Source of the DNA: a virus
Lineage: Duplodnaviria; Caudoviricetes
IMG/VR virus record: IMGVR_UViG_3300002026_000124
Coordinates: 8,176-72,175 of that record
DNA: 64,000 nt
Reading direction: 5' to 3' (one strand)
Shown here: positions 1 to 64,000 of the stretch, piece after piece
How the letters are laid out: every line of letters starts with the position of its first letter
Numbering within the stretch: position 1 is the stretch's first letter
Made by a program: the position numbers and the translations under genes
Notes under the pieces: generated by a model
Database searches by the model: none
The model's input: the letters and a program-made list of their open reading frames with translations, nothing else
What the model was told of the DNA's origin: nothing

Positions 1-292
1 CAATATATGCTGGAAGTCTAGCAGCTTCATATTGTAATGCTTTCTGAAATCCCCTATCAGTGGTTCTAAAAAATTTATTTTGAAGTTCTCTTTTCTGTTC
101 TAACTCCAAACCTTTCTTATGAATTTCTTCCGGAGTGTTACCCTTAATAATTACTTTGTTTTCTTTAGATGGGATAGCACTTACAGAAGACTGTAAACTT
201 GGATTTTGTTCATGAAAACCGAAGCCATCTAAATTAAGAAATTTATTAAGCTGTTGATATATCGTTAATTTATTTTGTTTTTCGTCAGCCAT
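1..292 (-). CDS. portal protein, N-terminal part (runs off window)
   Basis: Manual translation MADEKQNKLTIYQQLNKFLNL...QYEAARLPAY; directly downstream of terminase; GTATTTAT motif upstream (318-325). Confidence 0.55.
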   Translation of the reverse strand, partial: MADEKQNKLTIYQQLNKFLNLDGFGFHEQNPSLQSSVSAIPSKENKVIIKGNTPEEIHKKGLELEQKRELQNKFFRTTDRGFQKALQYEAARLPAYI

Positions 293-366
293 TTTTTATA
301 ATTTATTATAGTTTTTTATAAATACTTTAATTTTTTCGAAAAGTTCGATTTAACTATAAATACATT

Positions 367-2421
367 CTATCTTTTGTTTTTATCAACGATTCCTGTAAAT
401 AACCAAGCATTTGCTTGATATGGATTTAATGGTGATACGCTATTTGGCGAAATCATTGGTCTATTTTTAATATCTTGTTTTTGACCAATTTCGTTTATAT
501 CGTTTACAGTGAGAAAAGCATTCATCATTTTTTCGGTTATGCCTTTATTCTGCTTATATTTCGCCATGTCAAAGTTCAGAACATATAAACCGATTGATAG
601 TCCCATGATAGAATCATCGTGAAAACTACGTTTATGGTCAGCCACACGATTTCCAGGTACTGTCACAAAAGTTTTTAATTCGTTTAACAATCTAATTGAC
701 CTAATAATTACATCACCAAGATGAACTGCTCTTTGCATTTCCAATACAACAGATGGTCGATTATTTCCAATAAAAAATCCGGGAATTAAATCTAGGTTAA
801 CAGTTGCTCCATCAGGCATAATTTTTTGACCCTTCTTAATATAACCTTGTAATCTATCCCTAGATGGTTTATGTGTTACTTCGGCATAATGCATATTTTC
901 GTATCCAATTTCCAACATAGTTTCAACAGTTTGAGCACCATGACCACCAGTAATATCGATAATACAATAAGCATTATTATATGATTTACCATATTGATAT
1001 GCAATTTGTGCAAGTAATTGAGGCGTTACTTTTCCGTAATATTCAGCAACTTGTTCAACCGTATGTCGTTTTATTTTAACCTTTTTTATTTTATCCCCCT
1101 TAGTTATTATCTTTTCTTCAATGGTTTCGATTGTTTTAAGCATATTGATGGTCGAACTATCTTCACCATGACCCGGAGAAACGTCAATTGCCATAATATA
1201 ATCCTCTCCAGGTAATGAGTCTTCCCAAATCCACATGTTCAAATCATTATATTCTTGACGAATAGGTGTTTTAACTTCATTTTCCTGTATTCTTTTAAGA
1301 TATTCCTCAGCAATAAAGTTATCTCCAGAACCCAAGAATGAACATAAAAGTTCCTGTGCAATTTTACGCATGTCACCGTTTGCATCCTTAACTTGGTCTT
1401 CGAACCAAGGCGAACTCGCTTCCCATCCATCATCCATCATTTGGATTCTTCTCACATTGTTCCAATTTTCATCGGGTAATCTAATTTCATTTTCTTTTCC
1501 TTTATTCTTTACCCATGATAAACCCTTATTATATCTAGGGTCATTATACCACCATAATTCAACCGCTTTGAAATTATTTTCATTTCTACGTGCCCCATCG
1601 AAATGCTTATAAAATACTGCATCTAATCCGGAAGGTGTACTAACCATAATTGCCCCACCACCAGTACCTAAAGTAGGTTTAGCAGCTGTCCAGAATTTAT
1701 CGCCCTTTTCAGTCCATGCTGTTTCATCCCAAAATATTAAAGTTGGTGTCATACCACGAAGACCTTTAGAACTAAAAGCACCTAGTTTAGAATTATTGTC
1801 ATAAATTTTTAATTTTTGAGTATCTTTTAAATTTTTCTCATTACTATCCCTACCTGTTTTTGGTCTAAGCCAATCCGGACAACCTTCAATGAATAAAACA
1901 ACGTCACTCATTAATTCGTCACGTGCAGTTTCTAGTTTATCCGCAACAATAGCAACCTGACGGTTTTGATTAAACATTATATACCATGCAATATATGCAC
2001 ATGTGGTTGTTGAAATACCTGCCTGACGATATTTATTAGCAACTACAAAACGATTATCTAAATATGTTCTAATTAAATCTTTTTGGAAATCAAATAAATG
2101 AAAGGGAACAATAAGACCCGCAGTACCTTGAGTCTGGTCAAAAATAGTTAAATATGTTTCAATGAAATAAACTGGATTAGTAGCACATTTTACAATTTCG
2201 TCTTCCTGTTCTAAAAGTGTTAATTCACTAGCTTTTTTTGCAATACCATCCTTGGTAACAATAACAGGTTCAATTTTCCCAGTTTTTTTTCTAATTTCTT
2301 CCCCTAACTTTCTAATTTTCTCCTTTTCAGTATCTTTTTGAAAATTATATGGTATTATAGGTACGTGTTCTGGGGAATCGTCCTTTTCTAGTATATTATC
2401 TAAATCTACATTAACATTCAT
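367..2421 (-). CDS. terL: terminase large subunit (T4 gp17-like)
   Basis: KYRQAGISTT Walker A-like motif, LIFWDETAW Walker B, STPSG coupling motif, nuclease motifs AIDVS and HDDSIM. Confidence 0.93.
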   Translation of the reverse strand: MNVNVDLDNILEKDDSPEHVPIIPYNFQKDTEKEKIRKLGEEIRKKTGKIEPVIVTKDGIAKKASELTLLEQEDEIVKCATNPVYFIETYLTIFDQTQGTAGLIVPFHLFDFQKDLIRTYLDNRFVVANKYRQAGISTTTCAYIAWYIMFNQNRQVAIVADKLETARDELMSDVVLFIEGCPDWLRPKTGRDSNEKNLKDTQKLKIYDNNSKLGAFSSKGLRGMTPTLIFWDETAWTEKGDKFWTAAKPTLGTGGGAIMVSTPSGLDAVFYKHFDGARRNENNFKAVELWWYNDPRYNKGLSWVKNKGKENEIRLPDENWNNVRRIQMMDDGWEASSPWFEDQVKDANGDMRKIAQELLCSFLGSGDNFIAEEYLKRIQENEVKTPIRQEYNDLNMWIWEDSLPGEDYIMAIDVSPGHGEDSSTINMLKTIETIEEKIITKGDKIKKVKIKRHTVEQVAEYYGKVTPQLLAQIAYQYGKSYNNAYCIIDITGGHGAQTVETMLEIGYENMHYAEVTHKPSRDRLQGYIKKGQKIMPDGATVNLDLIPGFFIGNNRPSVVLEMQRAVHLGDVIIRSIRLLNELKTFVTVPGNRVADHKRSFHDDSIMGLSIGLYVLNFDMAKYKQNKGITEKMMNAFLTVNDINEIGQKQDIKNRPMISPNSVSPLNPYQANAWLFTGIVDKNKR

Positions 2422-2701
2422 TTTATAAATATTTATAATAAATACTTATAAACATAAAATAGCAAAGCACGCTATATTTCTCGACATAGCGTGCTTCGAT
2501 TTCCTTCACCCAAATGGTGCGATGAACTTAAAATGCCAAAGACGCATTTCTACGTCTTCTAAACTGTTTTACCACTTACAATGTTAATATGGGTAATCAG
2601 CGTTTTGATATCAACTAAACCGCAAGGCTTGGCAATAATCCGGTATTGTCAAGCCTCGAAACCTTTTCCTCCGAATAAGGTAGGATAGGCAAATATAAAT
2701 A

Positions 2702-3184
2702 CTATAACTTTATTGAAGAGGTTTCAACAAACTCATTATTTTTTAAAACGATTTTTCTAGCATAGAATAAATCTTTAACACGTACTAATGACATTCCATA
2801 ATGAAAAACTAATAATGGTACATCATCGGATTTATCAAATATTTCATCATATTGATTAAAACCGTTTTCATCAATATCCTCTCTATCTTCTTCATATGCT
2901 AATGCGTGAATAGTGTGATAACCATGCATATACGGTCTATCTACGGCTTCATGCAGACATACCAAATCAAAACCACTTGTTTTTAAACTATAAACTGCTG
3001 AAATGTAGTTTTCTTCAGGTGGCATAGCTTTATCACATGCAGGAGTTAAATCCCAACACCATGCCTCAATATCGACATTAGTTTCGTCATCCGAAAATAT
3101 AAATTCGTATAACCCTTCATCTTTGGAATTATATCCAATTTTTAAAACGTATATTAATTTTAATTTTTTATCATCAATTTCCAT
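2702..3184 (-). CDS. hypothetical protein
   Basis: 160 aa ORF in terminase operon with late motif at 3199-3206. Confidence 0.7.
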   Translation of the reverse strand: MEIDDKKLKLIYVLKIGYNSKDEGLYEFIFSDDETNVDIEAWCWDLTPACDKAMPPEENYISAVYSLKTSGFDLVCLHEAVDRPYMHGYHTIHALAYEEDREDIDENGFNQYDEIFDKSDDVPLLVFHYGMSLVRVKDLFYARKIVLKNNEFVETSSIKL

Positions 3185-3215
3185 AGCGTGATTTTCCTAT
3201 AAATACTATGAACTA

Positions 3216-3650
3216 TTAATAATTACTGATGATTAAACCTGTACAGATACGAATTTTATCCGATACAATTTTAAGTACTAAATCATGAGCAAATAATTGC
3301 TCAAACTCTTTGGATTTAATCCAGATATAAATCAGCCGAGAAACAATTCCAAGAACTAAGATTGTTAACGAAACATATAAATTGACTAATGTAATAAGGA
3401 TTGCAATTGCTAATAAGACATAGCTGATGATGTTTAGTACGAATCTCCAACTCATTAAAACTATCAATAGGTCGTATGAATATGTCGTAAATATTCTACG
3501 ATATTCAAGCCAGTCTGTTTCCGAACCACTTTCGTCAAGACCTTGTACCTTTTTGAATATCTCTAATTCACGTTTTTTTGAACCCCCAATATAGGTTCTA
3601 CGAAACTTTAATGTATCGAATTGTATCATAATAGTGTTTATTAAAAACAA
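3216..3650 (-). CDS. putative membrane protein
   Basis: Two hydrophobic stretches; TGTAAC-N16-CGTATAAT motif upstream (3650-3679). Confidence 0.55.
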   Translation of the reverse strand: MFLINTIMIQFDTLKFRRTYIGGSKKRELEIFKKVQGLDESGSETDWLEYRRIFTTYSYDLLIVLMSWRFVLNIISYVLLAIAILITLVNLYVSLTILVLGIVSRLIYIWIKSKEFEQLFAHDLVLKIVSDKIRICTGLIISNY

Positions 3651-3678
3651 TTATACGTTAAAATTAATTAAATGTTAC

Positions 3679-3706
3679 AAAAAAACCCGAATTTCTTCGG
3701 GTTTTA
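3679..3706. terminator. intrinsic terminator
   Basis: AAAACCCGAA-TTTC-TTCGGGTTTT hairpin. Confidence 0.7.
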
Positions 3707-3732
3707 ATTTTATAAATTACAATTTATAATTG

Positions 3733-6216
3733 TTATACACCACCCATTTGGGTTTTTCCTTGTGTTCCACCAGCAGCAAATTGATTACCCATTGCTTTTG
3801 TTTTAAAAGCATCTGATTTATATTCAACACCATTACGACCTAATCTCAAAGTACCACCACCATTTTCAACATATAGTTTTAATAACTCATATCTCTGTGG
3901 TAATTGTAGTTTTCTAGCTTCTTCAGCAATTGCACCCATTTGAGGATTGATTAAAATGTTTCGATATGCTTCACCAAACAATTTATTAACTTCGTTCGCA
4001 TTGTTAGGGTCAAGTTTTGCAAATTTTTCTTTTATACTCCAACCAAACATTTCATTTACTTGAACTTTTTTCTTTAATATTACGTTTTCATACAATTTAA
4101 ATTGTTTGTCAATAATACCATCAAGTTTTTTCATTGTGCTTGATTTTGCACTTTCATTAAGTGTTGATTTTCTTAAACCAGCTTTTTCTTCAAGACGTGT
4201 GCGAATATATTTTCTTACTTTAGCTTCACTTTCATTCATTGAAATCTGAACTTCTTTATCCGGACTGATAGTAATGTCAACACCAGTAGTTGGAGCACCG
4301 TCAGGTTTAACTGTAGCTACACCAAGACTTTGAGCACCTGGAGCAAAACCAGTGAATGGTTTGTCACCACTTTTTTCAAATGGTTTTTCAGCACCCATAT
4401 CATCAGCATCTTCTTCACTAGCAGTATCAATATCTTCGATGTCAATTCCGTCTTTTTCAACTTCTTCTTCATCTTCTTTTAACATGTTAGGTACACTGAC
4501 TTCAGTATTTAATGGGTCTACAGTTTCGGCAATACCTAAACCTGCAATTCCACCACCACTCTTTGAAGCACCAACTTCTTGACTAATAGCAGTCATGATT
4601 TTTTTAATGTCGACTTCAGCTTTTCCAGCACTTTTCAATCTAGTATTTAATGCTGTGATTTGTTTTCCTAAACTAGCTGCTTGTGCTTCTAATTTTTTAA
4701 CTTCTGCAGGAACTTCACCTGCATTATATGTTTGTTTAATTCCGGTAACGGCTTTATTAACACCCTGTTTAGCTTGGTCAAATTTTTGTCCAACTGCTTG
4801 ACCAACTTGGTTAGCTTTATTACCGATTGCCTGACTAGCTTGGTTTGCACCTGCCTTAATTCCACCAACTGCAGCTTTACCTAGGTTTTTTAAACCACCA
4901 AATAATTCGTTAAGTTGTGCAATATTTTCTTCATCTGAACTTTCATTCATTCCGGTAACCATAGGTTCAAGTTTATTTGCATAATCTTCATGACCATAAT
5001 CACCCTTTAATTGATTTAAAATTTCAGGATTAACTATTTTAATAACCATTGCAACATTTTCTAAATCGCCATCATTCTGACCATCATTATGTGCATTTGC
5101 ATAACCACTTACAAGGTTACCAACTTCTTCTTCACCACATTCCATAAGTGCTTCGGCACTATTATAACCACGTGATTCAGCATATTGTGCAAAACCACCA
5201 CATTCGCTACACTGTTCCACACCTTCAGCAGCCATACCCAATTCTTCTTCCCCACCATCTTGAGGTACACTATCACCTAAGTCAGCAATGTCATCTTGGT
5301 TAACAACCTTAATGAGTCTATTTGCCATATCTTTTCTATCTTCGATTTCAATTTCAGGAAGTTTATCTTTAAATGCAGATATAAAAGAATTAATATATGA
5401 CTTAACCTGTTCGTCAGTCATTTCTGTTTTTCTAATTTTATTAGTTATCTTACCAATAACTTTTTCAAGTTCTTTATTTGGTTCATCTGTTTCTTCGCCA
5501 GTATCAATACCGCCAGCATCTTCTGCTCCAGCTTCCATATCTTCAGCACCTTCAGCGCCTGCATCACCCATATCTTCACTACCTGCTTCAGCATCTTCTG
5601 CTCCTTCAGCACCTGCATCACCCATGTCACCCATATCTTCAGCACCCATTTCGTCTGCACCTGCTTCAGCATCGCCCATTCCCATATCCTCACCACCTGC
5701 TTCTGCACCTGCATCAGCCATATCACCACCTTCTGGTGGACCACTTGGAAGAGCCTGTGGTGCTGGTTCTGGAGTTGCATCTGCACTTGCAGCAGCATCT
5801 AAATCATCTACTTTACTAGCAGCCATATCGATTTCTTTTCCCGCAACATCTTCGTTTAAAACCATTTTGCTACCGGATTTATTTGGTTTTAATGAGTTTG
5901 CACCACCAATAGTGTGAAACATCATATTTCTTTGTTTGTCTGCTTCAGCTAAAGACTTAAATTGATAGTTTGTTATATTTGATAAACCACCAATATATGC
6001 AAAATCAGATGCGTTAGGGTCTTGTTTTGTTCCTGCCTTTTTAATATAGTAGTTATGGTTTTCTTTAATAATACCATATGCTACGCCATCGGCAGCTCTC
6101 TTATAATCAATAAGACTACCTGCACCACTAGTTTTGGTTTCTTTAATTATTGGTTTTACGCTACCTAAATTTCTAAGTCTTTCGTAATATGCTTCTTTTG
6201 ATGAATGGTTTTTCAT
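3733..6216 (-). CDS. acidic low-complexity head/scaffold-like protein
   Basis: 827 aa with GAEGAED/MGDAG acidic repeats; near terminase/portal; late motif 6260-6267; function inferred. Confidence 0.5.
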   Translation of the reverse strand: MKNHSSKEAYYERLRNLGSVKPIIKETKTSGAGSLIDYKRAADGVAYGIIKENHNYYIKKAGTKQDPNASDFAYIGGLSNITNYQFKSLAEADKQRNMMFHTIGGANSLKPNKSGSKMVLNEDVAGKEIDMAASKVDDLDAAASADATPEPAPQALPSGPPEGGDMADAGAEAGGEDMGMGDAEAGADEMGAEDMGDMGDAGAEGAEDAEAGSEDMGDAGAEGAEDMEAGAEDAGGIDTGEETDEPNKELEKVIGKITNKIRKTEMTDEQVKSYINSFISAFKDKLPEIEIEDRKDMANRLIKVVNQDDIADLGDSVPQDGGEEELGMAAEGVEQCSECGGFAQYAESRGYNSAEALMECGEEEVGNLVSGYANAHNDGQNDGDLENVAMVIKIVNPEILNQLKGDYGHEDYANKLEPMVTGMNESSDEENIAQLNELFGGLKNLGKAAVGGIKAGANQASQAIGNKANQVGQAVGQKFDQAKQGVNKAVTGIKQTYNAGEVPAEVKKLEAQAASLGKQITALNTRLKSAGKAEVDIKKIMTAISQEVGASKSGGGIAGLGIAETVDPLNTEVSVPNMLKEDEEEVEKDGIDIEDIDTASEEDADDMGAEKPFEKSGDKPFTGFAPGAQSLGVATVKPDGAPTTGVDITISPDKEVQISMNESEAKVRKYIRTRLEEKAGLRKSTLNESAKSSTMKKLDGIIDKQFKLYENVILKKKVQVNEMFGWSIKEKFAKLDPNNANEVNKLFGEAYRNILINPQMGAIAEEARKLQLPQRYELLKLYVENGGGTLRLGRNGVEYKSDAFKTKAMGNQFAAGGTQGKTQMGGV

Positions 6217-6294
6217 TTGAATATTTTTAATTTAACTATTATTTACTTTACATTTTTTTATAAATACTTTATTTGGAACAAAAAAATGCAAAAC

Positions 6295-6555
6295 TTATAT
6301 TATTTCACCAACTTCGTTAGTGATTTTATTTTTAACTAGCATTTCAGCAACTCTTTTTGTGATTAAATTCTTTTTATTATATATATCAATAATTGATTGA
6401 TTCGCCTTTTTATGTGAAACATTTTCGTTTAGAAATTTTTCATTTTTATGCATATGCTCAACAATGTCATAGAAAACTTTTTCTGCCTTTTTATTTTCTA
6501 TGTATTCTTTTAATTGTGCTTCCGTAACTATAATTCTTTTCATTGCATTAGTCAT
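6295..6555 (-). CDS. hypothetical protein
   Basis: ORF with MKRIIVTEAQLKE N-terminus. Confidence 0.6.
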   Translation of the reverse strand: MTNAMKRIIVTEAQLKEYIENKKAEKVFYDIVEHMHKNEKFLNENVSHKKANQSIIDIYNKKNLITKRVAEMLVKNKITNEVGEII

Positions 6556-7351
6556 TATACTCTTTTAAACTTAATTCATCAGTCAAGTATTGGTTTTTCA
6601 TTTCAACCATTTTTTCTAAATATCCTGTGTTACGCAAAATTTTGAATACTAGGTTCTCAACACCAAATTCTCCCGATTTATCAAGTCCGGATTGTCTATA
6701 TTTTTTTATTTTATTTTTTAATACTTCATGCTTTTTAATGAAACTTTCATCGTTCATTTCATCTTCAAGGTCATCAATTGCATTCATCAGACCTGCAGAT
6801 TTTAATTGCACATCTGCCATATCAATGTTAATAATCTTCTTTATTGGTTTTCTAATCCAATCATTTTTAATTAGTGAATATGTACCTGAAGAATGATGAG
6901 GTTCTTTCGAATCTTGAAAATACATTTCAACATCATGACCTTTTACTTGTATAGGTAACTTATCTGCCCAAAGTTGTTTTTTTAATTTAAAGAAATCTCC
7001 AACAAAATCCTTATTTTCAGAGATTTGATTGAAGTCAAGTACTATGTGAATATCTAAATCGGAGTTCTCACTATAGTTATAGTTTGCCATGCTACCGGTT
7101 AATATTACGTCATCAAATTTGAGGTTCTCAACATCAGAAAATTCAATAAATCTTTTAGCATTCATTAATAATGTCTTCCTCACTTCTTGTTTTAGCTTGT
7201 CGTTATCCCAAATAAGCGGACTTAATGTATCGTTCATTTTTATTGATGATACATCAACTACCTCTGGTTCAATTACTTCTTTAAGAATTTCAGAAATATT
7301 ATTTTTCTTCCAGAATTTTGCGCTCCATTTTCTCGGATTATTGCTATCCAT
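6548..7351 (-). CDS. Pol-beta-superfamily nucleotidyltransferase
   Basis: ILTGSMANYNYSENSDLDIHI (GS...DLD motif). Confidence 0.75.
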   Translation of the reverse strand: MDSNNPRKWSAKFWKKNNISEILKEVIEPEVVDVSSIKMNDTLSPLIWDNDKLKQEVRKTLLMNAKRFIEFSDVENLKFDDVILTGSMANYNYSENSDLDIHIVLDFNQISENKDFVGDFFKLKKQLWADKLPIQVKGHDVEMYFQDSKEPHHSSGTYSLIKNDWIRKPIKKIINIDMADVQLKSAGLMNAIDDLEDEMNDESFIKKHEVLKNKIKKYRQSGLDKSGEFGVENLVFKILRNTGYLEKMVEMKNQYLTDELSLKEYND

Positions 7352-7355
7352 ATCT

Positions 7356-8051
7356 TTAATTAATATATGATGTTAATTCGTATTTACCACTATCCATTCT
7401 ATAAATACTAATTGTTACACTTCTATTTTTTTGTGGGACACCATCTTTCAATAGCTGTATTGTATCACGTTTAGTTTCGCCATAATTAATACCGCCAGTA
7501 CCAAAACGGAAGAACATAGCGTCTTCATCAACGGTATAACCCTTCTTCCCTACCTTTATTCTAACAGAATCGAGTGCTTCAGATAATGTATTAAAATATG
7601 TATCATTTTGTTGTGGCATATCAGAACCTTCAGCAATTCCGGCTTCTGGATTACTTGGCATTAATTTAGTAATAATTGTTTCTATTTTACCTAGAAGTTC
7701 TTTATAATTTTTATCGTTCTGCATTGAAAGGTAATCAAGTTTTCTTTTCAATTCATCAACCTTAATTTGATAATTTCCTTGGTCTTCATTAACATTCTGC
7801 TGAACGTTTTTTACACTCCTACTTATTAAAAGTCTATAGATTGAATCTATTACGCCATATTCTTGGTCTGATAATAAATCATCAATAACCCCTTTAATTT
7901 TTTCGGCTTTATCAGTATAAACTTCGGTGTCCATTTCAAGCCCCTCATTTAAATTTTTAGCCGAAATCACATTATTTAATTTAAATCCCGGATTTAATTT
8001 TACCATATTTTCGAAAAGCAATGCTTTAGAATCTTTAGCTGTTCTTATCAT
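7356..8051 (-). CDS. hypothetical protein with LFExM leader
   Basis: KDSKALLFENMVKLNPGF N-terminus. Confidence 0.65.
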   Translation of the reverse strand: MIRTAKDSKALLFENMVKLNPGFKLNNVISAKNLNEGLEMDTEVYTDKAEKIKGVIDDLLSDQEYGVIDSIYRLLISRSVKNVQQNVNEDQGNYQIKVDELKRKLDYLSMQNDKNYKELLGKIETIITKLMPSNPEAGIAEGSDMPQQNDTYFNTLSEALDSVRIKVGKKGYTVDEDAMFFRFGTGGINYGETKRDTIQLLKDGVPQKNRSVTISIYRMDSGKYELTSYIN

Positions 8052-8080
8052 AATATTTTCAATTTGTTATAAATACTAAT

Positions 8081-9469
8081 TTAATTGTGAATTAGATTAA
8101 TAATTCCTTGTGTGTCTTTTCTTGACGCAGGAATATCTGTATCGCCAGGTTTTATAATCACCCACCATTTTCTGTCATGTGGTAAGTTTCTATCGTGCGG
8201 CATCTTAATATAATCATCATACCATATAACATTTTTGTCATCTAAATTAAAAAGATGTTTATGCTGATGTTCATTATTATAATAATTAATGATTCTTGAT
8301 TTTATAATTGGCTTTTCAGTTTTTTCATCAAATTGCCACATGCCAGCCATATCTTTCCATTCCACATTTCCAATATCAGAGGGTTTCTCTTTAAAAAACT
8401 CACTAAATAATTTTGCTGGTGCTGCAACACCAAGTACATCACCTTTTGTAAGACCAGTTACTTGATGCCCTTCAAGTGAAAATTTAAACTCAAAATTTGG
8501 CGGTATTTTAGCACCCTTTATCATATTAACCTCTTTAGTGTATGCATAATGAATGGTGTTTGGAGTATTTCTAGCAATATCAAACGCCAATTCTAAATAT
8601 TTCGATGAGATAAAATCACCAGCATCATGCCATCTAACAACGGTATCTTCACCCCTTTTTTGACTATACCCCTCTATTTTTTGAATCTGTCCAATTATAT
8701 TATTTTTCCACTCATCCCAATGGTTAATAATATAATTTAATTTTTGCATTTTTTGTCTAATTGGTGGGTCGTATTGAACATAATTACCCATTTGAGCATA
8801 ACACCATTTTACACATTCTTTCGCTTGTGTACAAGTAATAAGAACATAGAAGTTTTCTGGTGAATAATCTCCCCTTTCTAAATAAATTATTGATTTTAGT
8901 GCAGGTAATGAAATGTTAAAAAAATTACTTTTCGCCATTTTTTGATTTTTACCTAATAACTTATCATCATCAAGTTTTGTTGTTAAAACATCTGCCAGTT
9001 TTTTTAAATCAAAATCTGGAATGTCTTCTGCTCGTACATCATAATATTTCCTAACTTTACCGGATAATTTCGATGGGTCAATTTTTTTTCCCGTTCTTCT
9101 ATCAACAACATTACTTAAATCAACAATCAAATCTTTAAGTGTTCCAGAATGTATACGACCAGTTGCACCAACACCTTGTTTATCACCACGTATGAATGCT
9201 GCCAGTTTTTCCTTAAAACCGCTTTGCATCTCCTGTTCAATACCTTTATCTAATTTAGCAGTTTTAATTGAATTAAACATTTCATCACCTTGCATTTCTT
9301 CACTAATTTCAGTACTACATGGAGTTTGTTCTATATCTTTTTGTAGTGGTACAAAATCAGATGTTGAGAATCCTGGGGGTAATTTGGATAAAGAATTTTC
9401 TTCTCTTAACGGCATTCCAGCAACCCTATTCATCATTTCGAATAATCGCTGTTTAGAATCTTTAATCAT
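8081..9469 (-). CDS. Gp88-like Cys-motif protein with LFExM leader
   Basis: FFNISLPA, CTQAKECVKWCYA, VRWHDAGDF and YAYTK motifs resemble phage gp88-like proteins. Confidence 0.6.
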   Translation of the reverse strand: MIKDSKQRLFEMMNRVAGMPLREENSLSKLPPGFSTSDFVPLQKDIEQTPCSTEISEEMQGDEMFNSIKTAKLDKGIEQEMQSGFKEKLAAFIRGDKQGVGATGRIHSGTLKDLIVDLSNVVDRRTGKKIDPSKLSGKVRKYYDVRAEDIPDFDLKKLADVLTTKLDDDKLLGKNQKMAKSNFFNISLPALKSIIYLERGDYSPENFYVLITCTQAKECVKWCYAQMGNYVQYDPPIRQKMQKLNYIINHWDEWKNNIIGQIQKIEGYSQKRGEDTVVRWHDAGDFISSKYLELAFDIARNTPNTIHYAYTKEVNMIKGAKIPPNFEFKFSLEGHQVTGLTKGDVLGVAAPAKLFSEFFKEKPSDIGNVEWKDMAGMWQFDEKTEKPIIKSRIINYYNNEHQHKHLFNLDDKNVIWYDDYIKMPHDRNLPHDRKWWVIIKPGDTDIPASRKDTQGIINLIHN

Positions 9470-9541
9470 ATTAAAACATTTTCTATAAATACTGAATTAT
9501 TAATTAAAATGCCATAGTATTTATTATAAATTCCTGTAGAA

Positions 9542-11251
9542 ATGAATTTAGAATGTTTAAATACGATAATTAGCGAAAATCTTGCAATACATATTGATAT
9601 TGATGATTTACGTTCATGGAACTTAAATACTGGTCTTACACTAACAAGTATAACTAAATGGAATCAATCTAAAGCAGATAATCTTAATCTATATGATTTC
9701 GGATTAACTGGTTATGATAATGGTAGAATTGACAACATGTTAGATGGGATTACATTAAATAGTAATGATAATAAAGTAAAATTATACCGTGTAGGGAAAA
9801 ATGACGCTAGTGGAAATACCTCATATAGTGGTTATACTATTTCTTCATTCACAGGGACTTCAGTGGGAAACTACTTTAATCTAAATGGTGGTTATTTTCA
9901 AGGATTTTTTAAATTAGAGGGTTATAATTATGAATTATTTCCACCTAGATATAATAATGGTATTACTATTGAAACAATTATAGAGTTATTACCCGAATCC
10001 AAAGGCATTTTCTTTTTAATGGGTACTCGTGCTGAAGATAAATATAATCCATATTTTAGCGGTGAAACTGCAATCACTGGTCAAACTGCATATCAGGAAA
10101 TTCATAATATTACTAAATACAAATATTCTTTTTCCGGTTATACGACATCTGAAGGTAATTATTTAGAGGCATTTGAGGAAATTGGCATTAATAAACAAGC
10201 ATTCTCTGAACCGGAGAATTTAGTTGCCGTCATTGATGAAGACATTCCAGAACTAGATAATGTTAGAAACAATGTAATTGCATTTGAAATTACAGCAGAT
10301 GGTAATATCGGATATAAATATATTGATAACGATGGTTTAATTGCTCAAAATTATTCCCCAAATGTTATAACAAAAATTGGATGGACAATTATTGATGTTG
10401 TTTTCACACCATATGATATAATCCCTAATTATAATCCCGCAATGTATAATTGCTATCCTCGTAGAACAGGTAGCCTAATGTTTTATGTTAATGGTAGGAA
10501 ATTTTGGAAAGTGAATGATTTTCTAGAATGGTATTGTACTCCATTAATTAATAATAGGGAAAAACAATTGGGTGTACCATTTAATATTAGTTGGGGTGGC
10601 GGTTCATTTGGACTTGAACATTCTTGGCATTTTAGCGGAGATACTTCAAATCCATTAGTTATGGACACAAGAAAAGATAATCTGCTAATTCAGAAATACT
10701 TCAATAATTCATATATTGGAAATGTTCAAAAATTAAGAATGTATGATACTGCGTTTACTCCACAAATGGTACTACATAATGCATTAATTGAGGTTAATGA
10801 TAATAATTATAACATATTTGTTAATAAAGGTGGTAGATTAGTTAATGGTGTACTAAGTACAGCAAATATTACTCAACAAACATCTGGGTCTGATATCAGA
10901 AAATCAATTAAATATAGAAATGCTGACAATACTTATAGAAATCTATTCGATATGCTAGATATCAAAGTCGTTGTTAAATCTAAATCAAATACTAGTGTTG
11001 AACTAATTAAATTTAAAAAGGATAGTATAACCGGAATGACAGGATGGACAGGTTTAATATATATTGACAACTTTACTTATGACTTTATTGTACCCAATAC
11101 AATTACTGCACAACATCCTAACGAAGTATTATATGCTGAAATTAAGTTCCAATGGGCAGACCCATATGATATTGATGGTGTACTTGATAGAATTTTTATA
11201 ATTAATTTAACAACTTCTGCATTACTTGATAATAGTATAAAAAATTATTAA
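9542..11251 (+). CDS. putative virion structural protein
   Basis: 569 aa, beta-rich; late motif 9517-9524; heads the tail-fibre operon. Confidence 0.5.
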   Translation: MNLECLNTIISENLAIHIDIDDLRSWNLNTGLTLTSITKWNQSKADNLNLYDFGLTGYDNGRIDNMLDGITLNSNDNKVKLYRVGKNDASGNTSYSGYTISSFTGTSVGNYFNLNGGYFQGFFKLEGYNYELFPPRYNNGITIETIIELLPESKGIFFLMGTRAEDKYNPYFSGETAITGQTAYQEIHNITKYKYSFSGYTTSEGNYLEAFEEIGINKQAFSEPENLVAVIDEDIPELDNVRNNVIAFEITADGNIGYKYIDNDGLIAQNYSPNVITKIGWTIIDVVFTPYDIIPNYNPAMYNCYPRRTGSLMFYVNGRKFWKVNDFLEWYCTPLINNREKQLGVPFNISWGGGSFGLEHSWHFSGDTSNPLVMDTRKDNLLIQKYFNNSYIGNVQKLRMYDTAFTPQMVLHNALIEVNDNNYNIFVNKGGRLVNGVLSTANITQQTSGSDIRKSIKYRNADNTYRNLFDMLDIKVVVKSKSNTSVELIKFKKDSITGMTGWTGLIYIDNFTYDFIVPNTITAQHPNEVLYAEIKFQWADPYDIDGVLDRIFIINLTTSALLDNSIKNY

Positions 11252-11252
11252 T

Positions 11253-12392
11253 ATGTCAACAAATTGCTCTGTAATTATAATATCTGATGGCTGTTCTCTT
11301 AATACTGCTGAATATGTTGAGAGAATCAGTGACTCAGTTATAATTACTGACCCTGCAGGCGATACGTTAATACTTCAAGATTATAATCCGGCATCCACAC
11401 CAATAATTCCACCGACACCACCATATGTTGCGGAAAATGTTGCAAATAAAAAAACAGATTTACTAAATCCTGATAACACCACCTATCCAACAACACTTGC
11501 AGTTGCTAACGCATTAATAAGTGGAACAACCTACGAGTTACAATCACCCGCAGTAATTTCAGTTGGTGGAATAACCGCAGGCATGGTTCTAACAGGTAAA
11601 ACATTAGCGGAAATAATACAAGATATGTTAGTGCCGGAATTATTTGGAAGTATTACTGCACCATCAACCTCAATTTCATTGTCAACAACAGGTACATTTG
11701 AAGTTGGATGTACTATTTCACAAACAATTAGTGGTACGTTTAATCGTGGTTGTATCAATCCTAAGTATTGTAGTATTAGTGATAAACGTAGTGGATGTGT
11801 GACTGCCTATAGTTTTACTGGCACAGGTATGCCAGTTGGTTGGCAAAGCTGCATAACTAGTCCAGCCACTCAAATTAATCCTAGTTATACAATTATAAAT
11901 GGTAGTCAGTCTTGGGGTGTTTGCAGTACTTATGAAGCAGGATTACCCGCTCTAGGAAGTAAGAATACCGAATATTGTACAGCATTACCATCAGGTAATA
12001 CCTCAGCTGCTAGTTCGAGTGTATCCGGTATATACCCATATTATTATGGTAAAGTAGTTTCGGCAGGTCGCCCTGCAGTTACAAATGAATTAATTACTGG
12101 TGGTACTAAGTCTATTGCAAGTAGTACAGGTACAGTTACCATTGATTTTAATAGTGCGTCAAACGAATTCACGTGGCTTGCAATACCTGCAATTAGTACG
12201 TCAAAAACTTGTTGGTATGTGAATGCCCTAGATAATGGTAGAATCAATAACTTATTGAGTGATAAGTATCCTGATGAATGTATATTAAGTGTTTCTTCAG
12301 GTCAATATTGCTGGTCAGGTATAAATTATAAAATATATATGAGTGGTGCTGTGGGAGCTATTACAGACCCAATCCAATTTAGAAATAACTAA
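11253..12392 (+). CDS. putative virion/tail protein
   Basis: Ser/Thr/Gly-rich, upstream of tail fibre. Confidence 0.5.
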   Translation: MSTNCSVIIISDGCSLNTAEYVERISDSVIITDPAGDTLILQDYNPASTPIIPPTPPYVAENVANKKTDLLNPDNTTYPTTLAVANALISGTTYELQSPAVISVGGITAGMVLTGKTLAEIIQDMLVPELFGSITAPSTSISLSTTGTFEVGCTISQTISGTFNRGCINPKYCSISDKRSGCVTAYSFTGTGMPVGWQSCITSPATQINPSYTIINGSQSWGVCSTYEAGLPALGSKNTEYCTALPSGNTSAASSSVSGIYPYYYGKVVSAGRPAVTNELITGGTKSIASSTGTVTIDFNSASNEFTWLAIPAISTSKTCWYVNALDNGRINNLLSDKYPDECILSVSSGQYCWSGINYKIYMSGAVGAITDPIQFRNN

Positions 12393-12393
12393 T

Positions 12394-14715
12394 ATGGCAA
12401 TAAATTTAAGTGATAATATAAGGGTAAATGGACCTAAACCTACCGAGAGTAAATATTTAAATATACTCTCACCATACATTGACATTAATGAAGTTAATTC
12501 ATCAATTGCTATTGGTGAACGATATATAGGTCTCACAGTTAATGTTAATGGTGTCGAATATTGGTATAAGGTTGGTATTGGTGATGGTGACTTAGTTGTT
12601 AAATCTAGTGGTGGTGGCAGTGGTAGCTTAACTGGTGCAACTAACGGCTTAAGTTTAATTAATAGCGGAACTACTGCAGTCTTAGGAGGTGTGTTGACTC
12701 AAAACACTAATATTACTGGTAATTATACCCTAACTTTAAGTGGTGGTAGTAAAATAAACACAACCTGTGGTTATCAAATCTCTGGCGTGACGATGTTTAG
12801 AACGAGTAGGTCACTATCAAATATTGGAATTGGTTGTTTAAGTTTAAATGCTGTAAGCACAGCAATTGATAATGTTGCTATGGGACGTTTAGCAATGTGT
12901 AAAAATACAATCGGTAATTATAATACTGCATATGGTACTTCTGCGCTATGTTGTAATTCTAGTGGTAATTGGAATGTTGGTGTAGGTACTAATGCTCTCA
13001 CAAGAAATGGAACTGGTTGTAGTAATGTTGCAGTTGGGACAGGCGCACTTAGTAATAATCAAAGTGGTAGTGGTAATATTGCATTTGGAAATAACACATT
13101 AAATGCTAATTCCACTGGTTGTGATAATATTGGGGGTGGGACACTTGCAGTTAGTCAAAATACTAGTGGTTGTAATAACATTGGTTTTGGTGTTAGTGCG
13201 GTTCTATGTAACTGCAGTGGTTGTTATAATATTGGTCTTGGTTGGAATTCTCTAACAAATAATAGAACTGGTAGTAATAATATCGCATTTGGATATCAAG
13301 CATTGGCGGGAATACAGAATATTTCCCATAGCAATAACATTGGTGTGGGTTATCAAACACTTTTTTGCATAAGTGGTGGTACTAGCAATATTGGTATGGG
13401 TTATCGTGCACTATATAATAACACCAAAGGAAATCATAATAATGCTAGTGGTTATCAAGCACTTAGTGCAAATACTACTGGTCGTTTTAACATTGCTAGT
13501 GGTTATCAGGCGTTGGTTAAAAATACTTCAGGAACTGGTAATATTTCAAGTGGTTATCAAGCACTTTATTGTAACACTACTGGTTGTTATAATATTGGTA
13601 ATGGTTATCAAGTGCTTAGTGGGAATAGTAGCGGTCATCACAATGTGGCAAGTGGCTACAAATCAATGGCATGTACTTTTAATGCTGTTGGTAATGTTGC
13701 TATTGGGCATCAATCTCTATATTGTGGAGGTAATAGTTCAGGTAATATTGCTATTGGTTGCTGTACATTATCTAATAATTGGAGTGGTGGTCAAAATATT
13801 GCAATTGGTGATTGCCCACTTTATTGTAACATTAATGGTAATTATAATATTGCAATAGGTTATCAAGCACTTTATTGTAATACATGTAATTCATGTAATA
13901 TTGCAATAGGTTTCCGTGCACTTTATAATAATAAATGTGTTGGTGGTGTTGGAGGATGTGATAATATTGCAATAGGTTTATACTCTTTATATTCAAATAC
14001 CTATGGACGTTATAATATAGGTATTAATCAATGTTCATTATATTCAAATACCTATGGTTGTCATAATAGTGCTAGTGGATATCAAGCACTAAGTGCAAAT
14101 ACAACTGGCTGTTTCAATACAGTTTATGGAAGTCAAGCATTACCGAAGAACACAACTGCAAGAAGTAATACAGCCATTGGTTATCGTGCTGGTTTTAGTA
14201 ACGTTACTGGTAGTGGTAGTACATATATTGGAACATGTGCAGGTTATAATGGAACTGCTTCAAACATGCTATATATTGCAAATAATGCAACAACTACACT
14301 GATTAAAGGTTGTTTCAGTAATAATACAGTATGTAATGCAGGAAATGTTACAACATGGAATACAACCTCTGATATTAGGATAAAGGAAAATATATGTACG
14401 ATTGAAAATAGTATTGGTATAATTTCACAATTGAATCCAGTAGAATTTGATTATAATTGCAATTATGCATGTAATCATTCATGGGATGACAAGCAAAGAA
14501 TATGTAATTATGGATTTATTGCACAAGAATTCGAGCAAGTATTTCCAAAGCACATAACTATTGGTTGTGAGAAGATAGGAGATTGCATCATAGAAGACTT
14601 CAGAACTATAAGTACTGGACATTTACTACCATTATTAGTAAAGGCAGTTCAGGAGCAACAATTAGAGATTAAAGATTTAAAGGAAAAATTAAATCGGATT
14701 TTAGATAAAATATAA
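12394..14715 (+). CDS. tail fibre/adhesin with YadA-like repeats and C-terminal S74 chaperone
   Basis: Many NIAIGYQAL-type repeats; SDIRIKENI and GFIAQE motifs then coiled coil; start reassigned to ATG 12394. Confidence 0.8.
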   Translation: MAINLSDNIRVNGPKPTESKYLNILSPYIDINEVNSSIAIGERYIGLTVNVNGVEYWYKVGIGDGDLVVKSSGGGSGSLTGATNGLSLINSGTTAVLGGVLTQNTNITGNYTLTLSGGSKINTTCGYQISGVTMFRTSRSLSNIGIGCLSLNAVSTAIDNVAMGRLAMCKNTIGNYNTAYGTSALCCNSSGNWNVGVGTNALTRNGTGCSNVAVGTGALSNNQSGSGNIAFGNNTLNANSTGCDNIGGGTLAVSQNTSGCNNIGFGVSAVLCNCSGCYNIGLGWNSLTNNRTGSNNIAFGYQALAGIQNISHSNNIGVGYQTLFCISGGTSNIGMGYRALYNNTKGNHNNASGYQALSANTTGRFNIASGYQALVKNTSGTGNISSGYQALYCNTTGCYNIGNGYQVLSGNSSGHHNVASGYKSMACTFNAVGNVAIGHQSLYCGGNSSGNIAIGCCTLSNNWSGGQNIAIGDCPLYCNINGNYNIAIGYQALYCNTCNSCNIAIGFRALYNNKCVGGVGGCDNIAIGLYSLYSNTYGRYNIGINQCSLYSNTYGCHNSASGYQALSANTTGCFNTVYGSQALPKNTTARSNTAIGYRAGFSNVTGSGSTYIGTCAGYNGTASNMLYIANNATTTLIKGCFSNNTVCNAGNVTTWNTTSDIRIKENICTIENSIGIISQLNPVEFDYNCNYACNHSWDDKQRICNYGFIAQEFEQVFPKHITIGCEKIGDCIIEDFRTISTGHLLPLLVKAVQEQQLEIKDLKEKLNRILDKI

Positions 14716-14924
14716 TGAGTCAATTGTCAGAAATTTATGCGGGTTGGAAGAATATTATATTTCCTAATCCGGAAGTAGAGGCACAAGCTAAAAAAAGAAT
14801 AATTATTTGTGTGAGTAACGAATGTAAAAATTTTCGTAAAAATAAAAGTTGTAAGCTATGTGGTTGTTACATGCCTGCCAAAGTAAGAAGTCCGAAATCT
14901 AAATGTGATATTGGTAAATGGTAA
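14715..14924 (+). CDS. small Cys-rich protein
   Basis: CxxxxC...CKLCGC...KCDIGKW. Confidence 0.6.
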   Translation: MSQLSEIYAGWKNIIFPNPEVEAQAKKRIIICVSNECKNFRKNKSCKLCGCYMPAKVRSPKSKCDIGKW

Positions 14925-15347
14925 TTATTTCCTATTGCTTGTAACTACGTAAGTATTTTCAAGCGCAATGCCCTCAAATGTATCGGTATCAATACACATT
15001 TTATGATATGAGTCCAAAATTTCCGTTTTTCCATTGAAAATTAATTCAATCCTACCACTTAAACAAAGCATACAATGTATATAATCTCTTTGTTTTAATT
15101 CAATTACCGAACCTTTAGGTAAATAATAGAAAATTACAATATCTTCCGGTTTACTATTATCGATAATTTTTTTATATTTAATATCATTTACACACTCATC
15201 CCAATCGGTAAAAAAACGGATAATTATACCGTCTTCGATAGTGTGAACGCTAGGAAGTTTTTTTATTAAGCTGCCCTTCTTTTTTAGAATTGAGGCGTTA
15301 ATTTTATCAAACAATTGTCTTTTCTCGTCAGTCATTCTAATTAACAA
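14925..15347 (-). CDS. cupin-like hypothetical protein
   Basis: HCMLCLSGRIELIFNG beta pattern. Confidence 0.45.
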   Translation of the reverse strand: MLIRMTDEKRQLFDKINASILKKKGSLIKKLPSVHTIEDGIIIRFFTDWDECVNDIKYKKIIDNSKPEDIVIFYYLPKGSVIELKQRDYIHCMLCLSGRIELIFNGKTEILDSYHKMCIDTDTFEGIALENTYVVTSNRK

Positions 15348-15931
15348 TAAGGAATACTACTTATGTCGTCTCTATTAATTTCGTTCGTACCTAATGATTT
15401 TTTCGCAATTAATGATTCGGTGTAATGTCTAATAAAAATTGATTTTATTTTTTCCGGTGCTTTTTTAAATGATATGAAATCAATTTCAACGCCATCAGAT
15501 GTCCACAATGTAACATCAATACCAGTCCATTCAATATAACTATAATCGGCTTCACCATTTGGAGCAGTATCATAACTACCACTATCATATGTAGCATTTA
15601 CTCTAATCGGAACATTATCACCCTCAAATTTTAATGAAAATTCTATCGGTTCTTTATTAGCATCGAATTGATAGACAATCTCAAAATTATTTAGAATTGA
15701 TAAATGAGAAGCCTGATTTCCATATTCCCAATCACCACCAAGTCTGGCATCAGAAATTTCTGTTTTAATATTATTCTTATCGATTAATGAATCACAAATA
15801 AATTGTTTCTGAAAATCTTCATTTTTTAATAAATTTACTTTCTCTTCTTCCTTATTATATGCTTCATTTCCAAGAAAATCAAAATTTTGAATTTCTTCGT
15901 TTATTAGTTTTATTAATTCGATATTTTTCAT
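15341..15931 (-). CDS. hypothetical protein with INEEI leader
   Basis: KLINEEIQNF; late motif 15948-15955. Confidence 0.65.
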   Translation of the reverse strand: MKNIELIKLINEEIQNFDFLGNEAYNKEEEKVNLLKNEDFQKQFICDSLIDKNNIKTEISDARLGGDWEYGNQASHLSILNNFEIVYQFDANKEPIEFSLKFEGDNVPIRVNATYDSGSYDTAPNGEADYSYIEWTGIDVTLWTSDGVEIDFISFKKAPEKIKSIFIRHYTESLIAKKSLGTNEINRDDISSIPYC

Positions 15932-16195
15932 TAAAGTTTAATTTAAAATAAATACTATGAGATTCATATAAATCTAAATAATTTTAACATTTAAAGTATT
16001 TATAAGTATGAAAGTCATTGCTTAATTAGGAATTAAGTTACGTCTGTAAAGTCAGAAATGGTTTTTGAAATTTTATCGCCAGTTAGTGGTTAAGTAAAAT
16101 TTAGACATAACAAAATGATTATTATGAATGCACTCCTTAAAAAAGAGTGCATTTTTTTATTAAATATAAATATTTTTATTTTTTTTCGAAAAAAG

Positions 16196-16226
16196 TTTGT
16201 ATTTATGATTTTAAGTCGTACATTTG
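16196..16226 (+). promoter_or_regulatory. Bacteroidota-type sigma70 promoter of tRNA operon 1
   Basis: TTTG (16196-99), 19-nt spacer, TACATTTG (16219-26). Confidence 0.75.
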
Positions 16227-16255
16227 TACTCTGTAATAGTTAAACATAGTTTGAA

Positions 16256-16330
16256 ATGAAAAATTTAGTAAACATACAACCCCAGCCGCAACAACATCCA
16301 AAAGATGGTGAATGGGAAAAGTTTGCTTAA
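16256..16330 (+). CDS. attenuator leader peptide 1 (Pro/Gln/His)
   Basis: MKNLVNIQPQPQQHPKDGEWEKFA*; QPQPQQHP core matches the downstream Pro/His/Gln tRNAs. Confidence 0.85.
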   Translation: MKNLVNIQPQPQQHPKDGEWEKFA

Positions 16331-16357
16331 ATTTTCAAGAGAAGTTTTAGGTTAATT

Positions 16358-16389
16358 AAACCCCATTCGTGACGAGTGGGGTTTTTTTT
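16358..16389 (+). terminator. attenuator terminator 1
   Basis: AAACCCCATTCG-TGA-CGAGTGGGGTTT plus T-run; 5' arm complementary to GAATGGG 16310-16316. Confidence 0.85.
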
Positions 16390-16397
16390 GTTTTTAT

Positions 16398-16473
16398 CGG
16401 GATATAGTACAGTTGGTAGTATGCGTGCTTTGGGAGCATGAGGTCGTCAGTTCGAGTCTGGCTATCCCGACCA
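16398..16473 (+). tRNA. tRNA-Pro(TGG)
   Basis: Cloverleaf, loop TT-TGG-GA, encoded CCA. Confidence 0.92.
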
Positions 16474-16474
16474 A

Positions 16475-16568
16475 CAGGAAGTGAGCGAGAGGTTGAAGCT
16501 ACTGGTCTTGGAAACCAGTCACGGCACAAAGGCGTTGTCGTGCGTGGGTTCGAACCCCACCTTCCTGA
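16475..16568 (+). tRNA. tRNA(TGG) with long variable arm
   Basis: CAGGAAG/CTTCCTG acceptor, CTGGT-CTTGGAA-ACCAG, about 25-nt variable arm. Confidence 0.8.
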
Positions 16569-16638
16569 CATGTGGACTGGTTAGAATTTACATACAAGGT
16601 CGTCCGTAATTGGAAATGATGCGTAGGAAATTCAACAT

Positions 16639-16713
16639 GGTGGGTATAGCTTAGTTGGTTAAAGCGTCTGATTGTGGTTCAGAAGACCGTGGGTTCGAAC
16701 CCCACTATCCACC
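16639..16713 (+). tRNA. tRNA-His(GTG)
   Basis: G-1, loop TT-GTG-GT, C73. Confidence 0.92.
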
Positions 16714-16721
16714 CTTTTTTT

Positions 16722-16797
16722 CGAGTAGTTGGGGAGTTGGTCACCCCGCCACATTTGGGATGTGGAGAACTCGCAGGTTCGAATCCTGCCTACTCGA
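16722..16797 (+). tRNA. tRNA-Pro(TGG)
   Basis: CCACA-TTTGGGA-TGTGG, C1:G72, A73. Confidence 0.9.
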
Positions 16798-16799
16798 CT

Positions 16800-16874
16800 G
16801 TGTTAGGCGTAGATGTTGGCATCTTCACTTGGCTGTGAACCAAGGCTTCGGGGGTTCGATTCCCCTCTAACACC
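16800..16874 (+). tRNA. tRNA-His(GTG)
   Basis: CTTGG-CTGTGAA-CCAAG, C73; no encoded G-1. Confidence 0.8.
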
Positions 16875-16966
16875 TAAAAGCGTGATAAAAGAGTTTATCA
16901 CGTTTATATGTGATTGAATATAAAATTTACTAATCAGCTTATATTATATTCAATCACATATAATAC

Positions 16967-17039
16967 TGTCTCGTGGTGTAATTGGCAACATGTTTGGCTC
17001 TGAACCAAAAGAGTAGGGGTTCGAAACCCTTCGAGACAA
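16967..17039 (+). tRNA. tRNA-Gln(CTG)
   Basis: TTTGG-CTCTGAA-CCAAA, U1:A72. Confidence 0.88.
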
Positions 17040-17044
17040 CATAT

Positions 17045-17125
17045 TATCCTTTGGCAGAATGGTCATTGCATCGCCCTTTGAAGGCGACACCGAGAGGTTT
17101 GCAGGTTCGAGTCCTGCAGGGATAA
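17045..17125 (+). tRNA. tRNA-Gln(TTG) with long variable arm
   Basis: TCGCC-CTTTGAA-GGCGA; variable hairpin ACC-GAGA-GGT; U1:A72. Confidence 0.82.
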
Positions 17126-17242
17126 CAAAAAGTTTTTGGAAATCTTGTATTTATTATTATCTTTGCATAAATATTGCTGGTATAATAACACGTTGTTATA
17201 GAATAGTACACGATGCATACTATCGCCAACATTTTTTAATAT

Positions 17243-17315
17243 TGTCCTGTGGTGTAATTGGCAACACGTCTGGTTTTGGTCCAGAAGAGTTCAGGTTCGA
17301 GACCTGACGGGACAA
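17243..17315 (+). tRNA. tRNA-Gln(TTG)
   Basis: TCTGG-TTTTGGT-CCAGA, U1:A72. Confidence 0.9.
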
Positions 17316-17467
17316 CAAATTTATTATTATGGGAAAATTAAGAGTTGGAAACAAGGAAAATTCTTTACTTAATGGTGAATGGGCAGGTCATGTTAGAAAA
17401 GATGGTAAGGAATGGACTGCAAGAAAACGCAGAAACCTTGACAAAGAAATAATTAAAAAGGAAAGCA

Positions 17468-17890
17468 ATGAGTTATAATTTATTCTTAGATGACTACAGA
17501 TTTCCAAAGGAAACTGTTGATTACATGTTTATTCCAATCTACACTAGTGAAGAATGGATAATCGTCAGGAATTACTATGCCTTTATTACAATAATTCAAA
17601 AGAAAGGTCTTCCGGATATCATTTCTTTCGACCACGACCTTGCAGATGTTCATTATAAGAATCAGGTTTTCGATTATAATGATGAAACCCTGGAAAAAAC
17701 CGGATATCATTGTGCAAAATGGCTCATTGACTATTGTCTCGATAATAATTTAGAAGTTCCCACAAGAATATTAATACATTCAATGAATCCTTACGGGACA
17801 CAGAATATCAAATCAGTTTTCGAAACCTACTTCAAGGTTTATGGTAAAGAATATAGTCCAATTAGCATTACCCCAAGCATGCGTAGATAA
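17468..17890 (+). CDS. cyclic-phosphate-processing receiver-like domain protein
   Basis: LFLDDYRFP...ISFDHDL...IHSMNP pattern. Confidence 0.65.
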   Translation: MSYNLFLDDYRFPKETVDYMFIPIYTSEEWIIVRNYYAFITIIQKKGLPDIISFDHDLADVHYKNQVFDYNDETLEKTGYHCAKWLIDYCLDNNLEVPTRILIHSMNPYGTQNIKSVFETYFKVYGKEYSPISITPSMRR

Positions 17891-17980
17891 TTGTTTTTAA
17901 TGTCTTTGCAGCTTAAGTCCCAATCTTTTAAATAAAAGGATAGTATTTATATAAAATAAGTACATAATAAAATATCAATT

Positions 17981-19150
17981 ATGAAAAAAGATAGTAAAGT
18001 AAGACTTTTCGAAGTCATGGGCAGATTAGACAAAACGTTTAAACCAGTTCTTAACGAATGGAATTTCGATAAGAAAAAAGATGACGATTCCGATGATAAA
18101 GAGGAAAAAGAAGAAAAGGACGAAAAACCAAAAGGTAAAACACAGTTTAATTTTGATAAAAAAGAAGATAAAGAAACTGAGAAACATGAAGATTCTGAAA
18201 CTCCTGAAGAATTGAAAGAAGAAGATGCGCCAAAAGCTAAGATACCTGTTAATGCAATTGCAAAAGTAGGTGGAAAAATTAATGAGTCTTTGCCTGTAGA
18301 TGAAAAATATAATAAATGGGGTCAATCTCAAGATGCTTGGGCAGATATTGAAAATGGTAAACCCTCAATTGGAAAAGAATTACAGAAAAAAGTAAATCTT
18401 GATAAAAAGGGCGAACTTGGTAGCGGAAGTGGTGATTCTCACGTACCCGAATATTATTACTCATATGATTCAGATGACCCAATTTCAAACGTTAATGGCT
18501 ATACCCAACGTCAAATTGATGCTAAAAATCAACAGTGGAGAGATAATATGTCACGCAATATGAGAGGGTCAATGGGTGATGAAGATGGTATGTATGAAAA
18601 TAAAAAGATTAAATTGGAAAAGAGTAAAGTAAGACTTTTCGAAGTTATGCAAAGAGTAACACCAAATTTTACTGGTAAAGCATTAAATGAAAGAGACGAA
18701 GAATTTTGGGCACAAGAAAAAAATGCAGGTGATGGTAATGCATATTCAAACACTAATCGTTATGAAACCGAAAATGGTCAAATGATTCCAGTTAATAAAT
18801 ATGATGAATTTGAACACGGTAAAATTTTGGGAACATATGATAGTAATGGTAATAAAATTGGAGACCCGAATTTACCTAAATCAATAATAGAACCTAAAAA
18901 AGAACCAACACCAGATGAAATAACACAAACTAATGACGATAGTGTGAAAATTACTAGCGCCCTAATTCAAAATGGTTTCTTTAATTCAAGTGGTAGTAGT
19001 GATAAATTCGTTAAACCGTATGACCAAGGACCGAATTGGCATGGCTGGAGTGAAATGGATAAATTTTTAAAGGATGGTGCTCAAAAGGGTTTGTGGTCAG
19101 AAGAGAGTGCTAGAAAATATAGCGAAAACGTGTGGCGTTCATACGATTAA
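17981..19150 (+). CDS. acidic protein with two LFEVM motifs
   Basis: RLFEVMGRLDKTF and RLFEVMQRVTPNF; late motif 17943-17950. Confidence 0.7.
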   Translation: MKKDSKVRLFEVMGRLDKTFKPVLNEWNFDKKKDDDSDDKEEKEEKDEKPKGKTQFNFDKKEDKETEKHEDSETPEELKEEDAPKAKIPVNAIAKVGGKINESLPVDEKYNKWGQSQDAWADIENGKPSIGKELQKKVNLDKKGELGSGSGDSHVPEYYYSYDSDDPISNVNGYTQRQIDAKNQQWRDNMSRNMRGSMGDEDGMYENKKIKLEKSKVRLFEVMQRVTPNFTGKALNERDEEFWAQEKNAGDGNAYSNTNRYETENGQMIPVNKYDEFEHGKILGTYDSNGNKIGDPNLPKSIIEPKKEPTPDEITQTNDDSVKITSALIQNGFFNSSGSSDKFVKPYDQGPNWHGWSEMDKFLKDGAQKGLWSEESARKYSENVWRSYD

Positions 19151-19190
19151 AATAAAAAAATAAAAATATTTTAATTTTTTTTCGAAAAAG

Positions 19191-19221
19191 TTTGTATTTA
19201 TCAAAAATGTCTCTATCTTTG
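19191..19221 (+). promoter_or_regulatory. Bacteroidota-type promoter of tRNA operon 2
   Basis: TTTG (19191-94), 19-nt spacer, TATCTTTG (19214-21). Confidence 0.75.
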
Positions 19222-19253
19222 CAGAGAATTTAATTAGTGAAAACAATAAAGTT

Positions 19254-19367
19254 ATGAAAAATTTACTCAACATATTATCAGTAGTCCTAGTGGATGCGCT
19301 CTTATGGGCAGCGGATGAGGATATGGTATATCGTGTCGGGTCGAAAGATACTGGAGTAGGTTATTAA
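19254..19367 (+). CDS. attenuator leader peptide 2 (Val/Leu/Asp/Ala/Trp/Glu/Met)
   Basis: MKNLLNILSVVLVDALLWAADEDMVYRVGSKDTGVGY*. Confidence 0.85.
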   Translation: MKNLLNILSVVLVDALLWAADEDMVYRVGSKDTGVGY

Positions 19368-19387
19368 TAACTGAAACAATAAAAACG

Positions 19388-19417
19388 AAACCCGACCCGA
19401 AAGAGTCGGGTTTTTTT
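19388..19417 (+). terminator. attenuator terminator 2
   Basis: AAACCCGAC-CCGAAAGA-GTCGGGTTT plus T-run; competing strand GTCGGGTCG at 19335-19343. Confidence 0.85.
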
Positions 19418-19443
19418 ATTGTTCTTTGACATGTTGGAAATTT

Positions 19444-19514
19444 GGTCTATTAGGGTATGGGTATCCTTGGTGGTTGTCGCCCACCAGAATCGAGTTCGAG
19501 TCTCGAATAGACCG
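19444..19514 (+). tRNA. tRNA-Asp(GTC)
   Basis: GGTGG-TTGTCGC-CCACC, G73. Confidence 0.85.
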
Positions 19515-19664
19515 CTAAACATTTGATTGTCGGGTTATTACTCAGAGGGTTTTAACTTACGAAGATAGACGTGTTAGTATAATAAGTACACTTGCCTTAA
19601 ATAAGTAGGAAGTTGTAACATGAAAAGGTTATCACACGTAACAAGAACGTCAAATGTTTTTAAC

Positions 19665-19734
19665 GGGGTCGTAGTTTAATGGTTAGAATACCGCACTGTC
19701 TATGCGGGGAAGGGGTTCGAATCCCACGGCTTCG
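19665..19734 (+). tRNA. tRNA-Asp(GTC), weak T-stem
   Basis: CCGCA-CTGTCTA-TGCGG; T-stem has only about 3 bp. Confidence 0.6.
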
Positions 19735-19867
19735 GCAAAATTTAAATTTATGAAAAAGAATAAGTCGTCCGAAAATACCGGACAGTTAAAATCAAAAGTT
19801 TGCTTTAAAGTAATTTCTAAAGAGGAATTAAAGAAAAACAGAAGTAATGCATATGATTACTTAATTT

Positions 19868-19992
19868 AATCTACCGATAATCTACCGTTATAACAGTAAA
19901 AAGTGCAATATGTTGCACAATCTACCGATAATCTACCGATAATCTACCGATAATTACCGTTATAACAGTAAAAAGTGCAATATGGTGCACAA
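19868..19992. repeat. AATCTACCGAT tandem repeats and duplicated palindromic unit
   Basis: Several AATCTACCGAT copies; two copies of TACCGTTATAACAGTAAAAAGTGCAATATG(T/G)TGCACA. Confidence 0.85.
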
Positions 19993-19996
19993 AAAC

Positions 19997-20080
19997 GCAG
20001 CATTATACAAGCGGTCAAAGTAGCAAGTCCTTCAAACTTGCATCTTCGGATTTCGAGGGGTTCGAATCCCCCATGCTGTA
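19997..20080 (+). tRNA. tRNA(TTC, Glu) with long variable arm and C33
   Basis: CAAGT-CCTTCAA-ACTTG; variable hairpin ATC-TTCG-GAT. Confidence 0.75.
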
Positions 20081-20131
20081 CCTTGACTTTTCTGTACCAT
20101 AGGACTATTTATAATAAAATATTATACTCCT

Positions 20132-20776
20132 ATGGCACGAAAAGAAAAAAAATATCACTTTATTTATAAAACAATAAACATCATAAATAATAAGTTTTAT
20201 ATTGGTATGCATTCAACAGACAATTTGAATGATGGATATGTTGGTAGCGGAACAAGACTTTGGTATTCAATAAATAAATATGGTAGGGAAAATCATAGAT
20301 TGGAAATACTTGAATTTCATGAAACACGAATTATATTAAAAGAACGTGAAAAGAATTTAGTAAATGAGGATTTATTGAAAAATCCTATGTGCATGAACAT
20401 AAAGATTGGTGGTGAAGGTGGATTAAATGGTCTTTCACAAGAATCAATTAAAAAAATACGTAAGGGTGCATCTGATTTCATGAAAATGAAGTGGAATGAA
20501 CCAGAATTTAGAAATATGTGTTCTCAACGTTCTATAATTAAAATGAAAGAAAATCATAGACTTGGTAAAATGAGATATGATACGTTTATTGGTAAATCTC
20601 ATAGTGAAGAAACAAGAGAACTTATGAAAGTAGTTCATAAGGGAATGGGTATTGGTTCTACAAATTCTCAATTCGGTACTTGTTGGATAACTAAGTGTGG
20701 CGTAAATAAAAAAATTAATAATAATGATTTGTCCTTATATATTAGTGATGGTTGGTGTAAGGGTAGAGTCATATAA
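20132..20776 (+). CDS. GIY-YIG (Seg-like) homing endonuclease
   Basis: FIYKTINIINNKFYIGMHS...GYVGSG; NUMOD3-like GKSHSEETR. Confidence 0.88.
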   Translation: MARKEKKYHFIYKTINIINNKFYIGMHSTDNLNDGYVGSGTRLWYSINKYGRENHRLEILEFHETRIILKEREKNLVNEDLLKNPMCMNIKIGGEGGLNGLSQESIKKIRKGASDFMKMKWNEPEFRNMCSQRSIIKMKENHRLGKMRYDTFIGKSHSEETRELMKVVHKGMGIGSTNSQFGTCWITKCGVNKKINNNDLSLYISDGWCKGRVI

Positions 20777-20777
20777 T

Positions 20778-20849
20778 GGTCCGTTCGTCTAACGGTTAGG
20801 ACGGCAGGTTTTCATCCTGTTAATAGGGTTTCGATTACCCTACGGACTA
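20778..20849 (+). tRNA. tRNA-Glu(TTC)
   Basis: GCAGG-TTTTCAT-CCTGT. Confidence 0.9.
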
Positions 20850-20856
20850 CTAAAAT

Positions 20857-20929
20857 TGCGTGTTGTGGAAGTTGGCTCTCCGGACAGAATCATAATCTGT
20901 AGACACTGGTTCAAATCCAGTACACGCAA
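20857..20929 (+). tRNA. tRNA(CAT), Met or Ile2
   Basis: ACAGA-ATCATAA-TCTGT. Confidence 0.8.
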
Positions 20930-20936
20930 CAATATT

Positions 20937-21011
20937 GCTCTCTTAACTCAGTTGGTTCAGAGTGTCACGCTTACAACGTGAAGGTCGGGGGTTCGACTCC
21001 CTCAGAGAGCA
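20937..21011 (+). tRNA. tRNA-Val(TAC)
   Basis: TCACG-CTTACAA-CGTGA. Confidence 0.92.
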
Positions 21012-21208
21012 CAAATGCCGTAAGTCTGGATAAAATTCCTTAAAGGGAAACTGGAGTAGCGAATAACTTAAAGCGAAGTGGTTTCGTGATAGACGGTTGT
21101 GATGAAAAGTTAGTCACTCATTAGTCGCAGGGTAGAATGGTGTAAGAATGGGAGCACGTTTGCGATAAGCAAAAAGACGAAAGGTTCGAATCCGAAATAC
21201 CCCTTAAT

Positions 21209-21283
21209 AGTCCCTTAGTTTAGTTGGTAAAAACGTCTGGCTTACATCCAGAAGATGCACTGGTTCGAATCCAGTAGGGACTA
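21209..21283 (+). tRNA. tRNA-Val(TAC)
   Basis: TCTGG-CTTACAT-CCAGA. Confidence 0.9.
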
Positions 21284-21478
21284 CTTTTGACATACGGTTT
21301 AGGACCGTTATAGCTTCGGCTATAAAGGGGGTGGGATGTTCGCTACTGACCACCCCTTTACAAAAAACGTTTAATTTTGCATAGTTATTCTTATTAATTT
21401 AAACTATCTGTGCAAATTTTATCGGTTGTAGAGGCGATAAGCATAGTTTATCGGTTGTAGAGACGATAAAATTTAAAT

Positions 21479-21560
21479 ACGGGTATAGTCCAACGGTAGG
21501 ACGCTCTCTGTCCAAGGGGAGAAATAGGCTGCAGTCAGGGTTCAATTCCCCTTACCCGTG
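21479..21560 (+). tRNA. atypical tRNA, ambiguous anticodon (GTC or TCC), long variable arm
   Basis: ACGGGTA/TACCCGT acceptor, G73, irregular anticodon loop, variable hairpin GGCT-GC-AGTC. Confidence 0.6.
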
Positions 21561-21620
21561 CAAAAAATAATTATTATCCTTGTATTATATATTAACTGCA
21601 TATACTAAGATAATAAATAT

Positions 21621-21702
21621 CTCGCAGTGTCGTAATTGGTAGCCGGGACAGTCTAAGAAGCTGTTGCCTTCGGGTGTGTGGGTTCGAGTCCCACTTGCGA
21701 GA
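21621..21702 (+). tRNA. tRNA-Leu(AAG)
   Basis: ACAGT-CTAAGAA-GCTGT, class II arm, A73. Confidence 0.88.
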
Positions 21703-21709
21703 CGAATAT

Positions 21710-21765
21710 GGGGATGTGATGAAATTGGCGATACATGCCAGACTTAGAATCTGGCGCTAATAAAC
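21710..21765 (+). pseudogene. truncated tRNA-Leu(TAG), 5' part
   Basis: Acceptor 5' strand, D arm and CCAGA-CTTAGAA-TCTGG present; no T arm before the next tRNA. Confidence 0.65.
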
Positions 21766-21777
21766 TGGCTTCACTTT

Positions 21778-21854
21778 GGGGCAGTAGTGACAATTGGCTA
21801 ACACGACAGATTTGCACTCTGTAAATGGGGTATCATACATCCCCTGCTCCACCA
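21778..21854 (+). tRNA. tRNA-Ala(TGC), aberrant T-loop
   Basis: G3:U70, A73, CCA; T-loop reads ATCATAC. Confidence 0.7.
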
Positions 21855-21923
21855 CAACATTGGTTTCGAAAACCAACGTCTCCACTTTTCCAGAAAACCA
21901 AGTATTTATAATAAAGAAATATT

Positions 21924-22742
21924 GTGAATACTTGGAAAACTAATAGAAAAACAATTTTAATTAATTGTGAAAATTGTGGAAATGAATTCAAAAAAACATT
22001 ATCTGAATATAATCGTTCAGAAAAATTAAATAAAAAACATTTTTGTTCATTAAAATGTAATAATGAATCTAAAAAGATTAAACTAAAATTCTGTTTACAA
22101 TGTAATGAAGAGTTTATTCCCGATAAAAATAAAACTAAGTTCTGTTCACATTCTTGTAACGCAAAATATAATAATAAAAATAGAAAGGGTATTAAATACA
22201 ATATAAGTGAAAATGGTTTAATTGGATTAAGGGAATCGTATAAAAATAATTTCGGATATGATATTATAAAATTTAGAAATAACTATTATCAATCACAGAA
22301 TTATTGTAAAGAATGTAATGAACCTATTCCATATGAAAAAAAGAATCATGTTTTTTGTAATCGGGATTGTAAAAGAACATATGATAGAAAGAATTTAACT
22401 GAATATCAAAAATACTATAAAGATTGTCAATTTAAATTTGGTTTATCAGACTATCCAAATGAATTTGATTTCGAATTGATTAAAACACATGGTTGGTATC
22501 AACCAAAAAATCATGGCAATAACTTAGGTGGAATTAGTAGAGACCATATGATTTCAGTAAAATATGGATATGAAAATAATATTAGTTCTGAGATAATTAG
22601 TCATCCTGCCAATTGTCAATTGATGATTCATAATGAGAATATTAGTAAATATAAGAATTGTTCAATAACATTAGAAGAACTAATGATTAAAATTGATAAT
22701 TGGAATGAAAAATATTCACAAATAACAATGGGTTTAACATAG
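21924..22742 (+). CDS. HNH homing endonuclease with Zn-finger repeats
   Basis: CxxC...FCSxxC repeats; C-terminal SRDHMIS...HPANCQLMIHNEN. Confidence 0.8.
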   Translation: MNTWKTNRKTILINCENCGNEFKKTLSEYNRSEKLNKKHFCSLKCNNESKKIKLKFCLQCNEEFIPDKNKTKFCSHSCNAKYNNKNRKGIKYNISENGLIGLRESYKNNFGYDIIKFRNNYYQSQNYCKECNEPIPYEKKNHVFCNRDCKRTYDRKNLTEYQKYYKDCQFKFGLSDYPNEFDFELIKTHGWYQPKNHGNNLGGISRDHMISVKYGYENNISSEIISHPANCQLMIHNENISKYKNCSITLEELMIKIDNWNEKYSQITMGLT

Positions 22743-22805
22743 TGGCGAGTGTTAACCGTAAGTCCTGCGTGGCTGGTAACGGTGGTTCGATTCCATCAGC
22801 CTGTT
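22728..22805 (+). pseudogene. degenerate tRNA-like remnant
   Basis: GGTGG-TTCGATT-CCATC T arm, weak acceptor, no clear anticodon arm; overlaps HNH stop. Confidence 0.4.
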
Positions 22806-22811
22806 GTTTAT

Positions 22812-22884
22812 GCCCTGTTGACGTAATTGGCAACCGTATTGGTCTTAAAAGCCAAGTTTCTCAGTTCGAATCTGAGGCGGGGTA
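22812..22884 (+). tRNA. tRNA-Leu(TAA) lacking the long variable arm
   Basis: TTGGT-CTTAAAA-GCCAA; 4-nt variable loop GTTT; A73. Confidence 0.8.
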
Positions 22885-22920
22885 CTATTTAAAAATTTTA
22901 TAGTATTTATGATAAAAACT

Positions 22921-23241
22921 ATGGATACAAAACAAAAATTATTCGAGATGATGGGTAAACTAAATCATGATTTTAAACAATCAAAAATTGTTGAAGGGTT
23001 TGAAAATAGTAATAATCCAATTAATTCCGAACAATTAACCCAAAAGGATGTGGCATCTAAAATTAGAAATCGAGGATATCAATATCACACAGATACTACA
23101 CTTAAAACAATTGGTGTAAATGCTATTATAGATGAAATGAAACCCAGAGATTTACAATATTTTTTGGATTTAGGGTTTGTACGTGAACCATTAGGTGATT
23201 TAGGTTCAGAATATGATTCATTAAATTATCATTACATATAA
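22921..23241 (+). CDS. hypothetical protein with LFEMM leader
   Basis: MDTKQKLFEMMGKLNHDF; late motif 22903-22910. Confidence 0.6.
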   Translation: MDTKQKLFEMMGKLNHDFKQSKIVEGFENSNNPINSEQLTQKDVASKIRNRGYQYHTDTTLKTIGVNAIIDEMKPRDLQYFLDLGFVREPLGDLGSEYDSLNYHYI

Positions 23242-23245
23242 ATCT

Positions 23246-23761
23246 ATGGACTACCATTTGAGTTTATTTATCATGTCGATTCTTGTATTTGTTTCCTATG
23301 TCGGAGCAGTATGGATTAAATTCGGTGTACAGCCATCAATAAGTGCAAGTTATGATTGTTGGAAAGGCTTATGGCAATCACTTTTCGTATTATTCTGTTG
23401 GGGATTTGCATTTCCTGCAATGGTTATTGGTATAGAAGTAACGCCATTAATGTTTTTTGCTTGTGCTGGAATTATGTTTGTAGGTGCCGCATATGAAATA
23501 AAAATTAAATGGGTATATGAATATCATATGGTATTTGCAATATCCGGAATTATATTTAGCCAGTTAGCAATTTACTTTGGTTATGATTTACTATGGGTTA
23601 ACATAGTATCGGTTGTATTATCAGTATTAATATTATTAGGTAAATTGTATCTTGGTTTAAAGAATCACTTCTGGTGGATAGAGTTAGTTGCCTTTGCTGC
23701 AATAGTTTATGCAATGGGAACTAAGATTATTCCTTTCTTATATCTAACAACACTTAATTAA
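23246..23761 (+). CDS. multi-pass membrane protein
   Basis: About five hydrophobic helices. Confidence 0.7.
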   Translation: MDYHLSLFIMSILVFVSYVGAVWIKFGVQPSISASYDCWKGLWQSLFVLFCWGFAFPAMVIGIEVTPLMFFACAGIMFVGAAYEIKIKWVYEYHMVFAISGIIFSQLAIYFGYDLLWVNIVSVVLSVLILLGKLYLGLKNHFWWIELVAFAAIVYAMGTKIIPFLYLTTLN

Positions 23762-23764
23762 AAT

Positions 23765-23847
23765 TCGTTCGTGGTAGAGTGGTCGATTACATTGGTCTCC
23801 AAAACCAATAGAGAAATCTCACGTGGGTTCGAATCCTACCGAACGAG
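23765..23847 (+). tRNA. tRNA-Trp(CCA) with long variable arm
   Basis: TTGGT-CTCCAAA-ACCAA; variable hairpin GAG-AAAT-CTC; G73. Confidence 0.85.
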
Positions 23848-24247
23848 CATAAATAATGGTAAAAATTGCGGGTACGTACACAAGTCAAAGTTCTTTCCAA
23901 CGGAACACCGACTACTACTGAGGGTAGAGATATTCCCAAGAGCAATATCAGTTAGTGTATGACCATTATTTTATAATTTTTTATAAAATTTCCAAAAATC
24001 TTTAAATTTTTATTATTTTTTATTTTTCAGATAGTATTTATCTGAAAAGTATAACTATGGCAATATCAAAACAAGACAATGCTTGTAGAACGTTCATTAT
24101 AAATGAAAAGGAGTACAATGTCTATAAAGATGGGAAGCACACATTTGTTAAATCTGAGGATAAAATTGTATTTAATAGTACAAAATCTGATATAACTGTG
24201 TCTCAATGGTTAAAAAAAATAAGAAATACTAAATAATAAGAATTTAA

Positions 24248-25936
24248 ATGGCAATATTAGGAACAGATGTATCGGTAAGTGTAGGTGGTAATATTCGTTG
24301 GACGGGTGGTGCAACAACAAACTATACAGTACTTGAATTACATAGATTTTTACAAGATTTGGCTGACGATGCAGCTGCAAGTGGAAATGATTTAATTGAT
24401 ATTACAAGTAGTACACCATCTGAAAGGTCAACAGATAATATCATCACATTATTGGGAAGTTACAATATCGATGATACGATGGCGAAGCATCTTTATGATG
24501 GTTCTATTACGCAGAGTGGGGGTAGTACAGTATATTCTGGTTTAAAGGTGTTGGGTGCTGTAAATAACAGTGCAACTCAATTACAAGTTATTCAGAATAA
24601 CGGTTTATATGATGGTGCAGCACCTTTCTGGGGAACTCAGGCAACTGGTGGTTTTAATGGTAGTGCAGCTTCCGGGGTTTTGATGCGATGTTTAATTAAA
24701 TCGAGATTTGGAAATAATGATATTGATGGTAAGCGTATTAGGGTACAGGCAAGACATTGGGGTGACACATATGATTTCTTTAACGTTACTTTGGGTCAGG
24801 GTGAAGCCGTAGCTGCTATTGGTACAACACCTGATGCACAAAATACTACATCTAAGCCGACAGTTACTGCATATACTCATGTTGCGAACACCGAAGGTTA
24901 TCAAACAATTAATTTAAATAATGGTAATGGTGCACAACCTTATTATTCTAAATGGACATATGGTGTAAATACTTCTGGTGATGGACTTAAAGGTGTTTGG
25001 GAATATATTAAAGATTTAACTGGTACTGGTACAGCAAAAACTTTACATGGTATCAACGGTGAATTGTTTTTAGGTGTTACACATCAATATGCGTATAGTG
25101 GAGAAACTGGAACTGCATTTATTGAAGACGATGTTATTACTTGGGGTGCGGGTGCTACTGCAGGGACTGGTTTATTACTTGCATTAAATGATGCCGGAAC
25201 GACTGGTACTGTATGGATGCAATTACTAACTGGTGTTGCACCAACAAATGCGATGACAGTCAATAATGAAGCTGCTAATGGTAGTCATAAACTTAATGGG
25301 AATACTACTACAAGAACAATTCCTAAAGTATTTTTAGGTTCATATACAGGTTCACTAATTGGTGCATTTGGTATTGGTGTACTGGCTTCAAATTTACTTT
25401 CGACTGATAGTATTCAAGATTTACTTGGTGTTACTCAAATTCCACCAAACAACGTTACATTTACTGTATCTGGATTGGTAAGTGGACAGGACATGGTGTT
25501 GGTAGGACCGAAAGCTGGTGGTGATACATTTGACTTTGCACAATTAACATTAAATACAACATTAGCGGCTGGCTCAACAACAGTTGTTGTAACTACTGCA
25601 ATTCCTTCTGATACACCTTCAAGTGGAACTATTAGGGTACTTGATAATAATGGTGTTTATATTCGTGCACCATATACATCATGGGCAGGAAGTACATTTA
25701 ATTTAACCGGTACTTTTGGTAGTGCTGCAACTGCACCTAAAAATGTTTGGATATCATATATTGATAGACTTGCTGACGATACTACAGAAGCATTTACATC
25801 AATCTATAGTGCACCAAGGTCACTTTGGATTAGGGTTCGTGATGGTGGTGTGACTCCTATTAAAACATATGAATCACAAGGTACATTAGGTTCTGCTGGT
25901 GGTAGTGCAGTTGCAAGTAGAATTACAGACCTTTAA
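24248..25936 (+). CDS. putative virion structural protein
   Basis: 562 aa, Gly/Thr-rich; late motif 24034-24041. Confidence 0.6.
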   Translation: MAILGTDVSVSVGGNIRWTGGATTNYTVLELHRFLQDLADDAAASGNDLIDITSSTPSERSTDNIITLLGSYNIDDTMAKHLYDGSITQSGGSTVYSGLKVLGAVNNSATQLQVIQNNGLYDGAAPFWGTQATGGFNGSAASGVLMRCLIKSRFGNNDIDGKRIRVQARHWGDTYDFFNVTLGQGEAVAAIGTTPDAQNTTSKPTVTAYTHVANTEGYQTINLNNGNGAQPYYSKWTYGVNTSGDGLKGVWEYIKDLTGTGTAKTLHGINGELFLGVTHQYAYSGETGTAFIEDDVITWGAGATAGTGLLLALNDAGTTGTVWMQLLTGVAPTNAMTVNNEAANGSHKLNGNTTTRTIPKVFLGSYTGSLIGAFGIGVLASNLLSTDSIQDLLGVTQIPPNNVTFTVSGLVSGQDMVLVGPKAGGDTFDFAQLTLNTTLAAGSTTVVVTTAIPSDTPSSGTIRVLDNNGVYIRAPYTSWAGSTFNLTGTFGSAATAPKNVWISYIDRLADDTTEAFTSIYSAPRSLWIRVRDGGVTPIKTYESQGTLGSAGGSAVASRITDL

Positions 25937-25998
25937 TAATTAATAATTGATTTTAAAATATATAAACGTATTTTTATGTACGTGGAAAGGAGTGCTTT

Positions 25999-28900
25999 AT
26001 CGCAACAATAGTAGTAAATACGTATCTTGATGGTGGGGTTGCAAGAACTGCAGGTGAAACTTGGACGATAAATAGTGGTGCAATTTTTACAGTTAGAACT
26101 GATAGTCGATGGCATCTCAATAGTCCTGCAGCTTATGCTGGTTCATTTAGTACAATAATTTGTAATGAGGGTGAAGTGGTTTTTGATGGTCGCAATGTTA
26201 GGTGGTTAGCGATTAATACAGGTAGTGGAACTGCTGCAATTGGAGACACTATTAGCCAAGGCGGTGTATCTGGTTATTTTTTAGGCTTTTGGTCAAGTCT
26301 TACTGCGCAACCATCGTTAACAATTGGTGCTACTGGATTTATTAAGTTAAGAGAAGTTACAGGTGGTAATTATGCTGCAGGTGCTCTAACTTTTAGTGGT
26401 GGTGGTGCTGCAACAGCGACTAGTGCTGATGTTACTGGCTGGATAGAAATTGTAGCAGATGCTAGTACATCAATGACATTCCCACGATTAGGTAAACATA
26501 CTATTCGTGGTGATTGGTTTTATCTTGCAAATACAAATGGTACATTAGGTCAACAAATACAATTACCCACTAATGGTGGTGGTGTGAATACGTTCTGCCC
26601 CGGTGTTTGGGTCGAAACTGCTCCAAGTTCTAATACTTATGAATATTTTCCAGCATTAACGACAAGTTCTGGTTGGGCTAGACAACATATTGGTGCTGCT
26701 GTTGGTGAAACTGATAAAAGACAAAATTTTGTAAAAGATATCGGAAATGGTCTGGTACAGTTCGGAGAATCGTCAAGTCTTGCAGGTACATATGCTAACC
26801 TTGCTGCACAAGTAACTGCATATAGTTCAATATCACATACTTCCACATATACTGTAGTTAATAATCTTTGTACAATAACATATACAACTGGACATTTTTT
26901 AAAAACTGGTGCACAAGTTGGGGTGGATTTTACTTCAGGTGGTGCTTCTGCTTTAGATAATATATTTACTATTACAGTATTAGATGCTTTTACATACACA
27001 TTCGCATTAACAACTGCCGACACAAGTGGTAATGCCACGGTAAGACCTGGGATATCAATGGCAGCCACTGCACATGCATTAGGTGTTGGCGATACAGTTT
27101 ATTGTGATTTTACCACAGGAACTGGTGTTGATGGTCAATATACTGTTTATTCGGTGGGTAGTACTAGCGTATATTTTCTTGCTTATCCACATATTGCAGC
27201 ACTAACAGGTGGTAACGTGTCAATACATTCAAGATTTGTAGTAACATTTACTACACATGCATTGGCACTTGGTAATAGGGTTCATCTTGATTTCACAACA
27301 GGTGCTGGTGTTGATGGAATTTATACTATTGTTGCAGTTCCAGATGCAAACACATTTCATATTGTGGCTAACAACGGTGCTACAGCAACTTCTGGAAACG
27401 TTAGTATTAGACAAACAATTGGTAATGTTCCTGTAAGTGGTTGTACAATTAGAATACCAAATGTTATTTTACGAGAATGCCCTACTGCTGCAAGGGCGAC
27501 TAATCAAATTACTGCATCCATTACTACAAGACCTGAATGGCTGACTACATCCGCAGGTGCAATAGATTTCGAATATGCATATACTACATGGTATATGAAT
27601 TTTTCGCAACCATATTCAGTTAGATTATATCATTCCAGTACATACGACTCATTAATTTCAAATGAGGTTGCTACCGCATTAGATATTGATGACATGCATA
27701 CTTCCATGTATGGTAGCCAAGACGTTGTGACATTTAATTGTACTTCAAATTTTGCTGGTGGTGCGGTTAAGAACTGTAAATTCCAAAGAGGAAATGCCCC
27801 CGGAACATCTGACCACGCTGTAATAGTAAATTATAGTAAGGACATTGTTTTCACTAATGTGACTGGTGGAATTATTCAGTATGGTAGGAGTTCAGGTAAA
27901 GGATTTTTTCTATCATATGATAACGGATGTTCATTCATTAATTGTAGAGGTTTTAATACCAACTTTCCAATGACTGCATGTATAAATATAACGATAAGTA
28001 ATTACGACCATTGTGATAGATATATTGGATATACAACTACTACTAGTCCAAATTATGCATTTCTTTTAAGTGCTGGTTGTTCAAATATTGATATAAACGG
28101 GATTAGCTTTGGTTTTAACGGAACAGTTCCTAACGTTCATCCGCATTCAGGTTTATTGTCGATTACTGCAAATAATGGAGTTAAATTGAGAAATGGTGGT
28201 TCAAAAACGACTCCATTGGCTTGTGGGTCGTGGAGACCAAACTATCACTCAATGAGGGTGACTCATATTACTGGAGGGAATAATGATAATATTAAATATC
28301 AGAGACTATATATTGATGATAATGCTGGAACTGGAGTATTTTCAACGGTAAATAGTGATAATAACATAACCTACGAGTCTGTTCATTGTGGCATATATGT
28401 AATGAGTGCAATGGCAGTATCTGTTCAAATCAATGCAGGTCTTAACTCAATCATCAAAAACGGAAGAGCGGGAAATACTACAACTACAGGACAAGCATCT
28501 GTATATGGTAGTCACTTTCAAGATATATTCTTAGGTGATTTTAATGGTAGATTTATTCTTACATGTAATGAACCAACTGTTGAGACAATATCACAATTTA
28601 CGATGGTATCTGGAGTAGCTAAATTTAACTCAGCAGGTGGTATTTTAATGGGGGTTATTGGTAACCAAGCAATTTTTGAGGATTCTTGTTTTAGATTAGG
28701 TCATACTGGTTTTCAGAATACCACACCTTCAATGTCAGGTGGTGTTATTGGAAACTTTACATTAGAATATGATATTGATTTAGGCACTGGTTATACTAAT
28801 ACGTGGTCGACACTCAATGGAACAAATTTGAGTGCAATTTCTGTCAATCCGGCAATCGGATTTAAAATGAAAATCAGAATAACAACTACTAATACAAATG

Positions 28901-29253
28901 CTGCAGCAATAACGCATTTAAGAATTGATACAGTATCAACTGCTGCAGCACAGGAAAATGTTTATCCACTTGATACAGTTCCAATAACGATTAAGGTTTT
29001 GGATGCCATAACTAAATTACCAATTTCTGGTGCTAGAGTATATTTGGAAACAAGTCCTGCAGGGGTTGATATTTTCAACACATTAACCGATGTAAATGGA
29101 AATATTCAAACATCATTTTTCTACGAGTCGGATGTGAATGTTGTTGGTAGAGTTAGAAAATCCACTGAATTCCCATTTTATAAAACAGGTGATATTATTG
29201 GTGAAATAACTTCAGAAGGATTTGACAATACCATTTTATTGATTTCCGATTAA
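25999..29253 (+). CDS. large putative tail/virion protein; likely ATC start at 25999
   Basis: Frame is open 59 codons upstream of GTG 26176, reading (I)ATIVVNTYLDGGVARTAGETWT; repeated DFTxGxGVDG units. Confidence 0.6.
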   Translation: MATIVVNTYLDGGVARTAGETWTINSGAIFTVRTDSRWHLNSPAAYAGSFSTIICNEGEVVFDGRNVRWLAINTGSGTAAIGDTISQGGVSGYFLGFWSSLTAQPSLTIGATGFIKLREVTGGNYAAGALTFSGGGAATATSADVTGWIEIVADASTSMTFPRLGKHTIRGDWFYLANTNGTLGQQIQLPTNGGGVNTFCPGVWVETAPSSNTYEYFPALTTSSGWARQHIGAAVGETDKRQNFVKDIGNGLVQFGESSSLAGTYANLAAQVTAYSSISHTSTYTVVNNLCTITYTTGHFLKTGAQVGVDFTSGGASALDNIFTITVLDAFTYTFALTTADTSGNATVRPGISMAATAHALGVGDTVYCDFTTGTGVDGQYTVYSVGSTSVYFLAYPHIAALTGGNVSIHSRFVVTFTTHALALGNRVHLDFTTGAGVDGIYTIVAVPDANTFHIVANNGATATSGNVSIRQTIGNVPVSGCTIRIPNVILRECPTAARATNQITASITTRPEWLTTSAGAIDFEYAYTTWYMNFSQPYSVRLYHSSTYDSLISNEVATALDIDDMHTSMYGSQDVVTFNCTSNFAGGAVKNCKFQRGNAPGTSDHAVIVNYSKDIVFTNVTGGIIQYGRSSGKGFFLSYDNGCSFINCRGFNTNFPMTACINITISNYDHCDRYIGYTTTTSPNYAFLLSAGCSNIDINGISFGFNGTVPNVHPHSGLLSITANNGVKLRNGGSKTTPLACGSWRPNYHSMRVTHITGGNNDNIKYQRLYIDDNAGTGVFSTVNSDNNITYESVHCGIYVMSAMAVSVQINAGLNSIIKNGRAGNTTTTGQASVYGSHFQDIFLGDFNGRFILTCNEPTVETISQFTMVSGVAKFNSAGGILMGVIGNQAIFEDSCFRLGHTGFQNTTPSMSGGVIGNFTLEYDIDLGTGYTNTWSTLNGTNLSAISVNPAIGFKMKIRITTTNTNAAAITHLRIDTVSTAAAQENVYPLDTVPITIKVLDAITKLPISGARVYLETSPAGVDIFNTLTDVNGNIQTSFFYESDVNVVGRVRKSTEFPFYKTGDIIGEITSEGFDNTILLISD

Positions 29254-29338
29254 TTTTCAGTAAAATTTTTAAACATTAAATATAGTATTTATAGTAAAAA
29301 TATATTTAAATTACTATATTTACAAAATATTTATTAAT

Positions 29339-29617
29339 ATGGCTAATGATATCGAGGTAGTAGAAGAAGCATATAGAGCGTTAAAACAACTACATATAAC
29401 ATCAAATGATGTAAATCAAGATTTGTTAGTTGTGATTGAAGAGTTAAAGAAGGAAAACGAATATCTCAAAGAACTTATTATCAATGCAGATAAGAATGTT
29501 GCAATCCAAAAATCTATCGTATTAAATAGTTTGATGTCTAGTCAAGAAAAACATGAACGAGATTATCAAGAAATTTTGTTATTGAAAAATGAAATAAAAT
29601 TATTAAAAGGTAAATAA
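29339..29617 (+). CDS. coiled-coil hypothetical protein
   Basis: Heptad-like pattern; late motif 29285-29292. Confidence 0.55.
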   Translation: MANDIEVVEEAYRALKQLHITSNDVNQDLLVVIEELKKENEYLKELIINADKNVAIQKSIVLNSLMSSQEKHERDYQEILLLKNEIKLLKGK

Positions 29618-30048
29618 TGGCTATATCAATTAATTGGGGAACTAAAGTAATATATGTACCAAAATCAGATTTGACTTCATTGGGTGGAAACATATATGAA
29701 CTCGATTTAGACTGGTTTAGATTGGAACTAAAATCTTTGGAGGATGGTGAAGAAGGCATAGTGTTTCCCGATACACATACACATAATTCACCTGTTACCC
29801 TTGGTGGTGCAACGTATGCACAGGTTATTGAATTTATAAATGGATATACAATAACTTTTGAAGATGGACAATATGCAGTAAAGGCGGTTGGTGCTAATAG
29901 CAATGTTGCTGACGTTACTAATGTTAATCAGGTTTCATTAAGAACCTCTAACTCAGCAGGATTGATTGTTGTGACATCCGGCTCTGGTGTTACCGAACAA
30001 GACAAATTAGATATTGCCAACAGAGTTTGGAGTAAAACATTACCATAA
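29617..30048 (+). CDS. putative virion protein
   Basis: MAISINWGTKVIYVPK; coupled in late operon. Confidence 0.55.
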   Translation: MAISINWGTKVIYVPKSDLTSLGGNIYELDLDWFRLELKSLEDGEEGIVFPDTHTHNSPVTLGGATYAQVIEFINGYTITFEDGQYAVKAVGANSNVADVTNVNQVSLRTSNSAGLIVVTSGSGVTEQDKLDIANRVWSKTLP

Positions 30049-30773
30049 TGACAACAGGTGAGAGACTATTATCAATATCATCACTTTCTAGTGGTACTAC
30101 ACTTGACTTATTTATGAATATCAGTGGAGGTACTTCATTAAATTATCCCGAATTAATATATGTTGATATAACAAATTGTAGTGCAATTGGTAGTGATGAT
30201 GGTCAATTAGAAATTACCGCAAGTGGTGGCACAGCTCCATACACATATTCAATTGGTGGTGCATATCAAAGTAGTAACATTTTTACCGGATTATCTGCGG
30301 GAACATACAGCATTTCGGTTAAAGACTATGCTTCATTAATTGATAGTATTGGTGGAATTAAATTAACTGTCCCTAGTTCGGGTCCACCATCAACAGTAAT
30401 ACCGTTTATTTATAGTTTAATAATTACTGATTTAACTCAAAATAATTCATTAGATGGTAGTATTAAGGTATTTGCTAGTGGTGGTACTATGCCATACACA
30501 TATTCAATTAATGATAATCCTTATCAAGTAAGTAATAATTTCTCAGGTTTACCTGCAGGTGATTTTAAAATTAATGTTAAAGATGCGGATGGGTTAATTG
30601 GTGGTTTATCTGGAATTAAAGTGAGTTCGCAAACATTAGTTAGTGGGGGTAGTGGTTGGGGTGGTGGTAGAAAATTCGACAATCAACGCTATAAAACTAA
30701 AGTCAATGTTAAGAATATAAAAATTAGTGATACCGATTTAAATGAAAGTATTAAAGTTAGGGTAACGATTTAG
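30048..30773 (+). CDS. SprB-repeat protein
   Basis: Two DG-x-I-x-ASGGTxPYTYSI repeats typical of Bacteroidota SprB repeats. Confidence 0.75.
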   Translation: MTTGERLLSISSLSSGTTLDLFMNISGGTSLNYPELIYVDITNCSAIGSDDGQLEITASGGTAPYTYSIGGAYQSSNIFTGLSAGTYSISVKDYASLIDSIGGIKLTVPSSGPPSTVIPFIYSLIITDLTQNNSLDGSIKVFASGGTMPYTYSINDNPYQVSNNFSGLPAGDFKINVKDADGLIGGLSGIKVSSQTLVSGGSGWGGGRKFDNQRYKTKVNVKNIKISDTDLNESIKVRVTI

Positions 30774-30815
30774 TACTAATTTATAAAATCGAACTATTTA
30801 TATGAAAACATTGTT

Positions 30816-31397
30816 ATGCAAAAATTTTTCACAGATAAAACAAAATTATTCGAATGCAACATATCTGTTGATGGTGCGAATATTAATGAAACCAAGGCTA
30901 GACTAATTCTAGAATTTCCTAATAAAAGAAATCTTTTATTTTATGGTGATATTGATACTAATGGTAAATGTAAGGTAGTAATACCCGCACTTAAGGAAAT
31001 GAATGAATGTGAGGGGACAGTTTTATTGGAAGTTATTGCAGAATCAACACATTTCGAATCATGGAGAGATAAATTTCAACTCGAAACTAATAAAAAGGTG
31101 CAGGTCGAAATGGTTGAATCACAAAAAGAGGTTATTATTGAAAATACTAAGCCACGTGTTGCAGTTATTGTCGACAATGTGGTGGAAATTAATCCAACCT
31201 ATAAAAAGTTTGATAAGTTTGTTAATGAAAATAAAATTAACATAAATTCGGTTATGAAAAATAAAACCGAATTTTTCAACACTTTATATGAATTTAAAAA
31301 CCGTTATAATGCAAGTAAAGAAGATGTAGTTATAATTGTTGAAGAATTGAAAAAGGTTGCAAATTCAAATGAAATACAAAATTTATTAAATTCTTAA
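30816..31397 (+). CDS. hypothetical protein
   Basis: 193 aa ORF. Confidence 0.6.
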   Translation: MQKFFTDKTKLFECNISVDGANINETKARLILEFPNKRNLLFYGDIDTNGKCKVVIPALKEMNECEGTVLLEVIAESTHFESWRDKFQLETNKKVQVEMVESQKEVIIENTKPRVAVIVDNVVEINPTYKKFDKFVNENKININSVMKNKTEFFNTLYEFKNRYNASKEDVVIIVEELKKVANSNEIQNLLNS

Positions 31398-31405
31398 TTA
31401 ATTTC

Positions 31406-31435
31406 TGTAACATTCCTTGTTGATTATCGTATAAT
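31406..31435 (+). promoter_or_regulatory. TGTAAC-N16-CGTATAAT promoter-like motif
   Basis: Same motif and spacing at 39549-39578 (+) and 3650-3679 (-). Confidence 0.65.
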
Positions 31436-31469
31436 ATACTATATTTGAAATATTTTTAAATACTGTATT

Positions 31470-32115
31470 ATGTTTATTATTTCAAAAAAGAAAGATTATT
31501 ACGATGGCGTTGTTGGTACTGTTGGTATCGACAAAACACTTGTGTATAACCGTGAAACTGTTGAAATCGAGGAAAATAAATTCCCAAATATTCTAAAAAA
31601 AATGCCATATTATGGTAGCCGATAATTTCATAATTGGATTTTGTGGAAAACTTTATGTTGGTTGGAAACTCTCATATGAAGTAGATGCTCCACAGGGTAA
31701 AGTATTAATGAGTGACATCACATATGATTTTGAATTTATTAAGAGCATATTTAATTGTGATGGTTGGAGTGGTAAACTAATTGACCAATATAATTATGTT
31801 GTAAGCTATGATGCGTTGCAATTATTTATAGATTTAAAAGTACCTGTTTTTATATATGAAGTCTATCATAACAGAACATCCATTGGTAAATATTGGGGTA
31901 GAGATACTACAAAATTCTTTGTTAATCCCACACTAAAAGATTATGAGTTCTTTAAAATTTTTGATAGTTTTCAAGCGTTTCAAGAAATTCAGATGTTTAT
32001 GGGTGGTGTATTAGGTAGGGGTGAAAAGGAAATCGTTGAAATTGAAGACAAATATAAGATTGCACAACACGGATTTAATAAATGGAGTTTTAGAAAAGAA
32101 CCAAAAACTAAATAA
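31470..32115 (+). CDS. hypothetical protein, apparently split by a frameshift
   Basis: ORF from 31470 (MFIISKKKDYYDGVVG...) overlaps ORF 31612-32115 in the +1 frame near an A8 run. Confidence 0.45.
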
Positions 32116-32116
32116 T

Positions 32117-32524
32117 ATGTCTGAAAGTCATGAAGGTGGGTTTCAATTTGAAACTGAAAGAGAAAAATTTAAAAGACACATGGAAGAACAAAGGGCGTTG
32201 TTCGAAAGAAAAGTGTACGAAAAAAGAGTGAGAGTGATGGAAGCTAATTCTGTTGAATCTAAAACCGATTCCTTAATTAAAGAAATTGAAAGACTGAGGG
32301 TTGAGAATGCTAATTTAAGAAACGAAAATGGAAATTTGTATGCTAAAATTAGAAAGCTAACTTATTATTCAGAGAATAATAAAACTACACAGCAATCAGG
32401 ATTTATAGTTGTACCAAAAAAAGAAGGTCCTTCGATGTACGATATATTTGCTAGTAATTGGGAGTCTGTAAAAGAATTTATCAAAAATATAGGAGATAAA
32501 ACAATAAAGTGGTTTAATAGTTAA
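32117..32524 (+). CDS. coiled-coil hypothetical protein
   Basis: MSESHEGGFQFETE start. Confidence 0.6.
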   Translation: MSESHEGGFQFETEREKFKRHMEEQRALFERKVYEKRVRVMEANSVESKTDSLIKEIERLRVENANLRNENGNLYAKIRKLTYYSENNKTTQQSGFIVVPKKEGPSMYDIFASNWESVKEFIKNIGDKTIKWFNS

Positions 32525-32559
32525 ATCATAAAGTATTTAGGGTAAAACAACATTTTAAA

Positions 32560-32835
32560 ATGGAACAAGAATTACACGATATTCACATAATACCCGCAGT
32601 GTTTCTCAAATATAGAGAAGATGGTAATGTGATTTTAAGATGCTTACAGGGTGAAGAAACTGTGGATAGGGCATTTGAACCACATATTACCAAAGGTATT
32701 AAAGACCCAAAATATTTATTGTTGGGAATCATGACAGGTGTTGGGTACACGCAATTGAATGTTTGCGATGCTAGTGAATTTGAAGATTTATTTATTGAAA
32801 AGTGGTCGATTCTTTATAAAAACGTTGACTATTAA
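32560..32835 (+). CDS. hypothetical protein
   Basis: 91 aa ORF. Confidence 0.55.
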   Translation: MEQELHDIHIIPAVFLKYREDGNVILRCLQGEETVDRAFEPHITKGIKDPKYLLLGIMTGVGYTQLNVCDASEFEDLFIEKWSILYKNVDY

Positions 32836-33167
32836 TGGAAAGCGAAACCGATAGATTACATCAACAATTAATTAAACTTGGTGATATGATGGGGGATGGT
32901 TTACACCATGAAGACCCTTGGATATCTAGAGAATATAGAAAGGTGCTTAAAGCACTTCATCCCGAAATGTTTCCTAGTAAGAAACGTAAACCAAGTCAGA
33001 AACTAATCAGGACATTAATACCATGTACCTGTGGTGCGAAAGGATGGGTATTTGTTAGATTTAATGAGGGAAAAGTTGGTATTAAATGTAAAGATTGTCA
33101 ACGTGCTACCGGAGAATGTAATAGTAATACCGAAGCATGTGAAAATTGGAATAAATTAGTTCATTGA
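32835..33167 (+). CDS. Zn-ribbon protein
   Basis: CTCG...CKDC...ENWN. Confidence 0.55.
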   Translation: MESETDRLHQQLIKLGDMMGDGLHHEDPWISREYRKVLKALHPEMFPSKKRKPSQKLIRTLIPCTCGAKGWVFVRFNEGKVGIKCKDCQRATGECNSNTEACENWNKLVH

Positions 33168-33173
33168 TATTAT

Positions 33174-33455
33174 GGGGGCGACTTGGATTTGATTAGATGT
33201 CAGATTGGTAAAGTAAGCAAGTCTTAGTTGAATCAGACTAAGTAAAAAAGAGTGTTGAACTCGCAATGGTAGCGTAGGGAATAAACAAACCAACAAAAAC
33301 TTCTGGTGAAGTAAGTTATGAATAAGTGAGTAACGAATCCCGAAGAGAAACTAAAATGTAAACTATTCTATTTTGCTTGTTTAGAAAAACGAGATAAACT
33401 TGTAGAAAACCTATTAATCACATTTAAGACGAGGGTTCGAATCCCTCCGCTTCCA
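33174..33455 (+). ncRNA. ssrA: tmRNA
   Basis: 5' GGGGGCGACTTGGATTTGA; 3' GAGGG-TTCGAAT-CCCTC-CGCTTCC-A; G3:U70; internal tag ORF ending GEVSYE*. Confidence 0.88.
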
Positions 33456-33481
33456 CTTAATACATTAAAAATCAATTAGTT

Positions 33482-33757
33482 ATGGGAAAGAAATCATTGA
33501 AAAGTAAATTAATTGGATTAGTACTTAAAAATCTATGTAAAGAAAATTTTGAATTAATTACACAAGAATTAGTACAAGATGATTTAAATAAATATTTAGC
33601 ATTTAAAACAAGAGTTTCTGATTTTAGATTATGTGAAGACCAAAATTTTAAAAGTGCTGGAATATCATTTACTGATGATAATGATGAATTTCGTGTGATT
33701 AATGTTACTATTGGACAAACAATTACATCGAAAAATAAACTATTAAAAATCAATTAG
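33482..33757 (+). CDS. hypothetical protein
   Basis: 91 aa ORF. Confidence 0.5.
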   Translation: MGKKSLKSKLIGLVLKNLCKENFELITQELVQDDLNKYLAFKTRVSDFRLCEDQNFKSAGISFTDDNDEFRVINVTIGQTITSKNKLLKIN

Positions 33758-33759
33758 TT

Positions 33760-34188
33760 ATGGGACTCGATTATGAAAAAATGAGCAAAATGTTGGATGA
33801 TTATATTGCATCACCAGAAGGTATTGCATATTTCGAAAATAAACGAATTATCCAAGAAATTCAAGAAGGTCGCTACAGGCGTTTTGAGGCGTATTTACAG
33901 ACACATGATTTTGATAAGTTAATGTATCGGCTAATACTTGAACATGGGGAAGAATGGCGTGAAAAATGCTACCACAGTGGTTGTGAACCATATCCTAATA
34001 ACAAGCTGCAATTCATCATCGATTATGTACAACGTGAATTTGAAGTAATTAGGGTAGCACAACTTGAGAATATGTTTAATACGCAAATAAGGTTCTTCAA
34101 GGGATATTATTTCAGAATCATGCATGGTCAGGGCAGTTGTTTTGATTTATATAATGGTGGGGATTTTAAACATTTATTAAGTGCATGA
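33760..34188 (+). CDS. hypothetical protein
   Basis: 142 aa ORF. Confidence 0.6.
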   Translation: MGLDYEKMSKMLDDYIASPEGIAYFENKRIIQEIQEGRYRRFEAYLQTHDFDKLMYRLILEHGEEWREKCYHSGCEPYPNNKLQFIIDYVQREFEVIRVAQLENMFNTQIRFFKGYYFRIMHGQGSCFDLYNGGDFKHLLSA

Positions 34189-34496
34189 AAAAATTCAATA
34201 AATTAGTAAGGGATAGGATTCCGGAAATCATTGTAAAAAAGGGTTCGAAATGTGATTATCATATTGCTGAAAATAATGAAGAATTTATAACTAAACTTCA
34301 CGAAAAACTCAGGGAAGAAGTCCAGGAATTCGAAGATAACCCAAGTATTGAAGAAATGGTTGACATAATGGAAGTTCTGGAAAGTCTATCAATATATTAC
34401 GGTTTTGAAGCAGATGAAATCGATAAAGAGAAGAAAGAAAAGAATGAAAAACGTGGGGGATTCAAAAAAAGAATAATATTGGATTCTACGGATTAA
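34185..34496 (+). CDS. MazG-like nucleotide pyrophosphohydrolase (PRA-PH-like)
   Basis: KLVRDRIP...KLREEVQEF...EEMVDIMEV...KRGGF. Confidence 0.85.
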   Translation: MKKFNKLVRDRIPEIIVKKGSKCDYHIAENNEEFITKLHEKLREEVQEFEDNPSIEEMVDIMEVLESLSIYYGFEADEIDKEKKEKNEKRGGFKKRIILDSTD

Positions 34497-34557
34497 GAGA
34501 TAAAATGTTAACCATTAAATGGGTGGCGATTCATTAGTAGTTAATATATTAACCAAT

Positions 34558-34646
34558 GGCGGGGTGGTGGAATTGGTAGACACGCTGGACTTAAAATCCA
34601 GTGGGCAGTAATGCCCGTGTGGGTTCGAGTCCCATCCCCGCTACCA
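34558..34646 (+). tRNA. tRNA-Leu(TAA)
   Basis: CTGGA-CTTAAAA-TCCAG, class II arm, CCA. Confidence 0.93.
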
Positions 34647-34661
34647 AAAATTAGAAAAATT

Positions 34662-34934
34662 ATGGCGAAATTAAAAGTGCCTGTGGATGTACTGTATGAA
34701 AAATGCAGGAAAGTCATTAATCATGAAATCCGAATTGAATCTCGTGAAGAAGCAAGAGAAATTATGCTACTTACTACAGAGAAGCATCGTAATGATTTCG
34801 TCAAATATCACCAACAGGACATGGGTAATATTTGTTGCATGGTTCTTGATGCAGCAAAGCAAGACTTGGTGAAAGAAGGAAAATTAGTTCTGAAACCCGA
34901 AGATAGTTTCGGACACCCATTAACATTTGAATAA
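34662..34934 (+). CDS. hypothetical protein
   Basis: Start reassigned to MAKLKVP, downstream of the tRNA. Confidence 0.55.
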   Translation: MAKLKVPVDVLYEKCRKVINHEIRIESREEAREIMLLTTEKHRNDFVKYHQQDMGNICCMVLDAAKQDLVKEGKLVLKPEDSFGHPLTFE

Positions 34935-35164
34935 TATGGCAATAATTTATTAAAAAAACTGTAAAGAAAAGACTATGATAGATATTAAAGCGGGTGAAGG
35001 TTTATGCGAATATATTCGAAGGGCAAATGGTATGAAAAAAGAAATATCGCAATTAAGTGACATACCAAAAATTGTAAATAGTGATAAAATTACAATTACT
35101 GGTGGTGCTGAATTTATTGGGAAATTTTTGAATGCGTTACCGGAAGAATATAAATAATTTTAAA

Positions 35165-35247
35165 GTCCTTGTGATGAAATTGGTAGCACGTGATAGTTTC
35201 AAAAACTATTGCCTTCGGGCGTGAGGGTTCGAGTCCCTCCAAGGACA
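35165..35247 (+). tRNA. tRNA-Leu(CAA)
   Basis: ATAGT-TTCAAAA-ACTAT, class II arm. Confidence 0.9.
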
Positions 35248-35323
35248 CTAATTTAATTAAAATTTAAAACGATGAAAGAAAAATTTAAAGTCTTGTAGGT
35301 TGCTCTAATGCGACTACAAGAAA

Positions 35324-35644
35324 ATGAGAGTAAAAACTATTTCAAAGACCACTACTAATCGTGGTGTATTCAATCGTGCGTATAAAGAACTTCTTGAACG
35401 CAAAGGTAGAATCCATTGTTCACGTTGCAAATACCATAAAGGTGAAAACTATGAAGGTAAATGGTATGGAGAATATATTTATGACGATATGAATACCTGT
35501 CGTGGTAAATCAGGAACTCATACAAAGTTACCAAATTGGAAACTTGTTTCAAAACAACCAAAACAATGGATGAAAAAACCCATCAAATTTGTTGATAAAC
35601 AATATGGTGGGTACAGGTACATTTACGTTGACATCAAATGGTGA
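35324..35644 (+). CDS. basic hypothetical protein
   Basis: CSRC motif, 106 aa. Confidence 0.55.
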   Translation: MRVKTISKTTTNRGVFNRAYKELLERKGRIHCSRCKYHKGENYEGKWYGEYIYDDMNTCRGKSGTHTKLPNWKLVSKQPKQWMKKPIKFVDKQYGGYRYIYVDIKW

Positions 35645-35655
35645 TGTCAACACAT

Positions 35656-35727
35656 TGCGAGTTAGCTTAGTGGTAAAGCATCACCTTCATAAAGTGGAGA
35701 CCGAGGGTTCGAGTCCCTCACTCGCAA
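35656..35727 (+). tRNA. tRNA(CAT), Met or Ile2
   Basis: Loop TTCATAA, canonical T arm. Confidence 0.82.
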
Positions 35728-35728
35728 C

Positions 35729-35757
35729 AAAAAACCCATCGAATTCGATGGGTTTAG
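35729..35757. terminator. bidirectional terminator
   Basis: AAACCCATCGAATTCGATGGGTTT between convergent units. Confidence 0.75.
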
Positions 35758-35770
35758 ATTTCCAATATGT

Positions 35771-36397
35771 TTATTTAAATTTATCTTTAATTTTATTAAA
35801 AAATCCAGATGGTTTAGCTGGTTCTTGCACAGGTGCGGGTTCTTGCACAGGTACTGGTGCTGGTTCAGCTGCAGGTTCGGGTTTTGCAGGATTATATTGA
35901 CTTTTTTCTCCACGAATATCTGCTTGAATTCTTTTAATAATTGTAGGTAAAATGCTTATATGATTCTGTGATAATAATTCACTTCCACCCTCTAATTCTT
36001 CAGGTCTTCCACCATTTTTATCAGTAATTACTTTTATAACCTTAGAAGTTTCAGGACCTATAGCTACTTTCACTTTCTCAATATTTGGATTATCCAAAAT
36101 TGGAAAACTTAAAACGATTTCAGCACCATTAGGAGAATACATTTCAAAACCCTGAACATCTGCAAATTTCCCCATTACATATTTTTTTAATTCAGGATTA
36201 ACATATTGTGAGAATTTATCCATTTGCTGTCCAGCTTTACGTTGATTAATTTCCGAATTACTTCCCGACCATTTATCACGCATAGTGGTATTTAATGCTC
36301 GTTGTGCTAACCCTGTAGAAACTTCATTTAATTTATGTTTGAATGTTGGGTCAATCTTTCCCATAACTTCAAAAAGTCTTTGTTTATTATCTTTCAT
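35771..36397 (-). CDS. hypothetical protein with LFEVM leader and Pro/Ala/Glu-rich tail
   Basis: KQRLFEVMGKIDPTF. Confidence 0.65.
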   Translation of the reverse strand: MKDNKQRLFEVMGKIDPTFKHKLNEVSTGLAQRALNTTMRDKWSGSNSEINQRKAGQQMDKFSQYVNPELKKYVMGKFADVQGFEMYSPNGAEIVLSFPILDNPNIEKVKVAIGPETSKVIKVITDKNGGRPEELEGGSELLSQNHISILPTIIKRIQADIRGEKSQYNPAKPEPAAEPAPVPVQEPAPVQEPAKPSGFFNKIKDKFK

Positions 36398-36429
36398 ATT
36401 ATACTATTTTAATATTTTAATATTATTTA

Positions 36430-37281
36430 TTATGATATCTCAAAATCTACCCATTCACCTTGGTCTTCAGCATTTTCATCAATTTGATTTTCGCTAACTA
36501 CCTTTGGTTTACCTCTTTCAAACTTAACATTTTTAATTATGTTGTCGTTAAGTAATTGTTCCAACAAGTCATTGGATAGTGGTCCATATTTAAATCCACG
36601 TCTTAAACTTCTAGCAATAATAAATGAAAGTAATGCCGGATTTTTTGTTTCCACAGCAGTAATTTCAAAACTATTATATTTTCCACCATTGACTAATCTC
36701 TCAACAAAATCAAATAAATACTCGCCTTCGGTATTAAAAACTTTCGGGGTTGTAACTGACAAATAATATTTTCCATCAATATTGAATATCATACCAATTA
36801 ATGTCCTACCATTTTTTACATCATCTGAAACACCTGCAGTTTCTTCAGCAAATACAGTAATTTTAAACCCTAGTCCCATACCATTTATCCTATTCATTTC
36901 TTTCATAAAATCCCAACCATGACCACCACGATAACCCGAACTCATTTGTTTAATATGAATCATTTCATGAGCCAAAACATTTTTAAATTGTCGATACGTG
37001 AATTTATGGAATGACGACATTGCTAGATATGAGATAGTAACCTCACCGGTGTATCTATTATATGTTCCATGAACATAACCATGTGTTTTCTTTCTATTAT
37101 CCTTCCACAATAGTGGTACTTTGGGTAATATACCATTAAAGAGTTGCTGATTTAATTTATCATATTCATCTTGTATATTAATATCATTTCTATCAACAAT
37201 ATCTTCATCAGCATAAGGTCTTTCATTAAGAATTTTACTTACTTCTTCAGTGATTAACGATTTTAATAGTAAGGTGTTCAT
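36430..37281 (-). CDS. SprT-like zinc metalloprotease
   Basis: VLAHEMIH...HGWDF; LITEEV leader. Confidence 0.8.
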   Translation of the reverse strand: MNTLLLKSLITEEVSKILNERPYADEDIVDRNDINIQDEYDKLNQQLFNGILPKVPLLWKDNRKKTHGYVHGTYNRYTGEVTISYLAMSSFHKFTYRQFKNVLAHEMIHIKQMSSGYRGGHGWDFMKEMNRINGMGLGFKITVFAEETAGVSDDVKNGRTLIGMIFNIDGKYYLSVTTPKVFNTEGEYLFDFVERLVNGGKYNSFEITAVETKNPALLSFIIARSLRRGFKYGPLSNDLLEQLLNDNIIKNVKFERGKPKVVSENQIDENAEDQGEWVDFEIS

Positions 37282-37283
37282 AA

Positions 37284-37709
37284 TTAAAAATTTACTTTAC
37301 ATTCTTGAGTTTTGAAATCGAAAGATAATCCGGAAATATATAATGAACTATCTTTAGCAAGATTGGCATTATTAATAATAAATTTCCACTGATATTCACC
37401 GATATTTTTTTGTGTTTCCTGTTTCATTTCATCGGTATGTTTATCGTATAATTGTAACATAAACACTCCCTCTACCTTTTCAACATCAACTATAAAGTTT
37501 TCTATTCCGAATTCGTTTAACCAAAAAGAAAAACCCCAAGTAGCAATAATATCGCTACCAATAATTTTATTGTCAAATTCTGTCGTGAAATTATCGTAAT
37601 TATTGAATGACGAATTGTTTAACCTTTGATTAAATTTAAATCTTTCATCATTTACTATGTAAGATTCGTTAAGAAATTTTTGAATTTCTTCAAGTATAAT
37701 ATTATTCAT
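37284..37709 (-). CDS. hypothetical protein with ILEEI leader
   Basis: Late motif 37725-37732. Confidence 0.6.
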   Translation of the reverse strand: MNNIILEEIQKFLNESYIVNDERFKFNQRLNNSSFNNYDNFTTEFDNKIIGSDIIATWGFSFWLNEFGIENFIVDVEKVEGVFMLQLYDKHTDEMKQETQKNIGEYQWKFIINNANLAKDSSLYISGLSFDFKTQECKVNF

Positions 37710-37782
37710 TTGACAACATTTTCTATAAATACTCTTGGATAGTTAAAAATCTTACATATATTTGTACTTCAAAATGATTTAT

Positions 37783-38331
37783 ATGGAAGTATTAAAGAAA
37801 CCACTAGTTATTAATTTGTTTGCTGGACCTGGAACAGGAAAATCAACAACAGCTGCACAAATATTTTCAGAATTAAAATGGCAAGGTTATAGCTGCGAAC
37901 TTGTTATGGAATTTGCTAAAGAAAAAGTTTGGGAAGAAAGTTTTAAAGTGCTTGATGACCAAATATATATTTTCGGAAAACAAGTTCACAAAATGCGTAG
38001 GCTTGTTGGTAAGGTAGATATAATCATTACTGATTCCCCGCTATTATTCTCATTAGTTTACGATAGTACAAAGAATGAGAATTTTAAAAACTTAGTTCTG
38101 GATGTTAATAATGAATTCGAAAACCTGAATGTTTTTCTTATAAGACAAAAAAAATATGTTGAGGCTGGAAGGATGCAAACTGAGGAAGGTGCAATAGCAT
38201 TAGATACCCAAATTAAGAATATGCTAATGAATGAAAACCAAACATATTGGGCAGTGAATGCGACACATGAGGTAATTCGTGAAGAACTTCTTCCAATTGT
38301 TATTGGAAAATACGAAAATCTAATTAAATAA
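37783..38331 (+). CDS. P-loop NTPase/kinase (NadR/AAA_28-like)
   Basis: [19 protein letters not shown]. Confidence 0.8.
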
Positions 38332-38627
38332 TGACGCAAATCGCATACAAATTATTCAGGCAATTAAAGTCCGGAGAAATAACATCGTTGTTCATCAATA
38401 AAAAAGAACGACTTAAACGTGGGGAATGGTTAGACGCTAAATCATATCCAACCGATGGATTTAAACATAGACCATTTTGGCATTGTACCGAAAAACCAAT
38501 TGCCCCACATCTAAGTGAGAAAAATAGGATTTGGGTACAGGTTGAAATGGATGATTTCACGGAATTCGATAGACCTGAACACCAAGGTGGTAAATGGTTC
38601 TTGGCAAAAAAAATACGAATACTATAA
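38331..38627 (+). CDS. hypothetical protein
   Basis: 98 aa coupled ORF. Confidence 0.6.
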   Translation: MTQIAYKLFRQLKSGEITSLFINKKERLKRGEWLDAKSYPTDGFKHRPFWHCTEKPIAPHLSEKNRIWVQVEMDDFTEFDRPEHQGGKWFLAKKIRIL

Positions 38628-39503
38628 TTATTCTTCTCCCTTTGGAATTTGATTAAAATAGTCGCTAAATTTTTCGTATTTAAATTTAGGGTTCAACCAT
38701 TCTTTACCTCCGGCAGCTAATCTTTTAACTGCATATAGTTTTAATGCTCTAAAAGGTACTCCAGAACCCGATGACGGAGCTGCTGAATTAAAAAAACTAG
38801 GCATAAAATATTGTGCATATTTACTCTGTAGTTCTCCGGATTTCAATGTGTCGGCAACATTACCAGATTCATCTAAAACCAAAACGATTGATTTTGGATT
38901 CCTCGGAACAATATCAAATACTTCGTCACCATTTCTATCCAATTTTACAACGCTGAATCCATCTACTTTGGTATATTCACCTTTTCTTTGTTGTATTTCC
39001 CATTCAGGATTAACCTTTTCTGCTTCCTGTGCATAGGTTTTCTCCCATTCGAAGCTATATTTTGTGAGTTTAATAAATTTTCCTACCATTGGGTTTTGTT
39101 TCGGTTTGGCTAAATATCTATCTAATGTTGAACCATATGACACAGTTGCAAATGACCCTGGTTTTAGATTATTTTTTAAAAATTTAAAAAAATCATTAAC
39201 TTCTTCCGCTTCTTGGCTGTTATTTGGAATTTGAGGTTTATTCTCTTTATTGCTATCTAACACAAACTGTAATGCTTGTTGAACTTCTTCAGGACTTACT
39301 TGATAATCAGTTGCAAGCTGCTGTAATTCTTTTGGGGATAATGTTGGTCTTGTTCCCAACATTGTTTTAATATCATTGACCATATCGGTTGAAAAAGATT
39401 GCTTTTCTTCGACCTCATTATAATATTCTTCTTTCAAAAGAAAACCTGGATTAACCTTTCTCATCATTTCGAAGAGCATCTGTTTTGTGTTACTATTTTT
39501 CAT
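38628..39503 (-). CDS. hypothetical protein with LFEMM leader
   Basis: KQMLFEMMRKVNPGF; late motif 39541-39548. Confidence 0.65.
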   Translation of the reverse strand: MKNSNTKQMLFEMMRKVNPGFLLKEEYYNEVEEKQSFSTDMVNDIKTMLGTRPTLSPKELQQLATDYQVSPEEVQQALQFVLDSNKENKPQIPNNSQEAEEVNDFFKFLKNNLKPGSFATVSYGSTLDRYLAKPKQNPMVGKFIKLTKYSFEWEKTYAQEAEKVNPEWEIQQRKGEYTKVDGFSVVKLDRNGDEVFDIVPRNPKSIVLVLDESGNVADTLKSGELQSKYAQYFMPSFFNSAAPSSGSGVPFRALKLYAVKRLAAGGKEWLNPKFKYEKFSDYFNQIPKGEE

Positions 39504-39583
39504 AAAATGTATTATTTATGTTTATATCATTAATTTTAACATAAATACTGTAACATAATCATAAATTATTCGTATAATTGCAC

Positions 39584-40675
39584 ATGAACTCATTTTTAGA
39601 AAAAGTCGATTGGAATGTATTAAATACATATATCGACAATAGCTTAATTATCTCAAACAAGCATCCAGAATATGATATTTGGATTCTTAATTATTCGCCA
39701 AAGGTTCAGTCTAAGAAATTTTGGGATGAATATACTTTGTCATGCCGTGGACTCGTTATTGATGCCGAAGGCAATATCTTAGCACGACCATTTCAAAAAT
39801 TCAAGAACTATGAAGAATATGACCCATCAGAATTCGATTGGTCTCAGGACTTCGATGTGTTTGAAAAAATGGATGGCTCATTAATTATCTTATTTTACTA
39901 CGAACCACGTATGGAATGGATAATTGCGTCAAGGGGTTCTTTCGCATCTGAACAAGCGATTGAAGGAAGAAAAATGATTGAGTCTAATACATATAATCAT
40001 TTAGACGTTAAAGAAACATATTTGTTCGAAATTCTGTATCCAGAAAATCGCATTGTTGTCGATTACGGTAATAGAAGAGAATTAGTATTATTAGGTAGAG
40101 TTAACACTTTAGATGGTTTTGAATTATATTATGACGATTTAGTTTCAATGCATTCAAAATATTTTACCGTTGTAAAGAAATTTAATATTAAGTCTTTCGT
40201 TGAATTAAGAGAATTGATAACTAAGGGTGAAGAAAACAAAGAAGGATTTGTAATTAGGTTTTACAGTGGTTTAAGAATTAAGATGAAATTTGCTGAATAT
40301 GTTAGACTACACGGAATCATAACAAATGTCTCAAATCTAGTTGTTTGGGAACATTTGAGAGACAAATATGAATTTGATGAATTGCTTGATAGAGTACCTG
40401 ACGAGTTTTATCAGTGGCTTAATAAAACAGTAGCAACATTAAATAATGAATTCTACAATATTGAGAGATTGGCGTTGAAGGAATTTATTAGGATTTATTA
40501 TAATGACGACACTGTTATTCGTAAAGATTTTGCAATGGAAGCACAAAAAAGTGCTTATCGTTCAATTTTATTTAAAATTTACGATAAAAATAGTTACGAT
40601 GAAATCATATGGAATATGATAAGACCTGAATATAGTAAACCATTTAAGGATGGTTATGTAGATGAAACTTTATGA
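39584..40675 (+). CDS. RNA ligase 1 (T4 Rnl1-like)
   Basis: CRGLV, EKMDGSL motif I, FEIL, EGFV, IKMKF. Confidence 0.88.
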   Translation: MNSFLEKVDWNVLNTYIDNSLIISNKHPEYDIWILNYSPKVQSKKFWDEYTLSCRGLVIDAEGNILARPFQKFKNYEEYDPSEFDWSQDFDVFEKMDGSLIILFYYEPRMEWIIASRGSFASEQAIEGRKMIESNTYNHLDVKETYLFEILYPENRIVVDYGNRRELVLLGRVNTLDGFELYYDDLVSMHSKYFTVVKKFNIKSFVELRELITKGEENKEGFVIRFYSGLRIKMKFAEYVRLHGIITNVSNLVVWEHLRDKYEFDELLDRVPDEFYQWLNKTVATLNNEFYNIERLALKEFIRIYYNDDTVIRKDFAMEAQKSAYRSILFKIYDKNSYDEIIWNMIRPEYSKPFKDGYVDETL

Positions 40676-41760
40676 AAATGAATGTATTATCTCTCTTTGA
40701 CGGAATGTCATGTGGTCAAATCGCTTTAAACCGAGCAGGGGTTGATTATGGAAACTATTATGCTTCCGAAATCGACCCCTTTGCTATTAAGGTAAGTCAA
40801 CATAATTATCCCAATACCCAACAATTGGGAAACGTGTTGAATGTTAAAAGCCAGGATTTACCTAAAATCGATTTATTAATTGGTGGTAGTCCATGTACCG
40901 GATTTAGTAAAGCTGGAAAACAATTGAATTTCGAAGACCCTCACAGCAAATTATTTTTTCAATTTGTTAGAATATTAAATGAAACCAAGCCAAAGCATTT
41001 TCTTTTAGAAAACGTTAAAATGAAGAAGGAATGGCAAGACGTAATTTCATCGTATCTTGGAGTAGAACCCATTTTAATTAACTCAAATCTAGTTAGTGCA
41101 CAGAATCGCAGTCGATTATATTGGACTAATATAAACATCGATAACGCATTATTAGATAAAGGCATATTAATTAAAGATATTACTGAAGATGGTGGTAATA
41201 TAATATTGGAAGACTTTTATAAAAATAGGGAAATAAGAATCTACGATAAAAAATGCCCGACCCTTAGAAGTGAAAGAAATGGATTAAAGGTCGTTAAAAA
41301 TATTACTTTGTCTTCAATTTTAGAAACTAATGTCAACGATAAAGAGTTTTTATTGACGGAAGAAAGCATCGTCAATAATGATATTGGGAAATTTAGAGAC
41401 AATAAAATTGCCAAACAAGTTATGTTTACCGAAAGGCGAACTGAAGAAGCTAAAGCAATAAGAAGAGAATACCAATCAAAGTATGGAAAAGATTATTGCC
41501 CTAGAAGGGGTAAAGAATTAGTTCCACGCACGGACGATAAAGCCAATTGTTTAACCACAGCATTAACTAAAGAACATATAATATTAGATGAAAATTATGT
41601 TTTCCGTAAACTAACACCATTAGAATGTGAACGCTTGCAAACCGTGCCGGATAACTATACAAATGTGAGTGGCGTTAGTAATACTCAGCGATATAAAATG
41701 CTTGGAAATGGTTGGACAATCGATGTTATAGCATATTTATTATCTAACATTCAATTCTAA
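40672..41760 (+). CDS. DNA (cytosine-5) methyltransferase
   Basis: LSLFDG, GGSPCTGFS, LLENV, Q-R-R motif, RYKMLGNGW. Confidence 0.92.
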   Translation: MKMNVLSLFDGMSCGQIALNRAGVDYGNYYASEIDPFAIKVSQHNYPNTQQLGNVLNVKSQDLPKIDLLIGGSPCTGFSKAGKQLNFEDPHSKLFFQFVRILNETKPKHFLLENVKMKKEWQDVISSYLGVEPILINSNLVSAQNRSRLYWTNINIDNALLDKGILIKDITEDGGNIILEDFYKNREIRIYDKKCPTLRSERNGLKVVKNITLSSILETNVNDKEFLLTEESIVNNDIGKFRDNKIAKQVMFTERRTEEAKAIRREYQSKYGKDYCPRRGKELVPRTDDKANCLTTALTKEHIILDENYVFRKLTPLECERLQTVPDNYTNVSGVSNTQRYKMLGNGWTIDVIAYLLSNIQF

Positions 41761-41840
41761 TTTTTACCCTATTTAGAATGATTAAGTTTAGTTAATCGTA
41801 TAGTTTTTTGTATTTATAAGTACAAAAAACTATATAAATT

Positions 41841-43457
41841 ATGATACAAAAAACAAACACAGTTGCAAGTTGCACGTACACCTCTTCAGGTGACTATTCT
41901 ACTTACACGAAAAACAAAGCGTTCGATGGCAATTCTACTACTTATTGGGTCTCATTAAGTACCACTTCACCTAAAACTATTGGGATAACATTCCCATCAG
42001 TAAAGAAAATGGAATACTATGGAATAAAAATTAAGGACACTGCAAATTATTCTATTGAAGAAAATGCACCAGTATCGTGGACATTACAAGTATTGGAAGG
42101 TGGTTCATGGTATACAATACACGAAGTAGTTGATTATTCAGGATTCGTGAGCAATGTAGAATCATTATTCCCAATTCCTGCTTTATCTACGCATAAAAAT
42201 TATCAATTAGTAATCACCAAACAAAAGGGTTTAAGTAATCAAGTTATGATAACTGAAATTATTCTTTATGCTGATATGGATAAAATTGATACAAGTATTA
42301 ATGCCGTTTATTCTTCAAGCGGGGATTTTAGTGCAATATATAAAAAAGATTATGTTTTTGACAACTTTGTAACCCAAAATCAATGGGTATCTAGTTCATC
42401 TAGCACAAAATGGATACAGGTTGATTTAACTAAAGGAGTATTTCCTACAACGCTTGGTTATAGAGTAACTCGTTATGGAATTCTCCCAGGGAATGTTATT
42501 GAATATTTAGACCGTGCTCCAAAATCTTGGATATTGGAAGGTTATGTTGGTGGTGCTTGGGTTAAACTTGATGAAGTTACTGGATTTGATTCAGAAGATT
42601 TTGCAGATGATACTGAAGAACAATTTATAGTTGGTAATCCTAAGTTTGCAACTAAATATAGATTAACCATTACAGAAACTAACGGTGCTCCTGTAGTAAG
42701 TTTAAGAGCATTTACATTATATGAACAACCAAATTTTGGCAATTTAGTTGGCGTTGGTAATGCAATTGTTAGTGGAATACCAAAACCTTTAATTTGTTGG
42801 ATGCCAGAAACTCAACTTACATATACAACATTACAGGTAATTAGAAAAGTATATAGTAATGAAACAGTTATTGCTACATTCCCTTATGCAGATAGAATGA
42901 AAGTTAAATCCTTTATTGACTCAACATATACCAATAATGGTCAAACATATCCTGCTACGTATTGGATTAAATTACTTGGATGCTCTGATGGACAAACACA
43001 TGAAAGTATTCGTATTGAACCAAGCAGAATTGTTTCAACACCTACGTTCAATGGTACTGATTATATTTATACAGTTAGTTCTCCAATTCTTTATTCAATT
43101 GGTGGTATTGAAATACATAATAGATTTAATAATGTTCAAAGTGTTACACTTATAAGTGGTTCAACAACGATGAATTCATCTGGGTCAACACAAATTTATG
43201 GAAGTACTACCGTAAAAACTTCAAATGATAAGAAATCTTCATCAACAAGTACTGTTAGCTCAAAATCAAACATACCTGTAGATAAGTTAGCTGCGAGTAC
43301 ACATAATACTTCAAGGTCGAATAGACAATCCACTACTGTTAGTACACATAATACTTCAAGGTCGAATAGACAGTCAACTACTGTTAGTTCAAGCCATGCT
43401 CCAAGAGGTCCTTATGTACACAGTCTCTCAAACTTAGAAGATAATAGATTAGAATAA
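41841..43457 (+). CDS. discoidin (F5/8 type C) domain virion protein
   Basis: Two AFDG...W / P-x-SW-x-L domains; Ser/Thr-rich tail; late motif 41810-41817. Confidence 0.75.
   Translation: MIQKTNTVASCTYTSSGDYSTYTKNKAFDGNSTTYWVSLSTTSPKTIGITFPSVKKMEYYGIKIKDTANYSIEENAPVSWTLQVLEGGSWYTIHEVVDYSGFVSNVESLFPIPALSTHKNYQLVITKQKGLSNQVMITEIILYADMDKIDTSINAVYSSSGDFSAIYKKDYVFDNFVTQNQWVSSSSSTKWIQVDLTKGVFPTTLGYRVTRYGILPGNVIEYLDRAPKSWILEGYVGGAWVKLDEVTGFDSEDFADDTEEQFIVGNPKFATKYRLTITETNGAPVVSLRAFTLYEQPNFGNLVGVGNAIVSGIPKPLICWMPETQLTYTTLQVIRKVYSNETVIATFPYADRMKVKSFIDSTYTNNGQTYPATYWIKLLGCSDGQTHESIRIEPSRIVSTPTFNGTDYIYTVSSPILYSIGGIEIHNRFNNVQSVTLISGSTTMNSSGSTQIYGSTTVKTSNDKKSSSTSTVSSKSNIPVDKLAASTHNTSRSNRQSTTVSTHNTSRSNRQSTTVSSSHAPRGPYVHSLSNLEDNRLE
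43296..43385 (+). repeat. 45-nt in-frame tandem duplication
   Basis: STHNTSRSNRQSTTV twice. Confidence 0.9.
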
Positions 43458-43607
43458 ACTAAGTTAATTAAATAAAATGGGAAGCATGCTTCCCATTTTT
43501 TATTTAATTAAAAATAATTACAAGTTTTTGTAACATTTACTTGTTTTATTCGTATTTATGTCTTTACTTTGCACTCAGAAATCAAAACATATTAAAAAAT
43601 TAAAGCA

Positions 43608-43700
43608 ATGAAAATTTTTGGCACATATTATTACGGTAAAAAATCTTATAAGAAACATCTTACGAGAATCGGGAATGTTATGTCCAAAAAGCAAAAATAA
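43608..43700 (+). CDS. attenuator leader peptide 3 (Tyr/Lys)
   Basis: MKIFGTYYYGKKSYKKHLTRIGNVMSKKQK*. Confidence 0.85.
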   Translation: MKIFGTYYYGKKSYKKHLTRIGNVMSKKQK

Positions 43701-43726
43701 GCAATGATTTTTGCATAAAGCACAGA

Positions 43727-43755
43727 GACCCGATTCGAAAGATTCGGGTTTTTTT
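43727..43755 (+). terminator. attenuator terminator 3
   Basis: ACCCGATTC-GAAA-GATTCGGGT plus T-run; competing GAATCGGG at 43666-43673. Confidence 0.85.
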
Positions 43756-43762
43756 GTTTTTA

Positions 43763-43836
43763 GACCTCTTAGCTCAATTGGTAGATGCACCACCCTTTTA
43801 AGGTGGGGGTTCTGGGTTCAAGTCCCAGAGGGGTCA
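43763..43836 (+). tRNA. tRNA-Lys(TTT)
   Basis: CCACC-CTTTTAA-GGTGG. Confidence 0.88.
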
Positions 43837-43841
43837 CAAAT

Positions 43842-43931
43842 GAGAGTACGGCAACGAGTGGTGTTGCGCAGAGGCGCATAATCTCTGTCCCAGTGGGGTG
43901 AACATAGGTGGTTCGAATCCATCTGCTCTCA
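43842..43931 (+). tRNA. tRNA(CAT) with long variable arm and G33
   Basis: AGAGG-CGCATAA-TCTCT; about 20-nt variable region. Confidence 0.7.
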
Positions 43932-43936
43932 CAAAT

Positions 43937-44017
43937 GCCAGTATTGAACAGGTGGTGAGTTTAAGACTCTGTAAAAGTCTCGCTTCGGCTGTGTAGGTTC
44001 GATTCCTGCTGCTGGCA
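43937..44017 (+). tRNA. tRNA-Tyr(GTA)
   Basis: AGACT-CTGTAAA-AGTCT. Confidence 0.88.
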
Positions 44018-44071
44018 CTTACGGTAGAGTTTAGGCAATTTCTGTACCCAACGTAACTGAAATATCCATAC

Positions 44072-44142
44072 GCACCCGTAGCAAAGGGGATATGCCTCTG
44101 GCTTTTAACCAGATGACACAGGTTCGATTCCTGTCGGGTGCA
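44072..44142 (+). tRNA. tRNA-Lys(TTT)
   Basis: TCTGG-CTTTTAA-CCAGA. Confidence 0.88.
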
Positions 44143-44197
44143 CTTTTAGGGTTTTTTACTACTTTTTAAGTCCAATGTCCCAATAAAAAGTAGACAA

Positions 44198-44282
44198 GTA
44201 TTCGTAGCAAAGTGGTTATGCTCCTGCCTTTTAAGCAGAGTGTCTAAACAACACAACGTGGGTTCGATTCCCACCGAATACA
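44198..44282 (+). tRNA. tRNA-Lys(TTT) with long variable arm
   Basis: CTGC-CTTTTAA-GCAG; variable hairpin GTGT-CTAAACA-ACAC. Confidence 0.82.
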
Positions 44283-44287
44283 CAAAT

Positions 44288-44370
44288 GGACAGGTGGGTG
44301 AGTGGTTAAAACCGCCAGACTGTAAATCTGGTAGCTTCGGCTTTCGGGGGTTCGAATCCCTCCCTGTCCA
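44288..44370 (+). tRNA. tRNA-Tyr(GTA)
   Basis: CCAGA-CTGTAAA-TCTGG. Confidence 0.93.
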
Positions 44371-44383
44371 CAAATATATGATT

Positions 44384-44620
44384 ATGGAAACACTAAAAGA
44401 AATTGTGAATGGAACTATGGCTAAACTAAGCCATATATGCAATGGTAAAGCGTATTATAGAATTGATAATGAGAATCATTCTTATCAACTTGAAATTAAT
44501 TGCAATGATGCTGAATGGAAAGATGTGTATATCTATCCTGAAATCAAAGCAATTACATTAATGAGGTGGATACGCAAGGGTATTGAAAAACAGGATGACA
44601 CATTCATCGTGTTGAAATAG
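44384..44620 (+). CDS. hypothetical protein
   Basis: Start reassigned to METLKEIV. Confidence 0.55.
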   Translation: METLKEIVNGTMAKLSHICNGKAYYRIDNENHSYQLEINCNDAEWKDVYIYPEIKAITLMRWIRKGIEKQDDTFIVLK

Positions 44621-44626
44621 GCTCAA

Positions 44627-44698
44627 GCACTCGTGGCAGAATGGCGATGCTACTCCCTCTTAAGGAGACCAATAGGGGTTCGATTCCCTTCGGGTGCA
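44627..44698 (+). tRNA. tRNA-Lys(CTT)
   Basis: CTCC-CTCTTAA-GGAG. Confidence 0.85.
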
Positions 44699-44703
44699 CA
44701 ATT

Positions 44704-45210
44704 TTATTCTACAAAGTCTTCGTAATACCGAATCAATTGGTTCTCGGTTTCAAAGTACCTGATTTTATCATTATCTGGTGTATAATTAACCATTTCTCTG
44801 CCTTTAATTACTAATCCATCATATCCTAATCTTAACATTTCATCATTAACATTTGTGTTTGTATCAAAATCTCTTTTCGCATCAAAATAATCGTCAATTC
44901 CCTTTTCTCTACCATAATTCATCGCAAGTCGTTGTATAAACATTTCAGCATCATTCAAAGTATTAACAATTTTTGGATGTTTCGGTATTGCTCCGACAAC
45001 AAAATATACTTTACCATACTTTCTTGCTAATCCACGATTACTTAATGCTGCGGTATATAGACCCTGACCAAATGAAGCCATTCCATTATTTTCTTTACCT
45101 AATTCTTGGACACCTCTAATAGTTACATTTTGTCTTTTCCACCTGAGATATTCAGATTGATTAAAATTATTGATTTCCTCATTAATAATTTTAGCGATAT
45201 TATCATTCAT
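44704..45210 (-). CDS. putative ADP-ribosyltransferase-like protein with INEEI leader
   Basis: R...GQGLY...A-x-x-YG...GYDG...E pattern resembles ART-fold domains; inference. Confidence 0.4.
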   Translation of the reverse strand: MNDNIAKIINEEINNFNQSEYLRWKRQNVTIRGVQELGKENNGMASFGQGLYTAALSNRGLARKYGKVYFVVGAIPKHPKIVNTLNDAEMFIQRLAMNYGREKGIDDYFDAKRDFDTNTNVNDEMLRLGYDGLVIKGREMVNYTPDNDKIRYFETENQLIRYYEDFVE

Positions 45211-45388
45211 TGATATTACTTTTCAATAAATACATTCTAAATACAATCAATTATAGTTTTTATTTAGATTATTATAATATGTTTAATAGCATGTTTTAGA
45301 ATTATTTATTGATTTTTTTTGGCGGTTTAAATTATTTACCATAATTTTGTCTTCGAATTCAAGTACAAAACTTGGATTATATAAATAT

Positions 45389-47041
45389 ATGATAAATAAA
45401 ACTCCGGGCGAAATTGCTGAAGTACAGTACGCAATCGCCACAGACGAACATCTTTATGATGTTACCCCAAATCCCCGTTATTTAGAATCTCTTCGTGACA
45501 CTGGTTACGACAATTATCAGGCAATTGCCGATATTGTTGACAACTCAGTTGATGCTATCGTTTCTATGGATAGCAATCCAAATCCATTCATTAAAATTCT
45601 CACTAAATTTTCCGATAAAGGAAAGGGTAGAATTTTAATCATCGACAATGGTAGTGGTATGGTTAAAGAAACACTTATTGAAGCATTAAAACTTGGTTCG
45701 GAAACCCACAAAGAACGTGAAACTGAATTAGGATTTTTTGGTGTTGGTTTAAATGCTGCAACCGTTTCAATGGGTCGTGGTTTTAAAGTGATTACCAAAC
45801 ACGCTGACGATACCTATCTTACCGGTATATTCGATTTGGACAGAGCCATTAAAGAGGAATCTTGGAAATTTGTTTCCATTGAAGAATCTGACGATGACGA
45901 CATTAAGTCATTTGTGAAATTAACGAATGATGCACCAACGGGAACAATTATTGAGATTTATAGTCTCGACAGAATTTCGAATCATCAGAAATCTCAGTTC
46001 GATGAAATTCTTTTAAAAACAATTGGAAGAGTTTATCGTTATTTCATTAGCGAAAATAGTAATGGAAATAACAGCGATGGGAAAATTGCTTTTTATTTGA
46101 ATGATAAAAGAATCAGAAAAATCGACCAAATGGGTAGAGAATTGAAGGGGACAAAACTCCTTAACGAAAATCAACCCGAACAAAAATATCAATTCAATAT
46201 CGATGGGGAATTGATTGAGGTTATTGTAAAATATTATTATGTTGACAGTGAAATTGAAACTGTCTATCCTTCCGAAAAACTCAATGGTAGGTCTAATGGT
46301 TTTTACGTTATGCGTAATGAACGTCAAATTATGGAAGCCGAAAGACTTGACTTTTCAGGTATTGATAAATCATCGGGTCACCATACCAATTTCCGTGCAG
46401 AAATTCTTTTCGATGGTAAATTTGACCATATCTTCAAAACAAATGTAATGAAGAATAGGATTATTATGCCACAGCAATTAACGGATAAAATGCAGTCGGA
46501 TGTCAGCAATTACGTTAAATATGCTAAAGAGGAAAGGGAAAAGAATGCTCCGATAAACGAAGATGTTGACGAAAATGTGAAAAAAGATGTTGAAAGCATC
46601 GTTAACAGTAAAAACAAATCTTTAAGCACCCCAACTCTTTTAAGAGATAAGAAAGGCAATCTTATTAAAAAGGAGGAAGTAATTACCGATGCTCCGGAAG
46701 AAAACGATGTAAAAAGAGACCGTAAAAAGGAAGAAAATCCTAGGAAACCGAAAACGAAATATAAAATCGATGTCGATTTCGTCCACAATGGTGAAAGCGG
46801 TTCGTTTTACGTTCCTCGTCATATGGGTGGTGGTAAATATTTACTTCGCATTAACCTTGACCACGGATTCTACACTGAATTTGAAAAATTAAACCGTCAG
46901 GGTAGAGAATTCATCATCAATTTACTTCACTCATATGCACTCGCAGCTCACAGCGAGATATATAGCGAAGATTTAGATACAATTGACGAACTAATCAATA
47001 CTTGGAGTAATTTCCTACGTAGAGATTTAAAGAACAATTAA
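45389..47041 (+). CDS. GHKL (MORC/HSP90-like) ATPase
   Basis: AIADIVDNSVDA, IIDNGSGM, GFFGVGL. Confidence 0.85.
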   Translation: MINKTPGEIAEVQYAIATDEHLYDVTPNPRYLESLRDTGYDNYQAIADIVDNSVDAIVSMDSNPNPFIKILTKFSDKGKGRILIIDNGSGMVKETLIEALKLGSETHKERETELGFFGVGLNAATVSMGRGFKVITKHADDTYLTGIFDLDRAIKEESWKFVSIEESDDDDIKSFVKLTNDAPTGTIIEIYSLDRISNHQKSQFDEILLKTIGRVYRYFISENSNGNNSDGKIAFYLNDKRIRKIDQMGRELKGTKLLNENQPEQKYQFNIDGELIEVIVKYYYVDSEIETVYPSEKLNGRSNGFYVMRNERQIMEAERLDFSGIDKSSGHHTNFRAEILFDGKFDHIFKTNVMKNRIIMPQQLTDKMQSDVSNYVKYAKEEREKNAPINEDVDENVKKDVESIVNSKNKSLSTPTLLRDKKGNLIKKEEVITDAPEENDVKRDRKKEENPRKPKTKYKIDVDFVHNGESGSFYVPRHMGGGKYLLRINLDHGFYTEFEKLNRQGREFIINLLHSYALAAHSEIYSEDLDTIDELINTWSNFLRRDLKNN

Positions 47042-47166
47042 ATTCCGATAATCAATAAGAAGCCGAGAAAATATCTCGGCTTTTTTATTTAAAATCACTA
47101 TTGCATTTTAATTTTAATTAATTTATATTTGCTAAAAATAACTTTAAAGCATAAGCAATATGAAAA

Positions 47167-47925
47167 ATGACTAATAAAAAAAGGAAGGTAACTACTACTG
47201 TTACGACAACTGTTACCGAAGAAATTATTAAAATAACCTCAAACGAAAAAACTCACATTATCTGTATTTTAGACCAAAGTGGTTCGATGTCAAATATTAT
47301 GTCGGACAGTATTGGTGGTTTCAATGCATTCCTTAAAAAGCAAAAAGAATTACCTGATGAAGCAACTATTACCGTTGCATTATTTGATGATAAATATAAA
47401 CTGCTTTATGATAATATTGATATTAAAAAAGCAGAAGAACTTACAAGTGCAGTTTGGTATCCACAGGGGATGACAGCACTTTATGATGCGATTGGTAAAA
47501 CAATCAATGTCGAGAAAAGAAATTTTGAAATACTTGGAAACGAAGCACCTGCAAAAGTATTGTGTGTTATTGTAACCGATGGTGAAGAAAATAGTAGTAA
47601 AGAATATAAATTAGAAGATGTTAAAAAATTAATTAAATCTTGTGAAAAAGATAACTGGAACTTCATGTATTTAGCTGCGAATCAAGATGCGTTTGCTGTT
47701 GGAACAAGTTTTGGTGTAAGTGCTGGAAATACATTTAATTATACTGCAAGTGCTGCTGGTGTTGCAAATATGTCAGCGACACTGAATAATGCGAGTGTAA
47801 GCTATAGGTCAATGAGTAGCACATCAGATAATTTTCAGAAATTGTCTAAGAAATTAATTGATGATAAGGACGATGATGTAATAAAAGATGTTATCACGAC
47901 AAGTGGTACATTCACAATTAAATAA
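47167..47925 (+). CDS. von Willebrand factor A domain protein
   Basis: ILDQSGSM MIDAS, TALYDAIG, VTDGEEN. Confidence 0.88.
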   Translation: MTNKKRKVTTTVTTTVTEEIIKITSNEKTHIICILDQSGSMSNIMSDSIGGFNAFLKKQKELPDEATITVALFDDKYKLLYDNIDIKKAEELTSAVWYPQGMTALYDAIGKTINVEKRNFEILGNEAPAKVLCVIVTDGEENSSKEYKLEDVKKLIKSCEKDNWNFMYLAANQDAFAVGTSFGVSAGNTFNYTASAAGVANMSATLNNASVSYRSMSSTSDNFQKLSKKLIDDKDDDVIKDVITTSGTFTIK

Positions 47926-48141
47926 ATTTTTCTGTTTTGTTTCTATTTTGTTTTTTGGGGGGGTGTTGACAAACACCCCTTTTTTATTGATTAAAATTTT
48001 TTATAATTTAGCTAAAAGTTTGTTACATAATTACTTAAAATTTATTTAATTATTTTTCCGAAAATTTCTCAAAGTCGTTGTATTTATTATGGCAAATGAA
48101 TATATTTGTATCTATAATTTTACGAAATCTTAAATTTTATT

Positions 48142-50721
48142 ATGAACGAAAAAATCTTAAAAACTTACGCAAAATCCGAAATTTATAAAGCAACATTAGA
48201 ATACTTTAAAGGCGATACATTAGCTACCGAAGTATGGATAAATAAATATTGTTTAAAAAATGATACGGATTATTTCGAACTTACACCGGATGATATGCAT
48301 CGAAGAATTGCGGGTGAACTTGCAAGAATTGAAGCAAAATACCCCAATCCATTATCTGAGGACCAGATTTATAAAACGCTAAAGAATTTTAAAAGAATTG
48401 TACCGCAAGGTTCACCAATGTCAGGAATTGGAAACGATTTTCAAGTTGTATCGTTATCAAATTGTTTTGTGATTGGTAATAAAGGTGAAGGTGATTCTTA
48501 TGGTGCTATATTAAAAATCGACCAAGAACAAGTTCAACTCATGAAACGTAGAGGTGGCGTTGGACATGACCTATCACATATTAGACCTTCAGGAAGTCCA
48601 GTTAAGAACTCCGCAATAACATCCACAGGTATAGTTCCATTCATGGAAAGATACTCAAATACAACAAAAGAAGTAGCACAAGATGGTCGTAGAGGTGCAT
48701 TAATGCTAAGTGTTTCAATTAAACATCCTGATTCCGAAAAATTTATTGATGCCAAACTGGAACAAGGTAAAATAACAGGTGCAAATGTTAGCGTAAAATT
48801 ACATGATGATTTTATGAAAGCTGCACTAGATAGTACACCATATCAACAACAATATCCTATTGATAGCGAAACTCCAAAATATACTAAAACAATTGACGCA
48901 CAAAAACTTTGGAAAAAGATTATACATAATGCTTGGAAATCAGCAGAACCAGGAATTTTATTTTGGGATAAGGTAATCTCTGAAAGCATTCCGGATTGTT
49001 ATGCCGACCAAGGATTTAAAACGGTTAGCACTAATCCATGCGGTGAAATCCCGTTATGTCCTTACGATAGTTGTAGACTATTAGCAATTAATTTATTTGG
49101 GTATGTAAGAAATCCATTCACCAAAGAATCATATTTCGATTGGTCAGCATTTTTTAATGATGCACAAATCGCAATGCGTTACATGGATGATATCATTGAC
49201 CTTGAAATCGAAAAGATTGATGCAATATTAGCTAAAATAGAAAGTGACCCTGAAGATGCATTTACGAAAATTTATGAAAATAATCTTTGGATGAATATTA
49301 AAAAAATGACCATTAAGGGTCGTAGAACTGGCTTGGGTGTTACTGCTGAAGGCGATATGCTTGCAGCTTTGGGTCTGCGCTATGGAACAGATGAGGCAAC
49401 TTCATTTAGTGAAGAAGTTCACAAGACATTGAAGTTAGAAGCATATCGTTCAAGTGTAACTATGGCTAAAGAACGTGGTGCATTTCCAATATATGATTGG
49501 GATAGAGAAAAAGAAAATCCATTCATCGAAAGAATTTTTAACGAAGATGAACAACTCTATAAAGATATGGTTACTTTTGGTCGTAGAAATATTGCACTCC
49601 TAACACTTGCACCAACTGGAACTGTTTCTTTAATGACACAAACTACTTCAGGGATTGAGCCAGCATTCTTACCTGTGTATATGCGTAGACGCAAGATTAA
49701 TCCACAAGAAAAAGACGTGCGTATCGATTTTGTTGACGAAGAAGGTATCGCATGGATGGAATATCCAGTATTTCATCACAAATTTGAAATGTGGCTTGTA
49801 ATTAATGGATATAATATTGACGTTGTTAAGACAATGACCAAAGAACAACTCGAAGAAATTGTTAAAACTTCACCATATTATAAAGCGACATCAAATGATG
49901 TAGACTGGGTTAAAAAAGTTGAAATGCAGGGTAGATTACAAAGGCATATTGACCACTCAATTTCAGTAACAGTTAATTTACCTAAAGAGACTACAGAAGA
50001 AATTGTTTCTAAAGTATATGAAGCAGGGTGGCGTAGTGGTTGTAAAGGAATGACAGTTTATCGTGATGGTAGTCGTAGTGGGGTATTGGTATCAAGCACA
50101 GAAAAGAAAAATAATGAAAAGGATGTTGAATTTCATGAACATCACGCACCTAAACGTCCTAAGAGATTAAAAGGTGAAATACATAGATTTCAAAATAGCT
50201 TGGAGAAATGGATTGCTGTTGTTGGAATTAAAGACGGTAGACCTTATGAAATCTTCACAGGTAAAAATGAAAATGGATTAAGTAATTTACCTTCGAATGT
50301 TAAAGACTGTGAAATCGTTAAAAATATTATTGATAAGGAAGAACTTAATGATGCCTATGAAAAAATCATTGTTAAGAAAAAGAGATATGACATTGAATAT
50401 GTTGACAGCGATGGTATTAAACAAGTTCACACCGGTCTAAACCATGCTTTCGACCCAGAATATTGGAATTATGCTAAATTAATTTCGGGAATGCTTAGAC
50501 ATGGAATGCCAATGATATATGCATATCAGTTGGTAGAATCGCTTAACTTTAAAGAAGACCATATCAATACTTGGAAAAATGGTGTTGCACGTGTAATTAA
50601 AAGATACGTGAAGGATGGTGAAAAAAGTCAGGGGAAGTGTTCTATATGTGGTGGAACTGAATTTGAATTTCAAGAAGGCTGTCTCAAATGTTCGGGGTGC
50701 GGGTGGTCAAAATGTTCCTAA
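48142..50721 (+). CDS. nrdJ: class II (adenosylcobalamin-dependent) ribonucleotide reductase
   Basis: SLSNCFV, TNPCGEIPL, APTGTVS, C-terminal Zn ribbon. Confidence 0.9.
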   Translation: MNEKILKTYAKSEIYKATLEYFKGDTLATEVWINKYCLKNDTDYFELTPDDMHRRIAGELARIEAKYPNPLSEDQIYKTLKNFKRIVPQGSPMSGIGNDFQVVSLSNCFVIGNKGEGDSYGAILKIDQEQVQLMKRRGGVGHDLSHIRPSGSPVKNSAITSTGIVPFMERYSNTTKEVAQDGRRGALMLSVSIKHPDSEKFIDAKLEQGKITGANVSVKLHDDFMKAALDSTPYQQQYPIDSETPKYTKTIDAQKLWKKIIHNAWKSAEPGILFWDKVISESIPDCYADQGFKTVSTNPCGEIPLCPYDSCRLLAINLFGYVRNPFTKESYFDWSAFFNDAQIAMRYMDDIIDLEIEKIDAILAKIESDPEDAFTKIYENNLWMNIKKMTIKGRRTGLGVTAEGDMLAALGLRYGTDEATSFSEEVHKTLKLEAYRSSVTMAKERGAFPIYDWDREKENPFIERIFNEDEQLYKDMVTFGRRNIALLTLAPTGTVSLMTQTTSGIEPAFLPVYMRRRKINPQEKDVRIDFVDEEGIAWMEYPVFHHKFEMWLVINGYNIDVVKTMTKEQLEEIVKTSPYYKATSNDVDWVKKVEMQGRLQRHIDHSISVTVNLPKETTEEIVSKVYEAGWRSGCKGMTVYRDGSRSGVLVSSTEKKNNEKDVEFHEHHAPKRPKRLKGEIHRFQNSLEKWIAVVGIKDGRPYEIFTGKNENGLSNLPSNVKDCEIVKNIIDKEELNDAYEKIIVKKKRYDIEYVDSDGIKQVHTGLNHAFDPEYWNYAKLISGMLRHGMPMIYAYQLVESLNFKEDHINTWKNGVARVIKRYVKDGEKSQGKCSICGGTEFEFQEGCLKCSGCGWSKCS

Positions 50722-51197
50722 CTTAATGTCTGGAATGAATTATTTTCTTAATAAAAATTAAATGATTTTATATAAAGATAACGAATACGTGACCTTTGAA
50801 TTATTCGATGGGACATCTGCAACACTAACTGTTTCGGAATATGAAAATTTTGTGAAAAAAAATCCAGAATATCAGTAAATGTTCTTTGATATATGAAATA
50901 AATATTATAAATTTGCTCTTCGAGCAAGTAAAATGATACAACTAGAAAGTAAAATTATTGGTGATAAATATGTGAGTGGTTATTATTTAACCATTCACGA
51001 TTTATCCGAACTCGTAAGAGATTTTCAGGTAGATTGTCGTGATGGATTTGTGAGTAACGACAATTCATATATTGAAAGTTGGTTAAAAAATCATAAACGC
51101 ATTGAAAATAAATGATATTGTACATAACATTAAAAACAATATGTTCGTATAATATTACTATTGAAAAATAAATAACTGTAAAATTAAATTAAAATGT

Positions 51198-53513
51198 ATG
51201 AAAAAACATGTAAAAATTGATGAAGGCTATTTCCTTGCCACGCAAGAAGTTAATAGCAATGTAACTGTAGAAGTGCAGAAAAGAACCAATCACATATTTG
51301 TGGTTGACGTAAGTGGTTCAATGTATAATGAGCTGCCACTAATCAGAACCCAATTGAAAAACAAACTCTCTAACCTGATGAAGGAAGGTGATACAATTTC
51401 AATTGTTTGGTTTTCCGGAAGAAACGATGCTGGAATCTTAAAAGAAGAAGTTGAAGTTAAATCCCTGAAAACCCTTAGCGACCTCAACGATGCAATTGAC
51501 AAATGGCTTCGTACTGTTGGGTTAACGGCTTTCTATAAACCATTACAACTTGTAAAAGAGTTGGTTGGTAGAATTAAAGTAAACAGACCCGATTCAGTGT
51601 TCTCAATGATTTTCCTTACAGACGGTTATAACAATGACTGTCCTTGGAATGAAGTGACAAAGGCACTTAAAGACCTTGAAAATGATGTAGTTAGTTCAAC
51701 ATTCGTTGAATATGGATACTACGCTGATTCCCGCAAACTCACCGAAATGGCTTCAATTCTTGGTGGTGAGAAAATCTCAACAAGTAATTTTGATGAATAC
51801 GAACCGATATTCGACAGAAAAATATCATCAAGTATCAATGGTGGTAAAAAATCTGTTGTAGAAATCACCGATGCGTATCTTTACGATTTCGCATTTAGTG
51901 TTGGTGTTGACGGTAGTGTTTTATTGTACAACATTGTTGACGGAAAAATCCTGGTTGGCTCAGATGTAAAAGAAGTTCACTTTTTCAGTTCAACTGCTAT
52001 TGGTGAATTAAGTCTTCCACATTATCCAAAAAGTGAAAGATTGGATACTGCACTTTATGCTGCAATCTATGTACTTGCCGACAAACTCATGAACGATGAT
52101 GCAGAAAGAATTTTCTATGCACTCGGTGATAATCATTATTACAATATGTTAGCGAATGCTTTTGGTAAACAAAAACTTAATGGTTTTAAAACCGCTATTA
52201 AGGAATGCGTTGCTGACGTATCGAAAAGATTTCCGGATGGTGTAGCGAAAATTAAAAAGGTTGACGACAATGCGTATTGCCTAATGAATCTTATTGAAGA
52301 TTTAGGTAGTATCGATGGTTGCCTTTTCTATCCAAGTGATTCTAATTTCGTTTACAACAGAATTGGTAGAAAGAAAGTAGCTAGGGGTGAAAACCTTTCA
52401 GATGCTGATAAGAAGAGAATTGCCGAAGCCAAAAATGTTGAGGAACTGAGTAAAATCACCGAAGAAATCAGTGAAAAGAATATTGCGATTAAATTCAATA
52501 ATTCTGACCCTGATAGAGGTTATGCCTTAACTAATTTGGTTTGGAATGAAGAACGTGCCAATCTTTCAATTCTTATTCGTATTGAAGGTAATGCAACACT
52601 TCCTGCGAATAAATTCAAAATTGACAACATCGCAACCTACAAATACAATACATTCACTTTGGTGAAAGATGGTATTGTAAATGTGGACAAACTTCCGGTA
52701 AGCTATTCGAAGGAATTGTATGACCATTTAACTAGCAAGGGAATTAAATTCTTCGTTGTTGGTTCAGTATCTGCACCCGTTGTAACAAATCTCGATATTC
52801 CGAGAATCGTTATCGACCTTGCAAGTTTACCAATAGTAAACCGTGGAATGGTAAAAGCTGTTAGTGCAAACGAATTGGCTAAACAGGAATGGGAATTATT
52901 GAAGCTGCAAGCAAATAAGAAAGTTTACGATTACTACAGGAAATCATTGTTTCCTAAAGAAAGTAAATCTTTCATTGAATTGCTTACTCCTACTCTCGGT
53001 GCTGAAAAAGCACAGGAATGTGCCGATTGGCTTAAAGAAGTTGGTATTACTGACTTTAATGGTTTTGCACCAAAGACTGATTTCGAAGAATCTACGGATT
53101 TCTACATGTCAGTTAACTTGGCTACCAAAATCAAAGGTCTTTCAAGTCTACCAAAGGTAGAAGATGTTGTGGCTAAAATAGCAAGTGGTGCTGCTTTGAA
53201 GGTAAGCGAATGGGCAATGTCCGGAGCGATTAAAGCATATCAAGCTGCTCAAGAATCTGACATTTATAAAACATTGTCAGAGGAACAGAAGAAGGAAGCA
53301 CTTCGCACTTACCTCATTTCTAAAGCAACTGAATTGAATATTGCTAAGAGAAAAGTTATGCAAGAAATTGCACAAATTAAATTCTCTCTTATTCTTTCAA
53401 AGAAATGGTTTGTTGAATTCAAGAGTTTCGATGAAAACAAATTAAGTCTTAAACTTGATGGTCAGGATTTAGAATTTACTTTCGATTTAAGTGAAAAGGA
53501 AGAAAAAATCTAA
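51198..53513 (+). CDS. large vWA domain protein
   Basis: VVDVSGSM, FLTDG. Confidence 0.8.
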   Translation: MKKHVKIDEGYFLATQEVNSNVTVEVQKRTNHIFVVDVSGSMYNELPLIRTQLKNKLSNLMKEGDTISIVWFSGRNDAGILKEEVEVKSLKTLSDLNDAIDKWLRTVGLTAFYKPLQLVKELVGRIKVNRPDSVFSMIFLTDGYNNDCPWNEVTKALKDLENDVVSSTFVEYGYYADSRKLTEMASILGGEKISTSNFDEYEPIFDRKISSSINGGKKSVVEITDAYLYDFAFSVGVDGSVLLYNIVDGKILVGSDVKEVHFFSSTAIGELSLPHYPKSERLDTALYAAIYVLADKLMNDDAERIFYALGDNHYYNMLANAFGKQKLNGFKTAIKECVADVSKRFPDGVAKIKKVDDNAYCLMNLIEDLGSIDGCLFYPSDSNFVYNRIGRKKVARGENLSDADKKRIAEAKNVEELSKITEEISEKNIAIKFNNSDPDRGYALTNLVWNEERANLSILIRIEGNATLPANKFKIDNIATYKYNTFTLVKDGIVNVDKLPVSYSKELYDHLTSKGIKFFVVGSVSAPVVTNLDIPRIVIDLASLPIVNRGMVKAVSANELAKQEWELLKLQANKKVYDYYRKSLFPKESKSFIELLTPTLGAEKAQECADWLKEVGITDFNGFAPKTDFEESTDFYMSVNLATKIKGLSSLPKVEDVVAKIASGAALKVSEWAMSGAIKAYQAAQESDIYKTLSEEQKKEALRTYLISKATELNIAKRKVMQEIAQIKFSLILSKKWFVEFKSFDENKLSLKLDGQDLEFTFDLSEKEEKI

Positions 53514-53691
53514 TCATTTTTAATAAATTAAAACCCCGGAAAATATTCGGGGTTTTTTTGTAACGTAAACTTAATATTCGTTTTTGATTCATAACAGTAT
53601 GTATAGTTGTCAGGTCGGAAAGTGCCTTAAATGTTCCTATACTGGAATTGCCTGATTCCCTTTTTTATTGTATTTATATAGAAAGACTGTC

Positions 53692-53931
53692 ATGAAAAGA
53701 AAATTATTTGCAATCATATTAATTTTATCCGTAATATTATTATCTGGATGTGCAACCGAACAATATGCACAAGTACATCGGAAGAAAAAATCGTTGATGT
53801 TGTTGAAAAACACTGAGTTAGATAGGAATATTAAACTTTATAAACAAAGGCATAATCATTATAATAAACGTGATTTTGATAAGCATATTAGAAAACAAAA
53901 AAATCATTTTTACGGTAATTCTAAAAAATAA
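53692..53931 (+). CDS. putative lipoprotein
   Basis: MKRK, hydrophobic stretch, LSGC lipobox. Confidence 0.6.
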   Translation: MKRKLFAIILILSVILLSGCATEQYAQVHRKKKSLMLLKNTELDRNIKLYKQRHNHYNKRDFDKHIRKQKNHFYGNSKK

Positions 53932-53941
53932 TTGAAAAAAG

Positions 53942-53972
53942 TTTGCAGATATTGAAACTTTATTTACCTTTG
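53942..53972 (+). promoter_or_regulatory. Bacteroidota-type promoter of tRNA operon 4
   Basis: TTTG (53942-45), 19-nt spacer, TACCTTTG (53965-72). Confidence 0.75.
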
Positions 53973-54014
53973 CGGAGTATTTAGTTTTATACAAGACATA
54001 AAATTTATAAAATA

Positions 54015-54143
54015 ATGAAATCACAAGTATCCAATATTAACATTTCGTCAACGATTAATAGTCGTAATGGAGAAAGTATATTCTGTTCAAGTTTTACAGG
54101 CAGAAATATAGCGGATACGGGTTCAGGATTTTTATCGTGTTGA
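54015..54143 (+). CDS. attenuator leader peptide 4 (Ser/Asn/Ile/Thr/Phe/Cys/Gly/Arg)
   Basis: MKSQVSNINISSTINSRNGESIFCSSFTGRNIADTGSGFLSC*. Confidence 0.85.
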   Translation: MKSQVSNINISSTINSRNGESIFCSSFTGRNIADTGSGFLSC

Positions 54144-54166
54144 AATAAACACAAAAAAATTAAAAA

Positions 54167-54197
54167 GAACCCGAATTCGCAAGATTCGGGTTTTTTT
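54167..54197 (+). terminator. attenuator terminator 4
   Basis: AACCCGAAT...GCAA...ATTCGGGTT plus T-run; competing CGGGTTC at 54118-54124. Confidence 0.85.
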
Positions 54198-54213
54198 ATG
54201 TTCTTTTTATACT

Positions 54214-54284
54214 GTCGGGATAATTTAGTGGTAGAATGCTTGTTTGGTATTCAAGCAACACCAGTTCGATTCTGGTTCTCGGCT
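54214..54284 (+). tRNA. tRNA-Thr(GGT)
   Basis: Loop TTGGTAT. Confidence 0.82.
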
Positions 54285-54372
54285 CAAAATATAACTCTTA
54301 CGGGTTATAAATACAAAATATAACCTCTACAGGTTATACTCCGTAAGATGTTCATTGACATGCTGGTTTTAT

Positions 54373-54447
54373 GCACGGATGGTCGAGTGGTCAAAGGCAA
54401 CGCTCTGCAAAAGCGTACAATCGTGGGTTCGAATCCCACTCCGTGCT
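54373..54447 (+). tRNA. tRNA-Cys(GCA)
   Basis: ACGCT-CTGCAAA-AGCGT, U73. Confidence 0.92.
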
Positions 54448-54494
54448 CTGGGTCGTTTTCGTACTTTCTCAGTATTTATCTGAAAGTACAAATT

Positions 54495-55157
54495 ATGGCA
54501 AGAAAAGAAAAACAATATCATTTCATTTATAAGACAACTAATAAGTTGAATGGTAAATATTATTACGGAATGCATTCCACAAATAATTTAAATGATGGAT
54601 ATTATGGTTCAGGAAAAAGATTGAGACGTTCTTTGAATAAATATGGTAAAGAAAATCATGTTGTTGAATATCTTGAATTTCTACCCGATAGAAAATCGCT
54701 AATTGAACGTGAAAAAGAAATTGTTAATTTAAATGAAATTGCGAAAGAAGATTGTATGAATCTAATGGTTGGTGGAAAAGGTGGTTTTATTTCAGAACAG
54801 GCATTGAAGGGAAGATATGCTGCAGATAAAATTTTGATTGAAAAATATGGTGAGAATTGGCGAAGAGTTATTTTTAGAAAATATTTTGATGGTTTAAGTG
54901 ATGAAGAAAAAGAATTAATTTATCAGAAAATGAAAAAAACTAATGAAATAAATGGATATGACTATAAAGGTTTTTTAGGAAAAAAACATTTACCTGAAAC
55001 CATAGAAAAAATGAAAAAAAGTAAGAATGTTGGGATAAATAATTCACAATTTGATACTTGCTGGATTTATTCTGATGAATATAGTAAACCACAAAAAATT
55101 AAAAAATTTCAATTAAATGAATTTATTAATCGTGGTTGGCGAAAGGGAAGAAAATAA
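54495..55157 (+). CDS. GIY-YIG (Seg-like) homing endonuclease
   Basis: MARKEKQYHFIYKTTN...YYGMHST...GYYGSG; paralogue of 20132-20776. Confidence 0.88.
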   Translation: MARKEKQYHFIYKTTNKLNGKYYYGMHSTNNLNDGYYGSGKRLRRSLNKYGKENHVVEYLEFLPDRKSLIEREKEIVNLNEIAKEDCMNLMVGGKGGFISEQALKGRYAADKILIEKYGENWRRVIFRKYFDGLSDEEKELIYQKMKKTNEINGYDYKGFLGKKHLPETIEKMKKSKNVGINNSQFDTCWIYSDEYSKPQKIKKFQLNEFINRGWRKGRK

Positions 55158-55160
55158 TAC

Positions 55161-55241
55161 TGTGACGTGGATGAATGGTTTAGTCACCACGCTGATACCG
55201 TGGGTCGCAAGACAACGTGGGTTCGAGTCCCACCGTCACAA
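55161..55241 (+). tRNA. tRNA-Ile(GAT) with long variable arm
   Basis: CCACG-CTGATAC-CGTGG; variable hairpin GTC-GCAA-GAC. Confidence 0.85.
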
Positions 55242-55273
55242 CAAAGCAATCAAAATTTTAATCATTCACTAAT

Positions 55274-55358
55274 GGAAGAGTGTCCGAGTGGTTTATGGTG
55301 GCAGTCTTGAAAACTGCTGGATGTAAAAGTCCCGTGGGTTCGAATCCTACCTCTTCCG
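55274..55358 (+). tRNA. tRNA-Ser(TGA)
   Basis: GCAGT-CTTGAAA-ACTGC, G73. Confidence 0.93.
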
Positions 55359-55397
55359 CACTATTTAATTGGAAATTGGGTAGAATATTTAAAAAAA

Positions 55398-55482
55398 GGA
55401 GGGGGGACAGGATGGTAATGTGCCTGTTTGCTAAACAGAGGCTGGGATAATACCCAAGAGTGGTCGGTACACTCTCTCTCCG
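55398..55482 (+). tRNA. tRNA-Ser(GCT), aberrant T-loop
   Basis: Loop TTGCTAA; T arm GAGTG-GTCGGTA-CACTC. Confidence 0.75.
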
Positions 55483-55483
55483 C

Positions 55484-55930
55484 AAAAAAGGTTAGTAATC
55501 CAGAAGCCTAACCAGCCGAAGGGTGAAGTTTCCTTAATGAAATTGATACAAACAAGCACCTGTGGTGGGATTGCAATGTGTTGATAAATTAGTTAAAAAC
55601 TCATTTCGACTTTAATATTGGAACATGAAGATTTATGGTGCACCTTATCTTCTGGAAGGTTCGAAACCTTTGGAGTCGGCTAGAATCACATGCAGTGGAT
55701 ATCATCATGTGGTTTGTGCACCAAAAAAGAAGTCATGACTCTTTGAGGTGTAAAAGTTCTGGGATGCATAAGAGGCTGACCTAATGTTCTGTTGGAATTT
55801 GAGTGTTAGTAGATTTATTTACACGTACTTGGCAATACGATTAACACGATAGTTCTCCGAGACATTTTAAGTTACCTGCAATGGTATTCGGGAGACGTGA
55901 GTAGAAGGCTCACCCCAGAACTTATTTTTA
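55484..55930 (+). ncRNA. candidate large structured ncRNA
   Basis: No long ORF; long-range helices 55754-63/55914-23 and 55636-43/55716-23. Confidence 0.45.
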
Positions 55931-55932
55931 AT

Positions 55933-56008
55933 GCATCGGTAGTGCTATAATGGTTAAAACGGCTGTCTGTTAAACAGCGAGATGCAGGTTCGACTCCTGC
56001 TCGATGCG
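55933..56008 (+). tRNA. tRNA-Asn(GTT)
   Basis: GCTGT-CTGTTAA-ACAGC, G73. Confidence 0.85.
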
Positions 56009-56163
56009 CAAAAAGGGACAAGTAAATGGAACAAACCTTGTTTCCGCAGGGTGAGTTTGCCGTCTAAAGCACGGACATTTGCATCGGAATTGTCCTTTAT
56101 AGGTCGGGTTGCAGAGGGCGCAATTCGGGTAACTGCCTCACAAGGTAGCCTATATAATATTAT

Positions 56164-56235
56164 GGAGATATAGCTGAGTTGGTTTAGCGGTGGCGTGAAG
56201 TCCCACAGACACAGGTTCGAATCCTGTTATTTCCA
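56164..56235 (+). tRNA. tRNA-Phe(GAA)
   Basis: Loop GTGAAGT, one stem mismatch. Confidence 0.75.
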
Positions 56236-56326
56236 CTTGAGTGCGATAAATAATGTTTCGCAGCATATTATTAATGCATCCCTGTTAATATGTTGTGGGT
56301 GAGATTCCCACGCTTAAAAGAATTAT

Positions 56327-56399
56327 GGTGCAGTAGCAAAGTTGGTCAACGCATCGGACTGAAAATCCGACTATGGTGGTTCGAATCCACCCTGCACCA
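56327..56399 (+). tRNA. tRNA-Phe(GAA)
   Basis: TCGGA-CTGAAAA-TCCGA. Confidence 0.9.
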
Positions 56400-56406
56400 C
56401 AGTAAT

Positions 56407-56481
56407 GCGGGTATAGCACAACGGTTAGTGCGTCTGGCTTCCAACCAGAGGATGTCGGTTCGATTCCGATTACCTGCTCCA
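56407..56481 (+). tRNA. tRNA-Gly(TCC)
   Basis: TCTGG-CTTCCAA-CCAGA, U73, CCA. Confidence 0.93.
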
Positions 56482-56483
56482 TT

Positions 56484-56555
56484 GCACACTATAACTTAAT
56501 TGGTAAAGTGCTTGATTTGTAATCAAGATATGCGGTTCGAGTCCGATAGAGTGCT
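56484..56555 (+). tRNA. tRNA-Thr(TGT), imperfect stems
   Basis: CTTGA-TTTGTAA-TCAAG. Confidence 0.7.
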
Positions 56556-56641
56556 CAACAATGTCTTCCACACCTCTAAATTATGTGCATCTGGAAGGCT
56601 ACTTGTCGAACCCAATCATAGTACTGTGATTGGGTTCATAT

Positions 56642-56714
56642 GGTGATGTGGCGCAACGGTCAGCGCAGGACGCTTATATCGTCAAGGTTGTGGGTTCGAG
56701 TCCCACCTTCACTA
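56642..56714 (+). tRNA. tRNA-Ile(TAT)
   Basis: GACG-CTTATAT-CGTC, A73. Confidence 0.85.
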
Positions 56715-56729
56715 CAAAATTAATAACAT

Positions 56730-56818
56730 GGGAGTGTAGCTGATTAGGCTTTAGCTGCAGACTGTTAATCTGTGAATGAAAAATTGAAATAAAGTAGGTT
56801 CGAATCCTTCCTCTCCCG
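56730..56818 (+). tRNA. tRNA-Asn(GTT) with 20-nt A-rich variable region
   Basis: GCAGA-CTGTTAA-TCTGT, G73. Confidence 0.78.
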
Positions 56819-56856
56819 CTCTAAATAATTGCAATATTCTTCGTATTTATGTTGGA

Positions 56857-57756
56857 ATGAATTACAAAAATTTACATACTATTATTAACGAAGAAATTCA
56901 GAACGTTTTAGATGAAACGTATAAAAGTGTTGACGAAATTAAAAAATTAGCGAATAATATTCTTATCACAACTGCTGAGAAAAATTTCGAAAAATATAAT
57001 ACTGACGGGTCATTCAGGTACATTTATGGTGTAAATGTAGACCAAATGGATTCAAATAAGTACGATGAAATAAAAAATTATGTTATTGAAAGTAATGTTC
57101 AAATATATTTCCAACCCAAAGACGATAAAGGTAGTAATAAAGCAGATTATAGCAATATTGTAACACATAAAGGTGAAAAGTATAATCCAAGAACTGAAAG
57201 AGATATTAACCTTTATTATGATTACAATAGATTTAAAGAAAAAATTGATGAAATTTTAATTGAACATGTAATTAGTAGAACTGATTTTTATTCTAAACTA
57301 TATTACGAATTCTACACATCTTTGGTTCACGAACTTCAACATTCTTATGACGATTATCGTAGTGGTGGTATGGCGTATAACACTCCTGAAAATAAGAATT
57401 ATAGGAAAAATTATTACCGGAAAATGGAAAATAATATTGTGAGAAGTCAAATTAATGACATGGAAATGTATAAGAAATATTTAAATCTACCCCACGAAAT
57501 ATGGGCGAGATTTTCACAAGCGATGATTAAGGTTCATTTTTATACTTGGGATATTGATAAATCAAGTGATACTCAAATCATATATTCTATGTATCCATTA
57601 AAACAGGTATTAAATGATTTCAGATATGCATTTGATAATTTTAAGGTTTTATCACCGGAAACACAAAAAAGACTCTATAGAAAAGTCTCACAATTCTGGC
57701 ATATTGAACAGGAAAAAATTAATGAGCTTAATAAGAATGGTGGTAATAAACCTTAA
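56857..57756 (+). CDS. zincin-like metallopeptidase with INEEI leader
   Basis: LVHELQH and downstream HE; late motif 56843-56850. Confidence 0.65.
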   Translation: MNYKNLHTIINEEIQNVLDETYKSVDEIKKLANNILITTAEKNFEKYNTDGSFRYIYGVNVDQMDSNKYDEIKNYVIESNVQIYFQPKDDKGSNKADYSNIVTHKGEKYNPRTERDINLYYDYNRFKEKIDEILIEHVISRTDFYSKLYYEFYTSLVHELQHSYDDYRSGGMAYNTPENKNYRKNYYRKMENNIVRSQINDMEMYKKYLNLPHEIWARFSQAMIKVHFYTWDIDKSSDTQIIYSMYPLKQVLNDFRYAFDNFKVLSPETQKRLYRKVSQFWHIEQEKINELNKNGGNKP

Positions 57757-57797
57757 ATTTCCCAATATTAATAATGTTTCTAATAGTTCTTAATAAT

Positions 57798-57869
57798 GCA
57801 CCGGTAACTCAGTGGTAGAGTGTCTGGCTGTTAACCAGAGAGTCGGGGGTTCGAATCCCTCTCGGTGCG
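57798..57869 (+). tRNA. tRNA-Asn(GTT)
   Basis: TCTGG-CTGTTAA-CCAGA, G73. Confidence 0.93.
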
Positions 57870-57940
57870 CAAAACACTTGCTAATTGAAAAATTTTAATT
57901 AACTTTACTACAAAATAATTTTAATTAAAATATAATAAAA

Positions 57941-58315
57941 ATGGAAGGTATGAGAATCAGAGGTAATAGAGAAACTAAAGTTGATAAAGCAAACTTAATT
58001 GAACAAATTAAACTGAATAAAAAAAATCATGTCAGGGAGTACGAAAAGGCAATTCTTGCTTATAAAGAAGAGGCACTAAATCAATTAAGTAAAGAGTTTA
58101 AGAGAGTTGAAAATGGTGCTCTTGACGCTAAATTGGATTTGATAACCCCAATCAATAATGCTAAAAACTACGATAAGATTATCGAAATGTTTGAATGGGA
58201 AGTTGAAGATTATGTCGTTTTGACACAAGCAGAATTCAATGAATATGTTCAGGACGAAACCGAATTTGCTAGACAAGCTAAATTCTCGAACACATTTTAC
58301 TCCAATTCAATTTAA
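57941..58315 (+). CDS. hypothetical protein
   Basis: 124 aa ORF. Confidence 0.6.
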   Translation: MEGMRIRGNRETKVDKANLIEQIKLNKKNHVREYEKAILAYKEEALNQLSKEFKRVENGALDAKLDLITPINNAKNYDKIIEMFEWEVEDYVVLTQAEFNEYVQDETEFARQAKFSNTFYSNSI

Positions 58316-58364
58316 ACATTGGTAACGTCAATATGAAATAAGAGTATTTATGTGAAAAAGAATT

Positions 58365-58583
58365 ATGAAAAAAATTTGGAATTTTATTATTAGTAACATT
58401 ATCATGACCATTAAATCGGCATGGTACGCAATTCTTGCAGCAATAATTGGAACAATCGTTGGAATTATCTGGGATTTTAATACCGGATTTTTCACGTTTT
58501 TTGGAATTTGCATTGCATTTGTATTATTCATTTGGGTTCGTCAATTATGGTGGTGGATTACTAAAACAGGTGATTACAAATGA
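58365..58583 (+). CDS. small membrane protein
   Basis: Two transmembrane-like segments. Confidence 0.6.
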   Translation: MKKIWNFIISNIIMTIKSAWYAILAAIIGTIVGIIWDFNTGFFTFFGICIAFVLFIWVRQLWWWITKTGDYK

Positions 58584-59098
58584 AAGTAACTATTTTAAAA
58601 AATAGAAGAAGACCATTTCCATTCTTTCGTTTTCCAAGTCTAACAATATTCAGGAGAACTAAATCTTATTCAATTAAAATAAGATTTATGTTCACTGAAT
58701 CGTGTTTTTATAAATTTAATGATGCTGACCAATATGACATAAACAAATTATTTGGCTTTAGCATTGGTTTACACCATAATAATTCATTTAGATTTGGTTG
58801 GAGACCCAATGCTGATTTAAGTAAAATGGAAATCGTTGGTTATGAATATCTTAATAAATTAAGAATTCCAACATTACCAATTTGTGAAGTTAAGGTTGGT
58901 AAGTGGTATGGTTACGAAATAAGATATAATGCTAAAACGAATTATATTGAATACACAGTGACTAGTGAAGATGAAAATTTTGGAATGCAACATCCGGTAA
59001 AACAAAAAAATAAAATATTTTTCGGATATAAATTGGGTTTGTATTTCGGTGGTAATAAAAAACCACCACATAAGATGATTTTTTATAGGAGAAGTTAA
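58580..59098 (+). CDS. hypothetical protein
   Basis: 172 aa coupled ORF. Confidence 0.6.
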   Translation: MKVTILKNRRRPFPFFRFPSLTIFRRTKSYSIKIRFMFTESCFYKFNDADQYDINKLFGFSIGLHHNNSFRFGWRPNADLSKMEIVGYEYLNKLRIPTLPICEVKVGKWYGYEIRYNAKTNYIEYTVTSEDENFGMQHPVKQKNKIFFGYKLGLYFGGNKKPPHKMIFYRRS

Positions 59099-59099
59099 T

Positions 59100-60008
59100 A
59101 TGGGATTTGATATCAATAGCAAAACTGGTCGTTGGATTGACGAATATGGATTAATGTTGGGGCATAACCCCGATTGGAATCCAAATGGTGATATGGGTAA
59201 GGGCGATTGTATTGGTACGGCATTAGATGCATATCTTGCATATGACTATAAACCATTTGTGAGAGCGGTAAAGGGTTGCTACGAGATTAAAGAAGACGAA
59301 AAAGGATTATATGTTGAGGGTTATAGACATCCAAGCTATAAGAATGATGATTATAACGACATGAGTCGAGACCATATTCTGAATACTTTGGTACTAATGA
59401 AACTTAGTGATGAAAAGGTTTATTTAAAGTTTTTATCCAAAAATTTAAGGTGGAGAATTTCTGATAGATATAAATTTACCATTGATTTGTGGTTATGGAT
59501 GAAAGGAATTACCGGAAATCGATTTGCGATGTTAGCATATTATATGGTCATTATCGTAAGTATGTTTTTCTCAATATTGTTGAATAAAATAATCTATTTG
59601 TTAGCGGGTATCAGTAAAGAAGTTCCACAAGACAAATATGTACAGTTTGACAGAAGTAAATTTTCTAAATTTCAATTATTTTTAATTGGAATAAGATTTC
59701 CGATGTATACATTATGTCAAATGTCTTTCATGCTATATGCCACACCCGATTCCCCTGGTAAATGGTTATTGAAAAAGATTTGCTTATGGGGAATTGATAA
59801 AGAAAATTTCTTATTGAGAATAATGTATGGTGGAAAGGTTAGTGCTGAAGATGTCTACAATTATAAATCAATGAGTAGCTGGCGTTGGAGCACATACTTA
59901 AATGAATTAAATGACAGGGATTTATACATTATCACTGACCCCAAAGAACTTGAAGCTAATGTACTTGATGTAGATTTGCTTAGAAAAATGTATGAAAAAT
60001 TAAAATAA
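59100..60008 (+). CDS. hypothetical protein
   Basis: 302 aa ORF. Confidence 0.6.
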   Translation: MGFDINSKTGRWIDEYGLMLGHNPDWNPNGDMGKGDCIGTALDAYLAYDYKPFVRAVKGCYEIKEDEKGLYVEGYRHPSYKNDDYNDMSRDHILNTLVLMKLSDEKVYLKFLSKNLRWRISDRYKFTIDLWLWMKGITGNRFAMLAYYMVIIVSMFFSILLNKIIYLLAGISKEVPQDKYVQFDRSKFSKFQLFLIGIRFPMYTLCQMSFMLYATPDSPGKWLLKKICLWGIDKENFLLRIMYGGKVSAEDVYNYKSMSSWRWSTYLNELNDRDLYIITDPKELEANVLDVDLLRKMYEKLK

Positions 60009-60009
60009 T

Positions 60010-60092
60010 GCCGATGTGGTTCAGGGGTCGACAACGCCAGTCTTGTAAACTGGAGACGTAAGTCCGCGCTGGTTCGAATCCAGCCATCGGCT
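60010..60092 (+). tRNA. tRNA-Thr(TGT) with long variable arm
   Basis: CCAGT-CTTGTAA-ACTGG; variable hairpin GAC-GTAA-GTC. Confidence 0.85.
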
Positions 60093-60133
60093 CTCTAAAA
60101 ATAACTTTATTAATACAAATAACATGGAAAGCG

Positions 60134-60355
60134 ATGAAGGTAAGCAGAGAAAAAACAGCAACCTTGTTTCTATTCTTAGGAACATTTTTCAACCCATTGG
60201 GTTACGATGCAGCTCTAAAGTGGCTGATGGACACAACAGGCAGTTATTGGTTTTCAATTTCTATTTTTTACCTTGTATCGCTGTCTTGTTTTATATCTTA
60301 CTTTGTATTAGCTAAGATAAACCCTTTTAAAATTTTTACAAGAAAAAGGAATTAA
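60134..60355 (+). CDS. small membrane protein
   Basis: Two hydrophobic segments. Confidence 0.5.
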   Translation: MKVSREKTATLFLFLGTFFNPLGYDAALKWLMDTTGSYWFSISIFYLVSLSCFISYFVLAKINPFKIFTRKRN

Positions 60356-60387
60356 TGTTGGAAATTAATTCCCTTTTTATTACATTT

Positions 60388-60459
60388 GCCCTTATAGTAT
60401 AACGGATAATACAGAGGTCTTCTAAACCACAGATTGGGGTTCGATTCCCCGTAGGGGTA
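60388..60459 (+). tRNA. tRNA-Arg(TCT)
   Basis: Loop CTTCTAA, A20. Confidence 0.85.
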
Positions 60460-60478
60460 CTATCTTAAATTTAAAACA

Positions 60479-60661
60479 ATGAATAGAGTAAAAATTACGA
60501 TTAATGTCGACAGCGAAAAAGAATTAACTGAGAAAGAAATTGTTGAAGCAATGGTTAATTTTAAATATCGCTTAGAAGGATACACCACCGAGTCTCCTGA
60601 ATTTTTATCTAATGCTGAAATTAGTATTGATAAAAAATATGTTATAACAACACTCTCATAG
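60479..60661 (+). CDS. hypothetical protein
   Basis: 60 aa ORF between tRNAs. Confidence 0.45.
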   Translation: MNRVKITINVDSEKELTEKEIVEAMVNFKYRLEGYTTESPEFLSNAEISIDKKYVITTLS

Positions 60662-60723
60662 TTCAACGGATAGAATTGGAGTTTCCTAAACTTTAGACAC
60701 AGGTTCGATTCCTGTTGGGAGTA
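60652..60723 (+). tRNA. tRNA-Arg(CCT)
   Basis: Loop TTCCTAA, A20. Confidence 0.85.
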
Positions 60724-60738
60724 CAAAAAAATGTTATT

Positions 60739-61119
60739 ATGATTAGATTTTTAAATAAAAACGATAAAAAGGAGCTAAACAATTTAATAAAAATTGCTCT
60801 TAATGAAAAAATGTTTATTGTAAAAAAGAAAAATCATCATTTCTTCGGCTATTTTGAAGACAATAAATTAGTTGGCGTTGTTGGATTTTTTACAATGAAA
60901 AGATTTAAAACTATTGGTTTTGTAAGTGCATTTGTTTTACCCGAATATCGTGGAAAGGGTATTTATGATAAACTTTCGAAAGAAAGATTGGAATATTGTC
61001 AACAACATTATAACGGTTTTATCATATTTATAACAACAAATGATAAAAGCAGACCACAGATGGAAAAAATTGGTTTTAAATTGATTGAACATCAATATAG
61101 AATGTATTTAAATATTTAA
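60739..61119 (+). CDS. GNAT acetyltransferase
   Basis: FVLPEYRGKGIY motif A. Confidence 0.85.
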   Translation: MIRFLNKNDKKELNNLIKIALNEKMFIVKKKNHHFFGYFEDNKLVGVVGFFTMKRFKTIGFVSAFVLPEYRGKGIYDKLSKERLEYCQQHYNGFIIFITTNDKSRPQMEKIGFKLIEHQYRMYLNI

Positions 61120-61124
61120 CAATT

Positions 61125-61197
61125 GCCCTTGTAATTCAACGGATAGAATGCTTGGTTTCGACCCAAGTCGTTGCGGGTTCGAGTCCTGCCGAGGGTA
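61125..61197 (+). tRNA. tRNA-Arg(TCG)
   Basis: CTTGG-TTTCGAC-CCAAG. Confidence 0.9.
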
Positions 61198-61203
61198 CAA
61201 AAT

Positions 61204-61278
61204 ACACTTGTGGCGCAATTGGATTAGCGCAATTGATTACGAATCAATAGGTTGGGGGTTCGAATCCCTTCAGGTGTA
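61204..61278 (+). tRNA. tRNA-Arg(ACG)
   Basis: ATTGA-TTACGAA-TCAAT. Confidence 0.9.
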
Positions 61279-61287
61279 CTAATATGA

Positions 61288-61536
61288 ATGAAAATGAAAA
61301 AGTTAAAAACTAATATCTTAAAAAAGATTAATCAGAGAGTCCGTATTGTAAAAAACGGAGAATCTTTTGAAGTTCAAAGTAGAAAATCTGATATTGGAAA
61401 TTGGATTGGTATAAGTACTTTTGCCTCCCATCGAAAAGCATTAGATAAAAAGCATAACTATATAGTTATGATAGTGTTGAGGGATTTAGGATTTCGTTCT
61501 GAATTTGCTAACAGAAGAAAAAAAAGGAAAGGATGA
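61288..61536 (+). CDS. basic hypothetical protein
   Basis: 82 aa ORF. Confidence 0.5.
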   Translation: MKMKKLKTNILKKINQRVRIVKNGESFEVQSRKSDIGNWIGISTFASHRKALDKKHNYIVMIVLRDLGFRSEFANRRKKRKG

Positions 61537-61760
61537 AAAAGGAAAGGGTTATTGTAATATATGCCGATACATGGGATAATTTATGTGTTGAAATGCTAGG
61601 TTATTATCATGACCATTGCCGACATTATTATGCCGGATTAACCACCGAAACTCCCAAACACTTACAGGATTTAATTAAAGAGGAAAAAAATTATGTCTTT
61701 CTTTGCGAAGAAGACGAACCATATAAAGTCAATAATATGAAAAATTTTAATAGTTCTTAG
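61533..61760 (+). CDS. hypothetical protein
   Basis: 75 aa ORF. Confidence 0.5.
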   Translation: MKKERVIVIYADTWDNLCVEMLGYYHDHCRHYYAGLTTETPKHLQDLIKEEKNYVFLCEEDEPYKVNNMKNFNSS

Positions 61761-61786
61761 TTTGCCACTCTTGGTAAATTAAGATT

Positions 61787-61993
61787 ATGGTAGCTTTAAA
61801 AAAGAAGACCAAAAAACCACCAATGAAATATTGGTTGGTTGAACTCACCCTTACGAGTGGCAGAGTTCGAACATTTTATGTAAAAGCAAGAACAGAGTTT
61901 GATGCCTATAATAAGGCAGATTATTATGCTAGTCTTGCAAGTAACAAACAATTATTTGACTTGACAACATCTGAATTTAGATTGTTGTCATAA
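61787..61993 (+). CDS. hypothetical protein
   Basis: 68 aa ORF. Confidence 0.5.
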   Translation: MVALKKKTKKPPMKYWLVELTLTSGRVRTFYVKARTEFDAYNKADYYASLASNKQLFDLTTSEFRLLS

Positions 61994-62045
61994 ACACCGC
62001 AGGGTGGATGTAACTCCTAAAATCGTTATATTCACCCTGCTCCAT

Positions 62046-62116
62046 GCGTCTGTCGTTTAATGGATAGGACAGTCCCGTTCAAGGGATGTGTGGGGGTTCG
62101 AATCCCTCCGGATGCA
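62046..62116 (+). tRNA. tRNA with 6-nt anticodon loop (TTC or TCA)
   Basis: GTCCC-GTTCAA-GGGAT; Glu-like D-stem; canonical T arm. Confidence 0.65.
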
Positions 62117-62123
62117 CAATATT

Positions 62124-62199
62124 GCGGGATAGGTGTAAGTGGTTGCATGTCTGCTTGCCAAGCAGAAGGACTTAGAGAGTTCGACTCTCTCATCCCGCA
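62124..62199 (+). tRNA. tRNA-Gly(GCC)
   Basis: TCTGC-TTGCCAA-GCAGA; A73 and 8-nt variable region are atypical. Confidence 0.78.
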
Positions 62200-62257
62200 C
62201 AAATAAGTTCGAAAATCTTTTTTCGCATTTTTTTAGTATTTATGTTAAATAAATATT

Positions 62258-62941
62258 ATGAAATGGAATCAAGATGATGTTAATAAAGCAATTTCTTTAC
62301 ATCAAGCAGGAATGCAATTTAATGAAATTGCTCTATTAATGAACAGAAGTGTTCGTAGTGTTCAAGTGAGATTGAATAAGTTAGGCTGTGGTCAAAATAG
62401 ACACAAAACTACAGAAACAATAATATGTGTTGAATGTGGTAAAGAATTTATTGGATTAATAAAGGATAAAAGAAAGTTTTGTTCACAATCATGTAATGCA
62501 ACATTTAATAATAAGAAATTCCCCAAAAGAAAGAATGAAAATAAATCATCAAATTGTTTAAATTGTGGAGGCGAACTAAATTATAACCAACAAAAATTTT
62601 GTTCTAAGGAATGTAACGTTGTTCATAAACAAAATGAAACATACTGTAAAATTGAAAATGGCGATACATCGTTTTATGTGGATACATATAAAAGATATCT
62701 TATTCATAAACATGGTGAAAAATGTATGAAATGTGGATGGAATGAAATTAATCCAACAACTGGTTTAGTTCCAATTCAATTAGAACATAAAGACGGTAAT
62801 TCTGAAAATCATAATTTAAATAACTTGGAATTATTATGTCCTAATTGTCATTCATTAACACCAACATATGGTGCGTTGAATAAAGGAAATGGTCGTGAGA
62901 AAAGAAGATTAAAAAGACAAAATAAATTAGGTAATAATTAG
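62258..62941 (+). CDS. HNH homing endonuclease
   Basis: CMKCG...LEHKDGNSENHNLNNLELLCPNCHS; N-terminal Zn fingers. Confidence 0.9.
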   Translation: MKWNQDDVNKAISLHQAGMQFNEIALLMNRSVRSVQVRLNKLGCGQNRHKTTETIICVECGKEFIGLIKDKRKFCSQSCNATFNNKKFPKRKNENKSSNCLNCGGELNYNQQKFCSKECNVVHKQNETYCKIENGDTSFYVDTYKRYLIHKHGEKCMKCGWNEINPTTGLVPIQLEHKDGNSENHNLNNLELLCPNCHSLTPTYGALNKGNGREKRRLKRQNKLGNN

Positions 62942-62974
62942 ATAATGAAAACTTAAACTAAAAACCCATTTAAT

Positions 62975-63817
62975 ATGGGTTTTTTTCATATTTATTACAA
63001 ATACCTGTCTAGTAATAATATGAAAAAAATAATCCCTCTGTTTTTATTATCAATCACATTTAATTTATATGCGCAAATCGACACTATGAAAGACTATAAA
63101 TATAAAACAATTGTAATATCCGATGTTCATCTTGGATTAAAAGACTCTAAATCTGAAGAATGTATAGAGTTTTTAAAAAATAATCGATGTAAAAATTTGT
63201 TTTTAGATGGTGATATTATCGATGGTTGGCAGCTCAGTAGAGGTGGGAAGTGGAGAAAAAAGGATAGTAATTTCATAAAACAAGTATTGAAATTGTCAAA
63301 CAACGGTACTAATGTAGTTTATTTAAGGGGCAATCATGATGATTTCTTAGAAACTTTTATTCCATTTGTTATTGGATATAATTTTGAAGTGCTTAATGAT
63401 TACGTTTATGAATCATTTGGAAAAAAATATCTTATAATGCATGGTGATGTTTTTGACCCAATAACTACACAAGCGACATGGTTGGCAAAATTGGGGAGTG
63501 TTGGTTATGACATACTTTTATTTTTAAATAGACATCATAATAGAAGAAGACTTCAACAAGGACTTCCATATAAATCAATATCCCATGATATAAAGAAAAA
63601 TGTTAAATTTGTTGTTAATCTACTTTCAAGATTTGAAGATGCTGCTGTTGCATATGCAAAACAAAAAAAATGTGATGGAATTATCTGCGGACATATTCAT
63701 ACACCTGAAGATAAAATGATTAATGGAATTCATTATCTAAATTCTGGCGATTGGGTTGAAACAAAAAGTGCACTCGTAGAAGACCTTGAAGGAAATTGGA
63801 AAATCATTTATTATTAA
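62975..63817 (+). CDS. calcineurin-like metallophosphoesterase (LpxH-like)
   Basis: SDVHLG, GDIID, GNHD, HGD, GHIH, NSGDW. Confidence 0.88.
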   Translation: MGFFHIYYKYLSSNNMKKIIPLFLLSITFNLYAQIDTMKDYKYKTIVISDVHLGLKDSKSEECIEFLKNNRCKNLFLDGDIIDGWQLSRGGKWRKKDSNFIKQVLKLSNNGTNVVYLRGNHDDFLETFIPFVIGYNFEVLNDYVYESFGKKYLIMHGDVFDPITTQATWLAKLGSVGYDILLFLNRHHNRRRLQQGLPYKSISHDIKKNVKFVVNLLSRFEDAAVAYAKQKKCDGIICGHIHTPEDKMINGIHYLNSGDWVETKSALVEDLEGNWKIIYY

Positions 63818-64000
63818 AATTGTAATAAAGTATTTATATTCATGAGAAATATAATTACTTTAATTATTCTAATAGTCTTGTTTCAAAATTCGTTTTCTCA
63901 AGTCATTAAGGATAGAAATGTTGTTACGATAGGAGTAACACTAAATAAAATATTGCGATTAACTATTGATGATGGAAATGGAATTAATTTCCAATTCGAT

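Follow-up and report, generated by a model that had tools for sequence, protein, structure and literature searches.

A probable leader-peptide attenuator with Tyr and Lys codons ahead of the tRNA-Lys and tRNA-Tyr genes of a giant phage

Multivalent leader-peptide attenuators are known from enterobacteria, such as those of thr (Thr + Ile) and ilvGMEDA (Ile/Leu/Val), and attenuators of the same kind include trpL, hisL, leuL and pheL. The pheM leader attenuator controls E. coli pheST, the phenylalanyl-tRNA synthetase. T4 Rnl1 is the enzyme that repairs tRNA-Lys cut by PrrC. To our knowledge, little has been established on how phage tRNA genes are controlled; their expression is usually assumed to be constitutive or temporal. 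A literature search on leader-peptide attenuation of tRNA genes returned no paper. A search on jumbo-phage tRNA genes likewise gave nothing on leader-peptide control, and a paper on related large Bacteroidota phages did not mention such control of tRNA genes.

The locus described here lies in a 64,000-nt stretch of phage DNA (the window), and its contig is a giant-phage fragment with Bacteroidota-type promoters. The window contains four leader modules (16256-16330, 19254-19367, 43608-43700 and 54015-54143), of which the third is the Tyr/Lys module. This module resembles the enterobacterial attenuators in its short leader ORF, its clustered codons for more than one amino acid, its intrinsic terminator, and a segment past the codons that pairs with the terminator 5' arm. 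As in those systems, a stalled ribosome would select the antiterminator, and the switch would be kinetic, with the terminator more stable at equilibrium. We think it probable that the module is a transcription attenuator of the ribosome-mediated (leader-peptide) kind, standing as a gate before four tRNA-Lys and two tRNA-Tyr genes and adjusting the phage tRNA supply to demand. This reading draws on parts, complementarity, conservation and a codon-tRNA match that are directly observed. The sequence-only reading had placed such an architecture ahead of the Lys/Tyr cluster, and leader ORF, sensor codons, antiterminator and terminator were all found in that order. The features of the module and its upstream flank are as follows.

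39578-40675: gene for a T4 Rnl1-type RNA ligase, 3 kb upstream of the Tyr/Lys module
41841-43457: tail-protein gene (ORF) upstream of the module, with a match to PHROG tail proteins
43474-43499, no strand assigned: bidirectional terminator hairpin (11-bp stem and T-run) that closes the tail-protein gene
43540-43571, plus strand: host-type promoter-like site (CTTG, 20 nt, TTACTTTG) with the Bacteroidota -33/-7 layout and one mismatch per box
43552-43559, plus strand: GTATTTAT motif within the promoter spacer
43608-43700, plus strand: leader ORF of 30 codons, with its ATG in an A-rich context without a Shine-Dalgarno sequence
43626-43655, plus strand: sensor codons 7-16 (YYYGKKSYKK; 4 Tyr, 4 Lys), from the ORF translation
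43666-43673, plus strand: antiterminator strand (region 2) GAATCGGG, inside the leader ORF; duplex of -14.2 kcal/mol
43691-43714, plus strand: small hairpin holding the leader stop codon (43698-43700), inside the loop closed by the antiterminator helix
43726-43761, plus strand: intrinsic terminator (5' arm 43726-43736, GAAA loop 43737-43740, 3' arm 43741-43751, T-tract 43749-43761)

The leader core YYYGKKSYKK is present as had been read from the letters, and Tyr or Lys occupies eight of its ten codons. The Lys + Tyr share of the whole leader is 41%. Across the contig's 349 short ORFs this share averages 12% (sd 8%), and only 1/349 reaches 41%.

The hairpin at 43474-43499 shields the Tyr/Lys module from upstream transcription. 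The promoter letters quoted in the sequence-only reading were all found: TGTAAC (43529-43534), CGTATTTA (43551-43558) and TTACTTTG (43564-43571). Its view that this promoter differs from the others is right for the single mismatch in each box (CTTG and TTACTTTG), but the layout is the same Bacteroidota-type TTTG-N19-21-TAnnTTTG. Exact TTTG-N18-21-TAnnTTTG sites stand ahead of modules 1, 2 and 4, and the relatives of module 3 carry canonical boxes at the corresponding position. CGTATTTA is part of the GTATTTAT motif. This motif recurs in modules 1 and 2 and stands before many other genes of the phage, so that it may be a promoter element specific to the phage; GTATTTA[TG] has 42 copies on the contig, 24 of them no more than 80 nt upstream of an ORF start. 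The stretch 43763-44700 contains no exact host-type promoter and a terminator stands before the first tRNA, so transcription from upstream must pass that terminator.

The 8-bp complementarity noticed earlier is perfect: GAATCGGG (43666-43673) pairs with CCCGATTC (43729-43736) in the terminator 5' arm. An 8-nt complement to this arm was given by 14 of 2000 dinucleotide shuffles of the ORF. The terminator hairpin consists of CCCGATTC, the GAAA loop and GATTCGGG, with one U.U mismatch, and is followed by T7-G-T5. Its energy is approximately -13 kcal/mol, and the terminator ends 2 nt before the first tRNA-Lys gene. ARAGORN and Rfam agree on three Lys(UUU), one Lys(CUU) and two Tyr(GUA) tRNAs within 43763-44699. 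The block reads as follows.

43763-43837, plus strand: tRNA-Lys (UUU), ARAGORN and Rfam
43842-43930, plus strand: can fold as a tRNA-like cloverleaf whose extra arm is long and whose anticodon loop contains CAU; no tRNA call
43937-44018, plus strand: tRNA-Tyr (GUA), ARAGORN and Rfam
44072-44143, plus strand: tRNA-Lys (UUU), ARAGORN and Rfam
44198-44283, plus strand: tRNA-Lys (UUU) with a 13-nt variable-region insertion, ARAGORN and Rfam
44288-44371, plus strand: tRNA-Tyr (GUA), ARAGORN and Rfam
44378-44620, plus strand: 80-codon ORF inside the cluster, no Pfam family
44627-44699, plus strand: tRNA-Lys (CUU), last gene of the unit, ARAGORN and Rfam

The four Lys and two Tyr tRNAs claimed earlier are thus in place, but the additional CAT tRNA was called neither by ARAGORN nor by Rfam at E<=1. 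A convergent minus-strand gene comes after tRNA-Lys (CUU).

From this arrangement we infer leader translation, stalling and a kinetic switch of the following kind. Transcription would begin at the promoter (about 43540-43571), and ribosomes would translate the 30-codon leader. While the Tyr/Lys codons are decoded fast, the ribosome would run over GAATCGGG, which would be covered or refolded with the upstream leader. With GAATCGGG unavailable, the terminator hairpin (43726-43751) would form, and the polymerase would halt at the T-tract just before the first tRNA. When charged tRNA-Tyr or tRNA-Lys is scarce, the ribosome would stall on codons 7-15 and leave GAATCGGG free. The free strand would pair with the emerging terminator 5' arm, no terminator would form, and the polymerase would read through into the tRNA genes. 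Because the products would be the very tRNAs that relieve the stall, the circuit would act as negative feedback on the phage tRNA supply.

Equilibrium folding of the full leader with masks was tried as a switch test and discarded; the terminator was never removed. Since the full-length RNA at equilibrium always forms the terminator, the switch must be kinetic, as in trp. In place of the equilibrium test, the nascent transcript up to but not including the 3' arm was folded with ribosome masks. In this model, the predicted probability of the antiterminator in the window's Tyr/Lys leader was 0.02 without a ribosome, 0.93-0.99 with the ribosome A site on codons 1-15, and 0.00 with the A site on codons 16-26. 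A ribosome at the last codons or the stop codon leaves the antiterminator uncovered (model P ~0.93); the distance from the antiterminator to the stop codon is 25 nt in the window and 13-34 nt in the relatives. The modelled geometry of the stalled ribosome fits a leader-peptide attenuator switch, save at these last codons. The upstream sequestering pairing (region 1:2) varied, with an antiterminator probability of 0.02 in the window, 0.00 in one relative and 0.95 in another.

In other metagenomic phages the Tyr/Lys module occurs in nine distinct versions. Downstream of each, ARAGORN called Lys and Tyr tRNAs only, with only Lys in two records. All nine distinct relatives retain the ATG and the frame; the indels inside the ORF are 3, 3 and 6 nt long. 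Eight of the nine versions have four Tyr, though one Tyr shifts between positions 9 and 10, and Tyr + Lys within the first 16-17 residues number 7 in eight versions and 9 in the window; this conservation of the leader was partly imposed by the search patterns used to find the relatives. Variation is spread roughly evenly over codon positions 1, 2 and 3 (9, 7 and 5 of 24), so the leader peptide itself is apparently not under selection. This is expected of a leader, yet it is no independent proof of translation. The helix between the antiterminator and the terminator 5' arm is paired in 100% of cells across the nine relatives, and the terminator in 97%, with one compensatory change from A-U to C-G. 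Covariation within the family is weak (one compensatory pair; 10/500 shuffles reach the observed score) because the sequences are too alike and the key helices almost invariant. A motif 3' of the leader stop codon is kept in most relatives. The pairing of the hairpin at 43691-43714 is poorly conserved, and a second mini-ORF that starts in it does not keep its length. A search for related loci through the neighbouring tail-protein gene found none.

A DNA search of 50,697 deposited phage genomes gave no near relative, with matches to tRNA genes only, and the terminase has at most 28% identity to Flavobacterium phage proteins. There is therefore no cultured model at hand. Among public sequencing runs, the stretch is well represented in microbial-mat DNA runs only; runs with a small share of it were left out of habitat claims. 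One contig from an RNA library spans 43677-43840 without a mismatch, extending through the terminator as far as tRNA-Lys; in the same run the flanking protein genes are uncovered. The contig is a weak hint of read-through, and DNA carry-over is possible.

The other three tRNA blocks of the window, Pro/His/Gln, Asp/Glu/Val/Leu/Met/Trp and Thr/Cys/Ile/Ser/Asn/Phe/Gly, stand behind the same design, and the four blocks together cover most amino acids. When leader composition was compared with the leader's own block, the true assignment ranked 1 of 24 permutations (55% vs. 43% for the next). Each of the leaders of modules 1-4 is rare by itself among the short ORFs (9, 8, 1 and 5 of 349). Orthologous modules were located by reading upstream of tRNA blocks, and the own-block assignment likewise ranked first in three records of related phages, one of them a complete genome of 334 kb. 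There, the Val run and the internal Met are gone from the module-2 leader, with one Val left inside the antiterminator, and the module-2 block lacks both Val and Met tRNAs. In module 4 of the same genome, the leader shows added Arg and Met codons, and the block has Arg and Met tRNAs. In 12/13 modules examined, the terminator sequence is the module's own and has a 7-9-nt complement to match within the final third of the ORF. Such module-specific pairs amount to covariation between paralogues and orthologues. Module-1 DNA used as a query for relatives gave chance matches only.

The Tyr/Lys circuit would then belong to a set of four parallel modules, with the amino acids shared out over their four tRNA blocks. 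We tentatively extend this to the idea that the attenuators jointly watch over the tRNA pool across the whole code, each sensing slow decoding of one codon class and switching on the matching tRNA block alone; on present evidence we lean against so wide a claim. If it were true, the phage would detect tRNAs removed by an anticodon nuclease or host shut-off and answer selectively. The Lys/Tyr module would be its arm against the most commonly attacked tRNAs, and the Rnl1-type ligase its repair arm.

The same device may also be read, in line with the anti-defence role suggested by the sequence-only reading, as an inducible counter-defence, triggered when host tRNA-Lys or tRNA-Tyr is cut by anticodon nucleases like PrrC, PARIS AriB or retron PtuAB. 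The switching on of replacement tRNAs only under attack is plausible, but we think this reading rather doubtful. What the sequence-only reading stated about nuclease targets agrees with two reports: PARIS AriB cuts host tRNA-Lys (PMC11464382), Retron-Eco7 PtuAB degrades tRNA-Tyr, and phage tRNA-Lys counters PrrC (PMC11555353). Phage tRNAs are also reported to rescue infection (PMC11464382, PMC11555353). Across the nine relatives, Lys and Tyr form a separate two-amino-acid unit, with the two Lys-only records noted above. The four Lys tRNAs are diverse (70% mean column identity, different anticodon stems, one with an inserted arm), but their anticodon loops are canonical. The Rnl1-type ligase gene, which lies near the module in one relative too, is the only contextual hint. 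Lys and Tyr codons are very frequent at the genome GC content of 33%, which alone could explain a separate high-demand unit. Lys/Tyr is also not singled out, as the same design stands ahead of the other three tRNA blocks. Since one design gates all four blocks, general supply control is a simpler reading than a dedicated anti-defence.

Another explanation is a general sensor of translation capacity or timing, in which any slowing or failure of leader translation leaves the antiterminator free and opens the tRNA block and codon bias tunes the sensitivity only. Host shut-off, ribosome hibernation and late infection are candidate triggers. In the folding model, a stall anywhere on codons 1-15 has the same outcome, and the untranslated leader is predicted to antiterminate by default in most modules (P 0.83-1.0 in 8/12). 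The untranslated Tyr/Lys leader of the window is predicted to terminate, however, and such a sensor leaves unexplained why each leader carries the amino acids of its own block and why leader changes track block content between genomes. We judge it unlikely.

The absence of any regulation, with a leaky terminator behind a chance ORF or a small independent peptide gene and the tRNAs supplied by constitutive read-through, is already disfavoured and very improbable. Short ORFs with a high content of Lys, Tyr, Asn and Ile are indeed common in AT-rich DNA, and the terminator has a mismatch and modest stability. Against this stand the joint rarity of four codon-matched ORFs (~2.5e-8) and of four matching antiterminator segments (~1e-6), the frame, start codon and Tyr/Lys count conserved in the relatives, and the constant association of the leader with Lys and Tyr tRNAs (Lys only in the two records).

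Rfam leader families (Trp, His, Leu, Thr) and the T-box covariance model gave no match at the gathering score on the window, nor at E<=1 on 43500-44720. Rfam gave no match on the 570-nt non-coding stretch 55360-55932. Least credible of all is a translation-independent RNA switch with an incidental ORF, bound by uncharged tRNA (T-box-like), a protein or a small molecule: the leader RNA is strongly structured (z = -7.0 for the 163-nt fold) and has the conserved motif after the stop codon, but no Rfam family was found on the leader at E<=1 (one sub-threshold sRNA match is on the opposite strand), the leader has only ~150 nt without specifier-loop or T-box-like features, its conserved ATG and in-frame indels indicate translation, and it is hard to see how one fold would sense the 2-8 different tRNAs of the various modules.

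If the leader-peptide attenuator is real, it would sense its own product tRNAs, and no feedback on tRNA supply yet described would be more direct. It would extend textbook attenuation from amino-acid synthesis to the decoding machinery, and it would mean that a virus keeps watch on translation separately for each codon class. The module connects tRNA-targeting immunity with conditional phage counter-measures in a way that can be tested. Being small (~230 nt) and self-contained, it could be used as a Bacteroidota reporter of decoding speed at chosen codons.

Among the known systems, T-box riboswitches are alike in that tRNA status chooses between terminator and antiterminator ahead of translation-related genes, but they bind uncharged tRNA directly without a ribosome, whereas the phage leader is an ORF without a T-box model match. 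Like the counter-defence tRNAs of T5 and other phages (Lys against PARIS/PrrC; Tyr against retron-Eco7; PMC11464382, PMC11555353), the Lys and Tyr tRNAs gated here could replace depleted host tRNAs. The available parts of those reports mention no leader ORF or attenuator (PMC11464382, PMC11555353), while expression appears conditional here. The pheM attenuator is similar in that leader-peptide attenuation sets a part of the translation machinery according to how much charged tRNA is present; it differs in controlling a protein (the synthetase), in sensing a single amino acid and in being chromosomal.

Unlike the enterobacterial attenuators, the phage design is phage-borne and present in four copies, each with a different amino-acid set. 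The phage leader stop codon lies well past the antiterminator, and the upstream anti-antiterminator pairing of the phage modules is inconsistent. The promoter and start context are of the Bacteroidota type without a Shine-Dalgarno sequence, and the leader matches no Rfam leader family. The enterobacterial attenuators regulate biosynthetic enzymes, whereas the phage module would regulate tRNAs, and sensor and product would thereby close a direct loop.

The Tyr/Lys module is probably a leader-peptide attenuator, a reading that is well supported by its anatomy, by statistics and by comparison with relatives. Its parts follow one another in this order:

43474-99: bidirectional terminator, which ends the upstream tail-protein gene
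43540-71: promoter-like site, CTTG followed by 20 nt and TTACTTTG
43608-43700: leader ORF of 30 codons, its ATG within an A-rich context; codons 7-16 read YYYGKKSYKK
43666-73: antiterminator strand GAATCGGG, within the leader ORF, the perfect complement of CCCGATTC
43729-36: CCCGATTC, the 5′ arm of the terminator hairpin, which has a GAAA loop and one U.U mismatch
43763: start of tRNA-Lys, the first of the block

The computed fold of the terminator hairpin was approximately −13 kcal/mol, and T7-G-T5 follows it directly, reaching 43761. The 163-nt leader was much more structured than its shuffles (z = −7.0). ARAGORN and Rfam agreed on the tRNAs up to 44699, which were three Lys(UUU), one Lys(CUU) and two Tyr(GUA); a convergent gene begins beyond the block end. 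The sequence-only reading had reported the leader core, the 8-nt complement and a block of four Lys, two Tyr and one CAT tRNA, and all of this was confirmed except the CAT tRNA. At 43842-43930, neither ARAGORN nor Rfam called a tRNA, and only a cloverleaf-like fold with a long extra arm was present. This element (+ strand) has CAU in the anticodon loop and a G at the expected U33 position.

Three further tRNA blocks in the window showed the same part order of promoter, short ORF, terminator-arm complement late in the ORF, terminator and tRNAs. Their leaders were as follows:

16256-16330: module 1 leader, core QPQPQQHP; block of Pro, His and Gln tRNAs
19254-19367: module 2 leader, Val/Leu/Asp/Ala/Trp/Glu/Met core; block of Asp, Glu, Met, Val, Leu and Trp tRNAs
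54015-54143: module 4 leader, Ser/Asn/Ile/Thr/Phe/Cys/Gly core; block of tRNAs for these seven amino acids and no others

For modules 1-4, the share of leader residues matched by a tRNA of the leader's own block was 0.35, 0.53, 0.41 and 0.78, values reached by 9, 8, 1 and 5 of 349 short ORFs of the AT-rich contig. The true leader-block pairing ranked first of 24 permutations in the window, and it was the best permutation in 4/4 records. The terminator sequence differs in each module, and the last third of each ORF holds its own 7-8-nt complement, with shuffle frequencies of 0.029, 0.068, 0.007 and 0.092 (modules 1-4). Two tRNA groups behind protein genes, at 34558-35728 (Leu, Leu, Met) and 60010-62200 (Thr, four Arg, Gly), had no leader/terminator module of their own; not all phage tRNAs would be gated.

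Relatives were retrieved from viral and metagenomic contigs with two DNA patterns from the leader, which in part impose the conservation seen within the Tyr/Lys family. Nine distinct versions of the module were found. By ARAGORN, only Lys and Tyr tRNAs followed the terminator in all nine, with Lys alone called in two records. One of these is a complete 334-kb genome, in which the next gene scored above the Rfam tRNA cut-off and has, by our own reading, a GUA anticodon loop. The alignment kept the ATG, and indels within the ORF were 3, 3 and 6 nt, whereas gap lengths 3′ of the stop codon were arbitrary. Leader Tyr count was four in 8/9 versions, although one Tyr lies at position 9 in some and 10 in others; Tyr plus Lys among the first 16-17 residues numbered seven in eight versions and nine in the window. 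All 72 cells of the antiterminator helix were paired, one version using a G.U pair. For the terminator 97% of cells were paired, and one A-U to C-G change there was compensatory. Strong covariation within this family is lacking because the sequences are too alike.

Better evidence of co-variation comes from a wider set of 13 modules, the window's four plus orthologues in three further records, of which 12 carried in the ORF a 7-9-nt complement of their own, differing terminator arm. Leader composition follows the content of the tRNA block. Module 2 of the 334-kb genome has a leader without the Val run or any internal Met codon, one Val being left inside the antiterminator, and a block without Val and Met tRNAs. 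Module 4 of this genome combines a leader containing four Arg and three Met codons, the start codon among them, with a block that includes tRNAs for Arg and Met.

Right after the leader stop codon (43698-43712), 8/9 relatives have TAA, then GCAATGA or AAGTAATGA, then CTT; the pairing of a hairpin around this motif was not conserved in the alignment of Tyr/Lys relatives. The inter-tRNA spacers 44019-44071 and 44144-44197 were conserved in a related phage stretch (L001, 3113-3164 and 2990-3040), yet its protein adjoining the block was only 61% identical. One conserved spacer contains an inverted repeat. These spacers may act as signals for processing or be small RNAs.

In computed folds of the full leader, the terminator always formed, regardless of the mask, so the decision must be kinetic. 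The classic trp attenuator likewise forms its terminator at equilibrium. We folded the transcript as it stands just before synthesis of the 3′ arm, with a ribosome mask extending from 15 nt behind the A-site codon to 13 nt ahead of it. Without a ribosome, the antiterminator had a probability of 0.02, as its strand is taken up by pairing with the upstream Tyr/Lys-codon region. Placing the A site at each of codons 1-15 gave 0.93-0.99, codons 16-26 gave 0.00, and the last four codons or the stop codon gave approximately 0.93. The first three predictions are what an attenuator would require, and the last is a weakness of the model. A ribosome waiting on the stop codon leaves the antiterminator uncovered, since that codon lies 25 nt farther downstream (13-34 nt in relatives). 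Termination would then have to come from refolding of the antiterminator with the upstream strand, or from a ribosome sitting between both partners. The predicted upstream sequestering pairing was not uniform across relatives and modules; what all versions of the design would share is thus that a ribosome moving on occludes the antiterminator, while one stalled upstream leaves it exposed.

Exact TTTG-N18-21-TAnnTTTG sites, which have the Bacteroidota promoter layout, numbered 9 against 3.5 expected, and head 3/4 modules. An exact host-type site also lies within block 1 at 17135-17165 (+), before the last tRNA-Gln, which may therefore escape attenuator 1. The motif (A)GTATTTAT has 42 copies on the contig, for example at 17943, 41810, 56843 and 62236 (+) and at 8076, 9492 and 15955 (−). 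It stands 6-63 nt, often about 15 nt, upstream of 24 ORF starts, and each of the four attenuator promoters has it inside or close by; it may be a phage-specific promoter alongside the host-type one. Public runs holding the stretch well were microbial-mat DNA only. In an oligo-dT RNA library, a single contig matched 43677-43840 exactly, bridging the terminator into tRNA-Lys, with zero cover on the flanking protein genes in the same run; it hints weakly at read-through RNA.

The window makes up the greater part of a virus record of 72 kb (33% GC), and its genes include those for a large terminase, a tail protein and a ribonucleotide reductase. Judging by two related records, a 102-kb fragment estimated to cover 31% of its genome and the complete 334-kb genome, it is a piece of a giant phage. 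The closest deposited phages are Flavobacterium phages (terminase identity 28%). ARAGORN called 47 tRNAs, all on one strand and one without assignable anticodon, and Rfam added one at 21778-21851. The call at 62046-62117 has an anomalous two-base anticodon, and in the 102-kb record (G001, the source of L001) ARAGORN called a tRNA at 77514-77586 (−) whose anticodon, CUA, reads amber. Many tRNAs of normally short-variable-loop classes were 82-95 nt long, such as Pro (95 nt, 16475-16569), Asn (90 nt, 56730-56819) and Lys(UUU) (86 nt, 44198-44283, with a 13-nt insertion in the variable region); the extra length may represent extra arms or introns. Between tRNA-Ser and tRNA-Asn, 570 nt at 55360-55932 (+) appeared by eye more G+C-rich than their surroundings, with no ORF of at least 150 codons, no Rfam match and a fold z-score of only −1.5. 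L001:2600-2915, between terminator and first tRNA, partly resembles it by eye. Two other features were annotated:

33174-33458, + strand: tmRNA (Rfam RF00023, 69.5 bits), within the phage tRNA region
39578-40675, + strand: T4 Rnl1-type RNA ligase gene (PF09511, E 3e-20), with a C-5 cytosine DNA methylase next

L001 also has an Rnl1-type ligase gene near its Lys/Tyr module.

The simplest reading of the module is feedback control of tRNA supply, since the operon makes the very tRNAs that, when scarce, would stall the ribosome. The sequence-only reading proposed a dedicated anti-defence purpose, which we consider plausible but less likely. Nucleases are proven to attack tRNA-Lys and tRNA-Tyr, and infection is rescued by phage tRNAs (PMC11464382, PMC11555353), with which such a purpose is compatible; the diversity of the four Lys tRNAs and the ligase gene 3 kb upstream also favor it. 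However, all four blocks share an identical design, and high Lys/Tyr codon use is expected at 33% GC, so nothing singles out defence.

The leader matched no family in Rfam. Full-text literature searches on leader-peptide attenuation with phage or viral tRNA genes, clusters, arrays or operons yielded no account of such control, nor did a search on jumbo-phage tRNA genes; one article on related Bacteroidota phages of 293-331 kb gives tRNA counts and does not mention leaders or attenuation. By mechanism, the phage module is of the same kind as multivalent leader-peptide attenuators, and its equilibrium terminator is like that of trp. Compared with known attenuators, what is new is that the regulated genes are tRNAs, which makes a direct loop between sensor and product, that the carrier is a phage, and that the amino acids are divided four-fold among modules.

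Follow-up and report, generated by a model that had tools for sequence, protein, structure and literature searches.

A putative attenuator upstream of tRNA operon E

What controls the expression of a phage tRNA operon that is preceded by a short ORF and a strong terminator? To our knowledge, the means by which phages control their often large tRNA sets are largely unknown, and control of bacterial tRNA genes is generally thought to act at the promoter. The locus described here, called unit E, is located in a stretch of 64,000 nucleotides (the window) and is one of four such units on a 72-kb fragment of an uncultivated jumbo phage with Bacteroidota-type promoters. Its organization makes it quite probable that tRNA operon E is preceded by a ribosome-mediated (leader-peptide) transcription attenuator. 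This supports a proposal made earlier from the DNA letters alone (the sequence-only reading), in that all sequence-level parts of a leader-peptide attenuator are present and are conserved in relatives. The features of the unit, all on the + strand, are as follows.

53942..53972, +: promoter of the Bacteroidota type (a consensus match only), with TTTG (-33) at 53942-53945 and TACCTTTG (-7) at 53965-53972
54015..54143, +: leader ORF of 42 codons, starting with MK and ending with TGA
54030..54110, +: putative sensor codons, residues 6-32 of the leader, 26 of 27 for Ser, Asn, Ile, Thr, Phe, Cys, Gly, or Arg
54114..54124, +: putative antiterminator 5' strand, with the core CGGGTTC at 54118-54124, inside the leader ORF
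54163..54199, +: intrinsic terminator (54163-54197 and a T run), with a 15-bp stem and a 5-nt loop, -17.4 kcal/mol
54214..62200, +: tRNA operon E, comprising 19 tRNA genes (identified by ARAGORN and confirmed by Rfam) with + strand ORFs among them

Promoter, leader peptide, and sensor codons

A pattern scan returned the layout TTTG-N19-TACCTTTG for the unit E promoter. The full pattern occurs six times on the + strand of the window, and three of these matches stand before leaders. The sequence GAAAAAAG precedes the promoter of unit E and likewise those of units A and B. A sigma-70 consensus scan was uninformative, yielding 55 sites compared to 56 expected.

The leader ORF has both a start and a stop codon, and its reading frame is conserved. 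Its residues 6-32 have the composition that the sequence-only reading had claimed, wherein the single residue outside the eight-amino-acid set is indeed Glu (Glu20). Across the entire peptide, 34 of 41 residues belong to this set, whose background frequency is 0.455 (binomial P 8.8e-7). The correspondence extends to codons, since tRNAs of operon E can read 30 of the 41, whereas those of the other operons can read 1-5. Three of the 14 operon E anticodons (GGT, CCT, and TCG) lack a cognate codon in the leader, which also carries three AGT Ser codons whose cognate tRNA-Ser(GCT) is absent from the contig. By analogy with relatives, a tRNA-Ser(GCT) gene and a tRNA gene with a CTA anticodon are predicted just outside the contig.

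Terminator and antiterminator

The previously noted pairing between CGGGTTC and GAACCCG (54167-54173) is exact in its positions, and the latter sequence lies in the 5' arm of the terminator. The antiterminator strand lies about 10 nt beyond the last sensor codon and 17 nt ahead of the stop codon. The duplex between 54114-54124 and 54167-54177 has a predicted energy of -13.0 kcal/mol, which is reached by 0.4% of shuffled sequences (p 0.004). When the footprint of a ribosome is masked during folding, the antiterminator is predicted to form with the ribosome at codons 10-30, and its strand is masked with the ribosome at codon 32 or at the stop codon. These modeled folds switch exactly as an attenuation model requires. 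Only 15 nt separate the T run from the first gene of the operon, a tRNA-Thr (6-27 nt across the four units). This gap leaves no room for a promoter, and therefore transcription of the tRNAs must cross the terminator.

The same terminator and antiterminator pair might be operated without translation by a T-box-like or protein-bound RNA switch, given that T-box leaders also carry competing helices of this kind and sense tRNA. However, a T-box would need a longer leader, and an Rfam search of unit E yielded neither a T-box nor any other riboswitch, whether the gathering threshold or an E value cutoff of 0.1 was applied. Searches with other curated Rfam leader families gave nothing above the gathering threshold, and the sub-threshold match to Thr_leader (RF00506; 28.6 bits versus a gathering score of 55, E 0.038) involves the terminator only. 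Moreover, an amino acid signal that is specific to one reading frame requires translation. We regard a translation-independent switch as the least probable of the explanations considered in this report.

Sister units in the window

Leader-peptide attenuation is also the arrangement suggested by three sister units, each located upstream of its own tRNA genes.

16196..16389, +: unit A, with promoter, leader 16256-16330 (core QPQPQQHP), antiterminator 16309-16316, and terminator
16398-17316: unit A downstream tRNAs for Pro, His, and Gln
19191..19417, +: unit B, with promoter, leader 19254-19367, antiterminator 19335-19341, and terminator
19444-23848: unit B downstream tRNAs for Asp, Glu, Met, Val, Leu, Ala, and Trp
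43608..43757, +: unit D, with leader 43608-43700 (core YYYGKKSYKK), antiterminator 43666-43673, and terminator
43763-44699: unit D downstream tRNAs for Lys and Tyr

The tRNA-Ala(TGC) gene of operon B (21778-21851) was found by Rfam and, at a lower threshold, by ARAGORN. A further tRNA cluster, C (34558-35728), carries no leader, terminator, or attenuator and is located directly 3' of an ORF.

All 20 amino acids are partitioned among the four operons, and every leader contains all members of its own set. The three sister leaders each match their own operons (P 2.4e-4, 9e-4, and 8.5e-5). When the 20 amino acids were partitioned at random into sets of 3, 7, 2, and 8, none of 200,000 partitions reached the observed score of 76 of 129 (mean 35, maximum 70). 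A strong terminator with a competing antiterminator is present in all four units, each with p values of 0.002-0.02 against shuffled sequences.

Conservation in related phages

We assembled 32 leaders from the window and from at least 10 related phage contigs in IMG/VR, including complete genomes of 324-365 kb. Leaders within one type are homologous, and so these 32 cases do not represent 32 independent events. The open frame is retained in every one of them, and all set members are found in every leader (7/7, 8/8, 7/7, and 10/10 by type). The fraction of in-set residues for the four types is 0.36, 0.71, 0.33, and 0.80 in frame and ranges from 0.05 to 0.43 out of frame; for the E type, the in-frame value of 0.80 compares with 0.30 and 0.43 in the other two frames. 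The 10 E-type leader ORFs, which include nine further loci, are 39-45 codons long, and all are intact.

Of 31 units tested, 28 have a significant antiterminator; the three weak examples are one B unit (contig L019, p 0.053) and two E units (L025 and G002). Furthermore, the antiterminator covaries with the terminator arm, such that in type B AA, TCA, and T stand opposite the arm extensions TT, TGA, and A. A pattern built from the D-type antiterminator and terminator gave 16 matches in IMG/VR, in all of which a leader rich in Lys and Tyr precedes tRNAs for these two amino acids and no others. In B leaders, a TTG Leu codon occurs only when tRNA-Leu(CAA) is in or next to operon B (four loci versus three), a co-occurrence that hints at a link between leader codons and isoacceptors.

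The well-conserved parts of some peptides, such as the cores of the E and D types, could suggest that the peptides themselves are functional. The leader ORFs might then be free-standing micropeptide genes with their own terminators, with the tRNAs expressed by constitutive leak-through and the composition match devoid of regulatory meaning. This explanation accounts for neither the set match that is never equaled by random partitions, nor the presence within each ORF of an antiterminator that covaries with its own terminator, nor the fact that the tRNAs have no other promoter. Consequently, we consider it very improbable.

The fit between leader and operon is imperfect. The E leader of G002, a relative with a complete genome, has Phe and Arg codons, whereas the Phe tRNA of this genome is located in cluster A and an Arg tRNA was not found. 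The Lys/Tyr unit of the same genome has lost its leader ORF. These observations indicate, at the level of sequence, that leader composition is partly inherited rather than tuned. Sequence and comparison show the parts of the unit, how they are arranged, the composition match, and the conservation of that match.

An exact-word search with the shared promoter gave 15 loci, two of which are from relatives. Among 50,697 GenBank phage records searched by blastn and tblastn for cultured relatives, the only matches were to tRNAs, homing endonucleases, and distant terminases. Judged by its terminase (28% identity), Flavobacterium phage vB_FspM_immuto is the nearest named phage; its four annotated tRNAs, of which Rfam recovers three, are not preceded by an attenuator. 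A search for sequencing runs with the stretch 53000-62900 returned no RNA run; nine DNA runs contain it or part of it, and most of these are labeled as microbial mat metagenomes.

Extent of operon E

The sequence-only reading counted roughly 20 downstream tRNAs, and ARAGORN and Rfam recovered 19 + strand genes. By ARAGORN, these are for Thr (three), Cys, Ile (two), Ser, Asn (three), Phe (two), Gly (two), and Arg (four), plus one odd tRNA. Other features relevant to the extent of the transcript are listed below.

54348-55157, +: GIY-YIG endonuclease-like ORF (weak Pfam GIY-YIG match)
60348-60380: weaker hairpin followed by a T run, -10.7 kcal/mol, just ahead of the first Arg tRNA
60715-61119, +: GNAT ORF within operon E
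62046-62117: Glu-like tRNA
62960-62984, +: first clear + strand terminator downstream of the attenuator

About 3 kb of ORFs lie between the proximal and distal tRNAs. The attenuator might govern the proximal tRNAs only. In that case, unrecognized internal promoters would drive the Arg and Gly tRNAs at 60388-62200, and the leader would retain its Arg and Gly codons as relics of a compact ancestral operon. The hairpin at 60348-60380 could stop some transcripts ahead of the Arg tRNAs, and a promoter-like site within operon A (17135-17165) demonstrates that internal promoters exist. However, the + strand from 54000 to 62200 carries no full TTTG-N-TAnnTTTG promoter, and near the Arg tRNAs there is a single -7 motif, whose end falls on the first base of the tRNA. 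In addition, the genes from 54015 to 62941 all share one orientation, and Arg and Gly codons are retained in 10 of 10 E-type leaders. We therefore view control of the proximal genes alone as possible but doubtful.

To account for leader codons that correspond to Arg and Gly tRNAs 6-8 kb downstream, the sequence-only reading had offered either one long transcript or a recently expanded operon. The second alternative fits better, in that the distance from leader to Arg tRNA is 6.4 kb in the window compared to 2.8-5.7 kb in relatives, and the surplus consists of inserted ORFs. The GIY-YIG-like ORF shares about 71% DNA identity over 137 nt with T4-type segB genes.

It had also been suggested that the Glu-like tRNA explains the Glu codon of the leader. 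This gene does encode a real tRNA by its score (40.8 bits), but its anticodon loop has 6 nt and ARAGORN leaves it as Glu|SeC, and so it does not safely explain that codon. Nor is it a clean candidate for a TCA suppressor. Recoding of stop codons was likewise rejected, as reading TGA or TAG as sense merely lengthens spurious frames.

Proposed mechanism and its significance

From these features we infer leader translation, ribosome stalling, transcriptional read-through, and the reach of the transcript. Transcription would begin a few bases past 53972, and a ribosome would then translate the 42-codon leader. If sensor codons are decoded without delay, the ribosome should cover and then sit beside the strand at 54118-54124. 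With this strand covered, the terminator at 54163-54197 would fold and halt transcription about 15 nt ahead of the first tRNA. When charged tRNA is in short supply for one of the eight amino acids of the set, the ribosome is expected to stall on a sensor codon, leaving the antiterminator strand free to pair with the emerging 5' arm of the terminator. RNA polymerase could then read on into the tRNA genes, and thus the tRNAs are probably made only when translation lacks them. Since the sensor tests the very tRNAs that are produced, the circuit would constitute negative feedback on tRNA supply.

We lean, with some reserve, toward a broader model of closed-loop tRNA supply in jumbo phages. Four multivalent, ribosome-read sensors would together monitor 20 amino acids, each opening its own operon only upon slowed decoding of the codons of that operon, and would replenish exactly the tRNA sets depleted by an AT-rich genome, host shut-off, or host anticodon nucleases. 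Alternatively, the same mechanism might respond to amino acid starvation or translation stress in general, with the tRNA operons serving as part of a stress program. Classical attenuators sense charged tRNA, which is lowered by amino acid starvation and tRNA loss alike, and the Phe and Arg codons of the G002 leader that lack matching operon tRNA genes would also be explained by a general signal. Likewise, the Anabaena tRNA array is induced by general translational stress (PMC8421152). Such a signal would not call for four leaders whose division of the 20 amino acids exactly mirrors that of the operons, nor for every set member in each leader (32 of 32 cases), and extra tRNA gives no relief from amino acid starvation. 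For these reasons, a general stress signal seems unlikely to us.

If the closed-loop model is correct, these would be the first tRNA genes under leader-peptide attenuation, and the leaders would sense the supply of tRNAs rather than that of amino acids. A full-text literature search, whose coverage omits most subscription journals, did not turn up any description of tRNA genes regulated in this way. An attenuator whose output is the tested tRNA would represent a new regulatory logic that provides direct feedback on decoding capacity, and leaders with seven and eight amino acids would be the most multivalent known. The model would also offer a simple link between phage tRNAs and host tRNA depletion during infection or defense. 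Finally, the design is modular and takes up little space, about 260 nt, and could be used to report the decoding speed of chosen codons.

Comparison with known regulatory systems

The phage units would share with T-box riboswitches a decision between terminator and antiterminator that reports the state of specific tRNAs and feeds back on the machinery of tRNA charging. Unlike the phage units, T-boxes bind uncharged tRNA directly and without translation. The tRNA cluster of phage T4 resembles operon E in being interrupted by a GIY-YIG homing endonuclease gene (SegB in T4), and we know of no leader-peptide attenuator for that cluster.

As predicted for the phage operons, the trn operon of Anabaena sp. 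PCC 7120, a long accessory tRNA array, is silent by default and is induced when translation is impaired. Its control differs in that it depends on the repressor TrcR, which binds to direct repeats covering the -10 box and the transcription start (PMC8421152, PMC10272220). The words leader, attenuat-, and terminator are absent from the main text of the 2021 paper on this operon (PMC8421152). Anabaena has one array with no sensors for individual amino acids.

In Escherichia coli, the pheM leader of pheST applies leader-peptide attenuation to a gene of the translation apparatus, such that slow decoding raises decoding capacity. That system differs from the phage units in that it is chromosomal, has an aminoacyl-tRNA synthetase as its target, and responds to a single amino acid.

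Several multivalent attenuators are known from enterobacteria, including the thr leader (Thr and Ile) and the ilvGMEDA leader (Ile, Val, and Leu), along with trpL, hisL, leuL, and pheL. The phage units share with these leaders a promoter, a short ORF rich in regulatory codons, and an antiterminator that overlaps the 5' arm of the terminator. In both, the position of the ribosome selects the helix (predicted for the phage units), and more than one amino acid can be sensed by a single leader. The phage units are encoded by a phage and have no sequence relationship to the enterobacterial leaders. Whereas the latter control biosynthetic enzymes, the phage units appear to control tRNAs, with up to eight amino acids per leader and all 20 covered by four leaders.

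Unit E and its leader peptide

Unit E is one of four proposed leader-peptide attenuators (units A, B, D and E), each of which precedes its own tRNA operon. Sequence statistics, structure and comparison all lend good support to its assignment as an attenuator, and on these grounds we regard this function as likely. The coordinates and sequence letters given for the unit in the sequence-only reading are exact. The leader ORF (54015-54143) has 42 codons, and 26 of the 27 residues at positions 6-32 are indeed Ser, Asn, Ile, Thr, Phe, Cys, Gly or Arg. Over the entire peptide, 34 of 41 residues fall in this set (binomial P = 8.8e-7, with amino-acid usage in long ORFs of the window as background). 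Under strict wobble rules, 30 of its 41 codons are readable by operon E tRNAs, versus 1-5 by those of the other operons. For the three AGT Ser codons, the contig offers no cognate tRNA; relatives have tRNA-Ser(GCT) on the far side of tRNA-Gly(GCC), a place that here would be past the contig end.

The downstream tRNAs, previously put at roughly 20, amount to 19 genes to position 62200 (ARAGORN). One at 62046 had been described as Glu-like; its anticodon loop has 6 nt, and it is not assignable to Glu.

62046-62117, + strand: tRNA-like gene (Rfam, 40.8 bits) with the 6-nt anticodon loop GTTCAA; ARAGORN is undecided between Glu and SeC

As proposed, CGGGTTC (54118-54124) is complementary to GAACCCG (54167-54173). 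The latter is part of the 5' arm of a 15-bp terminator hairpin (-17.4 kcal/mol) followed by a T run, which lies 15 nt before the start of tRNA-Thr. In units A, B, D and E, the strongest pairing of the leader with the terminator 5' arm consists of 7-8 G+C-rich base pairs (-12.0 to -14.2 kcal/mol), a strength matched by only 0.2-2% of shuffled leaders. The antiterminator strand starts 9-13 nt past the final sensor codon, and its end precedes the stop codon.

Leader E was also folded as transcribed to the terminator loop, with the presumed ribosome-covered stretch masked. When the A site is at codons 10-30, the antiterminator helix forms. When it is at codon 32 or the stop codon, the antiterminator strand is masked and the 5' arm is free for the terminator. 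When the full leader is folded without constraints, the initial codons of the ORF take up the antiterminator strand by pairing and the terminator hairpin is formed, which corresponds to the 1:2 / 3:4 state of classical attenuators.

Four units divide the 20 amino acids

16196-16389: unit A, followed by tRNAs for Pro, His and Gln
19191-19417: unit B, followed by tRNAs for Asp, Glu, Met, Val, Leu, Ala and Trp
43608-43757: unit D, followed by tRNAs for Lys and Tyr
53942-54199: unit E, followed by tRNAs for Thr, Cys, Ile, Ser, Asn, Phe, Gly and Arg

The units share a common plan, in which a leader starting with MK carries the antiterminator strand late in its ORF and is followed by a terminator, with the first tRNA 6-27 nt farther on. 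The promoter form in the window is the Bacteroidota TTTG-N19-TAnnTTTG; the full consensus precedes units A, B and E, and unit D has a near match to the -7 box alone. All 20 amino acids are split among the four operons with zero overlap, and no leader lacks any member of its own set. Own-set enrichment is evident in leaders A, B, D and E (P = 2.4e-4, 9e-4, 8.5e-5 and 8.8e-7, respectively). In total, 76 of 129 leader residues match their own set, versus a mean of 35 and a maximum of 70 when the 20 amino acids were drawn at random into sets of the same sizes; none of 200,000 such partitions scored as high.

The tRNA cluster C (Leu, Leu, Met; 34558-35728) directly follows an ORF and has no attenuator unit. 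Within operon A, a second putative promoter lies directly before the last tRNA-Gln(TTG), which may thereby escape the attenuator.

17135-17165, + strand: full promoter consensus within operon A

The phage and its relatives

The window, with a G+C content of about 33%, forms the final 64 kb of a virus record of 72,175 bases. Among its encoded products are a T4-type large terminase, ribonucleotide reductase, a tail-fibre chaperone domain and a tmRNA. Its 47 tRNA genes (ARAGORN) are all on the + strand. An additional tRNA-Ala(TGC) at 21778-21851, read as carrying a G3:U70 pair, comes from Rfam and from ARAGORN at a lower threshold. Most DNA runs containing the sequence are labelled as microbial mat metagenome.

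33174-33458, + strand: tmRNA gene (Rfam RF00023, 69.5 bits, full-length match), between tRNA operons B and C

Relatives were retrieved from IMG/VR with the proteins adjoining the tRNA clusters. Four are contigs of 324-365 kb rated complete by CheckV, one with terminal repeats, and each of these four carries 34-59 tRNAs. Given their sizes, the window is a fragment of a jumbo phage.

Conservation of the leaders

The complete genomes retain the operon order A, B, C, D, E. We compiled 32 leaders (7 type A, 8 type B, 7 type D and 10 type E), and all 32 have an open frame. The mean in-frame fraction of in-set residues is 0.36 for A, 0.71 for B, 0.33 for D and 0.80 for E, versus 0.05-0.43 in the two other frames. 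No leader lacks any amino acid of the set for its type, and this holds for the rare Trp, Cys, Met and His as well. Type B peptides differ substantially in sequence while their seven-letter alphabet stays constant. Because leaders within one type are homologous, this conservation partly reflects descent.

The antiterminator reaches significance (p of 0.05 or lower) in 28 of the 31 units examined, and it covaries with the terminator. Type B arms in which ACCCGAC is extended by TT, TGA or A face strands that carry AA, TCA or T, respectively, ahead of GTCGGGT. For each of the type E arms (GAACCCG, AACCCGAT, AACCCGGTC and AAACCCGAAA), the ORF contains a complement of its own. The D-type pattern of antiterminator and terminator arm occurs at 16 IMG/VR loci, all of which have a Lys/Tyr-rich leader followed exclusively by Lys and Tyr tRNAs.

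The TTG Leu codon is present in the B leaders of four loci with tRNA-Leu(CAA) in operon B or at most 2 kb from it, and is missing from those of three loci where this tRNA is in the separate cluster C. This small signal is suggestive of isoacceptor-level correspondence.

One complete genome, G002, shows decay or mismatch of leader versus tRNA content. Its tRNA-Phe gene lies in cluster A and a search for Arg tRNAs found none, yet Phe and Arg codons are kept in its E leader. Its Lys/Tyr unit (L043-L044) has lost the leader ORF, and a weakened hairpin remains before a single tRNA-Tyr. Judging from sequence, this unit is an example of system decay.

16897-16945 (own coordinates of the reverse-complemented G002 stretch): Lys/Tyr remnant

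Extent and contents of operon E

The sequence-only reading had offered one long transcript or a recently expanded operon to explain the distant Arg and Gly tRNAs. All credible genes in 54015-62941 are on the + strand, no full promoter consensus was found inside this interval, and the next clear + strand terminator past attenuator E is at 62960-62984. These features are compatible with a long operon E transcript. However, a T-run hairpin of similar strength (60348-60380, -10.7 kcal/mol) lies just upstream of four Arg tRNAs, and thus partial termination there is possible.

Operon expansion gains support from the relatives. The leader and first Arg tRNA are 6.4 kb apart in the window, versus 2.8 kb in the complete genome G001 and 4.6-5.7 kb in other relatives. 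The extra length consists of ORFs, including the two genes below, and Arg and Gly codons are present in all 10 E-type leaders.

54348-55157, + strand: GIY-YIG ORF whose DNA resembles that of T4-type segB homing endonuclease genes
60715-61119, + strand: GNAT acetyltransferase gene, between Arg tRNAs

Two further features were noted among the operons.

55690-55930, + strand: non-coding element in operon E, conserved and relatively rich in G+C, located between tRNA-Ser(TGA) and the following tRNA
19422-19437, + strand: motif TTC(T/A)TTGACATG(T/C)TGG, between the attenuator B terminator and the first tRNA
54351-54366, + strand: second copy of this motif, before tRNA-Cys in operon E

The non-coding element is 69-73% identical to sequences at the syntenic place in three relatives (L029 13254-13475, L030 13438-13622 and L022 13837-14053). 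It has a closing helix GTTCTGG/CCAGAAC and compensatory changes in 10 of 42 pairs (RNAalifold), and has no Rfam match. Possibly, it is a structured RNA of a new kind. The short motif is also present after B- and E-type terminators in relatives, and may be a processing signal.

In three complete relatives (G001, L041-L042; G003, L038-L040; G004, L035-L037), the last tRNA of operon E has a CTA anticodon (amber suppressor type; 'Pyl' in ARAGORN). The window's contig ends before the corresponding place, and no sign of TAG or TGA recoding was found within the window.

Comparison with known systems

We infer that unit E would act by classical ribosome-mediated attenuation. Its closest counterparts are the thr and ilvGMEDA leaders, which are multivalent, and, where the target belongs to the translation apparatus, the pheST leader. 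An Rfam search placed it in none of the leader families and not in the T-box family.

The nearest published biology is the Anabaena trn array, which is silent until translation is impaired (PMC8421152, PMC10272220). Its control, however, is exerted at the promoter by the repressor TrcR (PMC8421152, PMC10272220). In full-text literature searches, leader-peptide control of tRNA genes did not turn up. As a mechanism this belongs to a known kind, but its tRNA-gene target, the breadth of its sensors and its phage setting are new within the literature searched.
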